Below, one piece after another: positions 1-64,000 of a DNA stretch of 64,000 nt. The stretch comes from Haliotis rufescens (Eukaryota), in contig NW_025963779.1 in assembly GCF_023055435.1 (NCBI RefSeq), positions 24,552,001-24,616,000 of the forward strand. Reading direction: 5' to 3'. The position numbers were made by a program, and so were the translations under genes. Position 1 is the first letter of the stretch; each line of letters starts with the position of its first letter. The notes below the pieces were generated by a model. The model saw only the letters and a program-made list of their open reading frames with translations. It was not told the DNA's origin and ran no database searches.

Positions 1-605
1 AATGTCATTAAACGCCTGGCTAATGTTGTGCCACTCCTGTCATTAAACAGTTGTGTATGTGATGCGAATGTATTTCGTTTACATCAATGTTAAGTTGTGG
101 GTTGCTTTAACCAATGTCCAATGGGGAAAGGCAGCTGTCAAGACGCGAGTCCATATCAGTAGCATGACAGTGATATATTGACTTTATATAACAACAAAGG
201 TCCCTTACTTGAGAAGTACGTGTCCCATAAGCACACAGAAATCGATCCACTGTTCACAGATCAATGCTATTACGTAAGCATGAATATTTCAGGTTGAGGA
301 TAGCGAGGACTTTGAAACCAATCTGTCAAAATAGATTTAACATTAGGCGCTTAGGCGCAACTTTGCTTCATGATCCGGGTCTGTTTGGGAGAAGGACCAC
401 TTCAGACTGCCAATGGCTTGTATGTAGAATGCGAAACTACTTTTCAGAAAGGAAATAGTGTTTACTTGCGGCTTTTAATAATACATTTTACCGTAACGTA
501 GATTGGTTAATCCCCACATTTTCATTTGTCGCTTCTCTCTTGTTTAAAGCACTTTTATGTGTTGGGCGCAAATAGACCTTTAATGGTCCAAGTCGTCCTA
601 AAACT

Positions 606-795
606 CATAGCATACCATAGCATACCATACCGTAGCATACCATACCATACCATACCATACCATAGCATACCGTAGCATACCATACCATACCATAGCATAC
701 CATACCGTAGCATACCATACCGTAGCATACCATACCATAGCATACCATACCATACCATACCATAGCATACCATACCATACCATACCTACCATACC
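606..795. repeat. Pentanucleotide microsatellite (CATAC/CATAG/CGTAG)n
   Basis: Tandem 5-mers are directly visible. ORFs 555..773 and 598..792 are its translation artefacts. Confidence 0.95.
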
Positions 796-1048
796 GACCC
801 GTGAAGATCCGGGTTAGAATAGGTCTTCAGCTAGACACCCATGCTTGCCGTAAAGGGCGACAAACGGGATCGGGTGGTCAGGCTCGCTGACTTAGTTGAT
901 GCATGACGTCATGCATCGATCCCAATTGCGTGCATCGATGATCATGATGTCAATCACTGGATTGTCTGGTACAAACTCAATTGTTTACAGGTCGCCGTCA
1001 TATAGCTGGAATATTGCTGAGTGTGGCGTTAAACAATGAACAAACAAT
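796..1048 (+). mobile_element. Short retroposon family 2 (no tRNA head; GTCGTAAGAGGCGAC-type body; (CAAA)n tail)
   Basis: Starts GACCCGTGAAGATCCGGG and ends GCTGGAATATTGCTGAGTGTGGCGTTAAAC. Homologous copies at about 5975-6190(-), 7617-7872(+), 8282-8566(+), 8853-9120(-), 22862-23133(+), 26311-26583(-), 35461-35711(-), 44480-44771(+), 57808-58080(+), 61343-61615(-). Confidence 0.85.
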
Positions 1049-1829
1049 ACCATATCATTGCTGGAATTGTGTGACCTATGACCTATGTTCCCGAAATGAA
1101 AATAATATTTAGCCTCAAAGTTTCAATTAAAAACAGTATCTGTAGCTGGAAAAGTACTAAACCTTGATGATGGTTGCCTGGTCGGAGCATGCGTGGATTA
1201 ACTGCTATACATGTGAGTAGCCTCATGACTACGATAAACACACGTCAGCAGCCCTGAAGGGGAGGGGTTGGAGACGGGTGGTAACTGCACAGCTGGTGGC
1301 ATCAGAGTGGGCATCAGCTGATATATACTCGACTCCTGCCGTATGTTCAGTGAGAGCTGATAAAGCACCTGTCACACCAGGAAGGGAGCGTGGCCGCATG
1401 CTTTTCCGGTAAGTAAGTATCTGATGTTGTCCGACAGGTATCAAGTGGACAGAAACCACCTCTTTTGGTGCTGTGTCTGTCGGCTGTGTTAGACTTTGTG
1501 AGACCTAACTGATATCCGATCAAAACTAACAGAATATTATCTCAACCACGTATAGACACTATGTTACGAGGAATGAAATGTGGGCATAGTGGTATTTTAT
1601 CTTCCTATTTTCGTATAAGAATTTGAAGTGTACATGAACACATAAAGAATAATTTAATTTACGTCATTTTAAAATCAACTGTCGTTGTTTAACTGAGTGT
1701 GGCCTTTCACTAAGTACTAAGTTCAGATGCTCACTACAAACTTTGATTACTGCATCATCAAACATTTTTATTGTCAGGCTTAAGTTTAGGCATTTTAGTT
1801 AAAGTCAAGCCAGACAAACACGTTGCTTA

Positions 1830-1989
1830 TGAATGAGTATTGTTTTACGCCGCTTTTAGCAATATTCCAGCAATATCACAGCGGGGGACACCAGAAATAG
1901 GCTTCACATATTGTACCCATGTGGAGAATCGAACCCGGGTCTTCGGCGTGACGAGCAAACACTTTAACCACTAGGCTACCCCACCGCCC
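1830..1989 (-). mobile_element. tRNA-derived SINE family 1
   Basis: Minus strand reads GGGCGGTGGGGTAGCCTAGTGGTTAAAG...GGGTTCGATTC (A and B boxes), then a tail ending GCGGCGTAAAAC. Other copies at 3638-3791, 13659-13817, 39916-40072, 58763-58913. Confidence 0.9.
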
Positions 1990-2210
1990 TGAAAATGCTT
2001 AAGACACCAAAAATGAGACAACCTACCAAAGGTCAATCTCACGTTTTGGAAGGCTATGTTTTAGTTAATAAAGGTAGTGGGGTTTCAACAAATTCTGATT
2101 TCAATATAATTTAACAAAAGTGCACACTGACATTTGAACCTGCGTTCACTGCGTAGCAGAACACAAACGAGTCTTTTAACATATTTTGTAGCTTCGAGAC
2201 CTTGTCAACG

Positions 2211-2366
2211 ATGGGAGCTCGTCATGAAAAGCCCCTAGCGAGACCAGCATCTGGGACTCAGCCAGATGGAAGTATGAATGTAGCCCTGAGTCAGACCAGC
2301 CTGCCGGGGCATGACTTACATGGGACCATTATCATCATATACAAGTTCCCCGATGGAACACAAGGG
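2211..2366 (+). CDS. Deltex C-terminal-domain (DTC)-only gene, coding exon 1
   Basis: GTQPDGSM...LPGHDLHGTIIIIYKFPDGTQG aligns with the DTC start GNQPEGSM...LPGYETCGTISITYHLPSG. Acceptor tttgtag ends at 2191; donor GTGAGT at 2367, phase 0. An upstream coding exon is not excluded. Confidence 0.75.
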
Positions 2367-3217
2367 GTGAGTACACCACCTGCACAGACGCCCGCTAGGT
2401 GGCAGCATGGGACCACCCACGGCGCCATAGTGATGCGTGATGCATGATGGGTACAGAATGTACGGGTCCGTCGTATGAGACATGTGGCAACCCTCCTGGG
2501 ACTCCGGGGAGTATATGCCGCCTGTGGTTTCATGAGTTGGATAAAACCTGTAACTTTGTATTGTTAATATTATGTTCTCGCAGGCTACAGTGGATCATAC
2601 GGGTATTGTTATACTACCCTATTGAAAGGAAGAATACGTGTTGTTTATGGTCCAAATATCGAATATGAAGTAATCATTGATGCTAAAATGTATATGTTGA
2701 TATGCATCAATAATTCAGGAAACAAGACAACTGTCAATTGTGTTAAAAAGGAGCTTAACTTTGGGTAATTGTCAGTGCTAGCAAATTTGTGTCATGCCCC
2801 TAAGCACATATGTGTTTGTCTTCTGACTCAAATGCTGTGATGCAATTCAGTATAGAGTTGATTACCCTTCAATACCAAAAGATACTATATCAGTTACACA
2901 CATTGCGGTAATTCGACGAGTAGATCTTGGTTTTAAATCGTTAACATTTAAGGAAGCATATCGCTGGTATTCTCTTACGAGTTTTGCCTTTTACAGTTAC
3001 AGAGTGCAAGGGTAATTATTACGTCCCAAAGGTAGGCAGCGGAGAGTGTTCATCAACATTGTGCTGTGTATCACATCTCCATCACGACCTCCTGGCGGAA
3101 CAACACAGGGAACCCTTCCCAATTGATCCCCAACACAGCATGGGGTATCTTACACAGTATACTGAATAATTCGAGTTGTCTGTACACTAAATATTCGTAT
3201 GTACCCCCTGTTGCCAG

Positions 3218-3435
3218 AGAGACCACCCCAGCCCGGGAGACCAGTACAAGGGCACCACACGTGTAGCCTATCTGCCGGACTGTAGGGAAGGTAGAGGTGT
3301 TCTCCAGCTCTTGAGGACTGCATTTGACAGGAAGCTGACATTTACCATTGGTCGTTCTACAACCACCAGTGAAGAGAATGTCGTGACGTGGAACGGTGTT
3401 AGCCATAAGACACTGGCGGTAGCAGGAACTAGCAG
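3218..3435 (+). CDS. DTC-only gene, coding exon 2 (not in the ORF track)
   Basis: Manual translation: RDHPSPGDQYKGTTRVAYLPDCREGRGVLQLLRTAFDRKLTFTIGRSTTTSEENVVTWNGVSHKT. 218 nt with AG/GT borders, the same length and phase as exon 19597-19814. Confidence 0.88.
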
Positions 3436-3637
3436 GTACACACAGTCCGGTACACCAGCACTCTGAACCATTGTTTCCCAAAGGTGGATTCAGCATTTTT
3501 TTAAAGGGAGGGGTCCAAAATATCAAAATCTTCTCTCAGCCAATGTCACTGCCTTCAAAATACCCCGGGGTTCTGGCCCCCTGGACCCGATGGACCCCCT
3601 CTGCATCCGCCTATGTTTCCAAAACTAATCACCAGTA

Positions 3638-3791
3638 GTGAGTGAGTACGGTTTTACGCCGAAATATTCCAGCAATATCACGGCGGGGGACAGCAGAAAT
3701 GGGCTTCCCACATTGTACCCATGTCGGGAATCGAGCCCGGGTCTTCGGCGTGACGAGCGAACGCTTTAACCACTAGGCTACCTGACCGCCC
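3638..3791 (-). mobile_element. tRNA-derived SINE family 1 with 13-bp TSD
   Basis: Flanked by direct repeat CTAATCACCAGTA (3625-3637 and 3792-3804). Confidence 0.92.
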
Positions 3792-3889
3792 CTAATCACC
3801 AGTAACAAAGCAGTCGCTGTGAACATTAGAAAAACATATCATGTATTTTTTATTGAAGTTTCTTGTTTGCAAGTTCTGAAAACTAACAA

Positions 3890-4745
3890 CTCGAATCAAT
3901 GGATACTGGTTAGGGGAGTAGAATCACTGAATTCTAAAGGCGAGTACAATCACTTCATTTTGGCTAGTCGAGCATAATCACTGGATACAGGTAACGCGAG
4001 TAGAATCACTGAATTCTAAAGGCGAGTATAATCACTTCGTTTTGGCTAGTCGAGCATAATCACTGGATACAGGTAACGCGAGTAGAATCACGAGATACTG
4101 CTAAGGCGAGTAGAATAACTGTACACCGGTAAGGCGAGTATAATTACAAGATATTTGTAAGGCGTGTAGAATCACTTGATATAGGTACGCCGAGTAGAAT
4201 CCCTGGACACTGATAAGGTGAGTAGAATCACTGTATGCTGGTAGGGCGAGTAGAATCAATGTACACTAGTTAGGCGAGTAGAATTCCTGAACACTGATAA
4301 GGTGAGTAGAATCACTGTATGCTGGTAGAGCGAGTAGAATCAATGTACACTAGTTAGGCGAGTAGAATTCCTGAACACTGATAAGGTGAGTAGAATCACT
4401 GTATGCTGGTAGGGCGAGTAGAATCAATGTACACTAGTTAGGCGAGTAGAATTCCTGAACACTGGTAAGGCTTGTAGCTACAAATCACTGTACACTAATT
4501 AGGTGAGTAGAATCAATGTACACTAATTAGGCGAGTAGAACCACTGGATATTGGTAAGGCGAGTAGAATTCCTGAACACTGGTAAGGCTTGTAGAATCAC
4601 TGTACACTAATTAGGTGAGTAGAATCAATGTACACTAATTAGGCGAGTAGAACCACTGGATATTGGTAAGGCGAGTAGAATTCCTGAACACTGGTAAGGC
4701 TTGTAGAATCACTGTACACTAATTAGGCGAGTAGAATCAAAAGAT
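3890..4745. repeat. About 28-bp minisatellite (TAAGGCGAGTAGAATCACTG...)
   Basis: Tandem imperfect units inside an intron of the DTC-only gene. Confidence 0.9.
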
Positions 4746-5025
4746 ACCGTGTTTGGTAAATGTACTGTACACTAGAAGCCCCGTGACCTACGGCACCACA
4801 ATACGCCGTGCAAGGTTGCGTCCCTTATGCGTGCAAAGATCCAATGATGGTGGGTTTGAACCCCAGATTCTCCCTGCTTATGATTCTTGGTTTGTCAGTC
4901 CTAAACGTGTGATCGCGGGTTTTACTGAAGTTGTTAACAATGTTAAGACATGTTTCACACAGTGCTTCACGTTCTTCATTAAGCTGATATAACTCACATA
5001 AAAAACAAAGTGGCGCTAAACTTTA

Positions 5026-5296
5026 CTCACTCACCCACCCACCCACCCACCCACTCACANNNNNNNNNNNNNNNNNNNNNNNNNNNNNNNNNNNNNNNNN
5101 NNNNNNNNNNNNNNNNNNNNNNNNNNNNNNNNNNNNNNNNNNNNNNNNNNNNNNNNNNNNNNNNNNNNNNNNNNNNNNNNNNNNNNNNNNNNAACCACCC
5201 ACCCACAGACTCACTCACTCACCCACCCACCCATCCAATCACCCACCCACCCACTCACTCACTCACTCACTCACTCACTCACTCACTCACTCACTC
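5026..5296. repeat. (CACC/CACT)n microsatellite containing an assembly gap (N 5060-5192)
   Basis: Directly visible. Confidence 0.95.
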
Positions 5297-5297
5297 A

Positions 5298-5558
5298 GGG
5301 GGGCACGGGTGGCCCAGTCGTCTAAGGCGCCGCGATTCGCTGTGCAGAGTTGCGTCCCTTGGGCATGCCAGAAACCCATGATTGTGGGTTCGAATCCCGG
5401 TTCGCCCCGATTATGTTTCAAGGTTTGTCAGCACCGAAGTGGTAAACGTCTGAGACCTGCATCACTTAGGGCTTTCCTCCTACATTAAGCTGACACGCCG
5501 TGATATGACTGGACTACTGTTAAAAGCGGCGTTAAACCCAACTCACTCACTTACTCAT
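5298..5558 (+). mobile_element. tRNA-derived SINE family 3 (extended Leu/Ser-like head)
   Basis: GGTGGCCCAGTCGTCTAAGGCG...GGGTTCGAATCCC head; tail GCGGCGTTAAACCC(ACTC)n. Reverse copy at 29243-29525; degraded copies near 4810, 7300, 22501 and 57235. Confidence 0.8.
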
Positions 5559-5589
5559 TACTAACTCAGTACATTTTGTTTCTATTCAG

Positions 5590-5962
5590 GTGGAGTTACC
5601 CGGATCCAACGTATCTAGTCCAGGTGAGGGAGGAACTGGCCAGGAAAGGAGTCACTGAGAACGGGACAACTGGTTCTTCCAACTTGTTCCCTGGGGACAA
5701 CAGAGTCCACCCTGACGGTAAAGATGACAACAAGAAGGCGATGACATGCAATGAATACTACGGTGACCGTGCAGAATGTAGCAGACAGTGTTGTATATTC
5801 CAGCAGGAACGTGGAAGACCTGGAGGTAGGGACAGGGGCGGGCGACAGGCCCTGACAACACAAGCGTGTTGTAGTTATGGGCATCACAAGCGGCCACCAG
5901 GACAAGCTGTACGAGATCACCTGCCGGAGGCTGGGCACCATGACGTCGCCATGGTTGCATAA
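5590..5962 (+). CDS. DTC-only gene, terminal exon
   Basis: Acceptor ttcag, phase 2. WSYPDPTYLVQVREELARKGVTE matches the Deltex C-terminal GYPDPxYL...EL...GV motif. Joined CDS is 747 nt = 248 aa. Confidence 0.8.
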
Positions 5963-6730
5963 CACGGAGAAATGTTTGTTTGGTGCAGGCGCCGAACTCA
6001 GCAATATTCCAGCTCTATGACGACAGTCTGTAAATAATCGTGTCTGGACCAGACAATCTAATAATTGACATGATCATCAACCTATTCAATTGGGATACAA
6101 TGAGATATATCAACGAGCTCAGCGAACCCTCTCTCCCCTTACGACAAGCGTGGGTTGCTGAAGATCAGTTCTAACTCCGATCTTCATGGGGAGAAATGTG
6201 TTCAGTTGTAATACTCGCTACACCATTATATACCCTTTTTAGAAATAACACTGCATTTCCTCTTGATCTTCTGATGCTAAACCGAGACTGGTTGTCACGT
6301 TGGCCGTGTCACTATGTCATGGTTGGGTTAGGCAAAAACCATGTTAAGAGAAGAACTGCAAAGGCCATAGCTGAACGGTAGGCGCGTCCTGGAGGACTAT
6401 GTGTTTTGGGTAGAGGTCCCGTCTGATCACACCGTGCCGCTGGAGACTGCGATTGAAGGTGTCAACATTCACTTATTCAGGACGCTGGCGACTTGTAGAC
6501 TTTATCATTAGGTTTGTAACCTGGCTGTGAAACGTCTTGCATTTTCACCAGAAGTGTTTTCACCGCATATTGTGTAGGGCAAGCATTCATTTACGTATAT
6601 ATGTGTATGTACAAAGAAATAATAAATATATATTAAAAATTGGTATCATGATTAATTTTGTTAGGGTGTAATAAAAACGTAATATTGTATTGGTATAACC
6701 GAGCAGCGACAAGGTGTCGGCTAGACCTGT

Positions 6731-7283
6731 GGCATCTTCCCGAGGCAAGGGAGTTAACTGACTGTAAAAGTCCAGTTTCTACCCTTGCGGAACTAGGCTG
6801 GCATTTCAGGGTTCGAACGTAGCGCAACCCATGGCCTTTACGAGTTATGTCCCTTCTATGTCCATCCTATTTACCATTCAAATTCCACCTCTGATATCAC
6901 CTGCATTCGCTTCAAACAAATGGAGGCGCCCAGTGAAGACCATATGGTCCAGTATCAAGATTTTTATTGTAATAAAACGGGTCTTACTTCGCGGAGCGCA
7001 TCAAATCACGTGAGAAACCTTGATTAAAAGCATGAAAGGATTTTAAAAATATGTGTTGACGCTAAGTTTACGGTACACATACTTTGCAAATCCTGCAATC
7101 GACCGGAATCTGCACGGCAGTATTATACGAACCGGGTGTTGATTTCGTTACGCGATTTTGATTGGACTATACATAGACTCTTTAGCCCAGCCAAATTATA
7201 ACTCCATAATCCCAGCCTTGTTCGACAAGAGTGGAAACTGGAATTTTTTAGTCAGTCAACTCTCTTGCCTCGGGAAGATGGCC
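6731..7283. mobile_element. Non-autonomous TIR element (MITE-like)
   Basis: About 70-bp imperfect inverted ends: CATCTTCCCGAGGCAAG... / ...CTTGCCTCGGGAAGATG. Confidence 0.75.
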
Positions 7284-8281
7284 CAGTGAGTTCGGTGCTG
7301 CCATTCCACATACAGAGTTGTGTCCCTTATAATTAAGTGCCAGGATTCACTGGTCGTGAGTTCAAAGCTTAGTTTCACCCTGATTGCGTACACGTGGGTT
7401 TACCACAGTCGTAATAGTTTACGACCTCCGTAATGATGGGCTTTCCTCCTTATGACCCTGACACGCCGTGATATCGCTGTACTTTGGTGGCAGATTGTTA
7501 CTCGTGCTCACATCCTGTCTTCCACATGTATTTGGAAACATCTTCAACTATTAATGTAAGATTCATAAACTACAGCGACACATCAGTTTTTTTATATTAT
7601 ATTCATTTCACATTGCGACCAGTGAAGAACCGGGGTAGAATAAGTCTGCAATCCATGCATGCCGTAAAAGGCGACTATGCTTGTCGTAAGAGGCGACTAA
7701 CGGGATCGGGTGGTCAGGCTTGCTGACTAGGTTGGTGCACGTCATCGTATACCAATTGCGTGGACCGATGCTCATGATGTCAATCACTGGGTTGTCTGGT
7801 CCAGACTCGATTATTTACGAACCGCCGTCATATAGCTGGAGTACGTCGTTAAACAAGAAACGAACAAACAAATCATATTACATTGCGCATGTACTGGAGG
7901 ATAGCAATGCAACATATAAATATGTCTACTCGAGTCTTTTGTACAGTTCAAACATCCTGTTACTTACATTGAATAAGTAAATGTAAACACAACAGAGCCG
8001 CATCATGAACTGAAACATGAACCACAGCCAGGATTCTCTGACGAAAGCTATGCAAGGAGGAGTTACTTCCCTTATTTGTCAAGGCGGCGTAGGATCAAAG
8101 ACGGCCAACTATAAACCAGTGTAGTTAGTTGCTTTCATAACCATGGATTCTTATCTTACCAAGATATCTGGTCTATGTTTCAATTCGAAAATACACATCT
8201 GAATGACGTATTTAATTTATGTCAAATATGTGTTGAAATGAAAAGATATATATAGTGTTATACCCTATCTCATTCTTCAAA

Positions 8282-8566
8282 GTACCCGTGAAGATCCGGG
8301 GTAGAATAGGTCTTTAGCAATCCATGCTTGCCGTAAAAGGCGACTATGCTTGTCGTAAGAGGCGACTAACGGGATCGGGTGGTCAGGCTCGCTGACTTTG
8401 TTGATGCATGTCATCGTATCCCAATTGCGTGGATCGATGCTCATGATGTCAATCACTGGATTGTCTGGTCCAGACTCGATTATTGACAGACCGCCGTCAA
8501 ATAGCTAGAATACTGCTAAGTGCAGCGTTTAAAAAAACCACACAAACACAACAACAACAAACACAA
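8282..8566 (+). mobile_element. Retroposon family 2, full-length with 12-bp TSD
   Basis: TSD TCATTCTTCAAA at 8270-8281 and 8567-8578. Confidence 0.9.
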
Positions 8567-10483
8567 TCATTCTTCAAATACTGTCGCTCTTGTTAATACA
8601 TCATAGCTAATATAGAGGAACACACTTCACCTTTAATCATCCCATATAAACTTCTGTCGGAGAAACGAGAATTATAATTGCCGAAACGCACGAAATGGCC
8701 ACTGTTTACAAATATGCTGTATGTGTTACAACTTTGTTCTTGGTCAGATGATAGCCACGTATAGGTAAGGGGAAGAGGTGGTTCGACCAGCCAGGGGAAT
8801 CCGTACATTTCCAAACAGAGAATGCAAACCCCCACCGTCCTGGCATCCAATTTATGTTGTTTGTTTTATGTTGTTTAACGCCGCACTCAACAATATTCCA
8901 GCTATATGACAACGGTTTGTAAATAATCGAGTCTGGACCAGACAATCCAGTGATTCTCATCATGAACATCGATCCATGCAATTGGTATACGATGACGTGC
9001 ATCAACCAAGTCAGCAAGCCTGACCACCCGATCCCGTTAGTCGCCTTTTATGACAAGCATAGTCGCCTTTTACGGCAAGCATGGGTTGGTGAAGTCTTAT
9101 TCTACCCAGGATCTTTACGCATCCAATTTTAGAACTCTTGAGTCATATTAGTCTACGCAGCTGGTACAAGTAAATTAGACTGGGAATTGCACATAGAATG
9201 CGTGACCATGCGTGCTCATAAGCTTAAACCTTCAGGGATCGGCATCCATCGTACCGAAAGTGGTTGAGCCCCGCAAACACAGGCCATCGTGGCCTACATT
9301 CGTCATGACTCGCAACTTTCCGTAATTGGTTTGTCCCGGAATCGTACGAGTTTGTCACGATAGCCCTGGCGATGCTATGCCAGGAGGAGTTACCTCCCTT
9401 GCGACTACACTTGACGCGGCGTATCAGTGACAGTCCAGTGCAGACGACACTTAGTTTCATTAGGTATAATGTGACGGGCGAGGCAGACCTCTCACCGATC
9501 TCAACTCAGGGTAATACCGATGTTCCCTTGGAGAATATACTCTTACTATTTCTAAATCAACTTCTCATTTCATCGACTGGCTATCATATGCCCAATAAAT
9601 CAATGGTATTTTGATATGTTTGTGTGTAACTATTGCAATATAAATTGTATAAATATGAAAAGAGTATGAAACTATCATTTTGAATTTGTGAATGAAATGT
9701 TATATCTATTTAAGACATTGTAAATTCTAATCAATGCAGAAAATCATACGTAGCCTAAGTTGTCATATATTAAAATTTATATGCATTTGCAATATTGATG
9801 ATTCTAATCAACTCAAAGGTCGGTGTTTTTGCGTGTAATCTTGACTATATATCATCTCCCGACGACATCTTTATCTGTCGCAACATGCTTAGATAGCATA
9901 TACAACACACAGCTATGGGGTCTAGTTCACTTTGACCCGTTGAATCGTGACATAATTTCCTAGTTTCGGTTTGAAATCAGTCGCCCAAGACTGTGCAGTC
10001 CTGTCGTGGTCATCGAGGGTGAGTACATACGGAATGGCAGGCGCGTATTATATGTAATTTGAGCCTGTGTAGGTTAGTGTCTATCATATGTGTCTCCCGT
10101 GCCCTGTAGGCCGGTCATGGTAGACAGCCAGAGGGACTCGTCAAGCACAGCCAACAGTCGAACCAGGAAGTGGGTGTCCCCGCGTCCGTAAACAACATGG
10201 CTGTGCTCGGCGATCGTGAACTGGTACTGCAGTAGTTATATCGAGAGCAGAAAGTAGACAGGATGCTATATTTCCATGTTTGTAGATCGAGTGGTGTTAG
10301 GCTAATGGATATCATAATCCTTCAGCACGGACGCGTAGATTGTGTTATCATGTGATGTGATTTGTTGTTCACCCATATTTATTAATTTATTCAATATGTG
10401 CAAGTTACAGGGGTGTCGGTGATGATGCAACGTATAACATTAATTGAATTTGACCAATTGACATGCTCATTACTAATCGATGA

Positions 10484-10500
10484 ACTTTCGCTTTCGTTTT
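10484..10500 (-). promoter_or_regulatory. IRF-E/ISRE-like motif upstream of the macro-Deltex gene
   Basis: Minus strand AAAACGAAAGCGAAAGT fits AANNGAAANNGAAA. A second GAAAGCTGAAACT lies at 10792-10804. Motif match only. Confidence 0.35.
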
Positions 10501-10858
10501 ATGTAGATGCCTTGGGTAGAGTTATCTCCCCTTAATATTCACAAAGGCTATGTTGGGTCACCCAGTGACTGCAGGTTGATTCGGCTATTTATTCTATTTT
10601 CAGGCCAAGTGAGGTAATGTCGTCGCGGGACGTCCGTCGTCGTCCAGATATTGTTATATATTACTTTGTCATTTTTGTTAAATACGTAGTGCTCTTTGGT
10701 ACATGTATAGTTAGTAGTGGGACTCAAGATAATTGTTTTTTGTGATGTTTCAACTTGGACCTTTATTTGACCTTTGCACTTCAATCATAGTGAAAGCTGA
10801 AACTTTTTATGACCATTACTGAAACATTTTGTTTTGGAATGTAATGAAATTTAGTATA

Positions 10859-11236
10859 CCGTATTCGACGCAATAAGCGCCTAGGGCGCTCGCAAAATTA
10901 GAAAAAGGGGACTCTTATTAGAATATAGTTTTGGTAAGAAAAAAAAACCAGAGTTGAAAGATCTGTAATATTTTGGTTTATGTTGACAGCCTTATATGAT
11001 ACTAAAGAAAAGTCTGTGCGTATTTTACACGACATATATATTTTCAAGAATTTAAATGCCCATAATTAATGATGCATATAACACTCGAGTGCGTATTATG
11101 CGCGAATAAATAAGTCTTGTGTACACTGATCAATCGGAAGGGGTGCTAATTGGGATTGTTCACTAGCCAATATATCAGCACATAACGCACATATATCAGC
11201 ACATAACGCCGTGGGCGCTTATTACGTCGAATACGG
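10859..11236. mobile_element. Tc1/mariner-pogo-type MITE with TA TSD
   Basis: TIRs CCGTATTCGACG(C/T)AATAAGCGCC with TA on both sides. Second copy at 42851-43171. Confidence 0.88.
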
Positions 11237-11497
11237 TATGTGATAATCTAAACTCAACTCCTTCAACTGATCATACACTTAGACAATTAAGCTACTCCAT
11301 AGTTCACATAGTTAATTTCATGCCTATTGAACCTGTGCTGAGAGTAAGGTAATTTAGGTTAATTAAACGAAATTGTAACATATATACTCCCTAAGCTGTG
11401 AGTCCCCTATCCCTACTCAGTACTTTAATCTAATTAGGACTGATACATTACACCTGTAGGTATATTCCCTCTTTGCCTAAAGAAAAATAGCTAACAA

Positions 11498-11590
11498 TTG
11501 GGACGTCTAACTAATGGGACGTCTAACTAATGGGACGTCTAACTAATGGGATGGGACGTCTAACTAATGGGACGTCTAACTAATGGGATA
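11498..11590. repeat. 16-bp tandem repeat TGGGACGTCTAACTAA (about 5 units)
   Basis: Directly visible. Confidence 0.85.
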
Positions 11591-12671
11591 TAACCTGTAG
11601 TAGTGGTGGGGCTCAACATATGTGTTCCTTATTTCACCAACATTTTGAAATTTGCACTTTGGACAGTGATCTTAATTTCTTTCAAAATGCATTTCCTCAC
11701 ACCGTAAACATCATCTCGTCAGCAAGCTGTGTTCCTCTGGAGCTGAAACTTCATTTGCTTGTTCCCAACGATGACATCTGAATATCTGAATTTGTTCCCG
11801 AGGTTTGAATCCGAGTTTTATAGCAACAGCCGAGGCGGCCGTATCGACACTTTATGGCGACTGCTCAGTCAGTTTAGGTCAAAATGTGCAGTAATGGTTT
11901 TAAATTCTATCAAGGTACACTGTTGATTCTGTAAACATCCTGGACTAGGCCAGATTAAGGAAACTCTGAGGATTTTACTGTGTTATTTGTGAAACAATGG
12001 GAAAATATGTATACCTTTGAAAAAAAAGATCTCCTTAGAAGATACAAGCATGATAAGACTCAGAATTGAAACTTTTGTTTAAAGTAAAGTTGACTATTGT
12101 GTATTGCAACAAAGTTCTACATTAATACATTTATTCCTGCACATTTAGAAACATCGTGAATAATTAGAGTAGCTGCCTTTGTTGACATGTTAAACTGTTA
12201 ACGCTACCGTGACACTATTTACACAAATTACCACTCAACTCAAACGTTCCTGAAATCACATAACAATTACGATAACACGTCAAAATATTTTCTATTTATA
12301 AATTTCGGGGTCATCTCACGTTGATATTTATGAATAATGACATTGTGGAATCAGGTTATGTATTTTATGATGGTCTTTCGTTGAAAACCTTTTTGCAAGG
12401 AATAATAATTCGAAGAACTGGATATTGTCTTCAGTTATTTCAAAATAGGTAAAGGGCCCAAAAATAAAATTGCAAGGTCCTTAAATCAAGTTACATGACT
12501 TGATATGATTTGATGCGTTCCTGCAGTTCTAAAGTTGGTTGGAATCAGGCCATGACTTGCATTTCATGTGTGGTGATGCATTTGTGAAGAAAGTACATAA
12601 AATGAACGCACAGAACCAGCCAACATTTAACACTTCTTGGTTTTAAGTTGCAGGCTCGAGAAGAGGAGAGG

Positions 12672-13089
12672 ATGGCAGGTGCCCGTCCACTACCCACTCA
12701 GGAACTATTTAAGATGGCAAACCAGATGGAGGTGGTCACGTACGTCGGGGACATCACGACGATAAGTGACGCCAGTGGCGTTGTGACGGGGGAAGGGCTG
12801 GAGTTTGAACATGATAGTTTTGTCACAAGGGCTCTGAAAGAAAATTCAAGTGAATTTGCTGTGAAAAGAGAAGAACTAAAGGGGAAAGCAAGACGTTTCA
12901 AGTCGTGGTCAGTTCACACCACGATACTATCTGAACCATCGCCATTTAGTTATGTCTTTCACGCCGTCATCAAAAGCCCTGACCATACCAACAGATGGGT
13001 GAAGAAAACGGAACACTTATACAAGACAATAATGAAGAAAGCAGAGAAGAATGATGTGAAAGTGTTGGCTATTCCTCTTCTTGGTACAG
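12672..13089 (+). CDS. DTX3L: Macro-RING-DTC Deltex-family E3 ligase (DTX3L-like, copy A), exon 1: macrodomain N-part
   Basis: Macro motifs YVGDIT, YVFHAV, VLAIPLLGTG. Donor GTGAGA at 13090, phase 1. The start may lie further upstream (acceptor at 12647). The symbol is family-level; orthology is not shown. Confidence 0.85.
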
Positions 13090-13658
13090 GTGAGATATGT
13101 GTACTCATCTTATATTTCATTGATGATTATTATAGAAGTATTCATGTAAGTATTCTTTGCACAGAAATTTGTGCAGGTGTTCGTTGGCGGCTTCTGTCGT
13201 GCGCACAGGCAACAACCAGACCGCAACGTAATGAGTGAGTGATTGTTGTTTAACGTCGCAGTCAGCAATATTCCAGCTACGTCACAGCGTTTGTTGATTA
13301 TATTAGCATGATTGTGTAAGCTAGCATGAATTGTCGTTGTGGATGTAGCTGGGGATGCAGATGTATTTTCAGCTGGGAGCCCTGTACATTGATAAAGACA
13401 GAACTTCTCTGTTTGACACTGACGACAACAGGGAACCTTACATTTCAAATGCAATATGTATGTGAGTCAGAACGTCTGCCTCTGTCAAACAGAGTGTAAA
13501 AAAGCTTCGCATCAGGATTATTCCAGGCAGCTGGCCCAACTAACAACTCTTCACAATGTGTTTTGTCAGCATTTGTACACGGATCCACATGATGTCCCCC
13601 ACAAAATTTGCTTGTTGCCACCAACGATGACATCTGAATAGATGTCATCACTCAATGA

Positions 13659-13817
13659 GTGAGTGAGTGAGTATGGTTTTACGCCGCAATATTCCAGCAA
13701 TATCATGGCAGGGAACACCAGAAATGGGCGTCACACATTGTACCCATGTCGGGAATCGACCCGGGTCTTCGGCGTGACGAGCGAACGCCTTAGCCACTGG
13801 GCTACCCGACCGCCCCA
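13659..13817 (-). mobile_element. tRNA-derived SINE family 1 with 12-bp TSD
   Basis: TSD ATCACTCAATGA at 13647-13658 and 13818-13829, inserted at the edge of the satellite. Confidence 0.9.
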
Positions 13818-13829
13818 ATCACTCAATGA

Positions 13830-16800
13830 CCGACATGATAACTCACACAACCTTTGTACACTACTAGTGTCATTGCTCAAAGATCGACATGATATCCCAA
13901 ACAACACACATGTACACTACTAGTGTCATTACTCAAAGATCGACATGATGTCCCAAACAACACACATGTACACTACTACTGAAGTAGTGTCATCACTCAA
14001 AGATCGACATGATGTCCCAAACAACACACATGTACACTACTAGTGTCATTACTCAAAGATCGACATGATAACTCACACAACCTTTGTACACTACTAGTGT
14101 CATTACTCAAAGATCGACATGATGTCCCAAACAACACACATGTACACTGCTAGTGTCATTGCTCAAAGATCGACATGATAACTCACACAACCTTTGTACA
14201 CTACTAGTGTCATTACTCAAAGATCGACATGATAACTCACACAACCTTTGTACACTACTAGTGTCATTACTCAAAGATCGACATGATGTCCCAAACAACA
14301 CACATGTACACTACTAGTGTCATTACTCAAAGATCGACATGATATCCCAAACAACACACATGTACACTACTAGTGTCATTACTCAAAGATCGACATGATG
14401 TCCCAAACAACACACATGTACACTACTAGTGTCATTACTCAAAGATCGACATGATGTCCCAAACGACACAGATGTACACTACTAGTGTCATTACTCAAAG
14501 ATCGACATGATAACTCACACAACCTTTGTACACTACTAGTGTCATTACTCAAAGATCGACATGATGTCCCAAACAACACACATGTACACTACTAGTGTCA
14601 TTACTCAAAGATCGACATGATATCCCAAACAACACACATGTACACTACTAGTGTCATTACTCAAAGATCGACATGATGTCCCAAACAACACACATGTACA
14701 CTACTAGTGTCATTACTCAAAGATCGACATGATATCCCAAACAACACACATGTACACTACTAGTGTCATTACTCAAAGATCGACATGATGTCCCAAACAA
14801 CACACATGTACACTACTAGTGTCATTACTCAAAGATCGACATGATATCCCAAACAACACACATGTACACTACTAGTGTCATTACTCAAAGATCGACATGA
14901 TGTCCCAAACAACACACATGTACACTACTAGTGTCATTACTCAAAGATCGACATGATATCCCAAACAACACACATGTACACTACTAGTGTCATTTCTCAA
15001 AGATCGACATGATGTCCCAAACAACACACATGTACACTACTAGTGTCATTACTCAAAGATCGACATGATGTCCCAAACAACACACATGTACACTACTAGT
15101 GTCATTACTCAAAGATCGACATGATGTCCCAAACAACACACATGTACACTACTAGTGTCATTACTCAAAGATCGACATGATAACTCACACAACCTTTGTA
15201 CACTACTAATGTCATTACTTAAATATCGACATGATGTCCCAAACAACACACATGTACACTACTAGTGTCATTACTCAAAGATCGACATGAAGTCCCAAAC
15301 AACACACATGTACAGTACTAGTGTCATTACTCAAAGATCGACATGATGTCCGAAACAAAACACATGTACACTACTAGTGTCATTACTCAAAGATCGACAT
15401 GATGTCCCAAACAACACACATGTACACTACTAGTGTCATTACTCAAAGATCGACATGATAACTCACACAACCTTTGTACACTACTAGTGTCATTACTCAA
15501 AGATCGACATGATGTCCCAAACAACACACATGTACACTACTAGTGCATTACTCAAAGATCGACATGATGTCCCAAACAACACACATGTACACTACTAGTG
15601 CCATTACTCAAAGATCGACATGATATCCTAAACAACTCACATGTACACTACTAGTGTCATTACTCAAAGATCGACATGATGTCCCAAACAACACACATGT
15701 ACACTACTAGTGTCATTACTCAAATATCGACATGCTGTCCCAAACAACACACATGTACAGTACTAGTGTCATTACTCAAAGATCGACATGATGTCCCAAA
15801 CAACACACATGTACACTACTACTGCAGTAGTGTCATTACTCAAAGATCGACATGATGTCCCAAACAACAAACATGTACACTACTAGTGTCATTACTCAAA
15901 GATCGACATGATATCCCAAACAACACACATGTACACTACTAGTGTCATTACTCAAAGATCGACATGATGTCCCAAACAACACACATGTACACTACTAGTG
16001 TCATTGCTCAAATATCGACATGATGTCCCAAACGACACACATGTACAGTACTAGTGTCATTACTCAAAGATCGACATGATGTCCCAAACAACACACATGT
16101 ACACTACTAGAGTCATTACTCAAAGATCGACATGATAACTCACACAACCTTTGTACACTACTAGTGTCATTACTCAAAGATCGACATGATGTCCCAAACA
16201 ACACACATGTACACTACTAGTGTCATTACTCAAAGATCGACATGATGTCCCAAACAACACACATGTACACTACTAGTGTCATTACTCAAAGATCGACATG
16301 ATGTCCCAAACAACACATATGTACACTACTAGTGTCATTACTCAAAGATCGACATGATGTCCCAAACAACCTTTGTACACTACTAGTGTCATTACTCAAA
16401 GATCGACATGATATCCCAAACAACACACACGTACACTACTAGTGTCATTACTCAAAGATCGACATGATGTCCCAAACAACACACATGTACACTACTAGTG
16501 TCATTGCTCAAATATCGACATGATGTCCCAAACAACACACATGTACAGTACTAGTGTCATTACTCAAAGATCGACATGATGTCCCAAACAACACACATGT
16601 ACACTACTAGTGTCATTACTCAAAGATCGACATGATAACTCACACAACCTTTGTACACTACTAGTGTCATTACTCAAAGATCGACATGATGTCCCAAACA
16701 ACACACATGTACACTACTAGTGTTATTACTCAAAGATCGACATGATGTCCCAAACAACACACATGTACACTACTAGTGTCATTACTCAAAGATCGACATG

Positions 16801-17022
16801 ATGTCCCAAACAACACACATGTACACTACTAGTGTCATTGCTCAAAGATCGACATGATAACTCATACAACCTTTGTACACTACTAGTGTCATTGCTCAAA
16901 GATCGACATGATAACTCACACAACCTTTGTACACTACTAGTGTCATTACTCAAAGATCGACATGATAACTCACACAACCTTTGTACACTTCTAGTGTGAT
17001 CACTCAAGGATCGACATGATGT
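13830..17022. repeat. Intronic 56/54-bp satellite array (about 57 units)
   Basis: Constant core TGTACACTACTAGTGTCATTACTCAAAGATCGACATGAT plus one of two variable segments; followed by poly-C at 17023-17048. Confidence 0.97.
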
Positions 17023-17435
17023 CCCCCCCCCCCCCCCCCCCCCCCCCCAAAAGATTATACAGCAGCAGTGTCATAACTCACCTATCATTATGTCCAACGG
17101 TAGTGTCATTATTTAAAGACTGGTCCTGTATATCCTGTATTAGATATGTTCTGAGTCTTCGCAATTCAGAGTAGCGATCCTTAGCTGTGACAGGATCCGC
17201 TGAACGTGGGTTCGAATAGCAGAGTCTACCTGATTATGAACCTTTGTCTCTCGGAGTCACACCCGTGCATCACCGTACATGTGTTTCACCAAATTGAACT
17301 TCTTGAAAAGCTTGACTTTCACCCTTCCTTTATGGCAGTATTATCTATATGAACTCTCGTGAACAATCACAAAACTAAATACTTGTATGCAGTTTGAAGT
17401 CTGCCTTTCAACGTGTGTATGTCTTTGCTTGTCAG

Positions 17436-19183
17436 GTCGAGGTGGTGCATCTCCAGCAGACGCTGCCCAGGCCGCTGTGAAAGCCGTGGCTAAGTTTGAC
17501 AACCAGCGCCTGCAGAAGGTGTTTTTGGTTACAATCGACAAATCCATCGGCGACACATTGTATACCCAGTGTGAATACCAAGGAAGTCCTCTCTGCCGTG
17601 AGAAAAACTTTAAACGTCGAAACTCCATTAGGAGGTTTTTTTGTGGAGGTTCAAGAACACAGGATGAGGATAGGGCTAGCTATGGGAAGGCACCAATGGA
17701 CAACCGTCCACGTTCTAACCGTAACAAAGACCAGAATCACAGCCGTCCGGTCGAGAAGTACACACAAATTGGAGATGAAAGGAGAGATGAAACCAATTTT
17801 CACCGAAATCAATATACAGGATCGATCGAGGGAAATGAGAATCACAACAGATATAGACCAGAAAATGAGTATGATGGTAGCTATAGAAAGGCACCAATGG
17901 ACAACCGTTCAGGTTCTCATCGCAACAGAGACCAGAACCGCAGATACCCGGATGAGGGGTACGGACCAATTACCCATGGGTATGAAGATTATGAGAGGGC
18001 TGAAACCGATATACATACAGGAGCGGTGAACACAAGTGAGAAACGCCACAGAGATAGGCGATCTGAAACGGTTCCAAATTCACGTACTGTGAATGACCGT
18101 GAAAACAGATGTGACACACGAGAAGCAGGGCACAGGCATGTAGATGGACAGGGTGATGATTATGGAAAACCAGTAAAGACCATGCAGACAAACCCGGGTG
18201 ACACGACACACAGAAATAATGCACATCACGAAGGAGTTGATGGGCATGGACAGGACAGGGGAGACTACTCTGGGTACAACAAAGCAAACAATGAGACCAT
18301 GTTTTCTTTGCCGGATCGACATCACAATGGCGATACAAGGGGTGAATCTGGAAACAGGTCGCTGAACGTTGCTGACGTACATTCAAGTCACATCCAGTCA
18401 CAAACCTTTCCAAAGCATTCCAGGTCAGAACCTGTATCTTCTCGCGCAGTGTTACATGGGAACACCTATACCGCACCCCACCGGGACACCACACATGACA
18501 GCCATCATTTGAGTTATAAGGGATACCACACTGATAAACATGGCGATGATGGTAGTCGACAACTGAGGCAACAAACCAAGACCACCAAGGCAACTCTTGT
18601 CGTCGGTCAGACATGTTTGGATGAAAGCGCATCTGGATTTGATCACAATGGCAGTGTCCACCATGGCACTAGTCGCTCACCCTATCCATTGACCGTCAAC
18701 CTTGATGCTGTCGGCGGAGAGCCAAGGAATGTAAGGCATACTTCAAGTACAGACAGGGTACGTGGCATGGATAATTCCACCAGACCAGAAGTCGGAATAA
18801 AGACTGAAATAAATGGAGTTCCCTGTGGGGATAGTACAGTCCCGCCTGGAAATAGCAATGCGAAGGTAGCAAGAAAGGAGAGTAGCAATGATGTCAAGCT
18901 CCTTGATATGAGTGTAACCAGAAGCTGTCCTATTTGTATTGGTCCAATCACAGACCCAAAATGGCTGAAGAAATGCGGCCATGTGTTCTGTCGGGAGTGC
19001 ATAGATGACAGCTTCAAGAAGTTCAAACCCGTGTGTCCCAGCTGCAACATGGTGTATGGCGTCCTGACGGGGAACCAGCCGGAGGGGTCGATGGATGTCG
19101 CCTTCAGCGGGGAGCACCTGCCTGGGTATGAGACCTGTGGCACCATCAGTATCACATACCATCTGCCTAGTGGCCTACAGAGG
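17436..19183 (+). CDS. DTX3L: Macro-RING-DTC gene copy A, exon 2: macro C-part, disordered linker, C3HC4 RING, DTC start
   Basis: Phase-1 acceptor completes GTG|RGG...AAVKAV...LQKVFLVTID. RING CPIC...CGHVFCREC...CPSC is followed by GNQPEG. Donor GTAAGT at 19184. Confidence 0.92.
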
Positions 19184-19596
19184 GTAAGTGTCATTGCAGT
19201 TACTAAAATGCATGTCGTCTATACACATTTATATATACGTGTTAGACTCAAACGTCAAGTTTAAATTGGTACACGTTGAAGTAATGTGAAATATTTTATT
19301 AGTGATGCAGTGTTTACAGTCAAATAACAAATTACAAAAGGCAGGAAGAAATTGGATAATTTTTATATATTTCTTCATTTCTAACCCTTTTCGCAAACAC
19401 CTCGTGTCATCACTGAATTTCAGTGATCCATTCGTAAATTTTTTTTGTGTCTTTTCCGCCCAGTTGTGTCTGTTTCGGCAGATAACAGAGACATGTAATT
19501 ATCTGGCGTAGACGTTACATATACATGTATATATGTGCAACCTGATGTTTGGGTGTGATGTTATTAAAACTTAAACTATACCACATGGTCTCGCAG

Positions 19597-19814
19597 GAAG
19601 ACCACCCGAACCCAGGACAGCCCTACAAGGGAACAACGAGACGAGCTTTCCTGCCAGACTGCCGAGAAGGTAGAGATGTTCTCCGCCTCCTGAAGAAGGC
19701 GTTTGACAGGAAGTTAACCTTTACCATCGGTCGTTCTACAACTACCGGTCAAGAGAATGTCGTAACGTGGAACGACATCCACCATAAGACGAACATGGAA
19801 GGTGGACCTACGAG
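19597..19814 (+). CDS. DTX3L: Macro-RING-DTC gene copy A, exon 3 (DTC core)
   Basis: EDHPNPGQPY...AFDRKLTFTIGRSTTTG...WNDIHHKT, with AG/GT borders. Confidence 0.93.
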
Positions 19815-20116
19815 GTAAACAGATGGTGTTTGTTTATGCGTCAAAATTATAATATTATTTGAACTATTTGTTTCGAAGCAATTGAAATACTTCTGTTCAG
19901 ATCAGTAGCACGAATACAAGTATTCAGCAAGCTGTCATATTCTCAAGTACATATTACGAGATACTCGCGAGAGATAGGATAAGCATAAACAGTAACACAT
20001 CCTACATGAATCTTACTAATTAAAACTGGCATTTCATTGCTCTGATTTAGTCTTGGCGAGTTGTTTATGCGTAACGTCAGTGACATGTTTTAGTAACACT
20101 GACATTCTGTCCGTAG

Positions 20117-20207
20117 ATTCGGCTATCCCGACCCAGGCTATCTGGAGCGGGTGAAGGACGAGCTTGCCAGCAAGGGCGTGACGGAAAACAAAGAGACGAC
20201 GTTTTAG
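20117..20207 (+). CDS. DTX3L: Macro-RING-DTC gene copy A, exon 4 (not in the ORF track)
   Basis: Phase-2 acceptor; FGYPDPGYLERVKDELASKGVTENKETTF*. Joined CDS 418+1748+218+91 = 2475 nt = 824 aa. Confidence 0.92.
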
Positions 20208-21404
20208 CGGACTCCGTCGTCTCTGAATGACCTTCAGGTGTCGAGAGAAGCATAGACATCATAGCCACACCACGTATTCGGAAGTGCTGTATGTTCCTTG
20301 TAATCCACACATGAGCCAGGTTACATGAAAAAACCCTGTTAAGACTATACTGAATGACTTCGACCAGAGATACCTGAACTAGGTGATGAAGAATGAGTGA
20401 CATTTTATAAATAATTCACATACCCGATGTACGTACGATTCTATATGATGACATTTATTTGGTACATGGGGGCTACGGTGGACCCCCATTCGTACGAGGC
20501 GACCAATGTATCGTTGGTCACGCTCGATAACTTAATTTATTGCGTGTAAGCTTACCCCACGGTGTCGGACTTTGTACATTATATCAATCAATGATTTTTC
20601 TCGTCCTGATTCCATAATGTACAGGCCTCAAAAAACAAAAAAAATTGTTATTTCTTATGTTCGTCCTTTTAACTGCAAATATTGTTTGAGAATGTCTGTA
20701 TTTGTGTTCCATGTGTGATAGGAAGGTGTTATATATCCTATTACTATAAAATCGATCTATAAATCGATCTAAAATCGAACCCAGTTCTATTCCCAAGGAA
20801 TAGTTATTGTTCCTATATATAAAAGTGACCAAACCCTCTCAACAACATATGAAATCTCTGCTGTAAGCAGAATCTATTGTGCGATTCCTACGATATCATA
20901 ACCAAGTTTTTATGAATCACTCTAAAATAGTGATGATACCAGGTGTTAGGTGAAAGACGAGTCTATCCAATGTGAGCGTATTGTGCCCGAATGGGGGAAC
21001 CCGTCACAAACACATGGGAAGGCACGTCGTTTGATCGCCTGAAAAGACATATAGAAACAACAATCTTCGACTATTTTGGAGGACCCTATGCCCGCGTTAT
21101 ATGGGGGTTGACTGTTGACGGAAGCAGTGCAGAGTGAAGGGACGGAAGAGCAATTATAATCAGATGTCGTTAGGCAATATATTATGTGTATATTTGTATA
21201 TCCTGTGCACATTCGTTTACAATGTCCTTTGCATGTTTACACAGATTTTTTCTAGGTTGTCTATTCATGGTTGTCAGTGATGTATTTAAGGATTTTGAAT
21301 ATTACGTTGTCACTAATAAATCAGAAAGTAGTTTATTGATGTTATTGAAACGATACGTTTTCTTATTTAACAAATTCACGATTGTCCGTTGTTGCTGGTA
21401 CCTT

Positions 21405-22310
21405 AGCGTCACCCTACATGCTTCAATGTACGTCACCCTACACACTTCAATGTACGTCACCCTACATACTTCAATGTACGTCACTCTACATGCATCAATG
21501 TACGTCACCCTACATGCATCAATGTACGTCGCCCTACATGCTTCAATGTACGTCACCCTACATGCATCAATGTACGTCACTCTACATACTTCAATGTACG
21601 TCACCCTACATGCATCAATTACGTCACCCTACACACTTCAATGTACGTCACCCTACATACTTCAATGTACGTCACTCTACATGCACCAATGTACGTCACC
21701 CTACATGCATCAATGTACGTCGCCCTACATACAGCAATGTACGTCACTCTACTTACTTCAATGTACGTCACCCTACATGCTTCAATGTACGTCACCCTAC
21801 ATGCATCAATGTACGTCACTCTACATACTTCAATGTACGTCACCCTACATACAGCAATGTACGTCACTCTACATACTTCAATGTACGTCACCCTACATAC
21901 AGCAATGTACGTCACTCTACTTACTTCAATGTACGTCACCATACATACAGCAATGTACGTCACTCTACATACTTCAATGTACGTCACCCTACATGCATCA
22001 ATGTACGTCACTCTACATACAGCAATGTACGTGACCCTACATACAGCAATGTACGTCACCCTACATGCTTCAATGTACGTCACCCTACATGCATCAATGT
22101 ACGTCACTCTACATACTTCAATGTACGTCATCCTACATACAGCAATGTAGGTCACCCTACATACAGCAATGTAGGTCACCCTACATACAGCAATGTAGGT
22201 CACCCTACATACAGCAATGTAGGTCACCCTACATACAGCAATGTAGGTCACCCTACATACAGCAATGCACGTCATCCCATATGCACTAATGTTCATGACC
22301 CTACATGCAA
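21405..22310. repeat. 24-bp minisatellite (CAATGTACGTCACCCTACATGCTT)
   Basis: Tandem units that produce spurious repetitive ORFs in several frames. Confidence 0.95.
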
Positions 22311-24288
22311 TATACGTTGGCATACATTATATTAGCTAACTACTTATATATTCTACGTAATTCACTTTACCCCATCGGCATGGCAATTCCTGATTAGAAC
22401 ATTGGTATGATGTTGTTTGTTGTTTGCTCATGTGAAACTTCGCAGATAAACGCTCACTAATTCTCGTTGTTAGTCCCTGTCTTCTCTGATCTCCTCTTCG
22501 AGGGGGCACGGTGGTCATTGGAACAGGCATAATTCAACGTGTAGAGTCGCGTCCTTTAATTGCAAGGATGTGTTCTGATCGTCGGTTCGAATCCCACATC
22601 CGCCCTTGATAGTATCTTTGGTTTGTGAACATCATATTGTGATCATTCCACCAAAGCCGTAAACGTCTACGATAAGCGCTACTTTGGGCTTATTCCCCAA
22701 TGAATCCCACACCGTGGTGTAACTATCCAAATCTAAACCACTGACACATAGATTAACTATAGTTATATGAAAGAATCGGATATTCTTTTACTTTCTTTGA
22801 GTACTATATGTCAATTCAGTGTTTTTGTGTTTTCATTATCAACATAATTAAAAAACCTAACGACCCGTGAAGATCCGGGGTAGAATAGGTCTTCAGCGAC
22901 CTAGTCTTGCCGTAAAAGGCGACTATGCTTGTTGTAAGAGGCGACTAACGGAATCGGGTGGTCAGACTCTCTGACTTGGTTGATGCATGTCATCGTATCC
23001 CAATTGCATGGATCGATGCTCATGATGTCAATCACTGGATTGTCTGGTTCAGACTCCATTATATACACACCGCCGACATATAGCTGAATAATTGCTGAGT
23101 GCGGCGTTAAACAACAAACAAAATAAAACAAACATACCTGACACATGTAAATCATCTGATGCTTATCAATCATTGACCTTTCAGTATCGGTTTCCTGGGT
23201 CCATAAAACATGATATTCCCCGAATTGTGGTCAATAGTTGTTTTATTACGTAATGTAAACAGGAAACATTTGATTTATTTATAACCATCAAAATTCAACC
23301 ATAATTCAATCACTCAAGATGACAGTGTGAGTGAGTGAGTTAAAATTTTAAGTCACATCGGCAATATTTCAGGCATATCGTGACTCCAGATGACAGAGGC
23401 AGTGGCAGGAGATACTGCTTCACAACAAGCTTTGCGTTACGAACTGTTTGATTGGCATTCTTGAAGTTAGTGAGGAAATAAGAAAACCTAAACCTTCTGG
23501 TTTATTGCATTTAGCGACGTTTCGATGTAGATTCTTACACTGTTACATTCTCGCTGATTCCATTGGCTAAACCGCGCAGGACAATACCACTTCTGATCGC
23601 TGCACGGCAAGTAGGATCTCAGGGCAATGCTAAGTTTTAAGGAAAGTATATGTAATGTGACCATTTATTAACCAGTGAAAGTACAGATATAATTTGTAAA
23701 TGTAATAATTTATTGTATCTATTGAATATATTGAAAAAAATGATTTGTAACAGAAAATGCACACCGTTGTAGTTTGCGATAATATACCATTATTGATGAG
23801 TGAGTGAGCGAGTTAGTGAGTGACTTAGTAATAATCATACTTATTTATAAGATATTTATTACCGATAAACTCTTGTTGGACACCTCTCAATCACTCCAGG
23901 TTAGAATTGGTCCCCTGCAACCGGTCGAAGCCAGTGAATAGTGCGGTGGTAAGCCAAAAGATTTAAGCATCCGATCACTACGAAGACACGGGTTTGATTC
24001 TTTGCATGGGTGAAGCACAAATAGGCTTAACCGTATAAAAGTTGATAATTTTACGTAACTATAGGATATTTTGCTACACAATGCACTTCTGAACAATGGT
24101 TTAAGGCACAGAATATAGGATACAAACAAAGACAGTTCTTCAAATATGCAGAGTAAGAGTTATGTTTCACCGACCGGTGTCTCTGCTATACACAATATCC
24201 CCTTTCACTAGCTACAATTGTGCCTCATTACTGGTTGCCTATATCCGCCGTAATACTGCTTAGATCAGTGTAAAGCCTCACTCAGTCA

Positions 24289-25104
24289 CTACAGATAGTC
24301 CATATAAGTTTTGATTGGAGCTTCGGGAGACGGGTCTCTGTCCCTCTTGTAAGGAATCTCCGTATGGTCCCGCTCCCATATCTCCAGCAGTAGAGAACTG
24401 AGACGCTGATTGGCTGCCACCTGGTCCGTGCACCTCAGTTTCTGTATGTTCTGCTCTGTAATCAATGGCATCCTTGCTGCATAGATAAGCAGTTTGGTCT
24501 CATCCCATGACACTTGACTCTGAGCTAGAACCCAGTCAACGATGGCTTTCAGCAGCACAAACTCACTTGACACTATAAGTTCTTTGTGAAGGACGACATC
24601 ATACAGCTGACGGAAACTCATGCCATTCAGTTCCCCTTTCTTCCATATATACTCAAAATGACGAAGGATAAAGTGATATACATCCATCTTGATGGTCGAG
24701 ACTTTATTTTTGATAGCTAGATCATGCAAAGTCAAATAAATATGCGCCCCTATGAGGTCACAATGCCTGAACTCCTCTTCAATAGCCAGCTTGAAGTCAT
24801 CCATTTGAAGTACTGTTGCTGTGTTTATGAGGAAGACGATGTTGTCTTCATGTAGCGGCGGTAGAACACCTGTGTACATGAAATTTAGGATATTCCTGAA
24901 GGCATTGACATCTACATCCTCCAACGTCATTTCACCATCCATAGCTGACAATCGCTGCTCCATATAAGGCGACATGGACTTGACAATGACCTTGTGACAC
25001 GGGAATGATACATCACCAACGACCACTGTCAGATCCGAGTATGACCCTCCATCCAGGGACTTCTTTAAACCCGCCATGAATAGGGATTTGTGTGAAATTT
25101 CCAT
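24289..25104 (-). CDS. BTB-BACK domain protein (kelch-like family without a propeller), 271 aa
   Basis: SDLTVVVGDVSFPCHKVIV...SPY...FRNILNFMYTG (BTB); ELIVSSEFVLLKAIVDW...RMPLI (BACK). Acceptor at 25107; possible upstream ATG-G at 25890-25893. Confidence 0.9.
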   Translation of the reverse strand: MEISHKSLFMAGLKKSLDGGSYSDLTVVVGDVSFPCHKVIVKSMSPYMEQRLSAMDGEMTLEDVDVNAFRNILNFMYTGVLPPLHEDNIVFLINTATVLQMDDFKLAIEEEFRHCDLIGAHIYLTLHDLAIKNKVSTIKMDVYHFILRHFEYIWKKGELNGMSFRQLYDVVLHKELIVSSEFVLLKAIVDWVLAQSQVSWDETKLLIYAARMPLITEQNIQKLRCTDQVAANQRLSSLLLEIWERDHTEIPYKRDRDPSPEAPIKTYMDYL

Positions 25105-27439
25105 TTCTGAAAGAAATAAAATAATTGTTTTTACAACATATTTGTTTTATCGAACAAATATACTCATTTTATCCTCATGCAAAGATATTCTGGAACCATT
25201 TTTTTCAAATATATCCGTGGTCCTCACCAGAAAATCAGTATATCCCAGGTCCTCTCCAGCGTATCAAAATATCCCAGGCCCTCTCCAGCAAATCAAATAT
25301 ATCTCCAGCATATCAAAAGTGATAATTTATGTAATGGGGTGAAAAGGTGTAATAAAATGCGAAAATAAAGTTTCACGAAATTACCTGAATAAAACTAAAT
25401 AAAGGCTGAAAAAATTGTTCGTGGGTCAGCGTGGGAGTACATGAAATATCCAGGACCTGTATATTAGTAAACCTTGACTGACTATTCATGTCAGTGACTA
25501 GGTGGAGTTGTGATGGTTGTTCTAAAAGGAACATGGAACTTGCGTGCATATTGTGTTTATTTTGATTGAATGACATTGAAGAGATGAATAGGTGTGAAAC
25601 AAATACAAACATATTTGGTTTAGTTTTGTCCTCTGGCAAATTCATGCTCACCCTCATAACCTATAATGTTACTATATTAGCATAAGACCAGTGTACCTCA
25701 AGTGGGTGTCAGCTCTACAGCTATGTTAAGTCTATATTACAGAAAACATTGAAGCACACTTCGTCGTGGAACAAATGCGTGTAACACTGATGTGAGAGCA
25801 GTTATGCTCCTCCTAACTCTAGTCTATCAATCCGTATTACCTGTACAACACTTACAGTGAAGCGTATGTCCTACAGGAAAGTTACCTACCCATGCTGAGG
25901 TCAAGCTGTCATATATCTCAACTTCTACACCTGCACCTCTTCGGGCCGTCCTCACCGAGTTGATACCCTGCTCAGAGAAATACTGTTCATAACGAGGTTA
26001 AACCTCTATTCCCTATCTGTGTCACCTTATATCATCAGACAGAGTGTCACCAGGCTCAGATGAAACTGACCTACATTTCTTGCCATGACTTGCCCAACAT
26101 ACTTCGATCTAATGTGACGTTGCGTTACGGGCCAACTGTACGTGGTTGTCATTGGGTTTAGGGATCGTGTCATCTTCTCCACAGCGAACTCTGAGGTACA
26201 CGTAAAGGTGAAGTTTATAAGGTGTCTCTATCAGAAGGCATTGAGAGACGCGAAACTATCAAGTCAACATAATTATTCATGGAAAAAACCTCTGCTCACA
26301 CCTGTCTCATGGTTGTTTGTTTGTTTGTTTGTTGTTTAACGCAGCACCCGGCAATGTTCCATCTATATGGAGGCGGTCTGTAAATAATCGAGCCTGGACC
26401 ATACAATCAAGTGATTGACATCAAGAGCGTCGATCAACTCAATCGGGATATGAAGAAATGCATCAACCAAGTCAGCGAACCTGACCACCCGTTCCGTTTG
26501 TCGCCTCTTACGACAAGCATAGTCGCCTTTTACGGCAAGCATGGGTTGCTGAAGACATTTTCTACCTCGAATCTTCACGGGTCTGTCTCTATTATATATT
26601 GCATGGCATGACCATCCGTAATATGATGAATATATAACGTCAACGACAATGTATAACCAGTCTTGATTATCCGCTGAAGCCGATTCCATTGGGCGAAAAA
26701 GAAAAAAAGCGGTGAAAGTTACATGAATGGATCACTGAAAACAGTGATGACACCAGGTTTTCGCGAAAAGGGTAATCATGTCCCAGCCTACCGGTGGCAC
26801 CCGCCCAGCGTACACTATGCATTAAATTGTAAGTGTCTTGCTTAACGCCGCACAGGAGTACTCCTGCCATGCGACGGCGTCCTACAAACATACCAGACAA
26901 TCAAGTGATGGTCCCGAAAGTTCAGTGACACGAAAGTCCTTTTACTAAATCCATATATCAAGAATTACACAATGTCACCAGTCACGTGTTTGGGTGTGTG
27001 AGGTGTGTCAACATATGCACATACCCAACACTACAGGCCATGTAAATGAGGTGAATCTCTGAAGCAAGGTGAAATGTATAACGTTTCTTTCTTGGAACTA
27101 GTGAAACTACTTATATACTACTCAACTTTTGATAGGGATATTGTTTTTTATTCACCCCCTCTTATTATGTCATTACACATACCATGTAAATGTAGTAGTA
27201 TGATATACCTCAGTATCCATATTATGAAGCCAACAAACACCCAACAAATGGTATACAATTAACAATTGTATTATAATATTAACTAGGTTTACAAATCAAA
27301 ACAATTACTATTCATCATTTACAATGGCAGTACATAATATAATGGCAGTTTAAAATATCAGTAAAAGGTTAATGGTTACAGTAAAAGTCAGTGCTTATAA
27401 TATTCACCTGGCAGTAACAGTGGTCAAGCTTTCAAAATA

Positions 27440-27600
27440 AGCCTAGGCTGGATATCGAGGGTGAAATGTTTTCTTTACACAAAATGTTATGATGTCATCT
27501 ACACATATTAGAATGTAACGCCAATCCTTTTCTTTTAGTGCCTCCGAAATGGTTTCCTGAAATGTGCATTTTTGAGACCGACAGAAGCGGACGGATTGTA
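27440..27600 (-). mobile_element. Degraded LTR-retrotransposon (Gypsy-like) RT fragment
   Basis: TFQETISEALKEKDWRYILICVDDIITF resembles TFQ..M..L....W...LVYLDDIIIF. Duplicate near 62470-62630. Confidence 0.45.
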
Positions 27601-28723
27601 CAGTTAGTCGTGGTGTCAGGCAAGGCCACCGCCTCAGCAATGACTCCATCGACCATGAAGAATCGCTGTCTGACTTCCTACCTGTGTAAGGGGCATAGCG
27701 GGTCTGTGAACCGGGAACACCGGCCACCTGGTCCCGGTGTGTGTTCAGTCATGTGATTACTATCAATATGTACCTTTTCGGACGTTATTCCCAATCAACA
27801 ATAAACATGGATACTGTCTCCTTAAACTTCACCCCTGAGTTTTGTCTTCCGTCGTTCACCCTGGACCGTAAAGTACCAACCGAGGGCACAACATGGACGC
27901 CCTTGAAACGTTGTCATGCTTTGCTTTTTGATGTATCATACCAATGGCTTGCTCTTTTAATTGTACAATTGATCTTAGCATGTTATTTGTCTCTGTCCAA
28001 CGGTTTAGATGTAAACGAACAGTACATCATTTCTTTTTTACCCATAACTTTGTAGGTTGGCATTCTGCAAGTCATCAAATGTTTCACTTCAAACTCAAGT
28101 TCCACTGATCTGGGTATTGTTGCAGGCTAATTGATTCTGGTATCGTATCTTTCGTTTGTCAGTTTACATCGAGATGCTATTTATTTCAATCATCCACGAT
28201 TGAATAGTACATTCCTCCAGTTGTTGTGAGTACAAACATGTCAAGTTGACCAATTTTCTGTCAATTTGTTGTAAAAATGGTCTTTTATTACATGAAAATG
28301 CTTTGTTATACTGCTATTCCATTGTTCTGTTTTAAAATCACCTTCATCTATACAGTTATTATGTTTTAGTGAAGAGTGAGAAATAAAGTTTAATATTCTT
28401 TCCCCAGGTTGAATTTGAAATGTGTTGTAAAAAACAAATCTCAGCTCAATTTTAAGAAGAAAAGAAATATCTCAATGACGAAAAAAACATGATTCTACCC
28501 AAAAAACCCGACCCCAGCTAAATATCAAATGGTCCTCCACTACAAGAAACAGATTTGAATAATATCTTGATTATATGAGTTCTTTTGTTCAGAACTACTT
28601 TCAAACGTTAGACCAGGGGGATACAGCATTGGGTCACTCTGAGAGTAACCTTAAGTGTAAATAGGCTTCATAACTAGTTGTTCTGGGGACGTTCATAAGC
28701 ACGGCCTCTTGTGGCAAACCTAA

Positions 28724-29076
28724 CTACAGATAGTCCTTGAAAGTTTTGATATTCGGCGACTTGTCCTTGCTGATGACCTTGATTTTCATTTCAATATCTG
28801 TCTGAAGATCGTCCATTTGCAGCACGGTTGCTGCTTGTAGGGCGGCAGCGATGTTGTCTTCACACAGCGGCGGTAGAACACCAGTGTACATAAAGTTGAG
28901 GATATCTCTGAAGGCATTGTCATCTACATTCTCCAACGTCATTTCACCATCCCCAGCTGACAAATGTTTCTCCATATATGGTGACATAAACTTGACAATG
29001 ATCTTGTGACACGGGAATGATGCATCGCCAACGATCACAGTGAGATCAGAGTGTGAACGTTTGTCCAATTCCAAAT
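28724..29076 (-). CDS. BTB-only exon, probably the terminal exon of the BTB-BACK-Kelch-like gene
   Basis: SDLTVIVGDASFPCHKII...FRDILNFMYTG. No ATG before the domain. Strong phase-1 acceptor (ctttattttcag) compatible with the donor at 29660. Confidence 0.75.
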
Positions 29077-29242
29077 CTGAAAATAAAGAACACTGTATAT
29101 TCAAACTTGCTGTTTCTATAATAACCGGGTATTGGACACAGGGCTAAAATTAAAAAAACCCACACCCACTGTGCCGTTATTAAAGTACAATTCATAAGGC
29201 ACAAAAGTAGGAAATCTTTGATGACCTGATGACATTTCGAAT

Positions 29243-29525
29243 AGTGAGTGAGTGAGTTGGGTTTAATACTGCTTTTAACAGTATTCCAGTTATATCGCGG
29301 AGTGTCAGCTTAATGTGGGAGGAAAGCCCGAAGTGATGGAAGTCTTAGGCGTTTACCACTTCGGTGAAACCCACGAGCACGGGTATGGTGCTGACAAACC
29401 TAGAAACATAATAGGGGCGAACCGGGATTCGAACCCACAATCATAGATTTCTGGCGTGCCCAAGGGACGCAACTCTGCACAGCGAATCGCGGCGCCGTAG
29501 ACGACTGGGCAAACCCATGCCCCCC
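29243..29525 (-). mobile_element. tRNA-derived SINE family 3
   Basis: Reverse-complement homologue of 5298-5558. Confidence 0.82.
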
Positions 29526-29604
29526 ATTTCTAATATGGCAGTCGTACCATCGTTCTATATCTAGAACAGCTGTACATATTGAAGGAACTTAGGTTACCTT
29601 AATG

Positions 29605-31362
29605 TTATACACATGACATAGGACAGTGATCTGAGTGAAATAAAGAATGTTTGACCCTACCTGAATAGGGGTGTCTAGATGTCTCCTTTGACCTTTGTAC
29701 CCTTTTCTCAACTTCAGAGGATTTGTCGATGATTGAGGTTTTGATGACACCAAGACGACCATCATATAGTGCAGGAACGTCTTCAAATAGATGGAGAGCC
29801 ATCTCCTCCAAATCCACGGTGTAAATGTGGGTTTTAGATTCAACTGTCTTCAGAATCATTAACTCGTTTCCCTTCCCACTAAGAGAGCAGCCACTGGCAC
29901 CGTCAAGCTGATGAAATCGTGTAATACCCTTTGGGGAATTGGCATCATTAATCACTCCGAATTCTGATTCTGTCGTCAAATAATACATCTTGTCGTCCTT
30001 GGAAGCTATGGATACAGAAAACTTTCCCTGGGATAGTGGAGGCTGAAATCTTCCCAGACATGAAACTGCATCAGCTCCAAATGCATTAAGGATGAAAACC
30101 TTTTCCCTAACCTGTGATGGGGAGTGAGCGGTGAGATCTTCTCCAACTAAATAGATCGTGTCCCCCACAGCAGCTGCCGAACAGTTTGCCATTTCTCCTT
30201 CAATGGCACCAACCAGCTCCCACGCAACCTCCTCATCTCCTTTATACCTTAGTAGCTGCACACCATCATCGGATACACCAAACACATACAGCTTATGCTG
30301 CACACTCAGTATCTGGATGACATGAATTGGCGGTAGGCTCATATTATCCCACGACCATGTCTGTTCATTGAGCCTATAGACACTGCTAAGGCTGGTGAAC
30401 ATCAGATCACCTTTGAACGCGAAGGCTCTTGGTATTCCAGTGACATTGTGTATACCTGGAAGTGCTGGGACATCGTACGTCTTGTGATCCTCCAAAGAGT
30501 ACATCTTTAGTGCTTTTTTGCCATGGATTTCCAAATATCCAAATAGGATATTCCGAGGCTTGTCGTTGTGTCTCACAACCAGTTTTCTCAACACATGCTG
30601 TTCTTTCTTTACATCTTCCACAATATCGCGTGCCTTCTCTCTGAGAGTTTGGAGTAAAGGGAATATTGTGGATTTGAATGTAGCATCAGAAATCTGGTTA
30701 ATTGATACGTGAGAGAGCAATTGGGTTAGATCTGTATCTGAGAAACGTTCTTGAGATTTTGTCCACAGGAGAACAGCCTTCAAAACATCTGCCTCATGAG
30801 TCACTCTCAGCTCATCACTGGCAACAATCTCACACAGCTCGACCGCGGTCAGACTTGTAAACAGAGCCGTTTCTGATATTGTCTTGAAGTTTGTAAACAT
30901 GAAACTATTTGTCATTTCGAGCAATATCTCTAGGTTATACTTCCGTGCAGCGCGCCACTGTTTCACCCACGATTGACTCATCCTATACATATCTATAAGA
31001 AACTTTTCACAGCGCTTAGTAAGGGATTCTATTTGAAACATGGAACTTGCTTGCAACACATCAAGCACATTGGATGCTTTCAAGGCTGCGTTATTACGGT
31101 ATATGTGCTCCAACACATTCCTGAAGGTTTCCGGGCTCATGCACTGTATTTCCATGACCTTCTCGTCGGTGCCCTTGAAACCCGAGGCAAACTTGGCATC
31201 AAAATAAGGTGACGTCATTGCCAGGATGACCTTGTGGCAATGAAACACATCGGCGTCTACCTTGATTATGACGTCACAGTCTTTATTCTGTCTTAACGCC
31301 TTCCAAAGTTGTTCACGTAACTTGTCATATACCCTTTTCGTGAACGCTTGTTTATAGGCCAT
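29605..31362 (-). CDS. BTB-BACK-divergent Kelch/beta-propeller protein (KLHL/KBTBD-like)
   Basis: CDVIIKVDADVFHCHKVILAMTSPYF (BTB), ELRVTHEADVLKAVLLW (BACK), KLYVFG and AAAVGDTIYLVG (kelch-like). Kozak CACCATGG; acceptor at 31376. The exon may end at 29661. Confidence 0.9.
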   Translation of the reverse strand: MAYKQAFTKRVYDKLREQLWKALRQNKDCDVIIKVDADVFHCHKVILAMTSPYFDAKFASGFKGTDEKVMEIQCMSPETFRNVLEHIYRNNAALKASNVLDVLQASSMFQIESLTKRCEKFLIDMYRMSQSWVKQWRAARKYNLEILLEMTNSFMFTNFKTISETALFTSLTAVELCEIVASDELRVTHEADVLKAVLLWTKSQERFSDTDLTQLLSHVSINQISDATFKSTIFPLLQTLREKARDIVEDVKKEQHVLRKLVVRHNDKPRNILFGYLEIHGKKALKMYSLEDHKTYDVPALPGIHNVTGIPRAFAFKGDLMFTSLSSVYRLNEQTWSWDNMSLPPIHVIQILSVQHKLYVFGVSDDGVQLLRYKGDEEVAWELVGAIEGEMANCSAAAVGDTIYLVGEDLTAHSPSQVREKVFILNAFGADAVSCLGRFQPPLSQGKFSVSIASKDDKMYYLTTESEFGVINDANSPKGITRFHQLDGASGCSLSGKGNELMILKTVESKTHIYTVDLEEMALHLFEDVPALYDGRLGVIKTSIIDKSSEVEKRVQRSKETSRHPYSGRVKHSLFHSDHCPMSCV

Positions 31363-31706
31363 GGTGATGGTTTGTCTTGAAAGAAAAACATTTACTTAAA
31401 ACTATGATTATGTAATGGATCTGCATGATATGCGCGTCGCGGGGTCAAATGTACTTGCAGTTCTTACTTACAATTCCTTAGACATATGTTGTAATTATGT
31501 TCTGAATAAAGTGATTATGTGCTATTCCCCAACATTATACTTCTTAAAGTGAAACTAACTCAAAGAATAAATCACCTGATCCAAGTGTTTATTAAAATAT
31601 TGTGGGGGTAAGTTTAATTAACTAATGAATTATTAATCTGTCAACTGCTCGGGTTGGCAGTACTTTTCCTTATTTAAACAATAAACGACGAGTGGGAGTA
31701 TATCGT

Positions 31707-31785
31707 ACAATAAACCACTGCAGGGAGAATAAACCAAGAGGGTGCAGACCCTAGTGGTTTATTGTCCCTGTTGTGATTTATTGTT
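31707..31785. repeat. Long imperfect palindrome (probable non-autonomous DNA element remnant)
   Basis: CAATAAACCAC..CAGGGA.AATAAACCA..AGGGT / ACCCT..TGGTTTATT.TCCCTG..GTG.TTTATTG. Confidence 0.55.
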
Positions 31786-32019
31786 CAATAAACAATGACC
31801 ACGAGTCGAATATTTCTAATATGGGATATCAATATTATGCACAGCCTCCTTAAGGCTGTTTCTAAAAAAATAAGCTTTAAAGAATATTTACCCGTATTTA
31901 AATAATGATGACTCCCTGAATAGAATCCGACCTCCATTTTATGGTTGGTTGGTTAAAATATTTCTAATATTCAGGCGACATTAAAGCCTTCCCCTCTGGA
32001 ATATACATGATGCTTTAAA

Positions 32020-32845
32020 CCCCCATCACACCAAACTAGTGAACATGTTGTCGAACGGGCTCCAACTGTGTATGGACGTGGTGGACGTAGTAGCAACTAT
32101 TGACAGTCTTTTTACGAACTTCATGAACGGGCTCGGACGGGGAGGGTGCTCCAGAAGTTTGAGTCTGCTCAAAATTTTATCCCGTCCATCCCGTTCTGCA
32201 ATTATTCGGATTGACAACGTACTCAAAACGAGAAAGACGTATTACGAACGTAATTGCCGTACTTCGAACGGAGTTGCCGTACTTCGAACCTACTACGGAC
32301 GTGTTACGACGCGGTGCAGTCGGACATAAATTTCAGTACGTGTGCACACCGACCGGGTCGACTTCTCTTTGGAGGCATGATGTGTACAGCTCGGAGCCCT
32401 GAACTTGAATGAAGACTGACTACAACGCGCTCGGTATCGGGCCAGGACGGGCCAGGACGCGAATACACACGCACTTGGGACGTACTGCGAACGAGTTGGT
32501 TTGGTTAAGAACTAGTTAGAACTGGCTTGGACGTATTGTGAACGAGGTAGAACGAGGTTGAACTGGTTAAGAACGGGTTGAGAACGGCTACGGACGTGCT
32601 CGAACTGCCTGGAAACGTCGGGATGAGGTGAACGGGCACTTTTACACGATCTGAACTGGATACAAACGGACTGCAGACTGGCTAAGAACGAGATAAGAAC
32701 GAGATAGACGTATTGAGGACTGCTAATGAACGAACTAGCATCGTATTTTAGCGAAACTACGCTATCTACCGTGATCACAGCCCGTTCTAGGATTTTGTCC
32801 AGAACGGGGTAGAACGGGATAGAACTACTTTGGTGTGATGGTAGC
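32020..32845. mobile_element. Non-autonomous TIR transposon, PIF/Harbinger-like ends
   Basis: CCATCACACCAAACTAGT (32023-32040) is inverted to ACTACTTTGGTGTGATGG (32824-32841), 17/18 match. GAACG-rich interior; no transposase. Confidence 0.7.
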
Positions 32846-33164
32846 ATGATTAAGATGTTGTTTTAAGGAAAATCTTGGGATAAAACCATGTTCTTTCTTG
32901 TACAGTAATGGACCGTTTACCTGCCGATACTCGATGGACAGGGAGCCGGTAACGACTCATCCAGTTCAGCACTGATATTCAGTCAATTAGTAGCAGCATT
33001 AGAAATGCAGTAAGAACAGCTGTAAAACGGACGAGTCGTGGTTCTGTTAACGAGCACTCCGTTGCAAAGGCATATGTAGAAGTGACACAAATCTATAGAT
33101 ATTTTTGTATAGGAGAACTCTTAAGATTATTATTTATGCCAACATTGTACGTTACATCAGTACC

Positions 33165-35360
33165 AGGACCATGCCCCGCTAGCCAATGCTCCATGCCCCG
33201 CTAGCCCATGCTCCATGCCCCACTAGCCCCTGCTCCATGCCCTGCTAGCCCATGTTCCATGCCCCGCTAGGTCATGCTCCATGCCCCGCTAGCCCATGCT
33301 CCATGCCCCGCTAGCCCATGTTCCATATCCCGCTAGCTCATGCTCCATGCCCCACAAGCCCATGCTCCATGCCCGGCAAGCCCCTGCTCCATACCCCGCT
33401 AGCCCCTGCTCCATGCCCCGCTAGCCCATGTTCCATGCCTCGCTAGGTCATGCTCCATGCCCCACAAGCCCATGCTCCATACCCCGTTAGCCCCTGCTCC
33501 ATGCCCCGCTAGCCTATGTTCGATGCCCCGCTAGCCCCTGCTCCATGCCCCGCTAGCCCATGTTCCATGCCCCGCTAGGTCATGCTCCATGGCCCACAAG
33601 CCGAGGCTCCATGCCCCGCTAGCCCCTGCTCCATGCCCCGCTAGCCCAAGTTCCATGCCCCGCTAGGTCATGCTCCATGCCCCGCTAGCCCATGTTCCAT
33701 GCCCCGCTAGCCCCTGCTCCATGCACCGCTAGCCCATGTTCCATGCACCGCTAGCCCATGTTCCATGCCCCGCTAGCCCATGTTCCATACCCCGCTAGCT
33801 CATGCTCCTTGCCCCACAAGCCCATGCACCATGCCCGGCAAGCCCCTGCTCCATACCCCGCTAGCCCCTGCTCCATGCCCCGCTAGCCCCTGCTCCTTGC
33901 CCCACAAGCCCATGTTCCATGCCCCGCTAGCCCATGCTCCATGCCCCACAAGCCCATGTTCCATGCCCCGCTAGCCCCTGCTCCATGCCCCGCTAGCCCA
34001 TGTTCCATGCCCCGCTAGCCCCTGCTCCATGCCGGGCAAGCCCCTGCTCAATGCCCGGTAAGCCCCTGCTCCATGCCCCGCTAGCCACTGCTCCATGCCC
34101 CACAAGCCCATGCTCCATGCCGCTCTACCCCTGCGCCATGCCCCGCTAGCCCATGTTCCATACCCCGCTAGCCCCTGCTCGATGCCCCGCTTGCCCATGT
34201 TCCATACCCGCTAGGTCATGCTCCATGCCCCACAAGCCCATGCTCCATACCCCGCTAGCCCTGCTCAATGCCCCGCTAGCCCATGTTCGATGCCCCGCTA
34301 GCCCCTGCTCCATGCACCGCTAGCCCATGTTCCATGCCCCGCTAGGTCATGCTCCATGGCCCACATGCCGAGGCTCCATGCCCCGCTAGCCCCTGCGCCA
34401 TGCCCCGCTAGCCCATGTTCCATGCCCCGCTAGCCCCTGCTCCATGCCCCGCTAGCCCCTGCTCCATGCCCCGCTAGCCCCTGCTCCTTGCCCCACAAGC
34501 CCATGTTCCATGCCCCGCTAGCCCATGCTCCATGCCCCACAAGCCCATGTTCCATGCCCCGCTAGCCCCTGCTCCATGCCCCGCTAGCCCATATTCCATG
34601 CCCCGCTAGCCCCTGCTCCATGCCGGGCAAGCCCCTGCTCAATGCCCGGTAAGCCCCTGCTCCATGCCCCGCTAGCCACTGCTCCATGCCCCACAAGCCC
34701 ATGCTCCATGCCGCTCTACCCCTGCGCCATGCCCCGCTAGCCCATGTTCCATGCCCCGCTAGCCCCTGCTCCATGCCCCGCTTGCCCATGTTCCATACCC
34801 GCTAGGTCATGCTCCATGCCCCACAAGCCCATGCTCCATACCCCGCTAGCCCTGCTCAATGCCCCGCTAGCCCATGTTCGATGCCCCGCTAGCCCCTGCT
34901 CCATGCCCCGCTAGCCCATGTTCCATGCCCCGCTAGGTCATGCTCCATGGCCCACATGCTGAGGCTCCATGCCCCGCTAGCCCCTGCGCCATGCCCCGCT
35001 AGCCCATGTTCCATGCCCCGCTAGCCCCTGCTCCATGCCCCGCTAGCCCAAGTTCCATGCCCCGCTAGGTCATGCTCCATGCCCCGCTAGCCCATGTTCC
35101 ATGCCCCGCTAGCCCATGTTCCATGCCCCGCTAGCCCCTGCTCCATGCCCCGCTAGCCCAAGTTCCATGCCCCGCTAGGTCATGCTCCATGCCCCGCTAG
35201 CCCATGTTCCAAGCCCCGCTAGCCCATGTTCCATGCCCCGCTAGCCCCTGCTCCATGCCCCGCTTGCCCATGTTCCATACCCGCTAGGTCATGCTCCATG
35301 CCCCACAAGCCCATGCTCCATACCCCGCTAGCCCTGCTCCATGCCCCGCTGCCAGCCCCA
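33165..35360. repeat. 22-bp GC-rich minisatellite (GCTAGCCCATGCTCCATGCCCC)
   Basis: About 100 tandem units with a 591-bp higher-order duplication. Confidence 0.96.
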
Positions 35361-36429
35361 GAAATAATGTCGCGGATCAAACATTGCTTTTCGGAGTTCG
35401 TTCGTCATGTCAGAATTGATGTTTTTCAAAATGTCATCATTTTGTAACATAGATCTGCAAGTTTGTTTTTTAGTTTATTTGTTGTTTAACGCTGTACATA
35501 GCAATATTACAGCTATATGATGGCGGTCTGTAAAAATAATCGAGTCTAGACAAGACAATGCAGTGATTGACATCATGAGCACCGGTCTCCGCAATTGGTA
35601 TACGATGACATGCATCAACCAAGTCAGCGAGCCTGACCACCCGATCCCGTTAGTCGCCTCTTACGACAAGCCCGGGTTGCTGAAGACGATTACAACCCAG
35701 ATCTTCACGGGACAGATCTGCAGGTATACCCATGATGACGCTACTACGATACATACAGTCATTTGCATATCCTACAACAAAGATGACCTACCTAGATCTA
35801 TGGTGAACGTGCTGTTCACCTAACCGAGGTCTGTGAGTTGGACTTTTACAGATTGACAATCCCTATCAGTTCTGAAATGATGTCCCAGAGTATCACTAGT
35901 TGTGATCTATGATTGAGACAAACAGACTCTCCGTCACCATTGGATGACCTCCAGTAACACGCCGTGATATAACGTACACACTGATCAAAGCGACGTTAAC
36001 CCCAACACCTCCCACTATTGCGACATCTATTGTCACCTAACACCAGAAGGTACAGTCCATCCAGTCACAGATGTATCTGACCTACATTTATTGCCGAGGC
36101 TTTTACCCCGATTGTTTTTCAGCCACTATATGGTTGGTCAGTTGTACAAAGTAGTGACACGGTATAGGGGTGTGTCTTCCTTTTCATTGTGAGCTCGGAG
36201 GTAAAGGTGAATGGATATCATATCACTAGCCACGAGCCACAAGCCACGACACAACCATGTAAACGAAGACAGTTGTTTTATTATCGTCTGATAGCGTCTG
36301 TCTTTGGGGCACGTCAGCAAACAACATATCAACATGCACTGATTTGTAGGGCGCACATGAATACAACACTCAGTTTCAAAACATAAACGAGTTTCTCACC
36401 ACCATCTCAGGCCATCCATCAAACAAACT

Positions 36430-37050
36430 TCCTCATCACCATCACATGATATTCCCATCACTATCACATGACATTTCCATCACCATCACATGACATTCCT
36501 ATCACCATCACATGACATTCCCATCACCATCACATGTCATTCCCATCACCATCACATGACATTCTCATCACCATCACATGACATTCCCATCACTATTACA
36601 TGACATTCTCATCACTAACACGTTACATTTCCCATCACTATCACATGGCATTCCCATCACCATCACATGACTTTCCAATCACTATCACGTGACATTCCAA
36701 TCACCATCACATGACATTCCCATTACCATCACATGACATTCCCATTACCATCACATGACATTCCCATCACTATCACATGACATCCCCATCACTATCACAT
36801 GACATTCCCATTACATCACAAGACATTCCCATCACTAACACATGACATTCCCATCACTATCACATGACATTCCAATCACCATCACATGACATTCCCATCA
36901 CTATCACATGACATTCCCATCACTATCACATGGCATTCCAATTACATCACAAGACATCCCCATCACTAACACATGACATTCCCATCACTATCACATGACA
37001 TTCCTATCACCATCACATGACATTCTCATCACCATCACATGACATTCTCA
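36430..37050. repeat. 22-bp minisatellite (CATCACATGACATTCCCATCAC)
   Basis: Directly visible. Confidence 0.93.
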
Positions 37051-37633
37051 CCACATTTCACCTCCCACCTAAATAGACCTTGCGGCTCGTAATATATTTC
37101 AACAATGTAAAAAAAGCAAATGAAACAATGGTGAATGAAATAAACATGAAATATACATTTGAATGAGGCGTTACATGTCTGTGTGTGATAGCTAGCAATT
37201 CGTATCTGCTGAAGGGTGTAACGACAAGGGAAACATCGAGTAACTCGTGATCATATCATTTATATAGAAAACCAAGCTTCAACAAATGTTGTAACCAGTG
37301 GCATTAACCTTGATGTACAAACCGATGGGCAAACTTTACGAAAATCCAGTACGTTGATTATATGTGCACACCGGCTTTAAGTATATAACTCTATAAACGC
37401 AACACATATTGACGTCAATTCTTAAATATATCGACTCATTCGTAGTTCAATACTAGGGTGTTGATAGAAGACCAAATTAGGAAATACAGTATCACCTGTA
37501 TTAACTTTACTCTGATATATCGAATTATCTGAATTCCATTTTTACTAAGTTTCAAAGTGTTGATTCAAATTGGATTACATGTATCATACTCGTAGTATAC
37601 GTCATACACCTTACACCATTCATTGACGAGGGG

Positions 37634-37935
37634 GATCGCCTTCTCGGCGTAGTGTACAGTGCCCGGAGAACGGAAGGTCGGGGGTTCGATCCTCGGGTGA
37701 GTCATATCAAAAGACGATTTAAGATGGCACTTGTTGTTTCCCTGCCTCTCGGAATTAGGGCATAAGACAAGGACTTGTTAGGTCTGAGTCATTTTACTGT
37801 GCCTGCGTAGGGTATCCAATTTTAACTGCGGCATGGTATCTCAGTGAGCTGGCGCTAATGACCCAACATTAGTTCGAACTAGTACAACCTCAGGGTGGCA
37901 CACACATCGCTACATAGTGCAATACTATTGAACCC
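37634..37935 (+). mobile_element. tRNA-derived SINE family 4 (Meta/MESC-like), diverged copy
   Basis: Homologous to 39053-39403. Confidence 0.75.
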
Positions 37936-38154
37936 TATAGGGGGGGGGGGGGGGGGGGGGGAGTGGTGGTTAAATTGTGGTGGAGGAGCTAATTGCAATG
38001 TGTTTAAATCCCACACACACACATAAGCGCAAATCCCATAATGTTGACAGCTTCTGTTTCCTCGATGATAGAAATATTATTAGTCACACAGCAATAACAC
38101 ATTTATGAACACAACACTTTTAAATCAACTGCATTTTTCACAGCGTAATACAAA

Positions 38155-38451
38155 GGTGAGGTGGGGTGAAATGGGGTTTAACGTCGCGTCCAAGATTATT
38201 GCAATTATATAGCGACGTGCATGTACGTGTTTGTGTGGCTGCTTGTACTAGTCCGGACTGATGCCGATTTATAGTGCTAGCCCACCGAGATACCATGCCG
38301 CAGTTTAACATGAATACCCCACTCAGACACAGTATAGTGACTCCGAGCCGACCAGTCCTTGTTTTAGCCCCTTAATGCCAAGCGCTAGACTGGGTAACAA
38401 CACGTACCATCTTTTAACGTCTTTTGGTATGACGCTGTCGGGGATCGAACC
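38155..38451 (-). mobile_element. SINE family 4, 5'-truncated copy
   Basis: Reverse complement of the 39053-39403 body and tail. Confidence 0.85.
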
Positions 38452-39052
38452 AATGAAATTACATAACAATGCTTTGCAGACCATTGTGACGTCACTGGTT
38501 ACCATGACGTCACAATCAAATGACATCACTAATAGCAGTACTTTTTACACTGAAGGCTCTGCTAAAAACTGCAAATTGGAAGAATGATGTTGGATGATAA
38601 ATAAAATCTCACCCTCGTGTCTTTTGAGATCAAATATATTAACACTCGTTGATAAATGTGGCAAAAACCCTCAGCAAGCCTCGGAATTTTTCCACTTTTA
38701 TTTTCATGTCATTGTTTAAATATACAATGTCAGCCTAGAGAATAAGCAGACTCGATTATCCGCCGAAACAGATTCAATTGGGCCCAAAACGCAAAATAGC
38801 CGTGAATGGATCACTGACAATCACTGATGACAACAAATCAAATATTAATGAAACACTAATTGGCATGAAATTGTACTTTCTGTAATCTCAGAATGTAGCT
38901 TGTACATAATATAAATTATGTCATTGTACCTCTAATGACGCTATTAGCGGTCTGATGTAAGTAAAGCTCCCTTCAGTTCAGTCACAATATCTACCTTGTC
39001 AGCGTCTATTATCGGGATCAGCTTTCATCTTGTAAATCTTATACCGTGATTC

Positions 39053-39403
39053 GACCGCCTCCGTGGTCTTGTGGTAGAGCGTCCGCCCGGAGAGCGGAAG
39101 GTCCGGGGTTCGATCCCCGGCCGCGTCATACCAAAAGACGTTAAAAGATGGTACTTGTTGTTACCCTGTCTGGCGCTCGGCATTAAGGGGCTAAAACAAG
39201 GACTGGTCGGCTCGGAGTCAGTATACTGTGTCTGAGTGGGGTATTCATGTTAAACTGCGGCATGGTATCTCAGTGTGCTAGCACTATAAATCGGCATCAG
39301 TCCGGACTAGTACAAGCAGCCACACAAACACACACACGTACATGCACGTCGCTATATAATTGCAATAATCTTGGACGCGACGTTAAACCCCATTTCACCT
39401 CAC
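39053..39403 (+). mobile_element. SINE family 4 (Meta/MESC-like), full-length with 15-bp TSD
   Basis: tRNA head TGGTAGAGCG...GGTTCGATCCCC; central GTCATACCAAAAGACGTTAAAAGATGGTAC. TSD CTTATACCGTGATTC at 39038-39052 and 39404-39418. Confidence 0.92.
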
Positions 39404-39609
39404 CTTATACCGTGATTCATCGAAGTAGAGCGTAAAAAATGTAATGTTCTAAAACACATCCACGATATCTTCTTGTGTTACGATTTTTTTTATACGAGCA
39501 ATAAACGTAACATTTTAATTGGTATTTTAGGAACAATATAAATTTATATTTCAAGTAGGACTTTGCAGGGAGTTTATACGTAGATACTCCTCGTGCTAGC
39601 TATAGGTCA

Positions 39610-39890
39610 CGTGAGGTCAAATGGGATTTTACGTCGCTCAAGACTATTGCACTTATATAGCGACGTGCATAAACGGTTGTGTTTGTGTGGTTCTTTGTAC
39701 TGGTCCGAACTGATGCCGATTTATAAGCCCATTGAGATACCATGACGCAGTTTAACATGAATACCCCACTCAGACACAGCATACTGACCTGTCCTTGTTT
39801 TAGCCCCTTAATGTCAAGCGCCAGGCAGGGTCACAACAAGTACCATCTTTTAACGTCTCTTGGTATGACGGGGCCGGAGATCGAACACCG
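39610..39890 (-). mobile_element. SINE family 4, truncated copy
   Basis: Reverse-complement homologue of 39053-39403. Confidence 0.82.
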
Positions 39891-40242
39891 TATGGTGGCC
39901 GAGAGGGGACAACGCTGAGTGAGAATGGTTTCACGTCGCTTTTAACAATAATCCAGTAATATCACGGGGAACACCAGAAATGGGCTTCACACATTGTACC
40001 CATGTGTGGAATCGAACCCGGGTCTTCGGCTTGACGATCGAACGCTTTAACCACTAGGCTACCCCCACTGCCTCCAGTTGATATGTGTTAACTACACATA
40101 TTGAGAGACATAATTAGTGTGGCCACATAGTTAAGGTTGATAACAATATGAAATGCATTACTATGATTATCTATAACATATATTAAATCAGCTATCATTA
40201 TAAAATGTTATGTATATCTTAAGTATAGTTTTGTCAAAATTA

Positions 40243-40279
<37 letters not shown>

Positions 40280-40313
40280 GACTCATTGTCTGTGTAAAAA
40301 GGTAGAAGATGAC

Positions 40314-41854
40314 TAAACTGAAGTACAAAAGAAAGTACACACCCCACTATTCTGACAGTAAAAGAAGACGGGGCAAACTTTATTGTGATTGTAATGTTTA
40401 ATGTCATTGTTGAGTCATTTTCAAACATGTATAGAATGGATTTAAAGATTTGTGGCCACATAAAACTGTTCAGTTGACAATAACGTCCATAGGCGGTCAC
40501 TCATCAAAAATCACACTTGTAGAAATGATGACAGTCCCAGGTATGAAGGCCATGCGAGTGGTCTTAGTACCTCGTATGACCCCCATTTGAGTTAATGCAA
40601 GCCAGGACACGCCTTCTCATGGAAAAGGTCAACCGTCGGATGACGTCATTAGGGATCCGCTGCCACTCTTCTCGCAGAGCCTGTTCCAGCTGTGGTATGG
40701 TGGTTGGTGGCTGTGCACGTCGTCGCAACTGTCTACCGAGATGGTCCCACAGGTGTTCAATGGGTGACAAGTCCGGAGAGCGTGACGGCCAAGGCAAAAG
40801 CTGAATGTTCTGACGGTTCAGGAAGTCCATAGTGAGTCTAGCGGTGTGTGGTCGGGCGTTATCTTGCTGAAAAAGAAACCCCTGCCTTTGCCCCTGCATG
40901 AAGGGGATCACCACCGGCTGTAACACTTGGTCCCTGTACCTCTGGGCTGTCAGGGTCTGGTGGAGAATGACCAAATCCGTCTTCTGTTCGCGGCAAATGC
41001 CTCCCCAAACCATAACGCTGCCTCCGCCAACAGGATGAACTTGTTGGACACATGCTCCAGCCAGTCGCTCGCCTCTACGTCGGTAGACTCTCACTCTACC
41101 GTCAGCATGGTAGAGGTTGAATCGACTTTCATCGGTAAAGAGGACTCGTGACCAGTCACGACGTTGCCAGCGTCTGACTCTTCTTGCCCAGCGAAGACGG
41201 CTGATACGGTGTTGAGCGGTCAAGGTCATCCCACGGAATGGTCGATAAGCCCGGATACCGGCAGCTCGTAGTCGTCTCATGACTGTGTTCCTGCTGATGT
41301 GGTGACCTAACGCTGTCGACGCTGTTGATGCCATGGTGAGGAACCTGTTGCGCAGGTGTAATGTGCGTATGTACCGGTCTTCTGCAGGGGTCGTCACTCT
41401 CGGTCTTCCTCTTCTTGGGCGGTCGGATGTCTGGCCAGTCTGGTTGACACGACGAAGGAGTCTGATAATGGTTTGCCTGGTGCAGCCAAGGGTCCTTGCG
41501 ATGTGACTGTTCGACGCCCCCACTGGGGACATTCCCACGGCTCTCTCTCGCTCCGCTGCTGTTAAACGTGGCATTTGTCTTGTGTTTTTTTCGTTGAATG
41601 TGTAATGAACGATAGAATCCACTGCCTTTCATACTGTTTCTACGCACATTGCACGTGCAAATGGAGTAAATTGCCATTTTCACAATGTGTGCTTTTGTTG
41701 CCTATCATAATGTCTAGGTTACGTTTCTGCGATATGCTCTCATTGGTTTTGTTCATTACATAGCGATAGCGCCAAACATGTAACAACTTTTTCAACCATA
41801 TGCGTAATATATGATATTTTAGGGGTGTGTACTTTCTTTTGTACTTCAGTTTTA
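40314..41854 (-). mobile_element. Tc1-family DNA transposon, full-length
   Basis: Perfect 31-bp TIRs AAACTGAAGTACAAAAGAAAGTACACACCCC (40315-40345 / 41822-41852) with TA at both borders. Confidence 0.96.
40564..41574 (-). CDS. Tc1 transposase, DD34E, 336 aa from MPRLT
   Basis: HTH, GRPR, FTDES, QQDNARPH, SPDLSPIEHLW; 34 residues between the second D and the E. No stops. Confidence 0.96.
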   Translation of the reverse strand: MPRLTAAERERAVGMSPVGASNSHIARTLGCTRQTIIRLLRRVNQTGQTSDRPRRGRPRVTTPAEDRYIRTLHLRNRFLTMASTASTALGHHISRNTVMRRLRAAGIRAYRPFRGMTLTAQHRISRLRWARRVRRWQRRDWSRVLFTDESRFNLYHADGRVRVYRRRGERLAGACVQQVHPVGGGSVMVWGGICREQKTDLVILHQTLTAQRYRDQVLQPVVIPFMQGQRQGFLFQQDNARPHTARLTMDFLNRQNIQLLPWPSRSPDLSPIEHLWDHLGRQLRRRAQPPTTIPQLEQALREEWQRIPNDVIRRLTFSMRRRVLACINSNGGHTRY

Positions 41855-42850
41855 CATAACTCACATCAGAACGCACACTTGTTAACCATACAGTTTAAAT
41901 GGATAGAGAATTGCTACATAAATATGTATATTCCTGTCTGAGCCTATACTATAATTGGATATCTAGTCTCTCCTGGTGGGAAAGTTAAACTATATTTTAC
42001 AAGCACTTAAGCATTAAATTTCATTCCCGAAGACAGTTTGATCGAAAGTCATTATAAGAAACGAGTTTTTTAAAATTTTTTTTATTTACGACGCATTTCA
42101 TTTCTGTTGTCCAAGGAATGGGGTTACCGGTTAATGACGCTCTCGAAATTCGTATATGTGACTTAAGGTAGAGACAAATATCTAATTCATCTGTATTTTG
42201 TAAGGGAAATATAACTGTGTACATGTACATCTTTTGTTTGCATAATGTGCATGCAACTTAATGAACATAATTGTGACCCCGAAATCGGACGAGCACATAT
42301 TCGGCTTCAATTCCAAATCTAATGCCCGAAAAAAATATTCTTTGGACGTTGTAAAAAATACAAACTGGCTAATAAAACTGACAATTATTTGTCAATATAT
42401 GATCTCCTTTTTATCAGTTTTAAGATTGATGGAGGAATGAAGGGGGGATACTGTGAACAAAATGAAAATATGAACAGTGACTATCTGTATTCTGTGATCC
42501 TGCATACTTTTTACACTACAAGAAAATATACAAGCTAAACGAGAAAAACTTACCTGTGTATTTTGTAACTTATTTATCTACTACAAGATGTTTAAAAAAT
42601 CTGATCATAAGAGGCAAAATAGCGGTGAGAATTACAGGAATGGATCACTAAATGTCAGCAAAAACCATTTTAATGTACGGCATTATGGGAAATATCGCTT
42701 TCTCGCTCTATCACTTCCTCTAATGACTAACCATAGTCATATGAAGGAATCGGGTGTTCTTTAACTTCTTTTGAATAGTATGTACTGTAAATCTTGAAAT
42801 AAACGTTAGAGTTAATTATAAATGCAAACAAATTAGCGTAGACGTAATAA

Positions 42851-43171
42851 CCGCATTCGACGTAATAAGCGCCCAGGGCGCTCTCAAAATTAGAATATTA
42901 TTTTGGTGAAAAGAAGTTGAGTTGAAAGATGAATTTCGTGGTTTATGCTGACAGCCTGAAATGTTTATGTACGACAGATATATTTTTCCCGAATTAAATT
43001 GCCCATAATTAAGTGTGCATATAACGAGTGCTTATTATACGCGAATAAATAAGTCTTGTGTACATTAATCAATCGGAAGGGGTGCTAATTGGGATTGTTT
43101 ACTAGCCAATATATTAGCAAATATTGCCGTGGGCGTTTATTAGAGCGGGGCGCTTATTACGTCGAATACGG
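42851..43171. mobile_element. MITE, second copy of 10859-11236
   Basis: Same TIRs and internal sequence. Confidence 0.85.
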
Positions 43172-43828
43172 CAATTATACCTTGCATTTATGTCTCAGAA
43201 ATGACAGTCACTGTTGATAAGACGGCCTCACTGGACACTTTGAATAGCGGAAATACCAACTTGAATATAAAACCAATCAACTATCTATTTCCACATTACG
43301 GTTACTGAGAACAATATGTCATCCAAAAACTAGAAATTACATAATGGACATCCGGTAGTATAACCATTGCTTGGGTGAGGACTTCCACTTTGATGACATC
43401 TACTCCGCAAACAGAATAAGCATTGATATAAGCATTGTTTTAGGGAAACACTATTGCCTTTTAGGAAGGACGTACTACTCAGCGCTATTGAGCGGTGTTA
43501 TTTGCGATTTGTTTTGATAACTTGGCCTGGGGGCGGGGGGTCCAATAGCTAAATAGGGCCATAAATCAGTCAACTTCTTTTTTACGCAGAAATACGTGGA
43601 TTGTTGTTAAAGCACATATGTCTCTACTATTAAATTATATTTAAGTAGATAGTGCGAAAATTTCAACATTCCGTCCATATGTATAATTTGAAACGCGACT
43701 TGGAAAAATCTCAGCTCTCTTTTATGATTATAACCAACATCAGCCCACACTGAGGACAATTCATTAATGTTGTTTCACGTATATACTTTTTTATCGTATA
43801 GAAACACATAACGCATGCGACCCATATC

Positions 43829-43941
43829 GTGGCCAAGAGGGAATATTGCTATACCGCGAGAAAGCGATAGAGCGAGAAAGCGATAAAACAATAAAGCGAG
43901 AAAGCGAGAAAGCGAGAAAAGCGATGTCCCCTCTCGGCCAC
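43829..43941. mobile_element. Small TIR element with (AAAGCGAG/T)n interior
   Basis: GTGGCCAAGAGGG / CCCTCTCGGCCAC inverted ends. It abuts the start of duplication B. Confidence 0.55.
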
Positions 43942-46732
43942 AATAGTTGAGGCATGTCATCGTATCAATGATCATGATGTCAGTCACTGGATTGTCTGGT
44001 CCAGACTCGATTATTTACAAACCGCCGTCATATAGCTGGAGTGCGTTGTTAAACAACAAACGAACAAACAAATCATATTACATTGCGCATGTACTGGAGG
44101 CTAGCAATGCAACATATAAATATGTCTCCTCGAGTCTTTTGTACAGTTCAAACATCCTGTTACTTACATTGAATAAGTTAATGTAAACACAACAGAGCCG
44201 CATCATGAACTGAAAGATGAACCACAACCAGGATTCTCTGACGAAAGCTATGCAAGGAGGAGTTACTTCCCTTATTTGCCAAGGCGGCGTAGGATCAAAG
44301 ACGGCCAACGATAAACCGAAGTAGTTGCTTTCATAACCATGGATTCTTATCAGACCAAGATATCTGGTCTATGTTTCAATTCGAAAATACACATCTGAAT
44401 GACGTATTTAATTTATGTCAAATATGTGTTGAAATGAAAAGATATATATAGTGTTATACCTTATGTCATTCTTCAAATTACCCGTGAAGATCCGGGGTAG
44501 AATAGGTCTTTAGCAATCCATGCTTGTCGTAAAAGGCGTCTATGCTTGTCATGAGAGGCGACTAACGGAATCGGGTGGTCAGGCTCACTGACTTGGTTGA
44601 TGCTTGTCATCGTATCCCAATTGCGTGGATCGATGCTCATGATGTCAATCACTGGATCGTCTGGTCCAGACTCAATTATTGACAGACAGCCGTCAAATAG
44701 CTGGAATACTGCTAAGTGCGGCGTTAAACAAAAAACCAAAACAACAACAACAACAACAACAACAAAAACAATCATTCTTCAAGGACTGTCACTCTTGTTA
44801 ATACATGATAGCTAATATAGAGGAACATACTTCACCTTTATTCATCCCATATTAAACTTCGGAGAAACGACAATTATATTTGCCGAAACGCATGGGATGG
44901 CCACTGTTTACAAATATGCTGTATGTGTTACAACTTTGTTCTTGGTCAGATGATAGCCACGTATAAGTAAGGGGAAGAGGTGGTTCGACCAGTCAGGGGA
45001 ATTCGTACATTTCCAAACAGAGAATGCAAACCCCCACCCTCCTGGCATCAAATTTTTGTTTGTTTGTTTTATGTTGTTTAACGTCGCACTCAACAATATT
45101 CTAGCTATATGACAGCGGTTTGTAAATTATCGAGCCTGGACCACACAATCCAGTGATTGACATCATGAGCATCGATCCCTGCAATTGGTAGACGAAGACT
45201 CGCATCTTTCCGTAATTTGTCCCGGAATCGCACGACTTTGTCGCGATAGCCCTGGCGATGCTATGGCAGGAGGAGTTACCTCCCTTCCGACTACACTTGA
45301 CGCGGCGTATCAGTGACAGTCCAGTGCAGACGACACTTAGTTTCACTGGATATAATGTGACGGGCGAGGCAGACCTCACACCTATCTCAACTCAGGGTAA
45401 TACCGATGTTCCCTTGGAGAATATACTCTTACTATTTCAAAATCAACTTCTCATTTCATCGACTGGCTATCATATGCCTAATAAATCAATGGTATTTTGA
45501 TATGTTTGTGTGTAACTATTGCAATATAAATTGTATAAATATGAAAAAAGTATGAAACTATCATTTTTGAATCTGTGAATGAAATGTTATATCTATTTAA
45601 GACATTGTAAATACTAATCAATGCAGTAAATCATACGTAGCCTATGGTGTCATATATTAAAATTGATATGCATTTGCAATATTGATGATTCTAATCAACT
45701 CAAAGGTCGGTGTTTTCGAGTGAAATCTTCACTATCATTATCTCCCCGACGACATCTATATCTGTCGCAACATGCTTAGATAGCATATACAACACACACC
45801 TATGGGTTCACTTTGACCCGTTGAATCGTGACATAATTTCCTTTCCCGTCGTGGTCATCGAGGGTGAGTACATACGAAATGGCAGGCGCGTATTATATGT
45901 AATTTGAGCCTGTGTAGGTTAGTGTGTATCATATGTGTCTCCCGTGCCATGTTGATCTGTCATGGTAGACAGCCAGAGGGACTCGTCAAGCACAGCCAAC
46001 AGTCGAACCAAGAAGTGGGTGTCCCCGCGTCCGTAAACAACATGGCTGTGCTCGGCGATCGTGAACTGGTACTGCAGTAGTTATATCGAGAGCAGAAAGT
46101 AGATAGGATGCTATATTTCCATGTTTGTAGATCGAGTTGTGTTAGGCTAATGGATATCATAATCCTTCAGCACGGATGCGTAGATTGTGTTATCATGTGA
46201 TGTGATTTGTACACTTCTAGTGTCATTCTCAAAGATCGACATGATATCCCAAACACCATTTGTACACTACTAGTGTCATTACTCAAAGATCGACATGATC
46301 ACCCACACAACCTTTGTACACTACTGGTGTGATAACTCAAGAATCGACATGATGTCCCAAAAAACATTTATACAGCAGCAGTGTCATAACTCACCTATCA
46401 TTATGTCCAACGTTAGTGTCTTTATTTACAGACTGGTCTAACATAATATCCTGTATTAGATATGTTCTGAGTCTTCGCAATTCAGAGGAGCGACCATTAG
46501 CTGTGGCAGAATCCGCTGAACGTGGGTTCGATTATGAACCTTTGTCTCTCGGAGCCTCACCCGTGCATCACCGTACATGTGTTTCATCAAAGTGAACTTC
46601 TTGAAAAGCTTGACTTTCATCCTTCCTTTATGGCAGTATTATCTATATGAACTCTCGTGAACAATCACAAAACTAATACTTGTATGCGGTTTGAAGTTTG
46701 CCTTTCAACGTGTATATGTCTTTGCTTGTCAG

Positions 46733-48480
46733 GTCGAGGTGGTGCATCTCCAGGAGAAGCTGCCCAGGCCGCTGTGAAAGCCGTGGCTAAGTTTGACAAC
46801 CAGCATCTGCAGAAGGTGTTTTTGGTTACAATCGACAAATCCATCGGCGACATATTGTATACCCAGTGTGAATACAAAGGAAGTCCTCTCCGTCGTGAGA
46901 AAAACTTTAAACGTCGAAACTCCATGCAGAAGTTAATGTCCTTTAGGAATTGTATATCCTCTGCAGTTTCAAGAACAGAGGATGAGGATAGGGCTAGCTA
47001 TGGAGATGAAAGGAGAGATGAAACCAATTTTCACCGAAATCAATATACAGGATCGATCGAGGGAAATGAGAATCACAACAGATATAGACCAGAAAGTGAG
47101 TATGCCGGTAGGTGTAGAAAAGTATCAACAGACTACCGTTCAGGTTCTCACCGCAACAGATACCAGAACCGCAGATACCCGGATGAGGGGTACGGACCAA
47201 TTACCCATGGGTATGAAGATAGTGAGAGTGATGAAACCTTTATACATACAGGAGCGGTGAACACAAGTGAGAAACGCCACAGAGATAGGCGATCTGAAAC
47301 GGTTCCAGGTTCACGTACTGTGAATGACCAAGGTTGGTCAATGGGACCGGGATCTTCTAGGGCAGCGGTATGGGATAATGCTTTCATGCCTGACCGTGAA
47401 AACAGATGTGACACACGAGAAGCAGGGCACAGGCATGTAGATGGACAGGGTGATGATTATGGAAGACCAGTAAAGACCATGCAGACAAACCCGGGTGACA
47501 CGACACACAGAAATAATGCACATCGCGAAGGAGTTGATGGGCATGGACAGGAAAGGGAAGGCTACTCTGGGTACAACAAAGCAAACAATGAGACCATGTT
47601 TTCTTTACCGGACCGAAATCACAATGGCGATACAAGGGGTGAATCTGGAAACAGGTCGCTGAACGTTGCTGACGTACATTCAAGTCACATCCCATCACAA
47701 TCTTTTCCAAGGCATTCCAGGTCAGATCCTGTATCTTTTCGTGCAATGTTACAGGCAAACATCTATAACGCGCCCCACCGGGACACCACACATGACAGCC
47801 ATCATTTGAGTTACAAGGGATACTCCACTGATAGACATGGCGATGATGGTAGGCGACAACAACAGTGGCAACAATCCAAGACAACCAAGGCAACTCTTGT
47901 CGTCGGTCAGACATGTTTGGATGAAAGCGCATCTGGATTTGATCACAATGGCAGTGTCCTCCATGGCACTAGTCGCTCACCCTATCCATTGACCGTCAAC
48001 CTTGATGCCGTCGGCGGAGAGCTAAGGAATGTAAGACATTCTTCAATTACAGACAGGATACGAGGCATGGATAATTCCACCAGACCAGAAGTCGTAATAA
48101 AGATTGAAATCAATGGAGTTCCCTATGGGGATAGTACAGTCCCGCCTGGAAATAGCAGTGGGAAGGTAGCAAGGAAGGGAAGTAGCAATGATGTCAAGCT
48201 CTTTGATATGAGTGATACCAGAAGTCCTATTTATATTGGCCCAATCACAGACCCAAAATGGCTGAAGAAATGCGGCCATGTGTTCTGTCGGGAGTGCATA
48301 GATGACAGCTTCAAGAAGTTCAAACCCGTGTGTCCCAGCTGCAACATGGTGTATGGCGTCCTGACGGGGAACCAGCCGGAGGGGTCCATGGATGTCGCCT
48401 TCAGCGGGGAGCACCTGCCTGGGTATGAGACCTGTGGCACCATCAGTATCACATACCATCTGCCTAGTGGCATACAGAGG
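46733..48480 (+). pseudogene. Deltex copy B exon 2: open frame, RING-defective, macro exon missing (pseudogene or inactive paralogue)
   Basis: Paralogous to 17436-19183. RSCPICIG has become RSPIYIG; splice sites are intact; no stops. Confidence 0.75.
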
Positions 48481-48894
48481 GTAAGTGTCATTGGAGTTAC
48501 TAAAATGCGTGGCGTGTATATACATTAATATATACGTGTCAGACTCAAACGTACACGTTGAAGTAATGTGAAATATTTTAATAGTGATGTAGTGTTTACA
48601 ACAAAAGAACAATACAAAAAGCATGAAGAAATTGGATATTTTATATATGTCTGAAACGACATGTTGGAGTTTTCTTCATTTCCTACCCTTTTCGCAAACA
48701 CCTCATGTCATCACTGAATTTCAGTGATCCATTCGTATATTTTTTCATTTGTCTTTTCCGCCCAGTGGTATTTGTTTCGGCAGATAATAGAGACTTGTAA
48801 TTTTCTGACGTAGACGTTATATATACATTTATGTGCAGCCTGATGTTTGGGTGTGATGTTTTTAAAACTTAAACTATACCACATGGTATTGCAG

Positions 48895-49112
48895 GAAGAC
48901 CACCCGAACCCAGGACAGCCCTACAAGGGAACAACGAGACGAACTTTCCTGCCAGACTGCCGAGAAGGAAGAGATGTTCTCCGTCTCCTGAGGAAAGTGT
49001 TTGACAGGAAGTTAACCTTTACCATCGGTCGTTCTACAACTACCGGTCAAGAGAATGTCGTAACGTGGAACGACATCCACCATAAGACGAACATAGAAGG
49101 TGGACCCACGAG
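48895..49112 (+). CDS. Deltex copy B exon 3 (DTC core)
   Basis: 218 nt with intact borders and WNDIHHKT. Confidence 0.75.
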
Positions 49113-50042
49113 GTAAACAGATGGTGTTTCTATGCGTCGAAATTATAATGTTATTTGAACTATTTGTTTCGAAGCAGTTGAAATACTTCTGTTCAGATCA
49201 GTAGCACCAATACAAGTATTCAGCAAGCTGTCATATTCTCAAGTACATATTACTAGTTATCCCGCGATATGCCAAGGAGAGGCACGGGCCACCGAGCCGT
49301 GGATGCCCGTGCCTATAATAAAAACAGAAGATGAGATTGGGTTAAATGGCCGAGGATGTGCAGGTACTAGTGGGCTGCTAAGCTGCTAATTGTGTATACC
49401 AAAATGCTACCGTTGCCATGGCCACTAGCGTGGCCAATGGCGATTCGCAGCTAGCACTGCTGGCCTGAGACTGCTACCGCTGTCCGGCCCCCACAGTAGC
49501 ATATTTAAATGCTACCATTGCTTAACAACTACTACGCTGCCAAAAGCAACTCCACGCTGCCAAAAGCAACTCCACGCTGCTGGCCTAAGTCAGACTACCG
49601 CTGCCCGGCCCCAGGTAGCTGGCAAAAGCAGATCCCACTGCCTGGCCCCATTAGCAAAACCACTGTGCGACTACCGCCGCGGACCCAACTGTCAGCTACC
49701 GCTTGACAAGACGACTTCCGCCGCCGGCCCATATACGTGGCATTTGTTTGCCCCAACGTATGTTATTTTACGATTCCCCTGCTGAAAAGTCGGGAAAGAC
49801 AAGGTTCCCACTGAGAAGCAGGTAACCCTGGAAAGGTTCCCGCTGAAAAGCAGATAGCCTTAAGCACGAGTATTAATTTGGAAGCAAGTTAATTTGTTAC
49901 TAGCAGTGTAGCCCACAAGAACCCCGCCACAAAGCACCAGAGTGCTACCCCACACCCATGGCCACGCGATACGCGGAGATAGCATTGTTGTCCCGCTTGC
50001 CTATGTACTGAAAAGAAACACTAACCTGTGGAGATAACATCC

Positions 50043-50654
50043 TTACTGGCGCCAAACAAGCGCCAGGGCATGCAATAAATTGTCCGTAAACACACACAGT
50101 CCTTTGTCACTGAGGTGGACGCCCTCCCAGGCGTACCATGTCTTGTCTGATGCCAGGATCTGGGGATGTGGCACTATTGTATCGCCGAGCTCTTTGACTT
50201 GGTTGACCAGTTGGCGGTTGATATTCTTCCGCATCCCCTCGATCTTTAGTGGATCCCTGGCATCGTGCCAGTAGCCCCTGGGCAGTATTGAGGACACGAT
50301 GATCTTGGTGTCAGGAAGCTGGAGTTGTATCCGAAGGATTGATGCCACCATGTCAAGGTAGAGTTGGCTGCCCTTGACCGAGCACAGGTCGTTGGAGCCC
50401 AGGTGAATGATGAGGGCTCTGGGGCTGCACCGTGTAGCCTTGACCTGTGCATCTAGAATGGTGTCCAGCTCCTTCCACCTCATGCCCCCTCGTGCCAGCC
50501 GTAGCATCCTCGGTTGGTTCGGACTGGTGCCCTTCAGGAGCAAGTACTGCCATGCCCTGGCCATGTAGCTGGATCCCACCATCCAAACTCTTGTAGCTGG
50601 TGTGTGGACTGGAACTGGTGTAAGGCATTGATGCCTGTTTGTTAAGTGGCCCAT
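50043..50654 (-). CDS. SGNH/GDSL-like hydrolase ORF of the retroelement
   Basis: Blocks VWMVGSSY, RGGM, IIHLGSND, EGVHL. Confidence 0.85.
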   Translation of the reverse strand: MGHLTNRHQCLTPVPVHTPATRVWMVGSSYMARAWQYLLLKGTSPNQPRMLRLARGGMRWKELDTILDAQVKATRCSPRALIIHLGSNDLCSVKGSQLYLDMVASILRIQLQLPDTKIIVSSILPRGYWHDARDPLKIEGMRKNINRQLVNQVKELGDTIVPHPQILASDKTWYAWEGVHLSDKGLCVFTDNLLHALALVWRQ

Positions 50655-52290
50655 GTATTTGTAGACAGAGATTGTTGTAGGAGGCTGCTGGCTTCCTGCC
50701 TCAGATCAGCCATATGTTGCACTGGATAGGTGTGGGGTGCTGGTGCTGCCTCCCGGAAGTGTTTGAGCTGAAACCTCGAGAGAGCATCGGCAATAGTGTT
50801 AGCAGTGGAACATACATACTTTGCCTTAAACATAATATTATGTTGGAGGCACTGCAGGATTAGGCGACGGAGTAGACTCATCACTCTGGGAGCCTTGGTC
50901 GACTGCTTGATGATTATTGCTACGACGGCTTGGTTGTCGCAGTAAAAGAGGACCTTTTTGTTTGTGAGTTGCTTGCCCCAGAGATGGATGGCCAGTGTGA
51001 TGGGGAACAGCTCCAGGAGCGTGAAGTCCCGTGTAGTTCCATCCGTCACCCACTAGGTTGGCCATGCGCCGTTAAACCATTTGCACTGCATGTAGGCCCC
51101 AAAGCCGGCACCACCCGCTGCGTCTGAAAACAGCTGTCTACCCATAGTTGGTCCTGAAACACTGAAATGCCGTTATAACTCGTAAGAAATGTTAACCACA
51201 TTTGTAGGTCTTCCTTGATCCAGCTTGTAATCTTAATGTGGTGAAATGGTTGCTTACCTTTGCTAAGCAGATCGATTAGCCTTCGGCTGAATACCCTTGC
51301 CATTGGTATAGCCCTGCACATAAAGTTAAGCTTGCCTATGAGGGACTGAAGCGCCCTTTTTGTGACCTTGATGTTACCTGTTGACAGGATGTCTTGGATT
51401 TCCCTTGTCGCCTCCTTGATCTTGGACTCTGGGATTCTGATCTGCATTGCAATGGTGTCGATTTCAAGCCCTAGGAATGTCAGTTTGGTCGTGGGGCCCA
51501 CCGTCTTGTCGTGCACAATAGGGACCCCAAGCTGTTCTAGTGTATTCACGCATTCCGTTGCGGTTGTCTGAGCAGTGGCTGGTGCCTGCTGTGCCCCTCG
51601 TTAGGAAGTCATCCAGGTAATGCATGATCTGACACGTTGGAAGATGTGATTGCAAGCACCATTGCAAGAAGGTACTAAACGTTTCAAATATGGCGCAAGA
51701 TATGGAGCAGCCAAATGGTAAGCATTTATCGAAATAGAACTCACCTTAGAATCTGATGCCTAGTAGCTCGAAATTGGATGGGTGGACTGGTATAATTCTA
51801 AAGGCCAACGGAATGTCGAATTTTGCTAGTAGTGCTCCCTTTCCCAGTTGTTGAACCATATGCGTAGCTTCATCAAATCTGGCATACACAACGGAGGAGG
51901 CCTCTGTGTCTATGAAGTCATTTATAGATTTACCCCTGGGATAGGATAGATGGTGAATTAGACGGAATTCCTCCGCATGCTTACCCAGATGCTGACCATA
52001 GCCTGGCCTACTTGGAGGTTGTCTAGGGGGGTGTCCTTGAAGGGGCCCGCCATCCTGCCAAGGTCGACTTTCTTTTGTAGTTTTTGTTTCACATAGCCTG
52101 CTGTGTCTTGGTGCGTGGCTGATCGCAAGTTCCGTGCCAGGCGACCCCTTCGGCTTCCCTGAAACTGGAGCTTAAAGCCAAAGCTAAAACCTACCCATAA
52201 ATAATTTGCATCTCTGTAATTGACCCTAGCATATTGGCGTAACCAGGGTGCCATTTCATTGAGATCCACGGGGGAAGGGGCCATTGAATG
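50642..52290 (-). pseudogene. Frameshifted DIRS/Ngaro pol (RT + RNase H)
   Basis: GRMAGPF, FRLIHHLSYP, LPFGCSIS, HYLDDFL, LTFLGLEID, LLELFPI, FYCDNQAVV and NTIADALSR are spread over several frames. Confidence 0.88.
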
Positions 52291-53404
52291 TACCTGCCTT
52301 GACGGCTGGTTTTCTGTTAGAGAAAGGCTGATTGGGCTTGTATGGGGTCGGTTGGACCCCATTCCCTCGAAAGCAGGTCCTAGAGCTGTGGGAATGTTTG
52401 CCACACTTACCGCATTTGTGAGTGTACTTACAGTTGACCCTGCTACAGCCAAGTTTATTGAAATCCCAGCATACCTGACTGGCGATGTCCCCCTGTACGC
52501 GTGTCATTGCGCCCCGTCCGCCTGATTCTGGTTGTCGTACCGGCTGTGTGACCATGTACTTCAGCCACAACTCCCCGTCGATGTTGTCGCAGTGACGTGA
52601 GGGGTCCCTTGACATTCTGTGTCGGAATTGTTGGTCGTAGGTTGACCAGGCATCCCCCCCGAATCGAAGTGCCGCCGTTCTTATGGTTTCCATGTAGGAC
52701 AGCAACCCCTGGGTTGTGCGGACCTCGGAGTGCCTACTAACATAGATATACATGAAAATGTGGAAAGCTGAAGTCCAGCTTGCCAGGGACAGGCGATTTG
52801 GTTGCTGCTTTATTGGTTTAAAAATTATCTTACCTGAGGAGTCGTACGCCATGGTAATCGTAACGTCCTCGTGACTTCCCTCGGTGTTTGGTAGGATTGT
52901 GCCGAGGTCGACAAACTCGCCTCGCCAGATTTTTTCCCTCACCTGTTGTTTGATGTGTGCGTCTATTCCATCCGCACGGAAGGATAGGGAATCCCCGTAT
53001 CCTGCGTTGTGATTGGCTGGCCAAGCCGCGTCACCGTCGGCCTCGTTGTGAGCATCGGGGATTCTCCCTATGTTGGGCGAAATAGCGGGAGAACTAAAAC
53101 CAAGCTTTACCTGTTGGTTTGCGCTAACTTGGCCGGGCGCTGAATGTTCCAGCAACTGGAGTATTTTTTCCAGTTGCTCGTTTACCTGGGTAGCCGAGTT
53201 GGCAGCCTGCGCGGCATTTACAAGCTGCGCCGATTGCACATTAATTCTGTTGCCACCTTCGATATTTCCGTTATTGGCAGACTCGCCATCAGCTGTTGCC
53301 TCCTGCATAATGTGTACTCCCGGGGTTTGTCTTCTGGTTGTCCTGGCCTGCTTTGCTCCCCTCACCAGCTTGTGGTTGACGGCTGCTCTTCTCTTGGGAG
53401 GCAT
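52256..53404 (-). CDS. Gag-like ORF of the retroelement (from MPPKRR)
   Basis: KIWRGEFVDL, W..AF.IF, W..YD.QFR, and a Cys/His finger CWDFN..GC....CKYTHKC.KC...H. Confidence 0.85.
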   Translation of the reverse strand: MPPKRRAAVNHKLVRGAKQARTTRRQTPGVHIMQEATADGESANNGNIEGGNRINVQSAQLVNAAQAANSATQVNEQLEKILQLLEHSAPGQVSANQQVKLGFSSPAISPNIGRIPDAHNEADGDAAWPANHNAGYGDSLSFRADGIDAHIKQQVREKIWRGEFVDLGTILPNTEGSHEDVTITMAYDSSGKIIFKPIKQQPNRLSLASWTSAFHIFMYIYVSRHSEVRTTQGLLSYMETIRTAALRFGGDAWSTYDQQFRHRMSRDPSRHCDNIDGELWLKYMVTQPVRQPESGGRGAMTRVQGDIASQVCWDFNKLGCSRVNCKYTHKCGKCGKHSHSSRTCFRGNGVQPTPYKPNQPFSNRKPAVKAGTFNGPFPRGSQ

Positions 53405-53901
53405 CACGAAAGGTCGAGGTGGTGAGTTGGTATTCCACAAGCGTAAAAATGTCCCGAGGATGAAGTTCGGGAGTAGAACGGAATAAATGCGATACGGCGA
53501 GTGCTCGAATAGATGGTATTCAAAGTGTAATCGGCGAAACGGTCGCGACTGGTTACAAAGGAAACGTACAAAGCGAAAGCGATTAGATACAGTCACACGC
53601 GTGTGTACTTAAGGAAGGACTGTCTGCGAATGTCGGACTGTAACAAAAGGCGGGATGATGCTTGCGCGGGATTATTCCCCGGGCACGGTGCAGAGTGGTG
53701 ACCCGGGGGTGATTGAGTTACGAGCGGTGATTGGGTTACGGACGTAATTAGCCAATGGTTTGGATACGCGGGATAAAGTCATTTAGTAGTTAGTACTAAA
53801 TGTAAATACTCTCGAGAAAGGATAAGCATAAACAGTAACAAATCCTACATGAATCTTACTAATTAAAACTGGCATTACATTGCTCTGATTTAGTCTTGGC
53901 G

Positions 53902-54077
53902 ACAGCTTCGAGAAGTTCAAACCCGTGTGTCCCAGTTGCAACATAGTGTATGGCGTCCTGACGGGGAACCAGCCGAAGGGGTCCATGGATGTCACCTTCA
54001 GCGGGGAGCACCTGCCTGGGTATGAGACCTGTGGCACCATCAGTATCACATACCATCTGCCTAGTGGCCTACAGAGG
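53902..54077 (+). pseudogene. 5'-truncated fragment of Deltex exon 2 (RING end and DTC start)
   Basis: KFKPVCPSCNIVYGVLTGNQPKG...SGLQR is fused to intron-3 sequence and lacks its native acceptor. Confidence 0.85.
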
Positions 54078-54490
54078 GTAAGTGTCATTGCAGTTACTAA
54101 AATGCATGGCTTCTATACACATTTATATATACGTGTCAGACTCAAACGTCAAGTTTAAGTTGGTACACGTTGAAGTAATGTGAAATATTTTATTAGTGAT
54201 GCATTGTTTACAGCCAAATAACAAATTACAAAAGGCAGGAAGAAATTGGATATTTTTATATATTTCTTCATTTCTAACCCTTTTCGCAAACACCTCGTGT
54301 CATCACTGAATTTCAGTGATCCATTCGTATATTTTTTCTTTTGTCTTTTCCGCCCAGTTGTGTCTGTTTCGGCAGATAACAGAGACATGTAATTATCTGG
54401 CGTAGACGTTACATATACATGTATATATGTGCAGCCTGATGTTTGGGTGTGATGTTATTAAAACTTAAACTATACCACATGGTCTCGCAG

Positions 54491-54708
54491 GAAGACCACC
54501 CGAACCCAGGACAGCCCTACAAGGGAACAACGAGACGAGCTTTCCTGCCAGACTGCCGTGAAGGTAGAGATGTTCTCCGCCTCCTGAGGAAGGCGTTTGA
54601 CAGGAAGTTAACCTTTACCATCGGTCGTTCTACAACTACCGGTCAAGAGAATGTCGTAACGTGGAACGACATCCACCATAAGACGAACATGGAAGGTGGA
54701 CCTACGAG
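54491..54708 (+). CDS. Deltex copy C exon 3 (DTC core)
   Basis: Nearly identical to 19597-19814 with intact splice sites. Confidence 0.75.
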
Positions 54709-55006
54709 GTAAACAGATGGTGTTTCTTTATGCATCGAAATTATTTTATTGGAACTATTTGTTTCGAAGCAATTGAAATACTTCTGTTCAGATCAGTAGC
54801 ACCAATACAAGTATTCAGCAAGCTGTCATATTCTCAAATACATATTACGAGATACTCGCGAGAGATAGGATAAGCCTAAACAGTAACACATCCTACATGA
54901 ATCTTACTAATTAAAACTGGCATTACATTGCTCTGATTTAGTCTTGGCGAGTTGTTTATGCGTAACGTCAGTGACATGTTTAGTAACACTGACATTCTGT
55001 CCGTAG

Positions 55007-55097
55007 ATTCGGCTACCCCGACCCAGGCTATCTGGAGCGGGTGAAGGACGAGCTTGCCAGCAAGGGCGTGACGGAAAACATAGAGACGACGTTTTAG
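55007..55097 (+). CDS. Deltex copy C exon 4
   Basis: FGYPDPGYLERVKDELASKGVTENIETTF*. Confidence 0.75.
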
Positions 55098-56283
55098 CGG
55101 ACTCCGTCGTCTCTGAATGACCTTCAGGTGTCGAGAGAAGCATAGACATCATAGCCACACCACGTATACGGAAGTGCTGTATGTTCCTTGTAATCCACAC
55201 ATGAGCCAGGTTACATGAAAAAACCCTGTTAAGACTATACTGAATGATTTCGACCAGAGATACTTGAACTAGGTGAAGAAGAATGAGTGACATTTTATAA
55301 ATAATTCACATACCCGATGTACGTACGATTCTATATGATGACATTTATTTGGTACATGGGGGCTACGATGGACCCCCATTCGTACGAGGCGACCAATGGA
55401 TCGTTGGTCACGCTCGATAACTTAATTGATTCCGTTTAAGCTTACCCCACGGTGTCGGACTTTGTACATTATATCAATCAATGATTTTTCTCGTCCTGAT
55501 TCCATAATGTACAGGCCTCAAGAAACTTTCTTATGTTCGTCCTTTTAACTGCAAATATTGTTTGAGAATGTCTGTATTTGTGTTCCATGTGTGATAGGAA
55601 GGTGTTATATATCCTATTACTATAAAATCGATCTATAAATCGATCTAAAATCGAACCCATTTCTATTCCCAAGGAATAGTTATTGTTCCTATATATAAAA
55701 GTGACCAAACCCTCTCAACAACATATGAAATCTCTGCTGTAAGCAGAATCCATTGTGCGATTCCTACGATATCATAACCAAGTTTTTATGAATCACTCTA
55801 AAATAGTGATGATACCAGGTGTTAGGTGAAAGACGAGTCTATCCAATGTGAGCGTATCGTGCCCGAATGGGGGAACCCGTCACAAACACATGGGAAGGCA
55901 CGTCGTTTGATCGCCTGAAAAGACGATGGAACATATAGAAACAACAATCTTCGACTATTTTGGAGGACCCTATGCCTGCGTTATATGGGGGTTGACGGAA
56001 GCAGTGCAGAGTGAAGGGACGGAAGAGCTATTATAATCAGATGTCGTTAGGCAATATATTATGTGTATATTTGTATATCCTGTGCACATTCGTTTACAAT
56101 GTCCTTTGCATGTTTACACAGATTTTTTCTAGGTTGTGTATTCATGGTTGTCAGTGATGTATTTAAGGATTTTGAATATTACGTTGTCAGTCATAAAACA
56201 TAAAGTAGTTTATTGATGTTATTGAAACGATACGTTTTCTTATTTAACAAATTCACGATTGTCCGTTGTTGCTGGTACCTTAG

Positions 56284-57045
56284 CGTCACCCTACATGCAT
56301 CAATTACGTCACCCTACACACTTCAATGTACGTCACCCTAAATACTTCAATGTACGTCACTCTACATGCATCAATGTACGTCACCCTACATGCATCAATG
56401 TACGTCACCCTACATGCTTCAATGTACGTCACCCTACATGCTTCAATGTACGTCACCCTACATACTTCAATGTACGTCATCCTACATACAGCAATGTAGG
56501 TCACCCTACATACAGCAATGTATGTCGCCCTACATACAGCAATGTAGGTCACCCTACATACAGCAATGTAGGTCACCCTACATACAGCAATGTACGTCGC
56601 CCTACATACAGCAATGTAGGTCACCCTACATACAGCAATGTACGTCACTCTACATACTTCAATGTACGTCACCCTACATACAGCAATGTATGTCGCCCTA
56701 CATACAGCAATGTATGTCGCCCTACATGCTTCAATGTACGTCACCCTACATGCTTCACTGTACGTCACCCTACATGCATCAATGTACGTCACTCTACATA
56801 CTTCAATGTACGTCACCCTACATACAGCGATGTACGTCACTCTACATACTTCAATGTACGTCACCCTACATACAGCAATGTACGTCACCCTACATACAGC
56901 AATGTACGTCACCCTACATACAGCAATGTACGTCGCCCTACATACAGCAATGTAGGTCACCCTACATACAGCAATGTAGGTCACGTTACATACAGCAATG
57001 CACGTCATCCCATATGCACTAATGTGCATGACCCTACATCCAATA
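56284..57045. repeat. 24-bp minisatellite (duplicate of 21405-22310, shorter)
   Basis: Same unit with a different copy number and variant order. Confidence 0.95.
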
Positions 57046-57493
57046 TACGTTGGCATACATTATATTAGCTAACTACTTATATATTCTACGTAATTCACTT
57101 TACCCTATCGGCATGGCAATTCCTGATTAGAACATTGGTATGATGTTGTTTGTTGTTTGCTTATGTGAAACTTCGCAGATAAACGCTCACTAATTCTCAT
57201 TGTCAGTCCCTGTCTTCTCTGATCTCCTCTTCGAGGGGGCACGGTGGTCATTGGAACAGGCATAATTCAACGTGTAGAGTCGCGTCCTTTAATTGCAAGG
57301 ATGTGTTCTGATCGTCGGTTCGAATCCCACATCCGCCCTGGATAGTATCTTTGGTTTGTGAACATCATATTGTGATCATTCCACCAAAGCCGTAAACGTC
57401 TACGATAAGCGCTACTTTGGGCTTATTCCCAAATGAATCCCACACCGTGGTGTAACTATCCAAATCTAAACCACTGACACTTCTTGAAGTATA

Positions 57494-57621
57494 AGGAAGA
57501 GAATATATGGATGTCAACTTCTTTATTATGTGGAACACAACGTTTCGGAGTATATGCTTACTCCTTTATCAGGTGAGTGAATGCCTAATATGTGAATCAC
57601 TTCAAAATGCCTTTCAAAGAC
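57494..57621 (-). mobile_element. Short retro-insertion with 14-bp TSD and a hammerhead-like motif (Penelope-like remnant)
   Basis: TSD CTTCTTGAAGTATA at 57480-57493 and 57622-57635. Minus strand CTGATAAAGGAGTA..TACTCCGAAAC...AATAAA. Confidence 0.55.
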
Positions 57622-59320
57622 CTTCTTGAAGTATACTACTCAAAAGAATTTTAGGAAAACCCGATTATTTTATATTACCATAATTAATCTGTCATAGATT
57701 AACTATAGTTATATGAAAAAATTGGATATTCTTTTACTTTCTTTGATTAGTATATGTCAATTCAGTGTTTTTGTGTTTTCATTATCGACATAATTAAAAA
57801 ACCTAACGACCCGTGAAGATCCGGGGTAGAATAGGTCTTCAGCGACCCAGTCTTGCCGTAAAAGGAGACTATGCTTGTCGTAAGAGGCGACTAACGGAAT
57901 CGGGTGGTCAGACTTTCTGACTTGGTTGATGCATGTCATCGTATCCCAATTGCATGGATCGATGCTCATGATGTAAATCACTGGATTGTCTGGTTCAGAC
58001 TCCATTATATACATACCGCCGACATATAGCTGAATAATTGCTGAGTGCGGCGTTAAACAACAAACAAAATAAAACAAACATACCTGTAACATGTTAATCA
58101 TCTGATGCTTATCAATCATTGACCTTTCAGTATCGGTTTTTTGGGTCCATAAAACATGATATTGCCCGAATTGTGGTCAATAGTTGTTTTATTACGTAAT
58201 GTTAAGAGGAAAAATATTTTAATTTGATTTATTTATAACCATCAAAATTCAACCATAATTCAATCACTCCAGATGACAGAGTGAGTGAGTGAGTTAAAAT
58301 TTTAAATCACATCGGCAATATTTCAGCCATATCGTGACTCCAGATGACAGAGGCAGTGGCAGGAGATACCGCTTCACAACAAGCTTTGCGTTACGAACTG
58401 TTTGATTGGCATTCTGGAAGTTAGTGAGGAAATAAGAAAACCTAAACCTTTACGGATTACAACTTCTGGTTTATTGCATTTAGCGACGTTTCGATGTAGA
58501 TTCTTACACTGTTACATTCTCGCTGATTCCATTGGCCAAACCGCGCAGGACAGTACCACTTCTGATCGCTGCACGGCAAGTAGGATCTCAGGGCAATGCT
58601 AAGTTTTTAGGAAAGTACATGTAATGTGACCATTTATCAACCAGTGAAAGTACAGATATAATTTCTAAATGTAATAATTTATTGTATCTATTGAATATAT
58701 TGAAAACAATGTTACAGAAAATGCACACCCTTGTAGCTTGCGATAATATACCATTATTGATGAGTGAGTGAGTGAGTAAGTGAGTGACTTAGTATGGATT
58801 TACACCGCTTTTAGCAATATTCAAGCAACATCACGGCGGGGGACACCAGAAATGGGCTTCACACATTGTACCCATGTCGGGAGTCGAACCCGGGTCTTCG
58901 GCGTGACGAGCGAATCACTCCAGGTTAGAATTGGTCCCCTGCAACCGGTCGAAGCCAGTGAATAGTGCGGTGGTAAGCCAAAAGATTTAAGCATCCGATC
59001 ACTACGAAGACACGGGTTTGATTCTTTGCATGGGTGAAGCACAAATAGGCTTAACCGTATAAAAGTTGATAATTTTACGTAACTATAGGATATTTTGCTA
59101 CACAATGCACTTCTGAACAATGGTTTAAGGCACAGAATATAGGATACAAACAAAGACAGTTCTTCAAATATGCAGAGTTAGAGTTGTGTTTCACCGACCG
59201 TTGTTACGTCCAATCACTGCTAAACACAATATCCCCTTTCACTAGCTACAATTGTGCCTCATTACTGGTTGCCTATATCCGCGGTTATACTGCTTAGATC
59301 GGTGAAGCCTCACTCAGTCA

Positions 59321-60136
59321 CTACAGATAGTCCATATAAGTTTTGATTGGAGCTTCGGGGGGCGGGTCTCTGTCCCTCTTGTAAGGAATCTCCGTATGGT
59401 CCCGCTCCCATATCTCCAGCAGTAGAGAACTGAGACGCTGATTGGCTGCCACCTGGTCCGTGCACCTCAGTTTCTGTATGTTCTGCTCTGTAATCAATGG
59501 CATCCTCGCTACATAGATCAGCAGTTTGGTCTCATCCCATGACAGTTGACTCTGAGCTAGAACCCAGTCAACGATGGCTATCAGCAGCACAAACTCACTT
59601 GATACTATAAGTCCTTTGTGAAGGACGACATCATACAGCTGACGGAAACTCATGCCATTCAGTTCCCCTTTCTTCCATATATACTCAAAATGACGAAGGA
59701 TAAAGTGATATACATCCATCTTGATGGTCGAGACTTTATTTTTGATAGCTAGATCATGCAAAGTCAAATAATTATGCGCCCCTATGAGATCACAATGCCT
59801 GAACTCCTCTTCAATAGCCAGCTTGAAGTCATCCATTTGAAGTACTGTTGCTGTGTTTATGAGGAAGACGATGTTGTCTTCATGTAGCGGCGGTAGAACA
59901 CCTGTGTACATGAAATTGAGGATATTCCTGAAGGCATCGACATCAACATCCTCCAACGTCATTTCACCATCCCCAGCTGACAATCGCTGTACCATATAAG
60001 GTGACATGGACTTGACAATGACCTTGTGACACGGGAATGATACATCACCAACGACCACTGTCAGATCCGAGTATGACCCTCCATCCAGGGACTTCTTTAA
60101 ACCCGCCATGAATAGGGATTTGTGTGAAATTTCCAT
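59321..60136 (-). CDS. BTB-BACK domain protein, duplicate copy, 271 aa
   Basis: Intact ORF with 9 aa differences from 24289-25104. Confidence 0.88.
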   Translation of the reverse strand: MEISHKSLFMAGLKKSLDGGSYSDLTVVVGDVSFPCHKVIVKSMSPYMVQRLSAGDGEMTLEDVDVDAFRNILNFMYTGVLPPLHEDNIVFLINTATVLQMDDFKLAIEEEFRHCDLIGAHNYLTLHDLAIKNKVSTIKMDVYHFILRHFEYIWKKGELNGMSFRQLYDVVLHKGLIVSSEFVLLIAIVDWVLAQSQLSWDETKLLIYVARMPLITEQNIQKLRCTDQVAANQRLSSLLLEIWERDHTEIPYKRDRDPPPEAPIKTYMDYL

Positions 60137-63100
60137 TTCTGAAAGAAATAAAATAATTGTTTTTACAACATATTTGTTTTATCGAACAAATATACTCATT
60201 TTATCCTCATGCAAAGATATTCTGGAACCATTTTTTTCAAATATATCCGTGGTCCTCACCAGAAAATCAGTATATCCCAGGTCCTCTCCAGCGTATCAAA
60301 ATATCCCAGGCCCTCTCCAGCAAATCAAATATATCTCCAGCATATCAAAAGTGATAATTTATGTAATGGGGTGAAAAGGTGTAATAAAATGCGAAAATAA
60401 TGTTTCACGAAATTACCTGAATAAAACTAAATAAAGGCTGAAAAAATTGTTCGTGGGTCAGCGTGGGAGTACATGAAATATCCAGGACCTGTATATTAGT
60501 AAACCTTGACTGACTATTCATGTCAGTGACTAGGTGGAGTTGTGATGGTTGTTCTAAAAGGAACATGGAACTTGCGTGCATATTGTGTTTATTTTGATTG
60601 AATGACATTGAAGAGATGAATAGGTGTGAAACAAATACAAACATATTTGGTTTAGTTTTGTCCTCTGGCAAATTCATGCTCACCCTCATAACCTATAATG
60701 TTACTATATTAGCATAAGACCAGTGTACCTCAAGTGGGTGTCAGCTCTACAGCTATGTTAAGTCTATATTACAGAAAACATTGAAGCACACTTCGTCGTG
60801 GAACAAATGCGTGTAACACTGATGTGAGAGCAGTTATGCTCCTCCCAACTCTAGTCTATCAATCCGTATTACCTGTACAACACTTACAGTGAAGCGTATG
60901 TCCTACAGGAAAGTTACCTACCCATGCTGAGGTCAAGCTGTCATATATCTCAACTTCTACACCTGCACCTCTTCGGACCGTCCTCACCGAGTTGATATCC
61001 TGCTCAGAGAAATACTGTATATAACGAGGTTAAACCTCTATTCCCTATCTGTGTCACCTTATATCATCAGACACAGTGTCACCAGGCTCAGATGAAACTG
61101 ACCTACATTTCCTGCCATGACTTGCCCAACATACTTCGATCTAATGTGACGTTGCGTTACGGGCCAGCTGTACGTGGTTGTCATTGGGTTTAGGGATCGT
61201 GTCATCTTATCCACAGCGAACTCTGAGGTACACGTAAAGGTGAAGTTTATAAGGTGTCTCTATCAGAAGGCATTGAGAGACGCAAAACAATCAAGTCAAC
61301 ATAATTATTCATGGAAAAAACCTCTGCTCACACCTGTCTCATGGTTGTTTGTTTGTTTGTTTGTTGTTTAACGCAGCACCCGGCAATGTTCCATCTATAT
61401 GGAGGCGGTCTGTAAATAATCGAGCCTGGACCATACAATCAAGTGATTGACATCAAGAGCGTCGATCAACTCAATCGGGATATGAAGAAATGCATCAACC
61501 AAGTCAGCGAACCTGACCACCCGTTCCGTTTGTCGCCTCTTACGACAAGCATAGTCGCCTTTTACGGCAAGCATGGGTTGCTGAAGACATTTTCTACCTC
61601 GAATCTTCACGGGTCTGTCTCTATTATATATTGCATGGCATGACCATCCGTAATATGATGAATATATAATGTCAACGACAATGTATAACCAGTCTCGATT
61701 ATCCGCTGAAGCCGATTCCATTGGGCGAAAAAGAAAAAAAGCGGTGAAAGTTACATGAATGGATCACTGAAAACAGTGATGACACCAGGTTTTCGCGAAA
61801 AAGGGTAATCATGTCCCCGCCTACCGGTTGCACCCGCCCAGTGTACAATATGCATTATATTGTAATTGTCTTGCTTAACGCCGCACAGGAGTACTCCTGC
61901 CATGCGACGGCGTCCTACAAACATACCAGACAATCAAGTGATGGTCCCAAAAGTTCAGTGACACGAAAGTCCTTTTACTAAATCCATATATCAAGAATTA
62001 CACAATGTCACCAGTCACGTGTTTGGGTGTGTGAGGTGTGTCAACATATGCACATACCCAACACTACAGGCCATGTAAATGAGGTGAATCTCTGAGGCAA
62101 GGTGAAATGTATGACGTTTCTTTCTTGGAACTAGTGAAACTTCTTATATACTACTCAACTTTTGATAGGGATATTGTTTTTTATTCACCCCCTCTTATTA
62201 TGTCATTACACATGCCATGTAAATGTAGTAGTATGATATACCTCAGTATCCATATTGTGAAGCCAACAAACACCCAACAAATGGTATACAATTAACAATT
62301 GTATTATAATATTAACTAGGTTTACAAATCAAAACAATTACTATTCATAATTTACAATGGCAGTACATAATATAATGGCAGTTTAAAATATCAGAGCAAT
62401 GGTTACAGTAAAAGTCAGTGATAATAATATTCACCTGGCAGCAACAGTGGTCAAGCTTCCAAAATAAGCCTAGGCTGGATATCCAGGGTGAAATGTTTTC
62501 TTTACACAAAATGTTATGATGTCATCTACACATATTAGAATGTAACGCCAATCCTTTTCTTTTAGTGCCTCCGAAATGGTTTCCTGAAATGTGCATTTTT
62601 GAGACCGACAGAAGCGGACGGATTGTACAGTTAGTCGTGGTGTCAGGCAAGGCCACCGCCTCAGCAATGACTCCATCGACCATGAAGAATCGCTGTCTGA
62701 CTTCCTACCTGTGTAAGGGGCATAGCGGGTCTGTGAACCGGGAACACCGGCCACTTGGTCCCGGTGTGTGTTCAGTCATGTGATTACTATCAATATGTAC
62801 CTTTTCGGACGTTATTCCCAATCAACAATAAACATGGCTACTGTCTCCTTAAACTTCACCCCTGAGTTTTGTCTTCCGTCGTTCACCCTGGACCGTGAAG
62901 TACCAACCGAGGGCACAACATGGACGCCCTTGAAACGTTGTCATGCTTTGCTTTTTGATGTATCATACCAATGGCTTGCTCTTTTAATTGTACAATTGAT
63001 CTTAGCATGTTATTTGTCTCTGTCCAACGGTTTGGATGTAAACGAACAGTACATCATTTCTTTTTTACCCATAACTTTGTAGGTTGGCATTCTGCAAGTC

Positions 63101-63751
63101 ATCAAATGTTTCACTTCAAACTCAAGTTCCACTGATCTGGGTATTGTTGCAGGCTAATTGATTCTGGTATCGTATCTTTCGTTTGTCAGTTTACATCGAA
63201 ATGCTATTTATTTCAATCATCCACGATTGAAAAGTACATTCCTCCAGTTGTTGTGAGTACATACATGTTAAGTTGACCAATTTTCTGTCAAGTTGTTGTA
63301 AAAATGGTCTTTTATTACATGAAAATGCTTTATTATACTGCTATTCCATTGTTCTGTTTTAAAATCACCTTCATCTATACAGTTATTATGTTTTAGTGAA
63401 GAGTGAGAAAAAGTTTAATATTCTTTCCCCAGGTTGAATTTGAAATGTGTTGTAAAAAACAAATCTCAGCTCAATTTTAAGAAGAAAAGAAATATCTCAA
63501 TGACGAAAAAAACATGATTCTACCAAAAAAAACCCGACCCCAGCTAAATATCAAATGGTCCTCCCCTACAAGAAACAGATTTGAATTATATCTCTTTATT
63601 ATATGAGTTCTTTTGTTCAGAACTACTTTCAAACGTTAGACCAGGGGGATACAGCATTTGGTCACTCTGAGAGTAACCTTAAGTGTAAATAGGCTTCATA
63701 ACTAGTTGTTCTGGGGAGGTTCATAAGCACGGCCTCTCGTGGCACACCTAA

Positions 63752-64000
63752 CTACAGATAGTCCTTGAAAGTTTTGATATTCGGCGACTTGTCCCTGTTG
63801 ATGACCTTGATTTTCTTTTCAATATCTGTCTGAAGATTGTCCATTTGCAGCACGGTTGCTGCTTGTAGGGCGGCAGCGATGTTGTCTTCACACAGCGGCG
63901 GTAGAACACTAGTGTACATAAAGTTGAGGATATCTCTGAAGGCATTGTCATCTACATTCTCCAACGTCATTTCACCATCCCCAGCTGACAAATGCTTCTC
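63752..64000 (-). CDS. BTB-only exon, duplicate of 28724-29076 (cut by the window end)
   Basis: FRDILNFMYTS...IKTFKDYL*. Confidence 0.7.
   Translation of the reverse strand, partial: EKHLSAGDGEMTLENVDDNAFRDILNFMYTSVLPPLCEDNIAAALQAATVLQMDNLQTDIEKKIKVINRDKSPNIKTFKDYL

Follow-up and report, generated by a model that had tools for sequence, protein, structure and literature searches.

Structure of the LOC124131666 gene

The window analyzed, a 64,000-nucleotide stretch of the Haliotis rufescens genome (contig NW_025963779.1), contains the RefSeq gene LOC124131666 on its forward strand. Judged from its sequence, this is a real abalone gene, the predicted product of which carries a macrodomain and a Deltex ubiquitin-ligase unit in a single protein. 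The original prediction described an 824-amino acid (aa) open reading frame assembled from four phase-compatible exons. Direct reading of the sequence confirmed the GT/AG borders, the phases (1, 0 and 2) and the exon lengths (418, 1748, 218 and 91 nt, i.e. 2475 nt or 824 codons plus a stop codon), and all four exons are 100% identical to RefSeq protein XP_046351053.2 (P0008; LOC124131666 isoform X5, 841 aa). The exons, their borders and their phases agree with the original prediction, while the start site had to be revised: RefSeq places it 17 aa earlier, and the extra residues come only from a 9-codon exon upstream plus 8 more codons. The small upstream exon (10197-10223, forward strand) encodes the peptide MAVLGDREL, in frame at 10197, is directly followed by a GT donor and is spliced to position 12648.

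The macro exon (12648-13089) extends up to PLLGT and the first base of the Gly157 codon, with the initially proposed ATG at 12672; residues 10-157 of XP_046351053.2 map to 12648-13091. The exon ends with CTT GGT ACA G, followed by the donor GT at 13090. The macrodomain motif PLLGTG/RGG is indeed split at the first intron, the glycine codon being divided as G/GT. Intron 1 (13090-17435; 4346 nt, phase 1) begins with GT at 13090, ends with AG at 17434-17435 and contains a 56-bp minisatellite of 56.8 copies, identified with TRF at 13855-17025. Exon 2 (17436-19183) lies between this acceptor and a donor GT at 19184-19185. Its first part (17436-17584) completes the macro fold with the RGGASP... loop 2, the last helix and the last strand, to approximately residue 206. 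It then encodes a disordered linker (residues 228-642; 17648-18892), a RING finger (residues 654-693; 18926-19045) and the first part of the Deltex C-terminal (DTC) domain (19067-19183). The DTC core is encoded by exon 3 (19597-19814) and the DTC C-terminus by exon 4 (20117-20207), which ends with the TAG stop codon at 20205-20207. All of these features are encoded on the forward strand.

The exons were searched singly against Pfam, and XP_046351053.2 was used as a stand-in for the spliced product. Exon 1 gave a Macro match of 20.8 bits (profile positions 53-104), just below the 22-bit cut-off. In the whole protein the Macro match rose to 31.7 bits, above this cut-off, and covered residues 107-170, spanning the exon 1/2 junction, although the N-terminal half of the profile was left unmatched. 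Exon 2 contained the RING (36 bits) and DTC positions 1-38, exon 3 positions 41-110 (117 bits) and exon 4 positions 113-133, so the DTC profile runs unbroken over both later junctions. The first junction (13089 to 17436) is a prediction, supported by the RefSeq models, by the division of the macrodomain between two exons and by conservation.

Relatives in the genome and in other molluscs

Orthologous models with the PLLGTGRGG junction and the Macro, RING and DTC domains were found in H. cracherodii, H. rubra and H. asinina. Within the H. rufescens genome there are 11 paralogous macro exons, all ending with PLLG(T/S) at a common intron position. At seven loci on C1, including LOC124131666, a DTC match is preceded on the same strand by a macro exon, and at five of these seven an open frame with a DTC start is located between the two.

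Dozens of DTC loci are present in the abalone genome, with tandem duplicates decaying beside active copies. The idea that the downstream duplicate has a macro exon of its own was rejected: no such exon was found by tblastn, and DNA alignment revealed a 6.5-kb deletion there.

Word-based protein searches (with exon 2 in full, and with the P0002 macro region) retrieved only the four Haliotis orthologues, while an exhaustive profile search reached a wider family. Macro(1-4)-RING-DTC proteins, all uncharacterised RefSeq/GenBank models, were found in at least 13 mollusc species: Gigantopelta, Nucella, Saccostrea cucullata, S. echinata, Pinctada, Argopecten, Mercenaria, Solemya, Potamilus and the four Haliotis species. 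The mollusc macro subfamily is related at E values of 1e-10 to 1e-50. A DTC domain is carried by 45 of the 149 closest representatives; names were retrieved for three of the relatives without it, one from Sycon named as PARP14, one from Patiria named “PARP14-like” and one from Potamilus named “Macro domain-containing protein”. One mollusc family member (from Mercenaria) is also named “PARP14-like”. Each of the eight multi-macro members scanned has two to four macro matches; the source was checked for six of them, all from bivalves. On the basis of sequence, the family appears to represent mollusc-wide DTX3L-like ligases with one to four macrodomains.

These data bear on whether the fusion could be an annotation artefact made up of two separate genes, one contributing the macro exon and the other the exons for RING-DTC. 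The databases contain some macro-only models (P0013, with 200 aa, and P0014, with 179 aa, the latter running on into the intron), and in other RefSeq isoforms of LOC124131666 (X1-X4) the macro exon is joined to a paralogous cassette at a distance of 33 kb, showing that at this locus the predictor is able to connect exons lying far apart. However, to be complete the macro fold requires the ~50 residues at the start of exon 2, the same exon that encodes the RING, and the phases fit and the splice sites are canonical. Moreover, the intron position is common to the 11 paralogues, the fusion is modelled in at least 13 mollusc species, and some family fusions are contained in full in contigs of just 2.1-2.5 kb, too short for introns of the size found in the abalone gene. 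We consider two separate genes highly improbable. The fusion is supported by the split domain, the RefSeq models in four Haliotis species, the paralogues with their common intron position, and fold prediction. Its novelty is low, since RefSeq already contains the model together with its Pfam domains, and the layout is widespread in molluscs.

The linker and the RING-DTC unit

The low-complexity linker that had been proposed (~450 aa in the original prediction) is also seen in the AlphaFold2 model, with ~415 residues predicted as disordered (228-642; pLDDT <50) between the macro fold and the RING-DTC unit. The linker is rich in R, N, D, H, S and T and is fast-evolving. The identity of exon 2 to its orthologues falls to 54% and 41%, compared with >90% for exon 3, encoding the DTC core.

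The RING finger (Pfam zf-C3HC4_2, 35.5 bits) is of the complete C3HC4 type, as stated originally, and its zinc ligands (C654, C657, C670, H672, C675, C678, C690 and C693) are all invariant among the orthologues. Directly after it comes the DTC domain (PF18102; 206.8 bits, residues 701-833, profile positions 1-133), which retains the HHKT motif (residues 801-804, exon 3) and the C-terminal glutamate (E827, exon 4). In DTX2 the catalytic pair consists of His582 and Glu608, and ADP-ribose bound to the DTC contacts His582, which is reported to be important for ligand binding (PMC7615817). In the alignment to DTX2 (6y22) these residues correspond to His801 (CAC, 19780-19782) and Glu827 (GAG, 20160-20162), with an equal spacing of 26 residues.

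AlphaFold2 modelled the RING-DTC unit with confidence (pLDDT 85-95). In a Foldseek search with this model, DTX2 RING-DTC (E 9.5e-18) was the top structural match for this part, matches to DTX2/DTX1 RING-DTC fell at E 1e-16 to 1e-17, and the DTC of human DTX3L was matched with a TM score of 0.92 and 59% identity. In profile comparison the best DTC match was DTX3L (E 8.7e-58, 199.7 bits), against 194.7 bits for DTX2 over a longer stretch; pairwise, the 59% identity to DTX3L contrasts with 37-45% for DTX1, DTX2 and DTX4. The likeness to the PARP9/DTX3L pair noted in the original prediction is apt, because DTX3L gives the best DTC match. The domains, zinc ligands and His-Glu pair identify the predicted protein as a putative Deltex family E3 ligase.

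The macrodomain

Pfam recognized the Macro domain as well as the RING and DTC, and AlphaFold2 predicted a macro fold with pLDDT >90 through approximately residue 210. The closest structure found with Foldseek was macroH2A1.1 (2fxk; TM 0.86, rmsd 2.1 Å); PARP14 macrodomains 1-3 and AF1521 matched at TM ~0.8. MacroH2A1.2 (TM 0.82) and macroH2A2 (0.78-0.81) matched nearly as well as macroH2A1.1. The macrodomains of macroH2A1.2 and macroH2A2 are not known to bind ADP-ribose. The family profile matched AF1521 with an E value of 6e-5 over ~155 residues. Assigning the macrodomain to a class by sequence alone was tried and abandoned, its matches in the PDB being scattered (E 1e-7 to 1e-2) among Thermus TTHA0132, AF1521, PARP14, MacroD2, macroH2A and PARP9.

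Alignment to AF1521 placed T56-G-E-G59 and D65-S66-F67 at the NAAN and GGG positions, both within the macro exon, confirming the divergence of these motifs. The adenine-contacting aspartate of GDIT (D44; GAC, 12750-12752) and the G-x-G phosphate loop (P152-L-L-G155-T-G157) are kept. Conservation among 34 DTC-linked macrodomains is highest at D44 and at A150, P152, L153, G155 and G157 of the loop, which are the canonical ligand-contacting elements. In loop 1 every family member has a small residue (S or G) at the first position, and the second position is variable. Canonical NAAN and GGV motifs are present in six of the 34 aligned domains. Compared with the macrodomains of macroH2A1.1, PARP14 and AF1521, the abalone domain shares the fold, the GDIT aspartate and the G-x-G loop 2, but the identity is only 13-21%, with NAAN replaced by TGEG and GGG by DSF.

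The Gly-rich loop is usually packed against the diphosphate and the distal ribose. In hydrolysis of the MacroD type, an asparagine (Asn92 of MacroD2) shields the 2''-OH, and the catalytic loop contains a conserved glycine (PMC7050489). Neither the MacroD-type asparagine nor the Gly-rich catalytic loop was found in the alignment of the abalone macrodomain to AF1521, and MacroD-type hydrolysis is unlikely because both are replaced (TGEG and DSF). The domain could still be an enzyme acting by a non-MacroD mechanism, e.g. through the conserved Glu58, and removing ADP-ribose or ubiquitin-ADP-ribose, which would make the protein both a writer and an eraser. At least 90% of the family alignment retains E58, a residue within what was once the NAAN motif, and canonical PARGs carry consecutive catalytic glutamates within a GGGx(6-8)QEE motif (PMC7050489). 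Nevertheless, the catalytic-loop glycine and the MacroD asparagine are both absent, the PARG-like GGG-X-QEE signature was not found in the macrodomain, and no fold match favours a hydrolase class; we regard this activity as quite unlikely.

The claim of binding rather than hydrolysis is therefore reasonable in its second half, on account of the replaced asparagine and glycines. As to its first half, D44 and the G-x-G loop are retained and ADP-ribose binding is plausible. It is also possible, if rather doubtful, that the fusion is real but its macrodomain no longer binds ADP-ribose, serving as a structural or protein-interaction module or accepting another ligand, while the ligase finds ADP-ribose through the DTC pocket alone. 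The D-S-F loop 1, the T-G-E-G sequence, the sub-threshold Pfam score of exon 1 alone and the good fit to macroH2A1.2 and macroH2A2 would all agree with such a loss, and the ADP-ribose bound to the DTC of DTX2 contacts His582 (PMC7615817). On the other hand, the strongest conservation across the 34 members falls on the adenine-contacting aspartate and the G-x-G loop, which is hard to explain if the pocket is unused, and the first loop-1 position is small family-wide. The proposal that an ADP-ribose reader is fused to a ligase stands as far as one polypeptide with a macro fold and RING-DTC is concerned, but the term “reader” goes too far in view of the DSF loop and the macroH2A1.2/macroH2A2-like fit.

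Comparison with known systems and predicted mode of action

The predicted abalone protein resembles vertebrate DTX3L in having a RING followed by a DTC, in keeping the catalytic His/Glu pair and in the association of a macrodomain module with a Deltex ligase. It differs in that this macrodomain is in the same chain, single and of a divergent type, and in having the ~415-residue disordered linker instead of RRM/KH-like domains. Most metazoan DTX3L orthologues are reported to contain an RRM, and DTX3L to have lost its macrodomain when PARP9 emerged (preprint 10.64898/2026.04.23.720386). Pfam (E ≤ 0.001) recognized only Macro, RING and DTC in XP_046351053.2, i.e. no RRM or KH domain, and the N-terminal RRM/KH-like region by which strict DTX3L orthologues are defined is lacking, residues 228-642 being predicted as disordered. 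PARP and WWE domains were likewise absent from the Pfam results, unlike in macro-PARPs of the PARP9/PARP14 type. We know of no PARP partner of the abalone protein. The mollusc Macro(n)-RING-DTC proteins share its domain order, the abalone member being distinguished by one macrodomain of the T-G-E type. DTX1, DTX2 and DTX4 (WWE-RING-DTC) also fuse a poly-ADP-ribose reader to RING-DTC in one chain (PMC7615817), but their reader is a tandem WWE rather than a macrodomain, and the identity of their DTC is lower (37-45%, against 59% for DTX3L).

Taken as a whole, we think it rather probable that the gene encodes a one-chain ligase composed of a macrodomain, the ~415-residue disordered segment, a RING and a DTC, in which the macrodomain is a non-hydrolytic anchor. 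The RING would recruit ubiquitin-charged E2, while the DTC would bind ADP-ribose and activate its 3'-hydroxyl via His801 and Glu827, as in DTX2. Ubiquitin would then be placed onto ADP-ribose marks or nearby lysines. The macrodomain would most likely hold the ligase on mono-ADP-ribosylated targets by means of the long flexible tether; for vertebrate DTX3L, target anchoring is thought to be provided by the PARP9 macrodomains.

If this mechanism is true, the pairing of PARP9 with DTX3L in vertebrates has a natural single-chain counterpart in abalone and other molluscs. Such a compact protein would allow the coupling of ADP-ribose reading to ubiquitylation to be studied without heterodimer reconstitution. 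Since the architecture is already present in databases and in the 2026 preprint, the value of the finding is limited. A role in invertebrate innate immunity would be in keeping with the spread of the family among molluscs. A literature search (locus names; abalone and oyster DTX3L/PARP14) returned no immune-induction or expression data for LOC124131666; an Aplysia co-expression study placed a DTX3L-like transcript among antiviral genes, which is context and not evidence for this locus.

A more speculative and, in our opinion, unlikely proposal is that the T-G-E macrodomain (Asn replaced by Thr, conserved Glu58, non-Gly loop 1) is more than a simple ADP-ribose reader and may recognize the ubiquitin-ADP-ribose hybrid made by the ligase itself, or a different modified nucleotide, which would lead to feedback or to product-guided spreading. 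Alternative splicing of the macro exon, either to an active RING-DTC cassette or to the RING-defective one 33 kb downstream, may further produce active and decoy isoforms. Macrodomains of the T-G-E type beside RING-DTC were found in gastropods and some bivalves.

Gene model and domain organization of LOC124131666

Direct reading of the exon borders placed four exons on the forward strand: exon 1 at 12672-13089 (ATG at 12672, end ...CTT GGT ACA G, GT donor at 13090), exon 2 at 17436-19183 (AG at 17434-5, GT at 19184-5), exon 3 at 19597-19814 and exon 4 at 20117-20207 (TAG at 20205-7). Their summed length of 2475 nt corresponds to 824 codons plus stop and their phases (1, 0 and 2) are compatible, which confirms the 824-aa ORF of the original prediction. 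The proposed splitting of a macrodomain motif at the first intron was also seen at the exon borders: intron 1 divides the Gly codon after PLLGT as G/GT, producing the junction PLLGTG/RGG.

A word search with exon 2 matched four abalone proteins, whose precomputed Pfam annotation already contained Macro, RING and Deltex C-terminal (DTC) domains. Among their cluster members is RefSeq XP_046351053.2 of the red abalone, Haliotis rufescens (LOC124131666 isoform X5, 841 aa; here P0008, the source of all residue numbers), which is 100% identical to each of the four exons. The predicted model equals this existing RefSeq model, save for 17 extra N-terminal residues in the latter, which derive from a small upstream exon of 27 nt (10197-10223) spliced to 12648.

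Pfam was run on each exon separately, and P0008 was then used as the spliced product. Exon 1 gave a Macro match of 20.8 bits (profile positions 53-104), just below the cut-off of 22 bits; exon 2 carries a C3HC4 RING (36 bits) and DTC profile positions 1-38, exon 3 positions 41-110 (117 bits) and exon 4 positions 113-133. The DTC profile thus runs unbroken over two splice junctions, which strongly supports both of them. In P0008 the Macro match rises above the cut-off (31.7 bits, residues 107-170) and spans the junction at residue 157, while the RING occupies residues 654-693 and the DTC residues 701-833 (206.8 bits). All three domains recur, together with the PLLGTGRGG junction, in the orthologues from H. 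cracherodii, H. rubra and H. asinina.

Predicted structure and evidence for the fusion

A structure was predicted with AlphaFold2 from a 23-sequence family alignment, and the model was searched against the PDB by Foldseek. The model has a confident alpha/beta domain at residues ~25-226, a stretch predicted to be disordered at 228-642 (pLDDT <50) and a second confident part at 650-836 (pLDDT 85-95). The N-terminal domain best matched macroH2A1.1 (2fxk; TM 0.86, rmsd 2.1 A), followed at TM 0.76-0.85 by macroH2A1.2, macroH2A2, Oceanobacillus MacroD, AF1521, PARP14 macrodomains 1-3 and PARP15 macrodomain 2. A macro fold, whose absence had been named beforehand as grounds for rejection, is therefore present by both HMM and structure prediction. 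The RING-DTC unit matched DTX2 (6y22, E 9.5e-18) and DTX1, and the DTC alone matched human DTX3L (3pg6) with TM 0.92 and 59% identity.

The macro fold is cut by intron 1, its last strand and helices being encoded in the RING-bearing exon, and AlphaFold2 built one compact macrodomain from the two exon-encoded parts (pLDDT >90). The genome contains 11 paralogous macro exons, each ending in PLLG(T/S), so the intron position is common to them. On the contig that carries the window, seven loci, LOC124131666 included (24.45, 24.52, 24.56, 72.25, 72.26, 79.10 and 79.12 Mb), have a macro exon followed downstream by a DTC match on the same strand; at five of these, a long open frame with the DTC start lies between the two. 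Furthermore, contigs of only 2.1-2.5 kb, too short for introns of the sizes found in LOC124131666, encode certain family members in full, which supports the fusion. Taken with mollusc gene models of the same layout, the split fold, the shared intron position and the short-contig members indicate that the fusion is real, and that a single protein with macrodomain and RING-DTC was rightly predicted. That the model is an annotation artefact is, on this evidence, very improbable.

The macrodomain pocket

Alignment to AF1521 showed that the Asp of the GDIT motif is kept as D44, that the NAAN motif is replaced by T56-G-E-G59 and the catalytic-loop GGG by D65-S66-F67, and that loop 2 reads P152-L-L-G155-T-G157-R-G-G. 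Over 34 DTC-linked family macrodomains, conservation is highest at D44 and along A150, P152, L153, G155 and G157; E58 is conserved in at least 90% of the 23-sequence alignment. Canonical NAAN and GGV motifs occur in six of the 34 aligned macrodomains.

A conserved Asn (MacroD2 Asn92) and a conserved catalytic-loop Gly are central to MacroD-type hydrolysis (Rack et al., PMC7050489), and their loss argues against such activity. With respect to the suggested binding rather than hydrolysis, the non-hydrolytic part is thus probably right. The conserved canonical ligand-contacting elements argue that the pocket is still in use, and we consider a non-hydrolytic ADP-ribose anchor the somewhat favoured role of this domain. 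Loop 1 is a real caveat to predicted binding: its glycines are replaced, and across the family the first Gly position is always small (S or G) while the second varies freely. Loss of ADP-ribose binding, to which this replacement would point, is nevertheless unlikely given the conserved contacts, and a non-canonical enzyme is more improbable still. The architecture was read correctly, and ADP-ribose reading by the macrodomain is putative.

The ligase half

The RING retains its eight ligands, none of which varies among the orthologues. His582 and Glu608 are the catalytic pair of DTX2 (PMC7615817). In the DTC, His801 (of HHKT) aligns with DTX2 His582 and Glu827 with Glu608, both pairs being 26 residues apart, so the complete C3HC4 RING and the DTC with HHKT and C-terminal Glu were described accurately. 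Judged by sequence, this RING-DTC unit is expected to act as an active Deltex-type ligase. ADP-ribose is bound by the DTC itself (PMC7442474).

Distribution of the family and relation to known systems

A profile built from the 11 macro exons was used in an exhaustive search against 1.84 billion representatives, in which 710 proteins passed E <= 0.001 and 140 the stricter limit of E <= 1e-10. Of the 149 best representatives, 45 (437-3381 aa) have a DTC C-terminal to the macrodomain according to a local DTC model. The DTC-bearing proteins with an organism-named source are all from molluscs, namely the gastropods Gigantopelta aegis and Nucella lapillus and the bivalves Saccostrea cucullata, S. 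echinata, Pinctada imbricata, Argopecten irradians, Mercenaria mercenaria, Solemya velum and Potamilus streckersoni; three others come from Logan contigs. Eight multi-macro members scanned with Pfam each had 2-4 macro matches and a DTC, with a RING in seven; a source was retrieved for six of them, all bivalve. With its one divergent macrodomain, the abalone protein seems to be a reduced member of the family. Three names were looked up among relatives lacking the DTC: sponge and starfish proteins are called PARP14 or 'PARP14-like', and one from Potamilus 'Macro domain-containing protein'.

Joining of a reader to RING-DTC has a precedent in DTX1/2/4, which carry a poly-ADP-ribose reader in the same chain (PMC7615817); their reader is a tandem WWE, whereas that of the abalone protein would be a macrodomain. 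A 2026 preprint reports the loss of the DTX3L macrodomain at the emergence of PARP9 and proposes that its function was taken over by the PARP9 macrodomains (10.64898/2026.04.23.720386), so the idea of a macrodomain and a DTX3L-like ligase having once formed one protein is already in the literature. Since the layout is also known from mollusc models, the high novelty first assigned to it was too generous. Literature searches found neither a biochemical study of a macrodomain-RING-DTC fusion nor a paper naming LOC124131666. Unlike DTX3L proper, the abalone protein has no RRM or KH domains by Pfam, only a long disordered linker, and we file it as so far uncharacterised and not a strict DTX3L orthologue.

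Segmental duplication and RefSeq isoforms

LOC124131666 lies in a recent segmental duplication, which repeats 9307-26000 at 45197-61032 with 88-98% DNA identity. Owing to a 6.5-kb deletion (equivalent to 10366-16871), the copy lacks the macro exon and the greater part of intron 1; its counterpart of the small 5' exon persists at 46042. Exon 2 of this copy B (46735-48480) is still open over 582 codons, but its RING lacks the first two cysteines (CPIC to -PIY), and exon 4, which carries the catalytic Glu, is absent; a further segment of the copy B region lies at 48877-49110. Copy C (53892-55094) is a nested partial copy from mid-RING to stop, comprising the second RING half, DTC core and exon 4. 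Comparison of exon 2 between A and B gave dS ~0.06-0.08, with dN/dS at 0.26 for the RING plus the start of the DTC, as against 0.83 for the linker.

RefSeq isoforms X1-X4 (P0006, P0001, P0007 and P0005) join the macro exon (12648-13089) to the RING-defective exon 2 of copy B, 33.6 kb downstream, and some of them have two DTC domains. They are either real alternative 3' cassettes or the result of predictor chaining.

Neighbouring features

Most of intron 1 is filled by a 56-bp minisatellite (13855-17025; 56.8 copies, 92% matches, higher-order period 278), which is the source of numerous short, spurious ORFs on either strand. The closest paralogue of the macro exon (58% identical; G000:C1:24538466-24538861) is located on the same contig, 13.5 kb before the window start, and no RING-DTC of its own was found between it and the window. 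A 200-aa macro-only model, P0013, is 58% identical to the macro region of LOC124131666 and closely resembles this upstream exon. At the window start there is a DTC-only gene without a RING (2250-5662), which could form one split or spliced gene with the upstream macro exon. A run of 133 N (5060-5192) is an assembly gap or masked.

Single-exon BTB-BACK ORFs are present on the reverse strand at 24289-25104, 29605-31362 and 59321-60136, two of them within the duplicated segment; the only Kelch match of the 585-aa ORF is below threshold. Both the Deltex gene and its duplicate are closely followed on the forward strand by short-period coding-like repeats (21382-22335 and 56259-57068; Pfam Cornifin/SPRR, 57-66 bits), which may represent low-complexity sequence rather than a gene. 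Between the two duplicates, the reverse strand encodes a Tc1/mariner-type transposase (40564-41622; 352-aa ORF, HTH_Tnp_Tc3_2 and DDE_3). Also on the reverse strand, between copies B and C, are a GDSL-lipase-like ORF (50043-50654; 38 bits) and a 446-aa ORF without a Pfam match (52256-53596). Two 22-bp satellites (33169-35350, 99.5 copies; 36429-37054, 28.5 copies) account for the block of high GC content and strongly negative GC skew at 32-36 kb.
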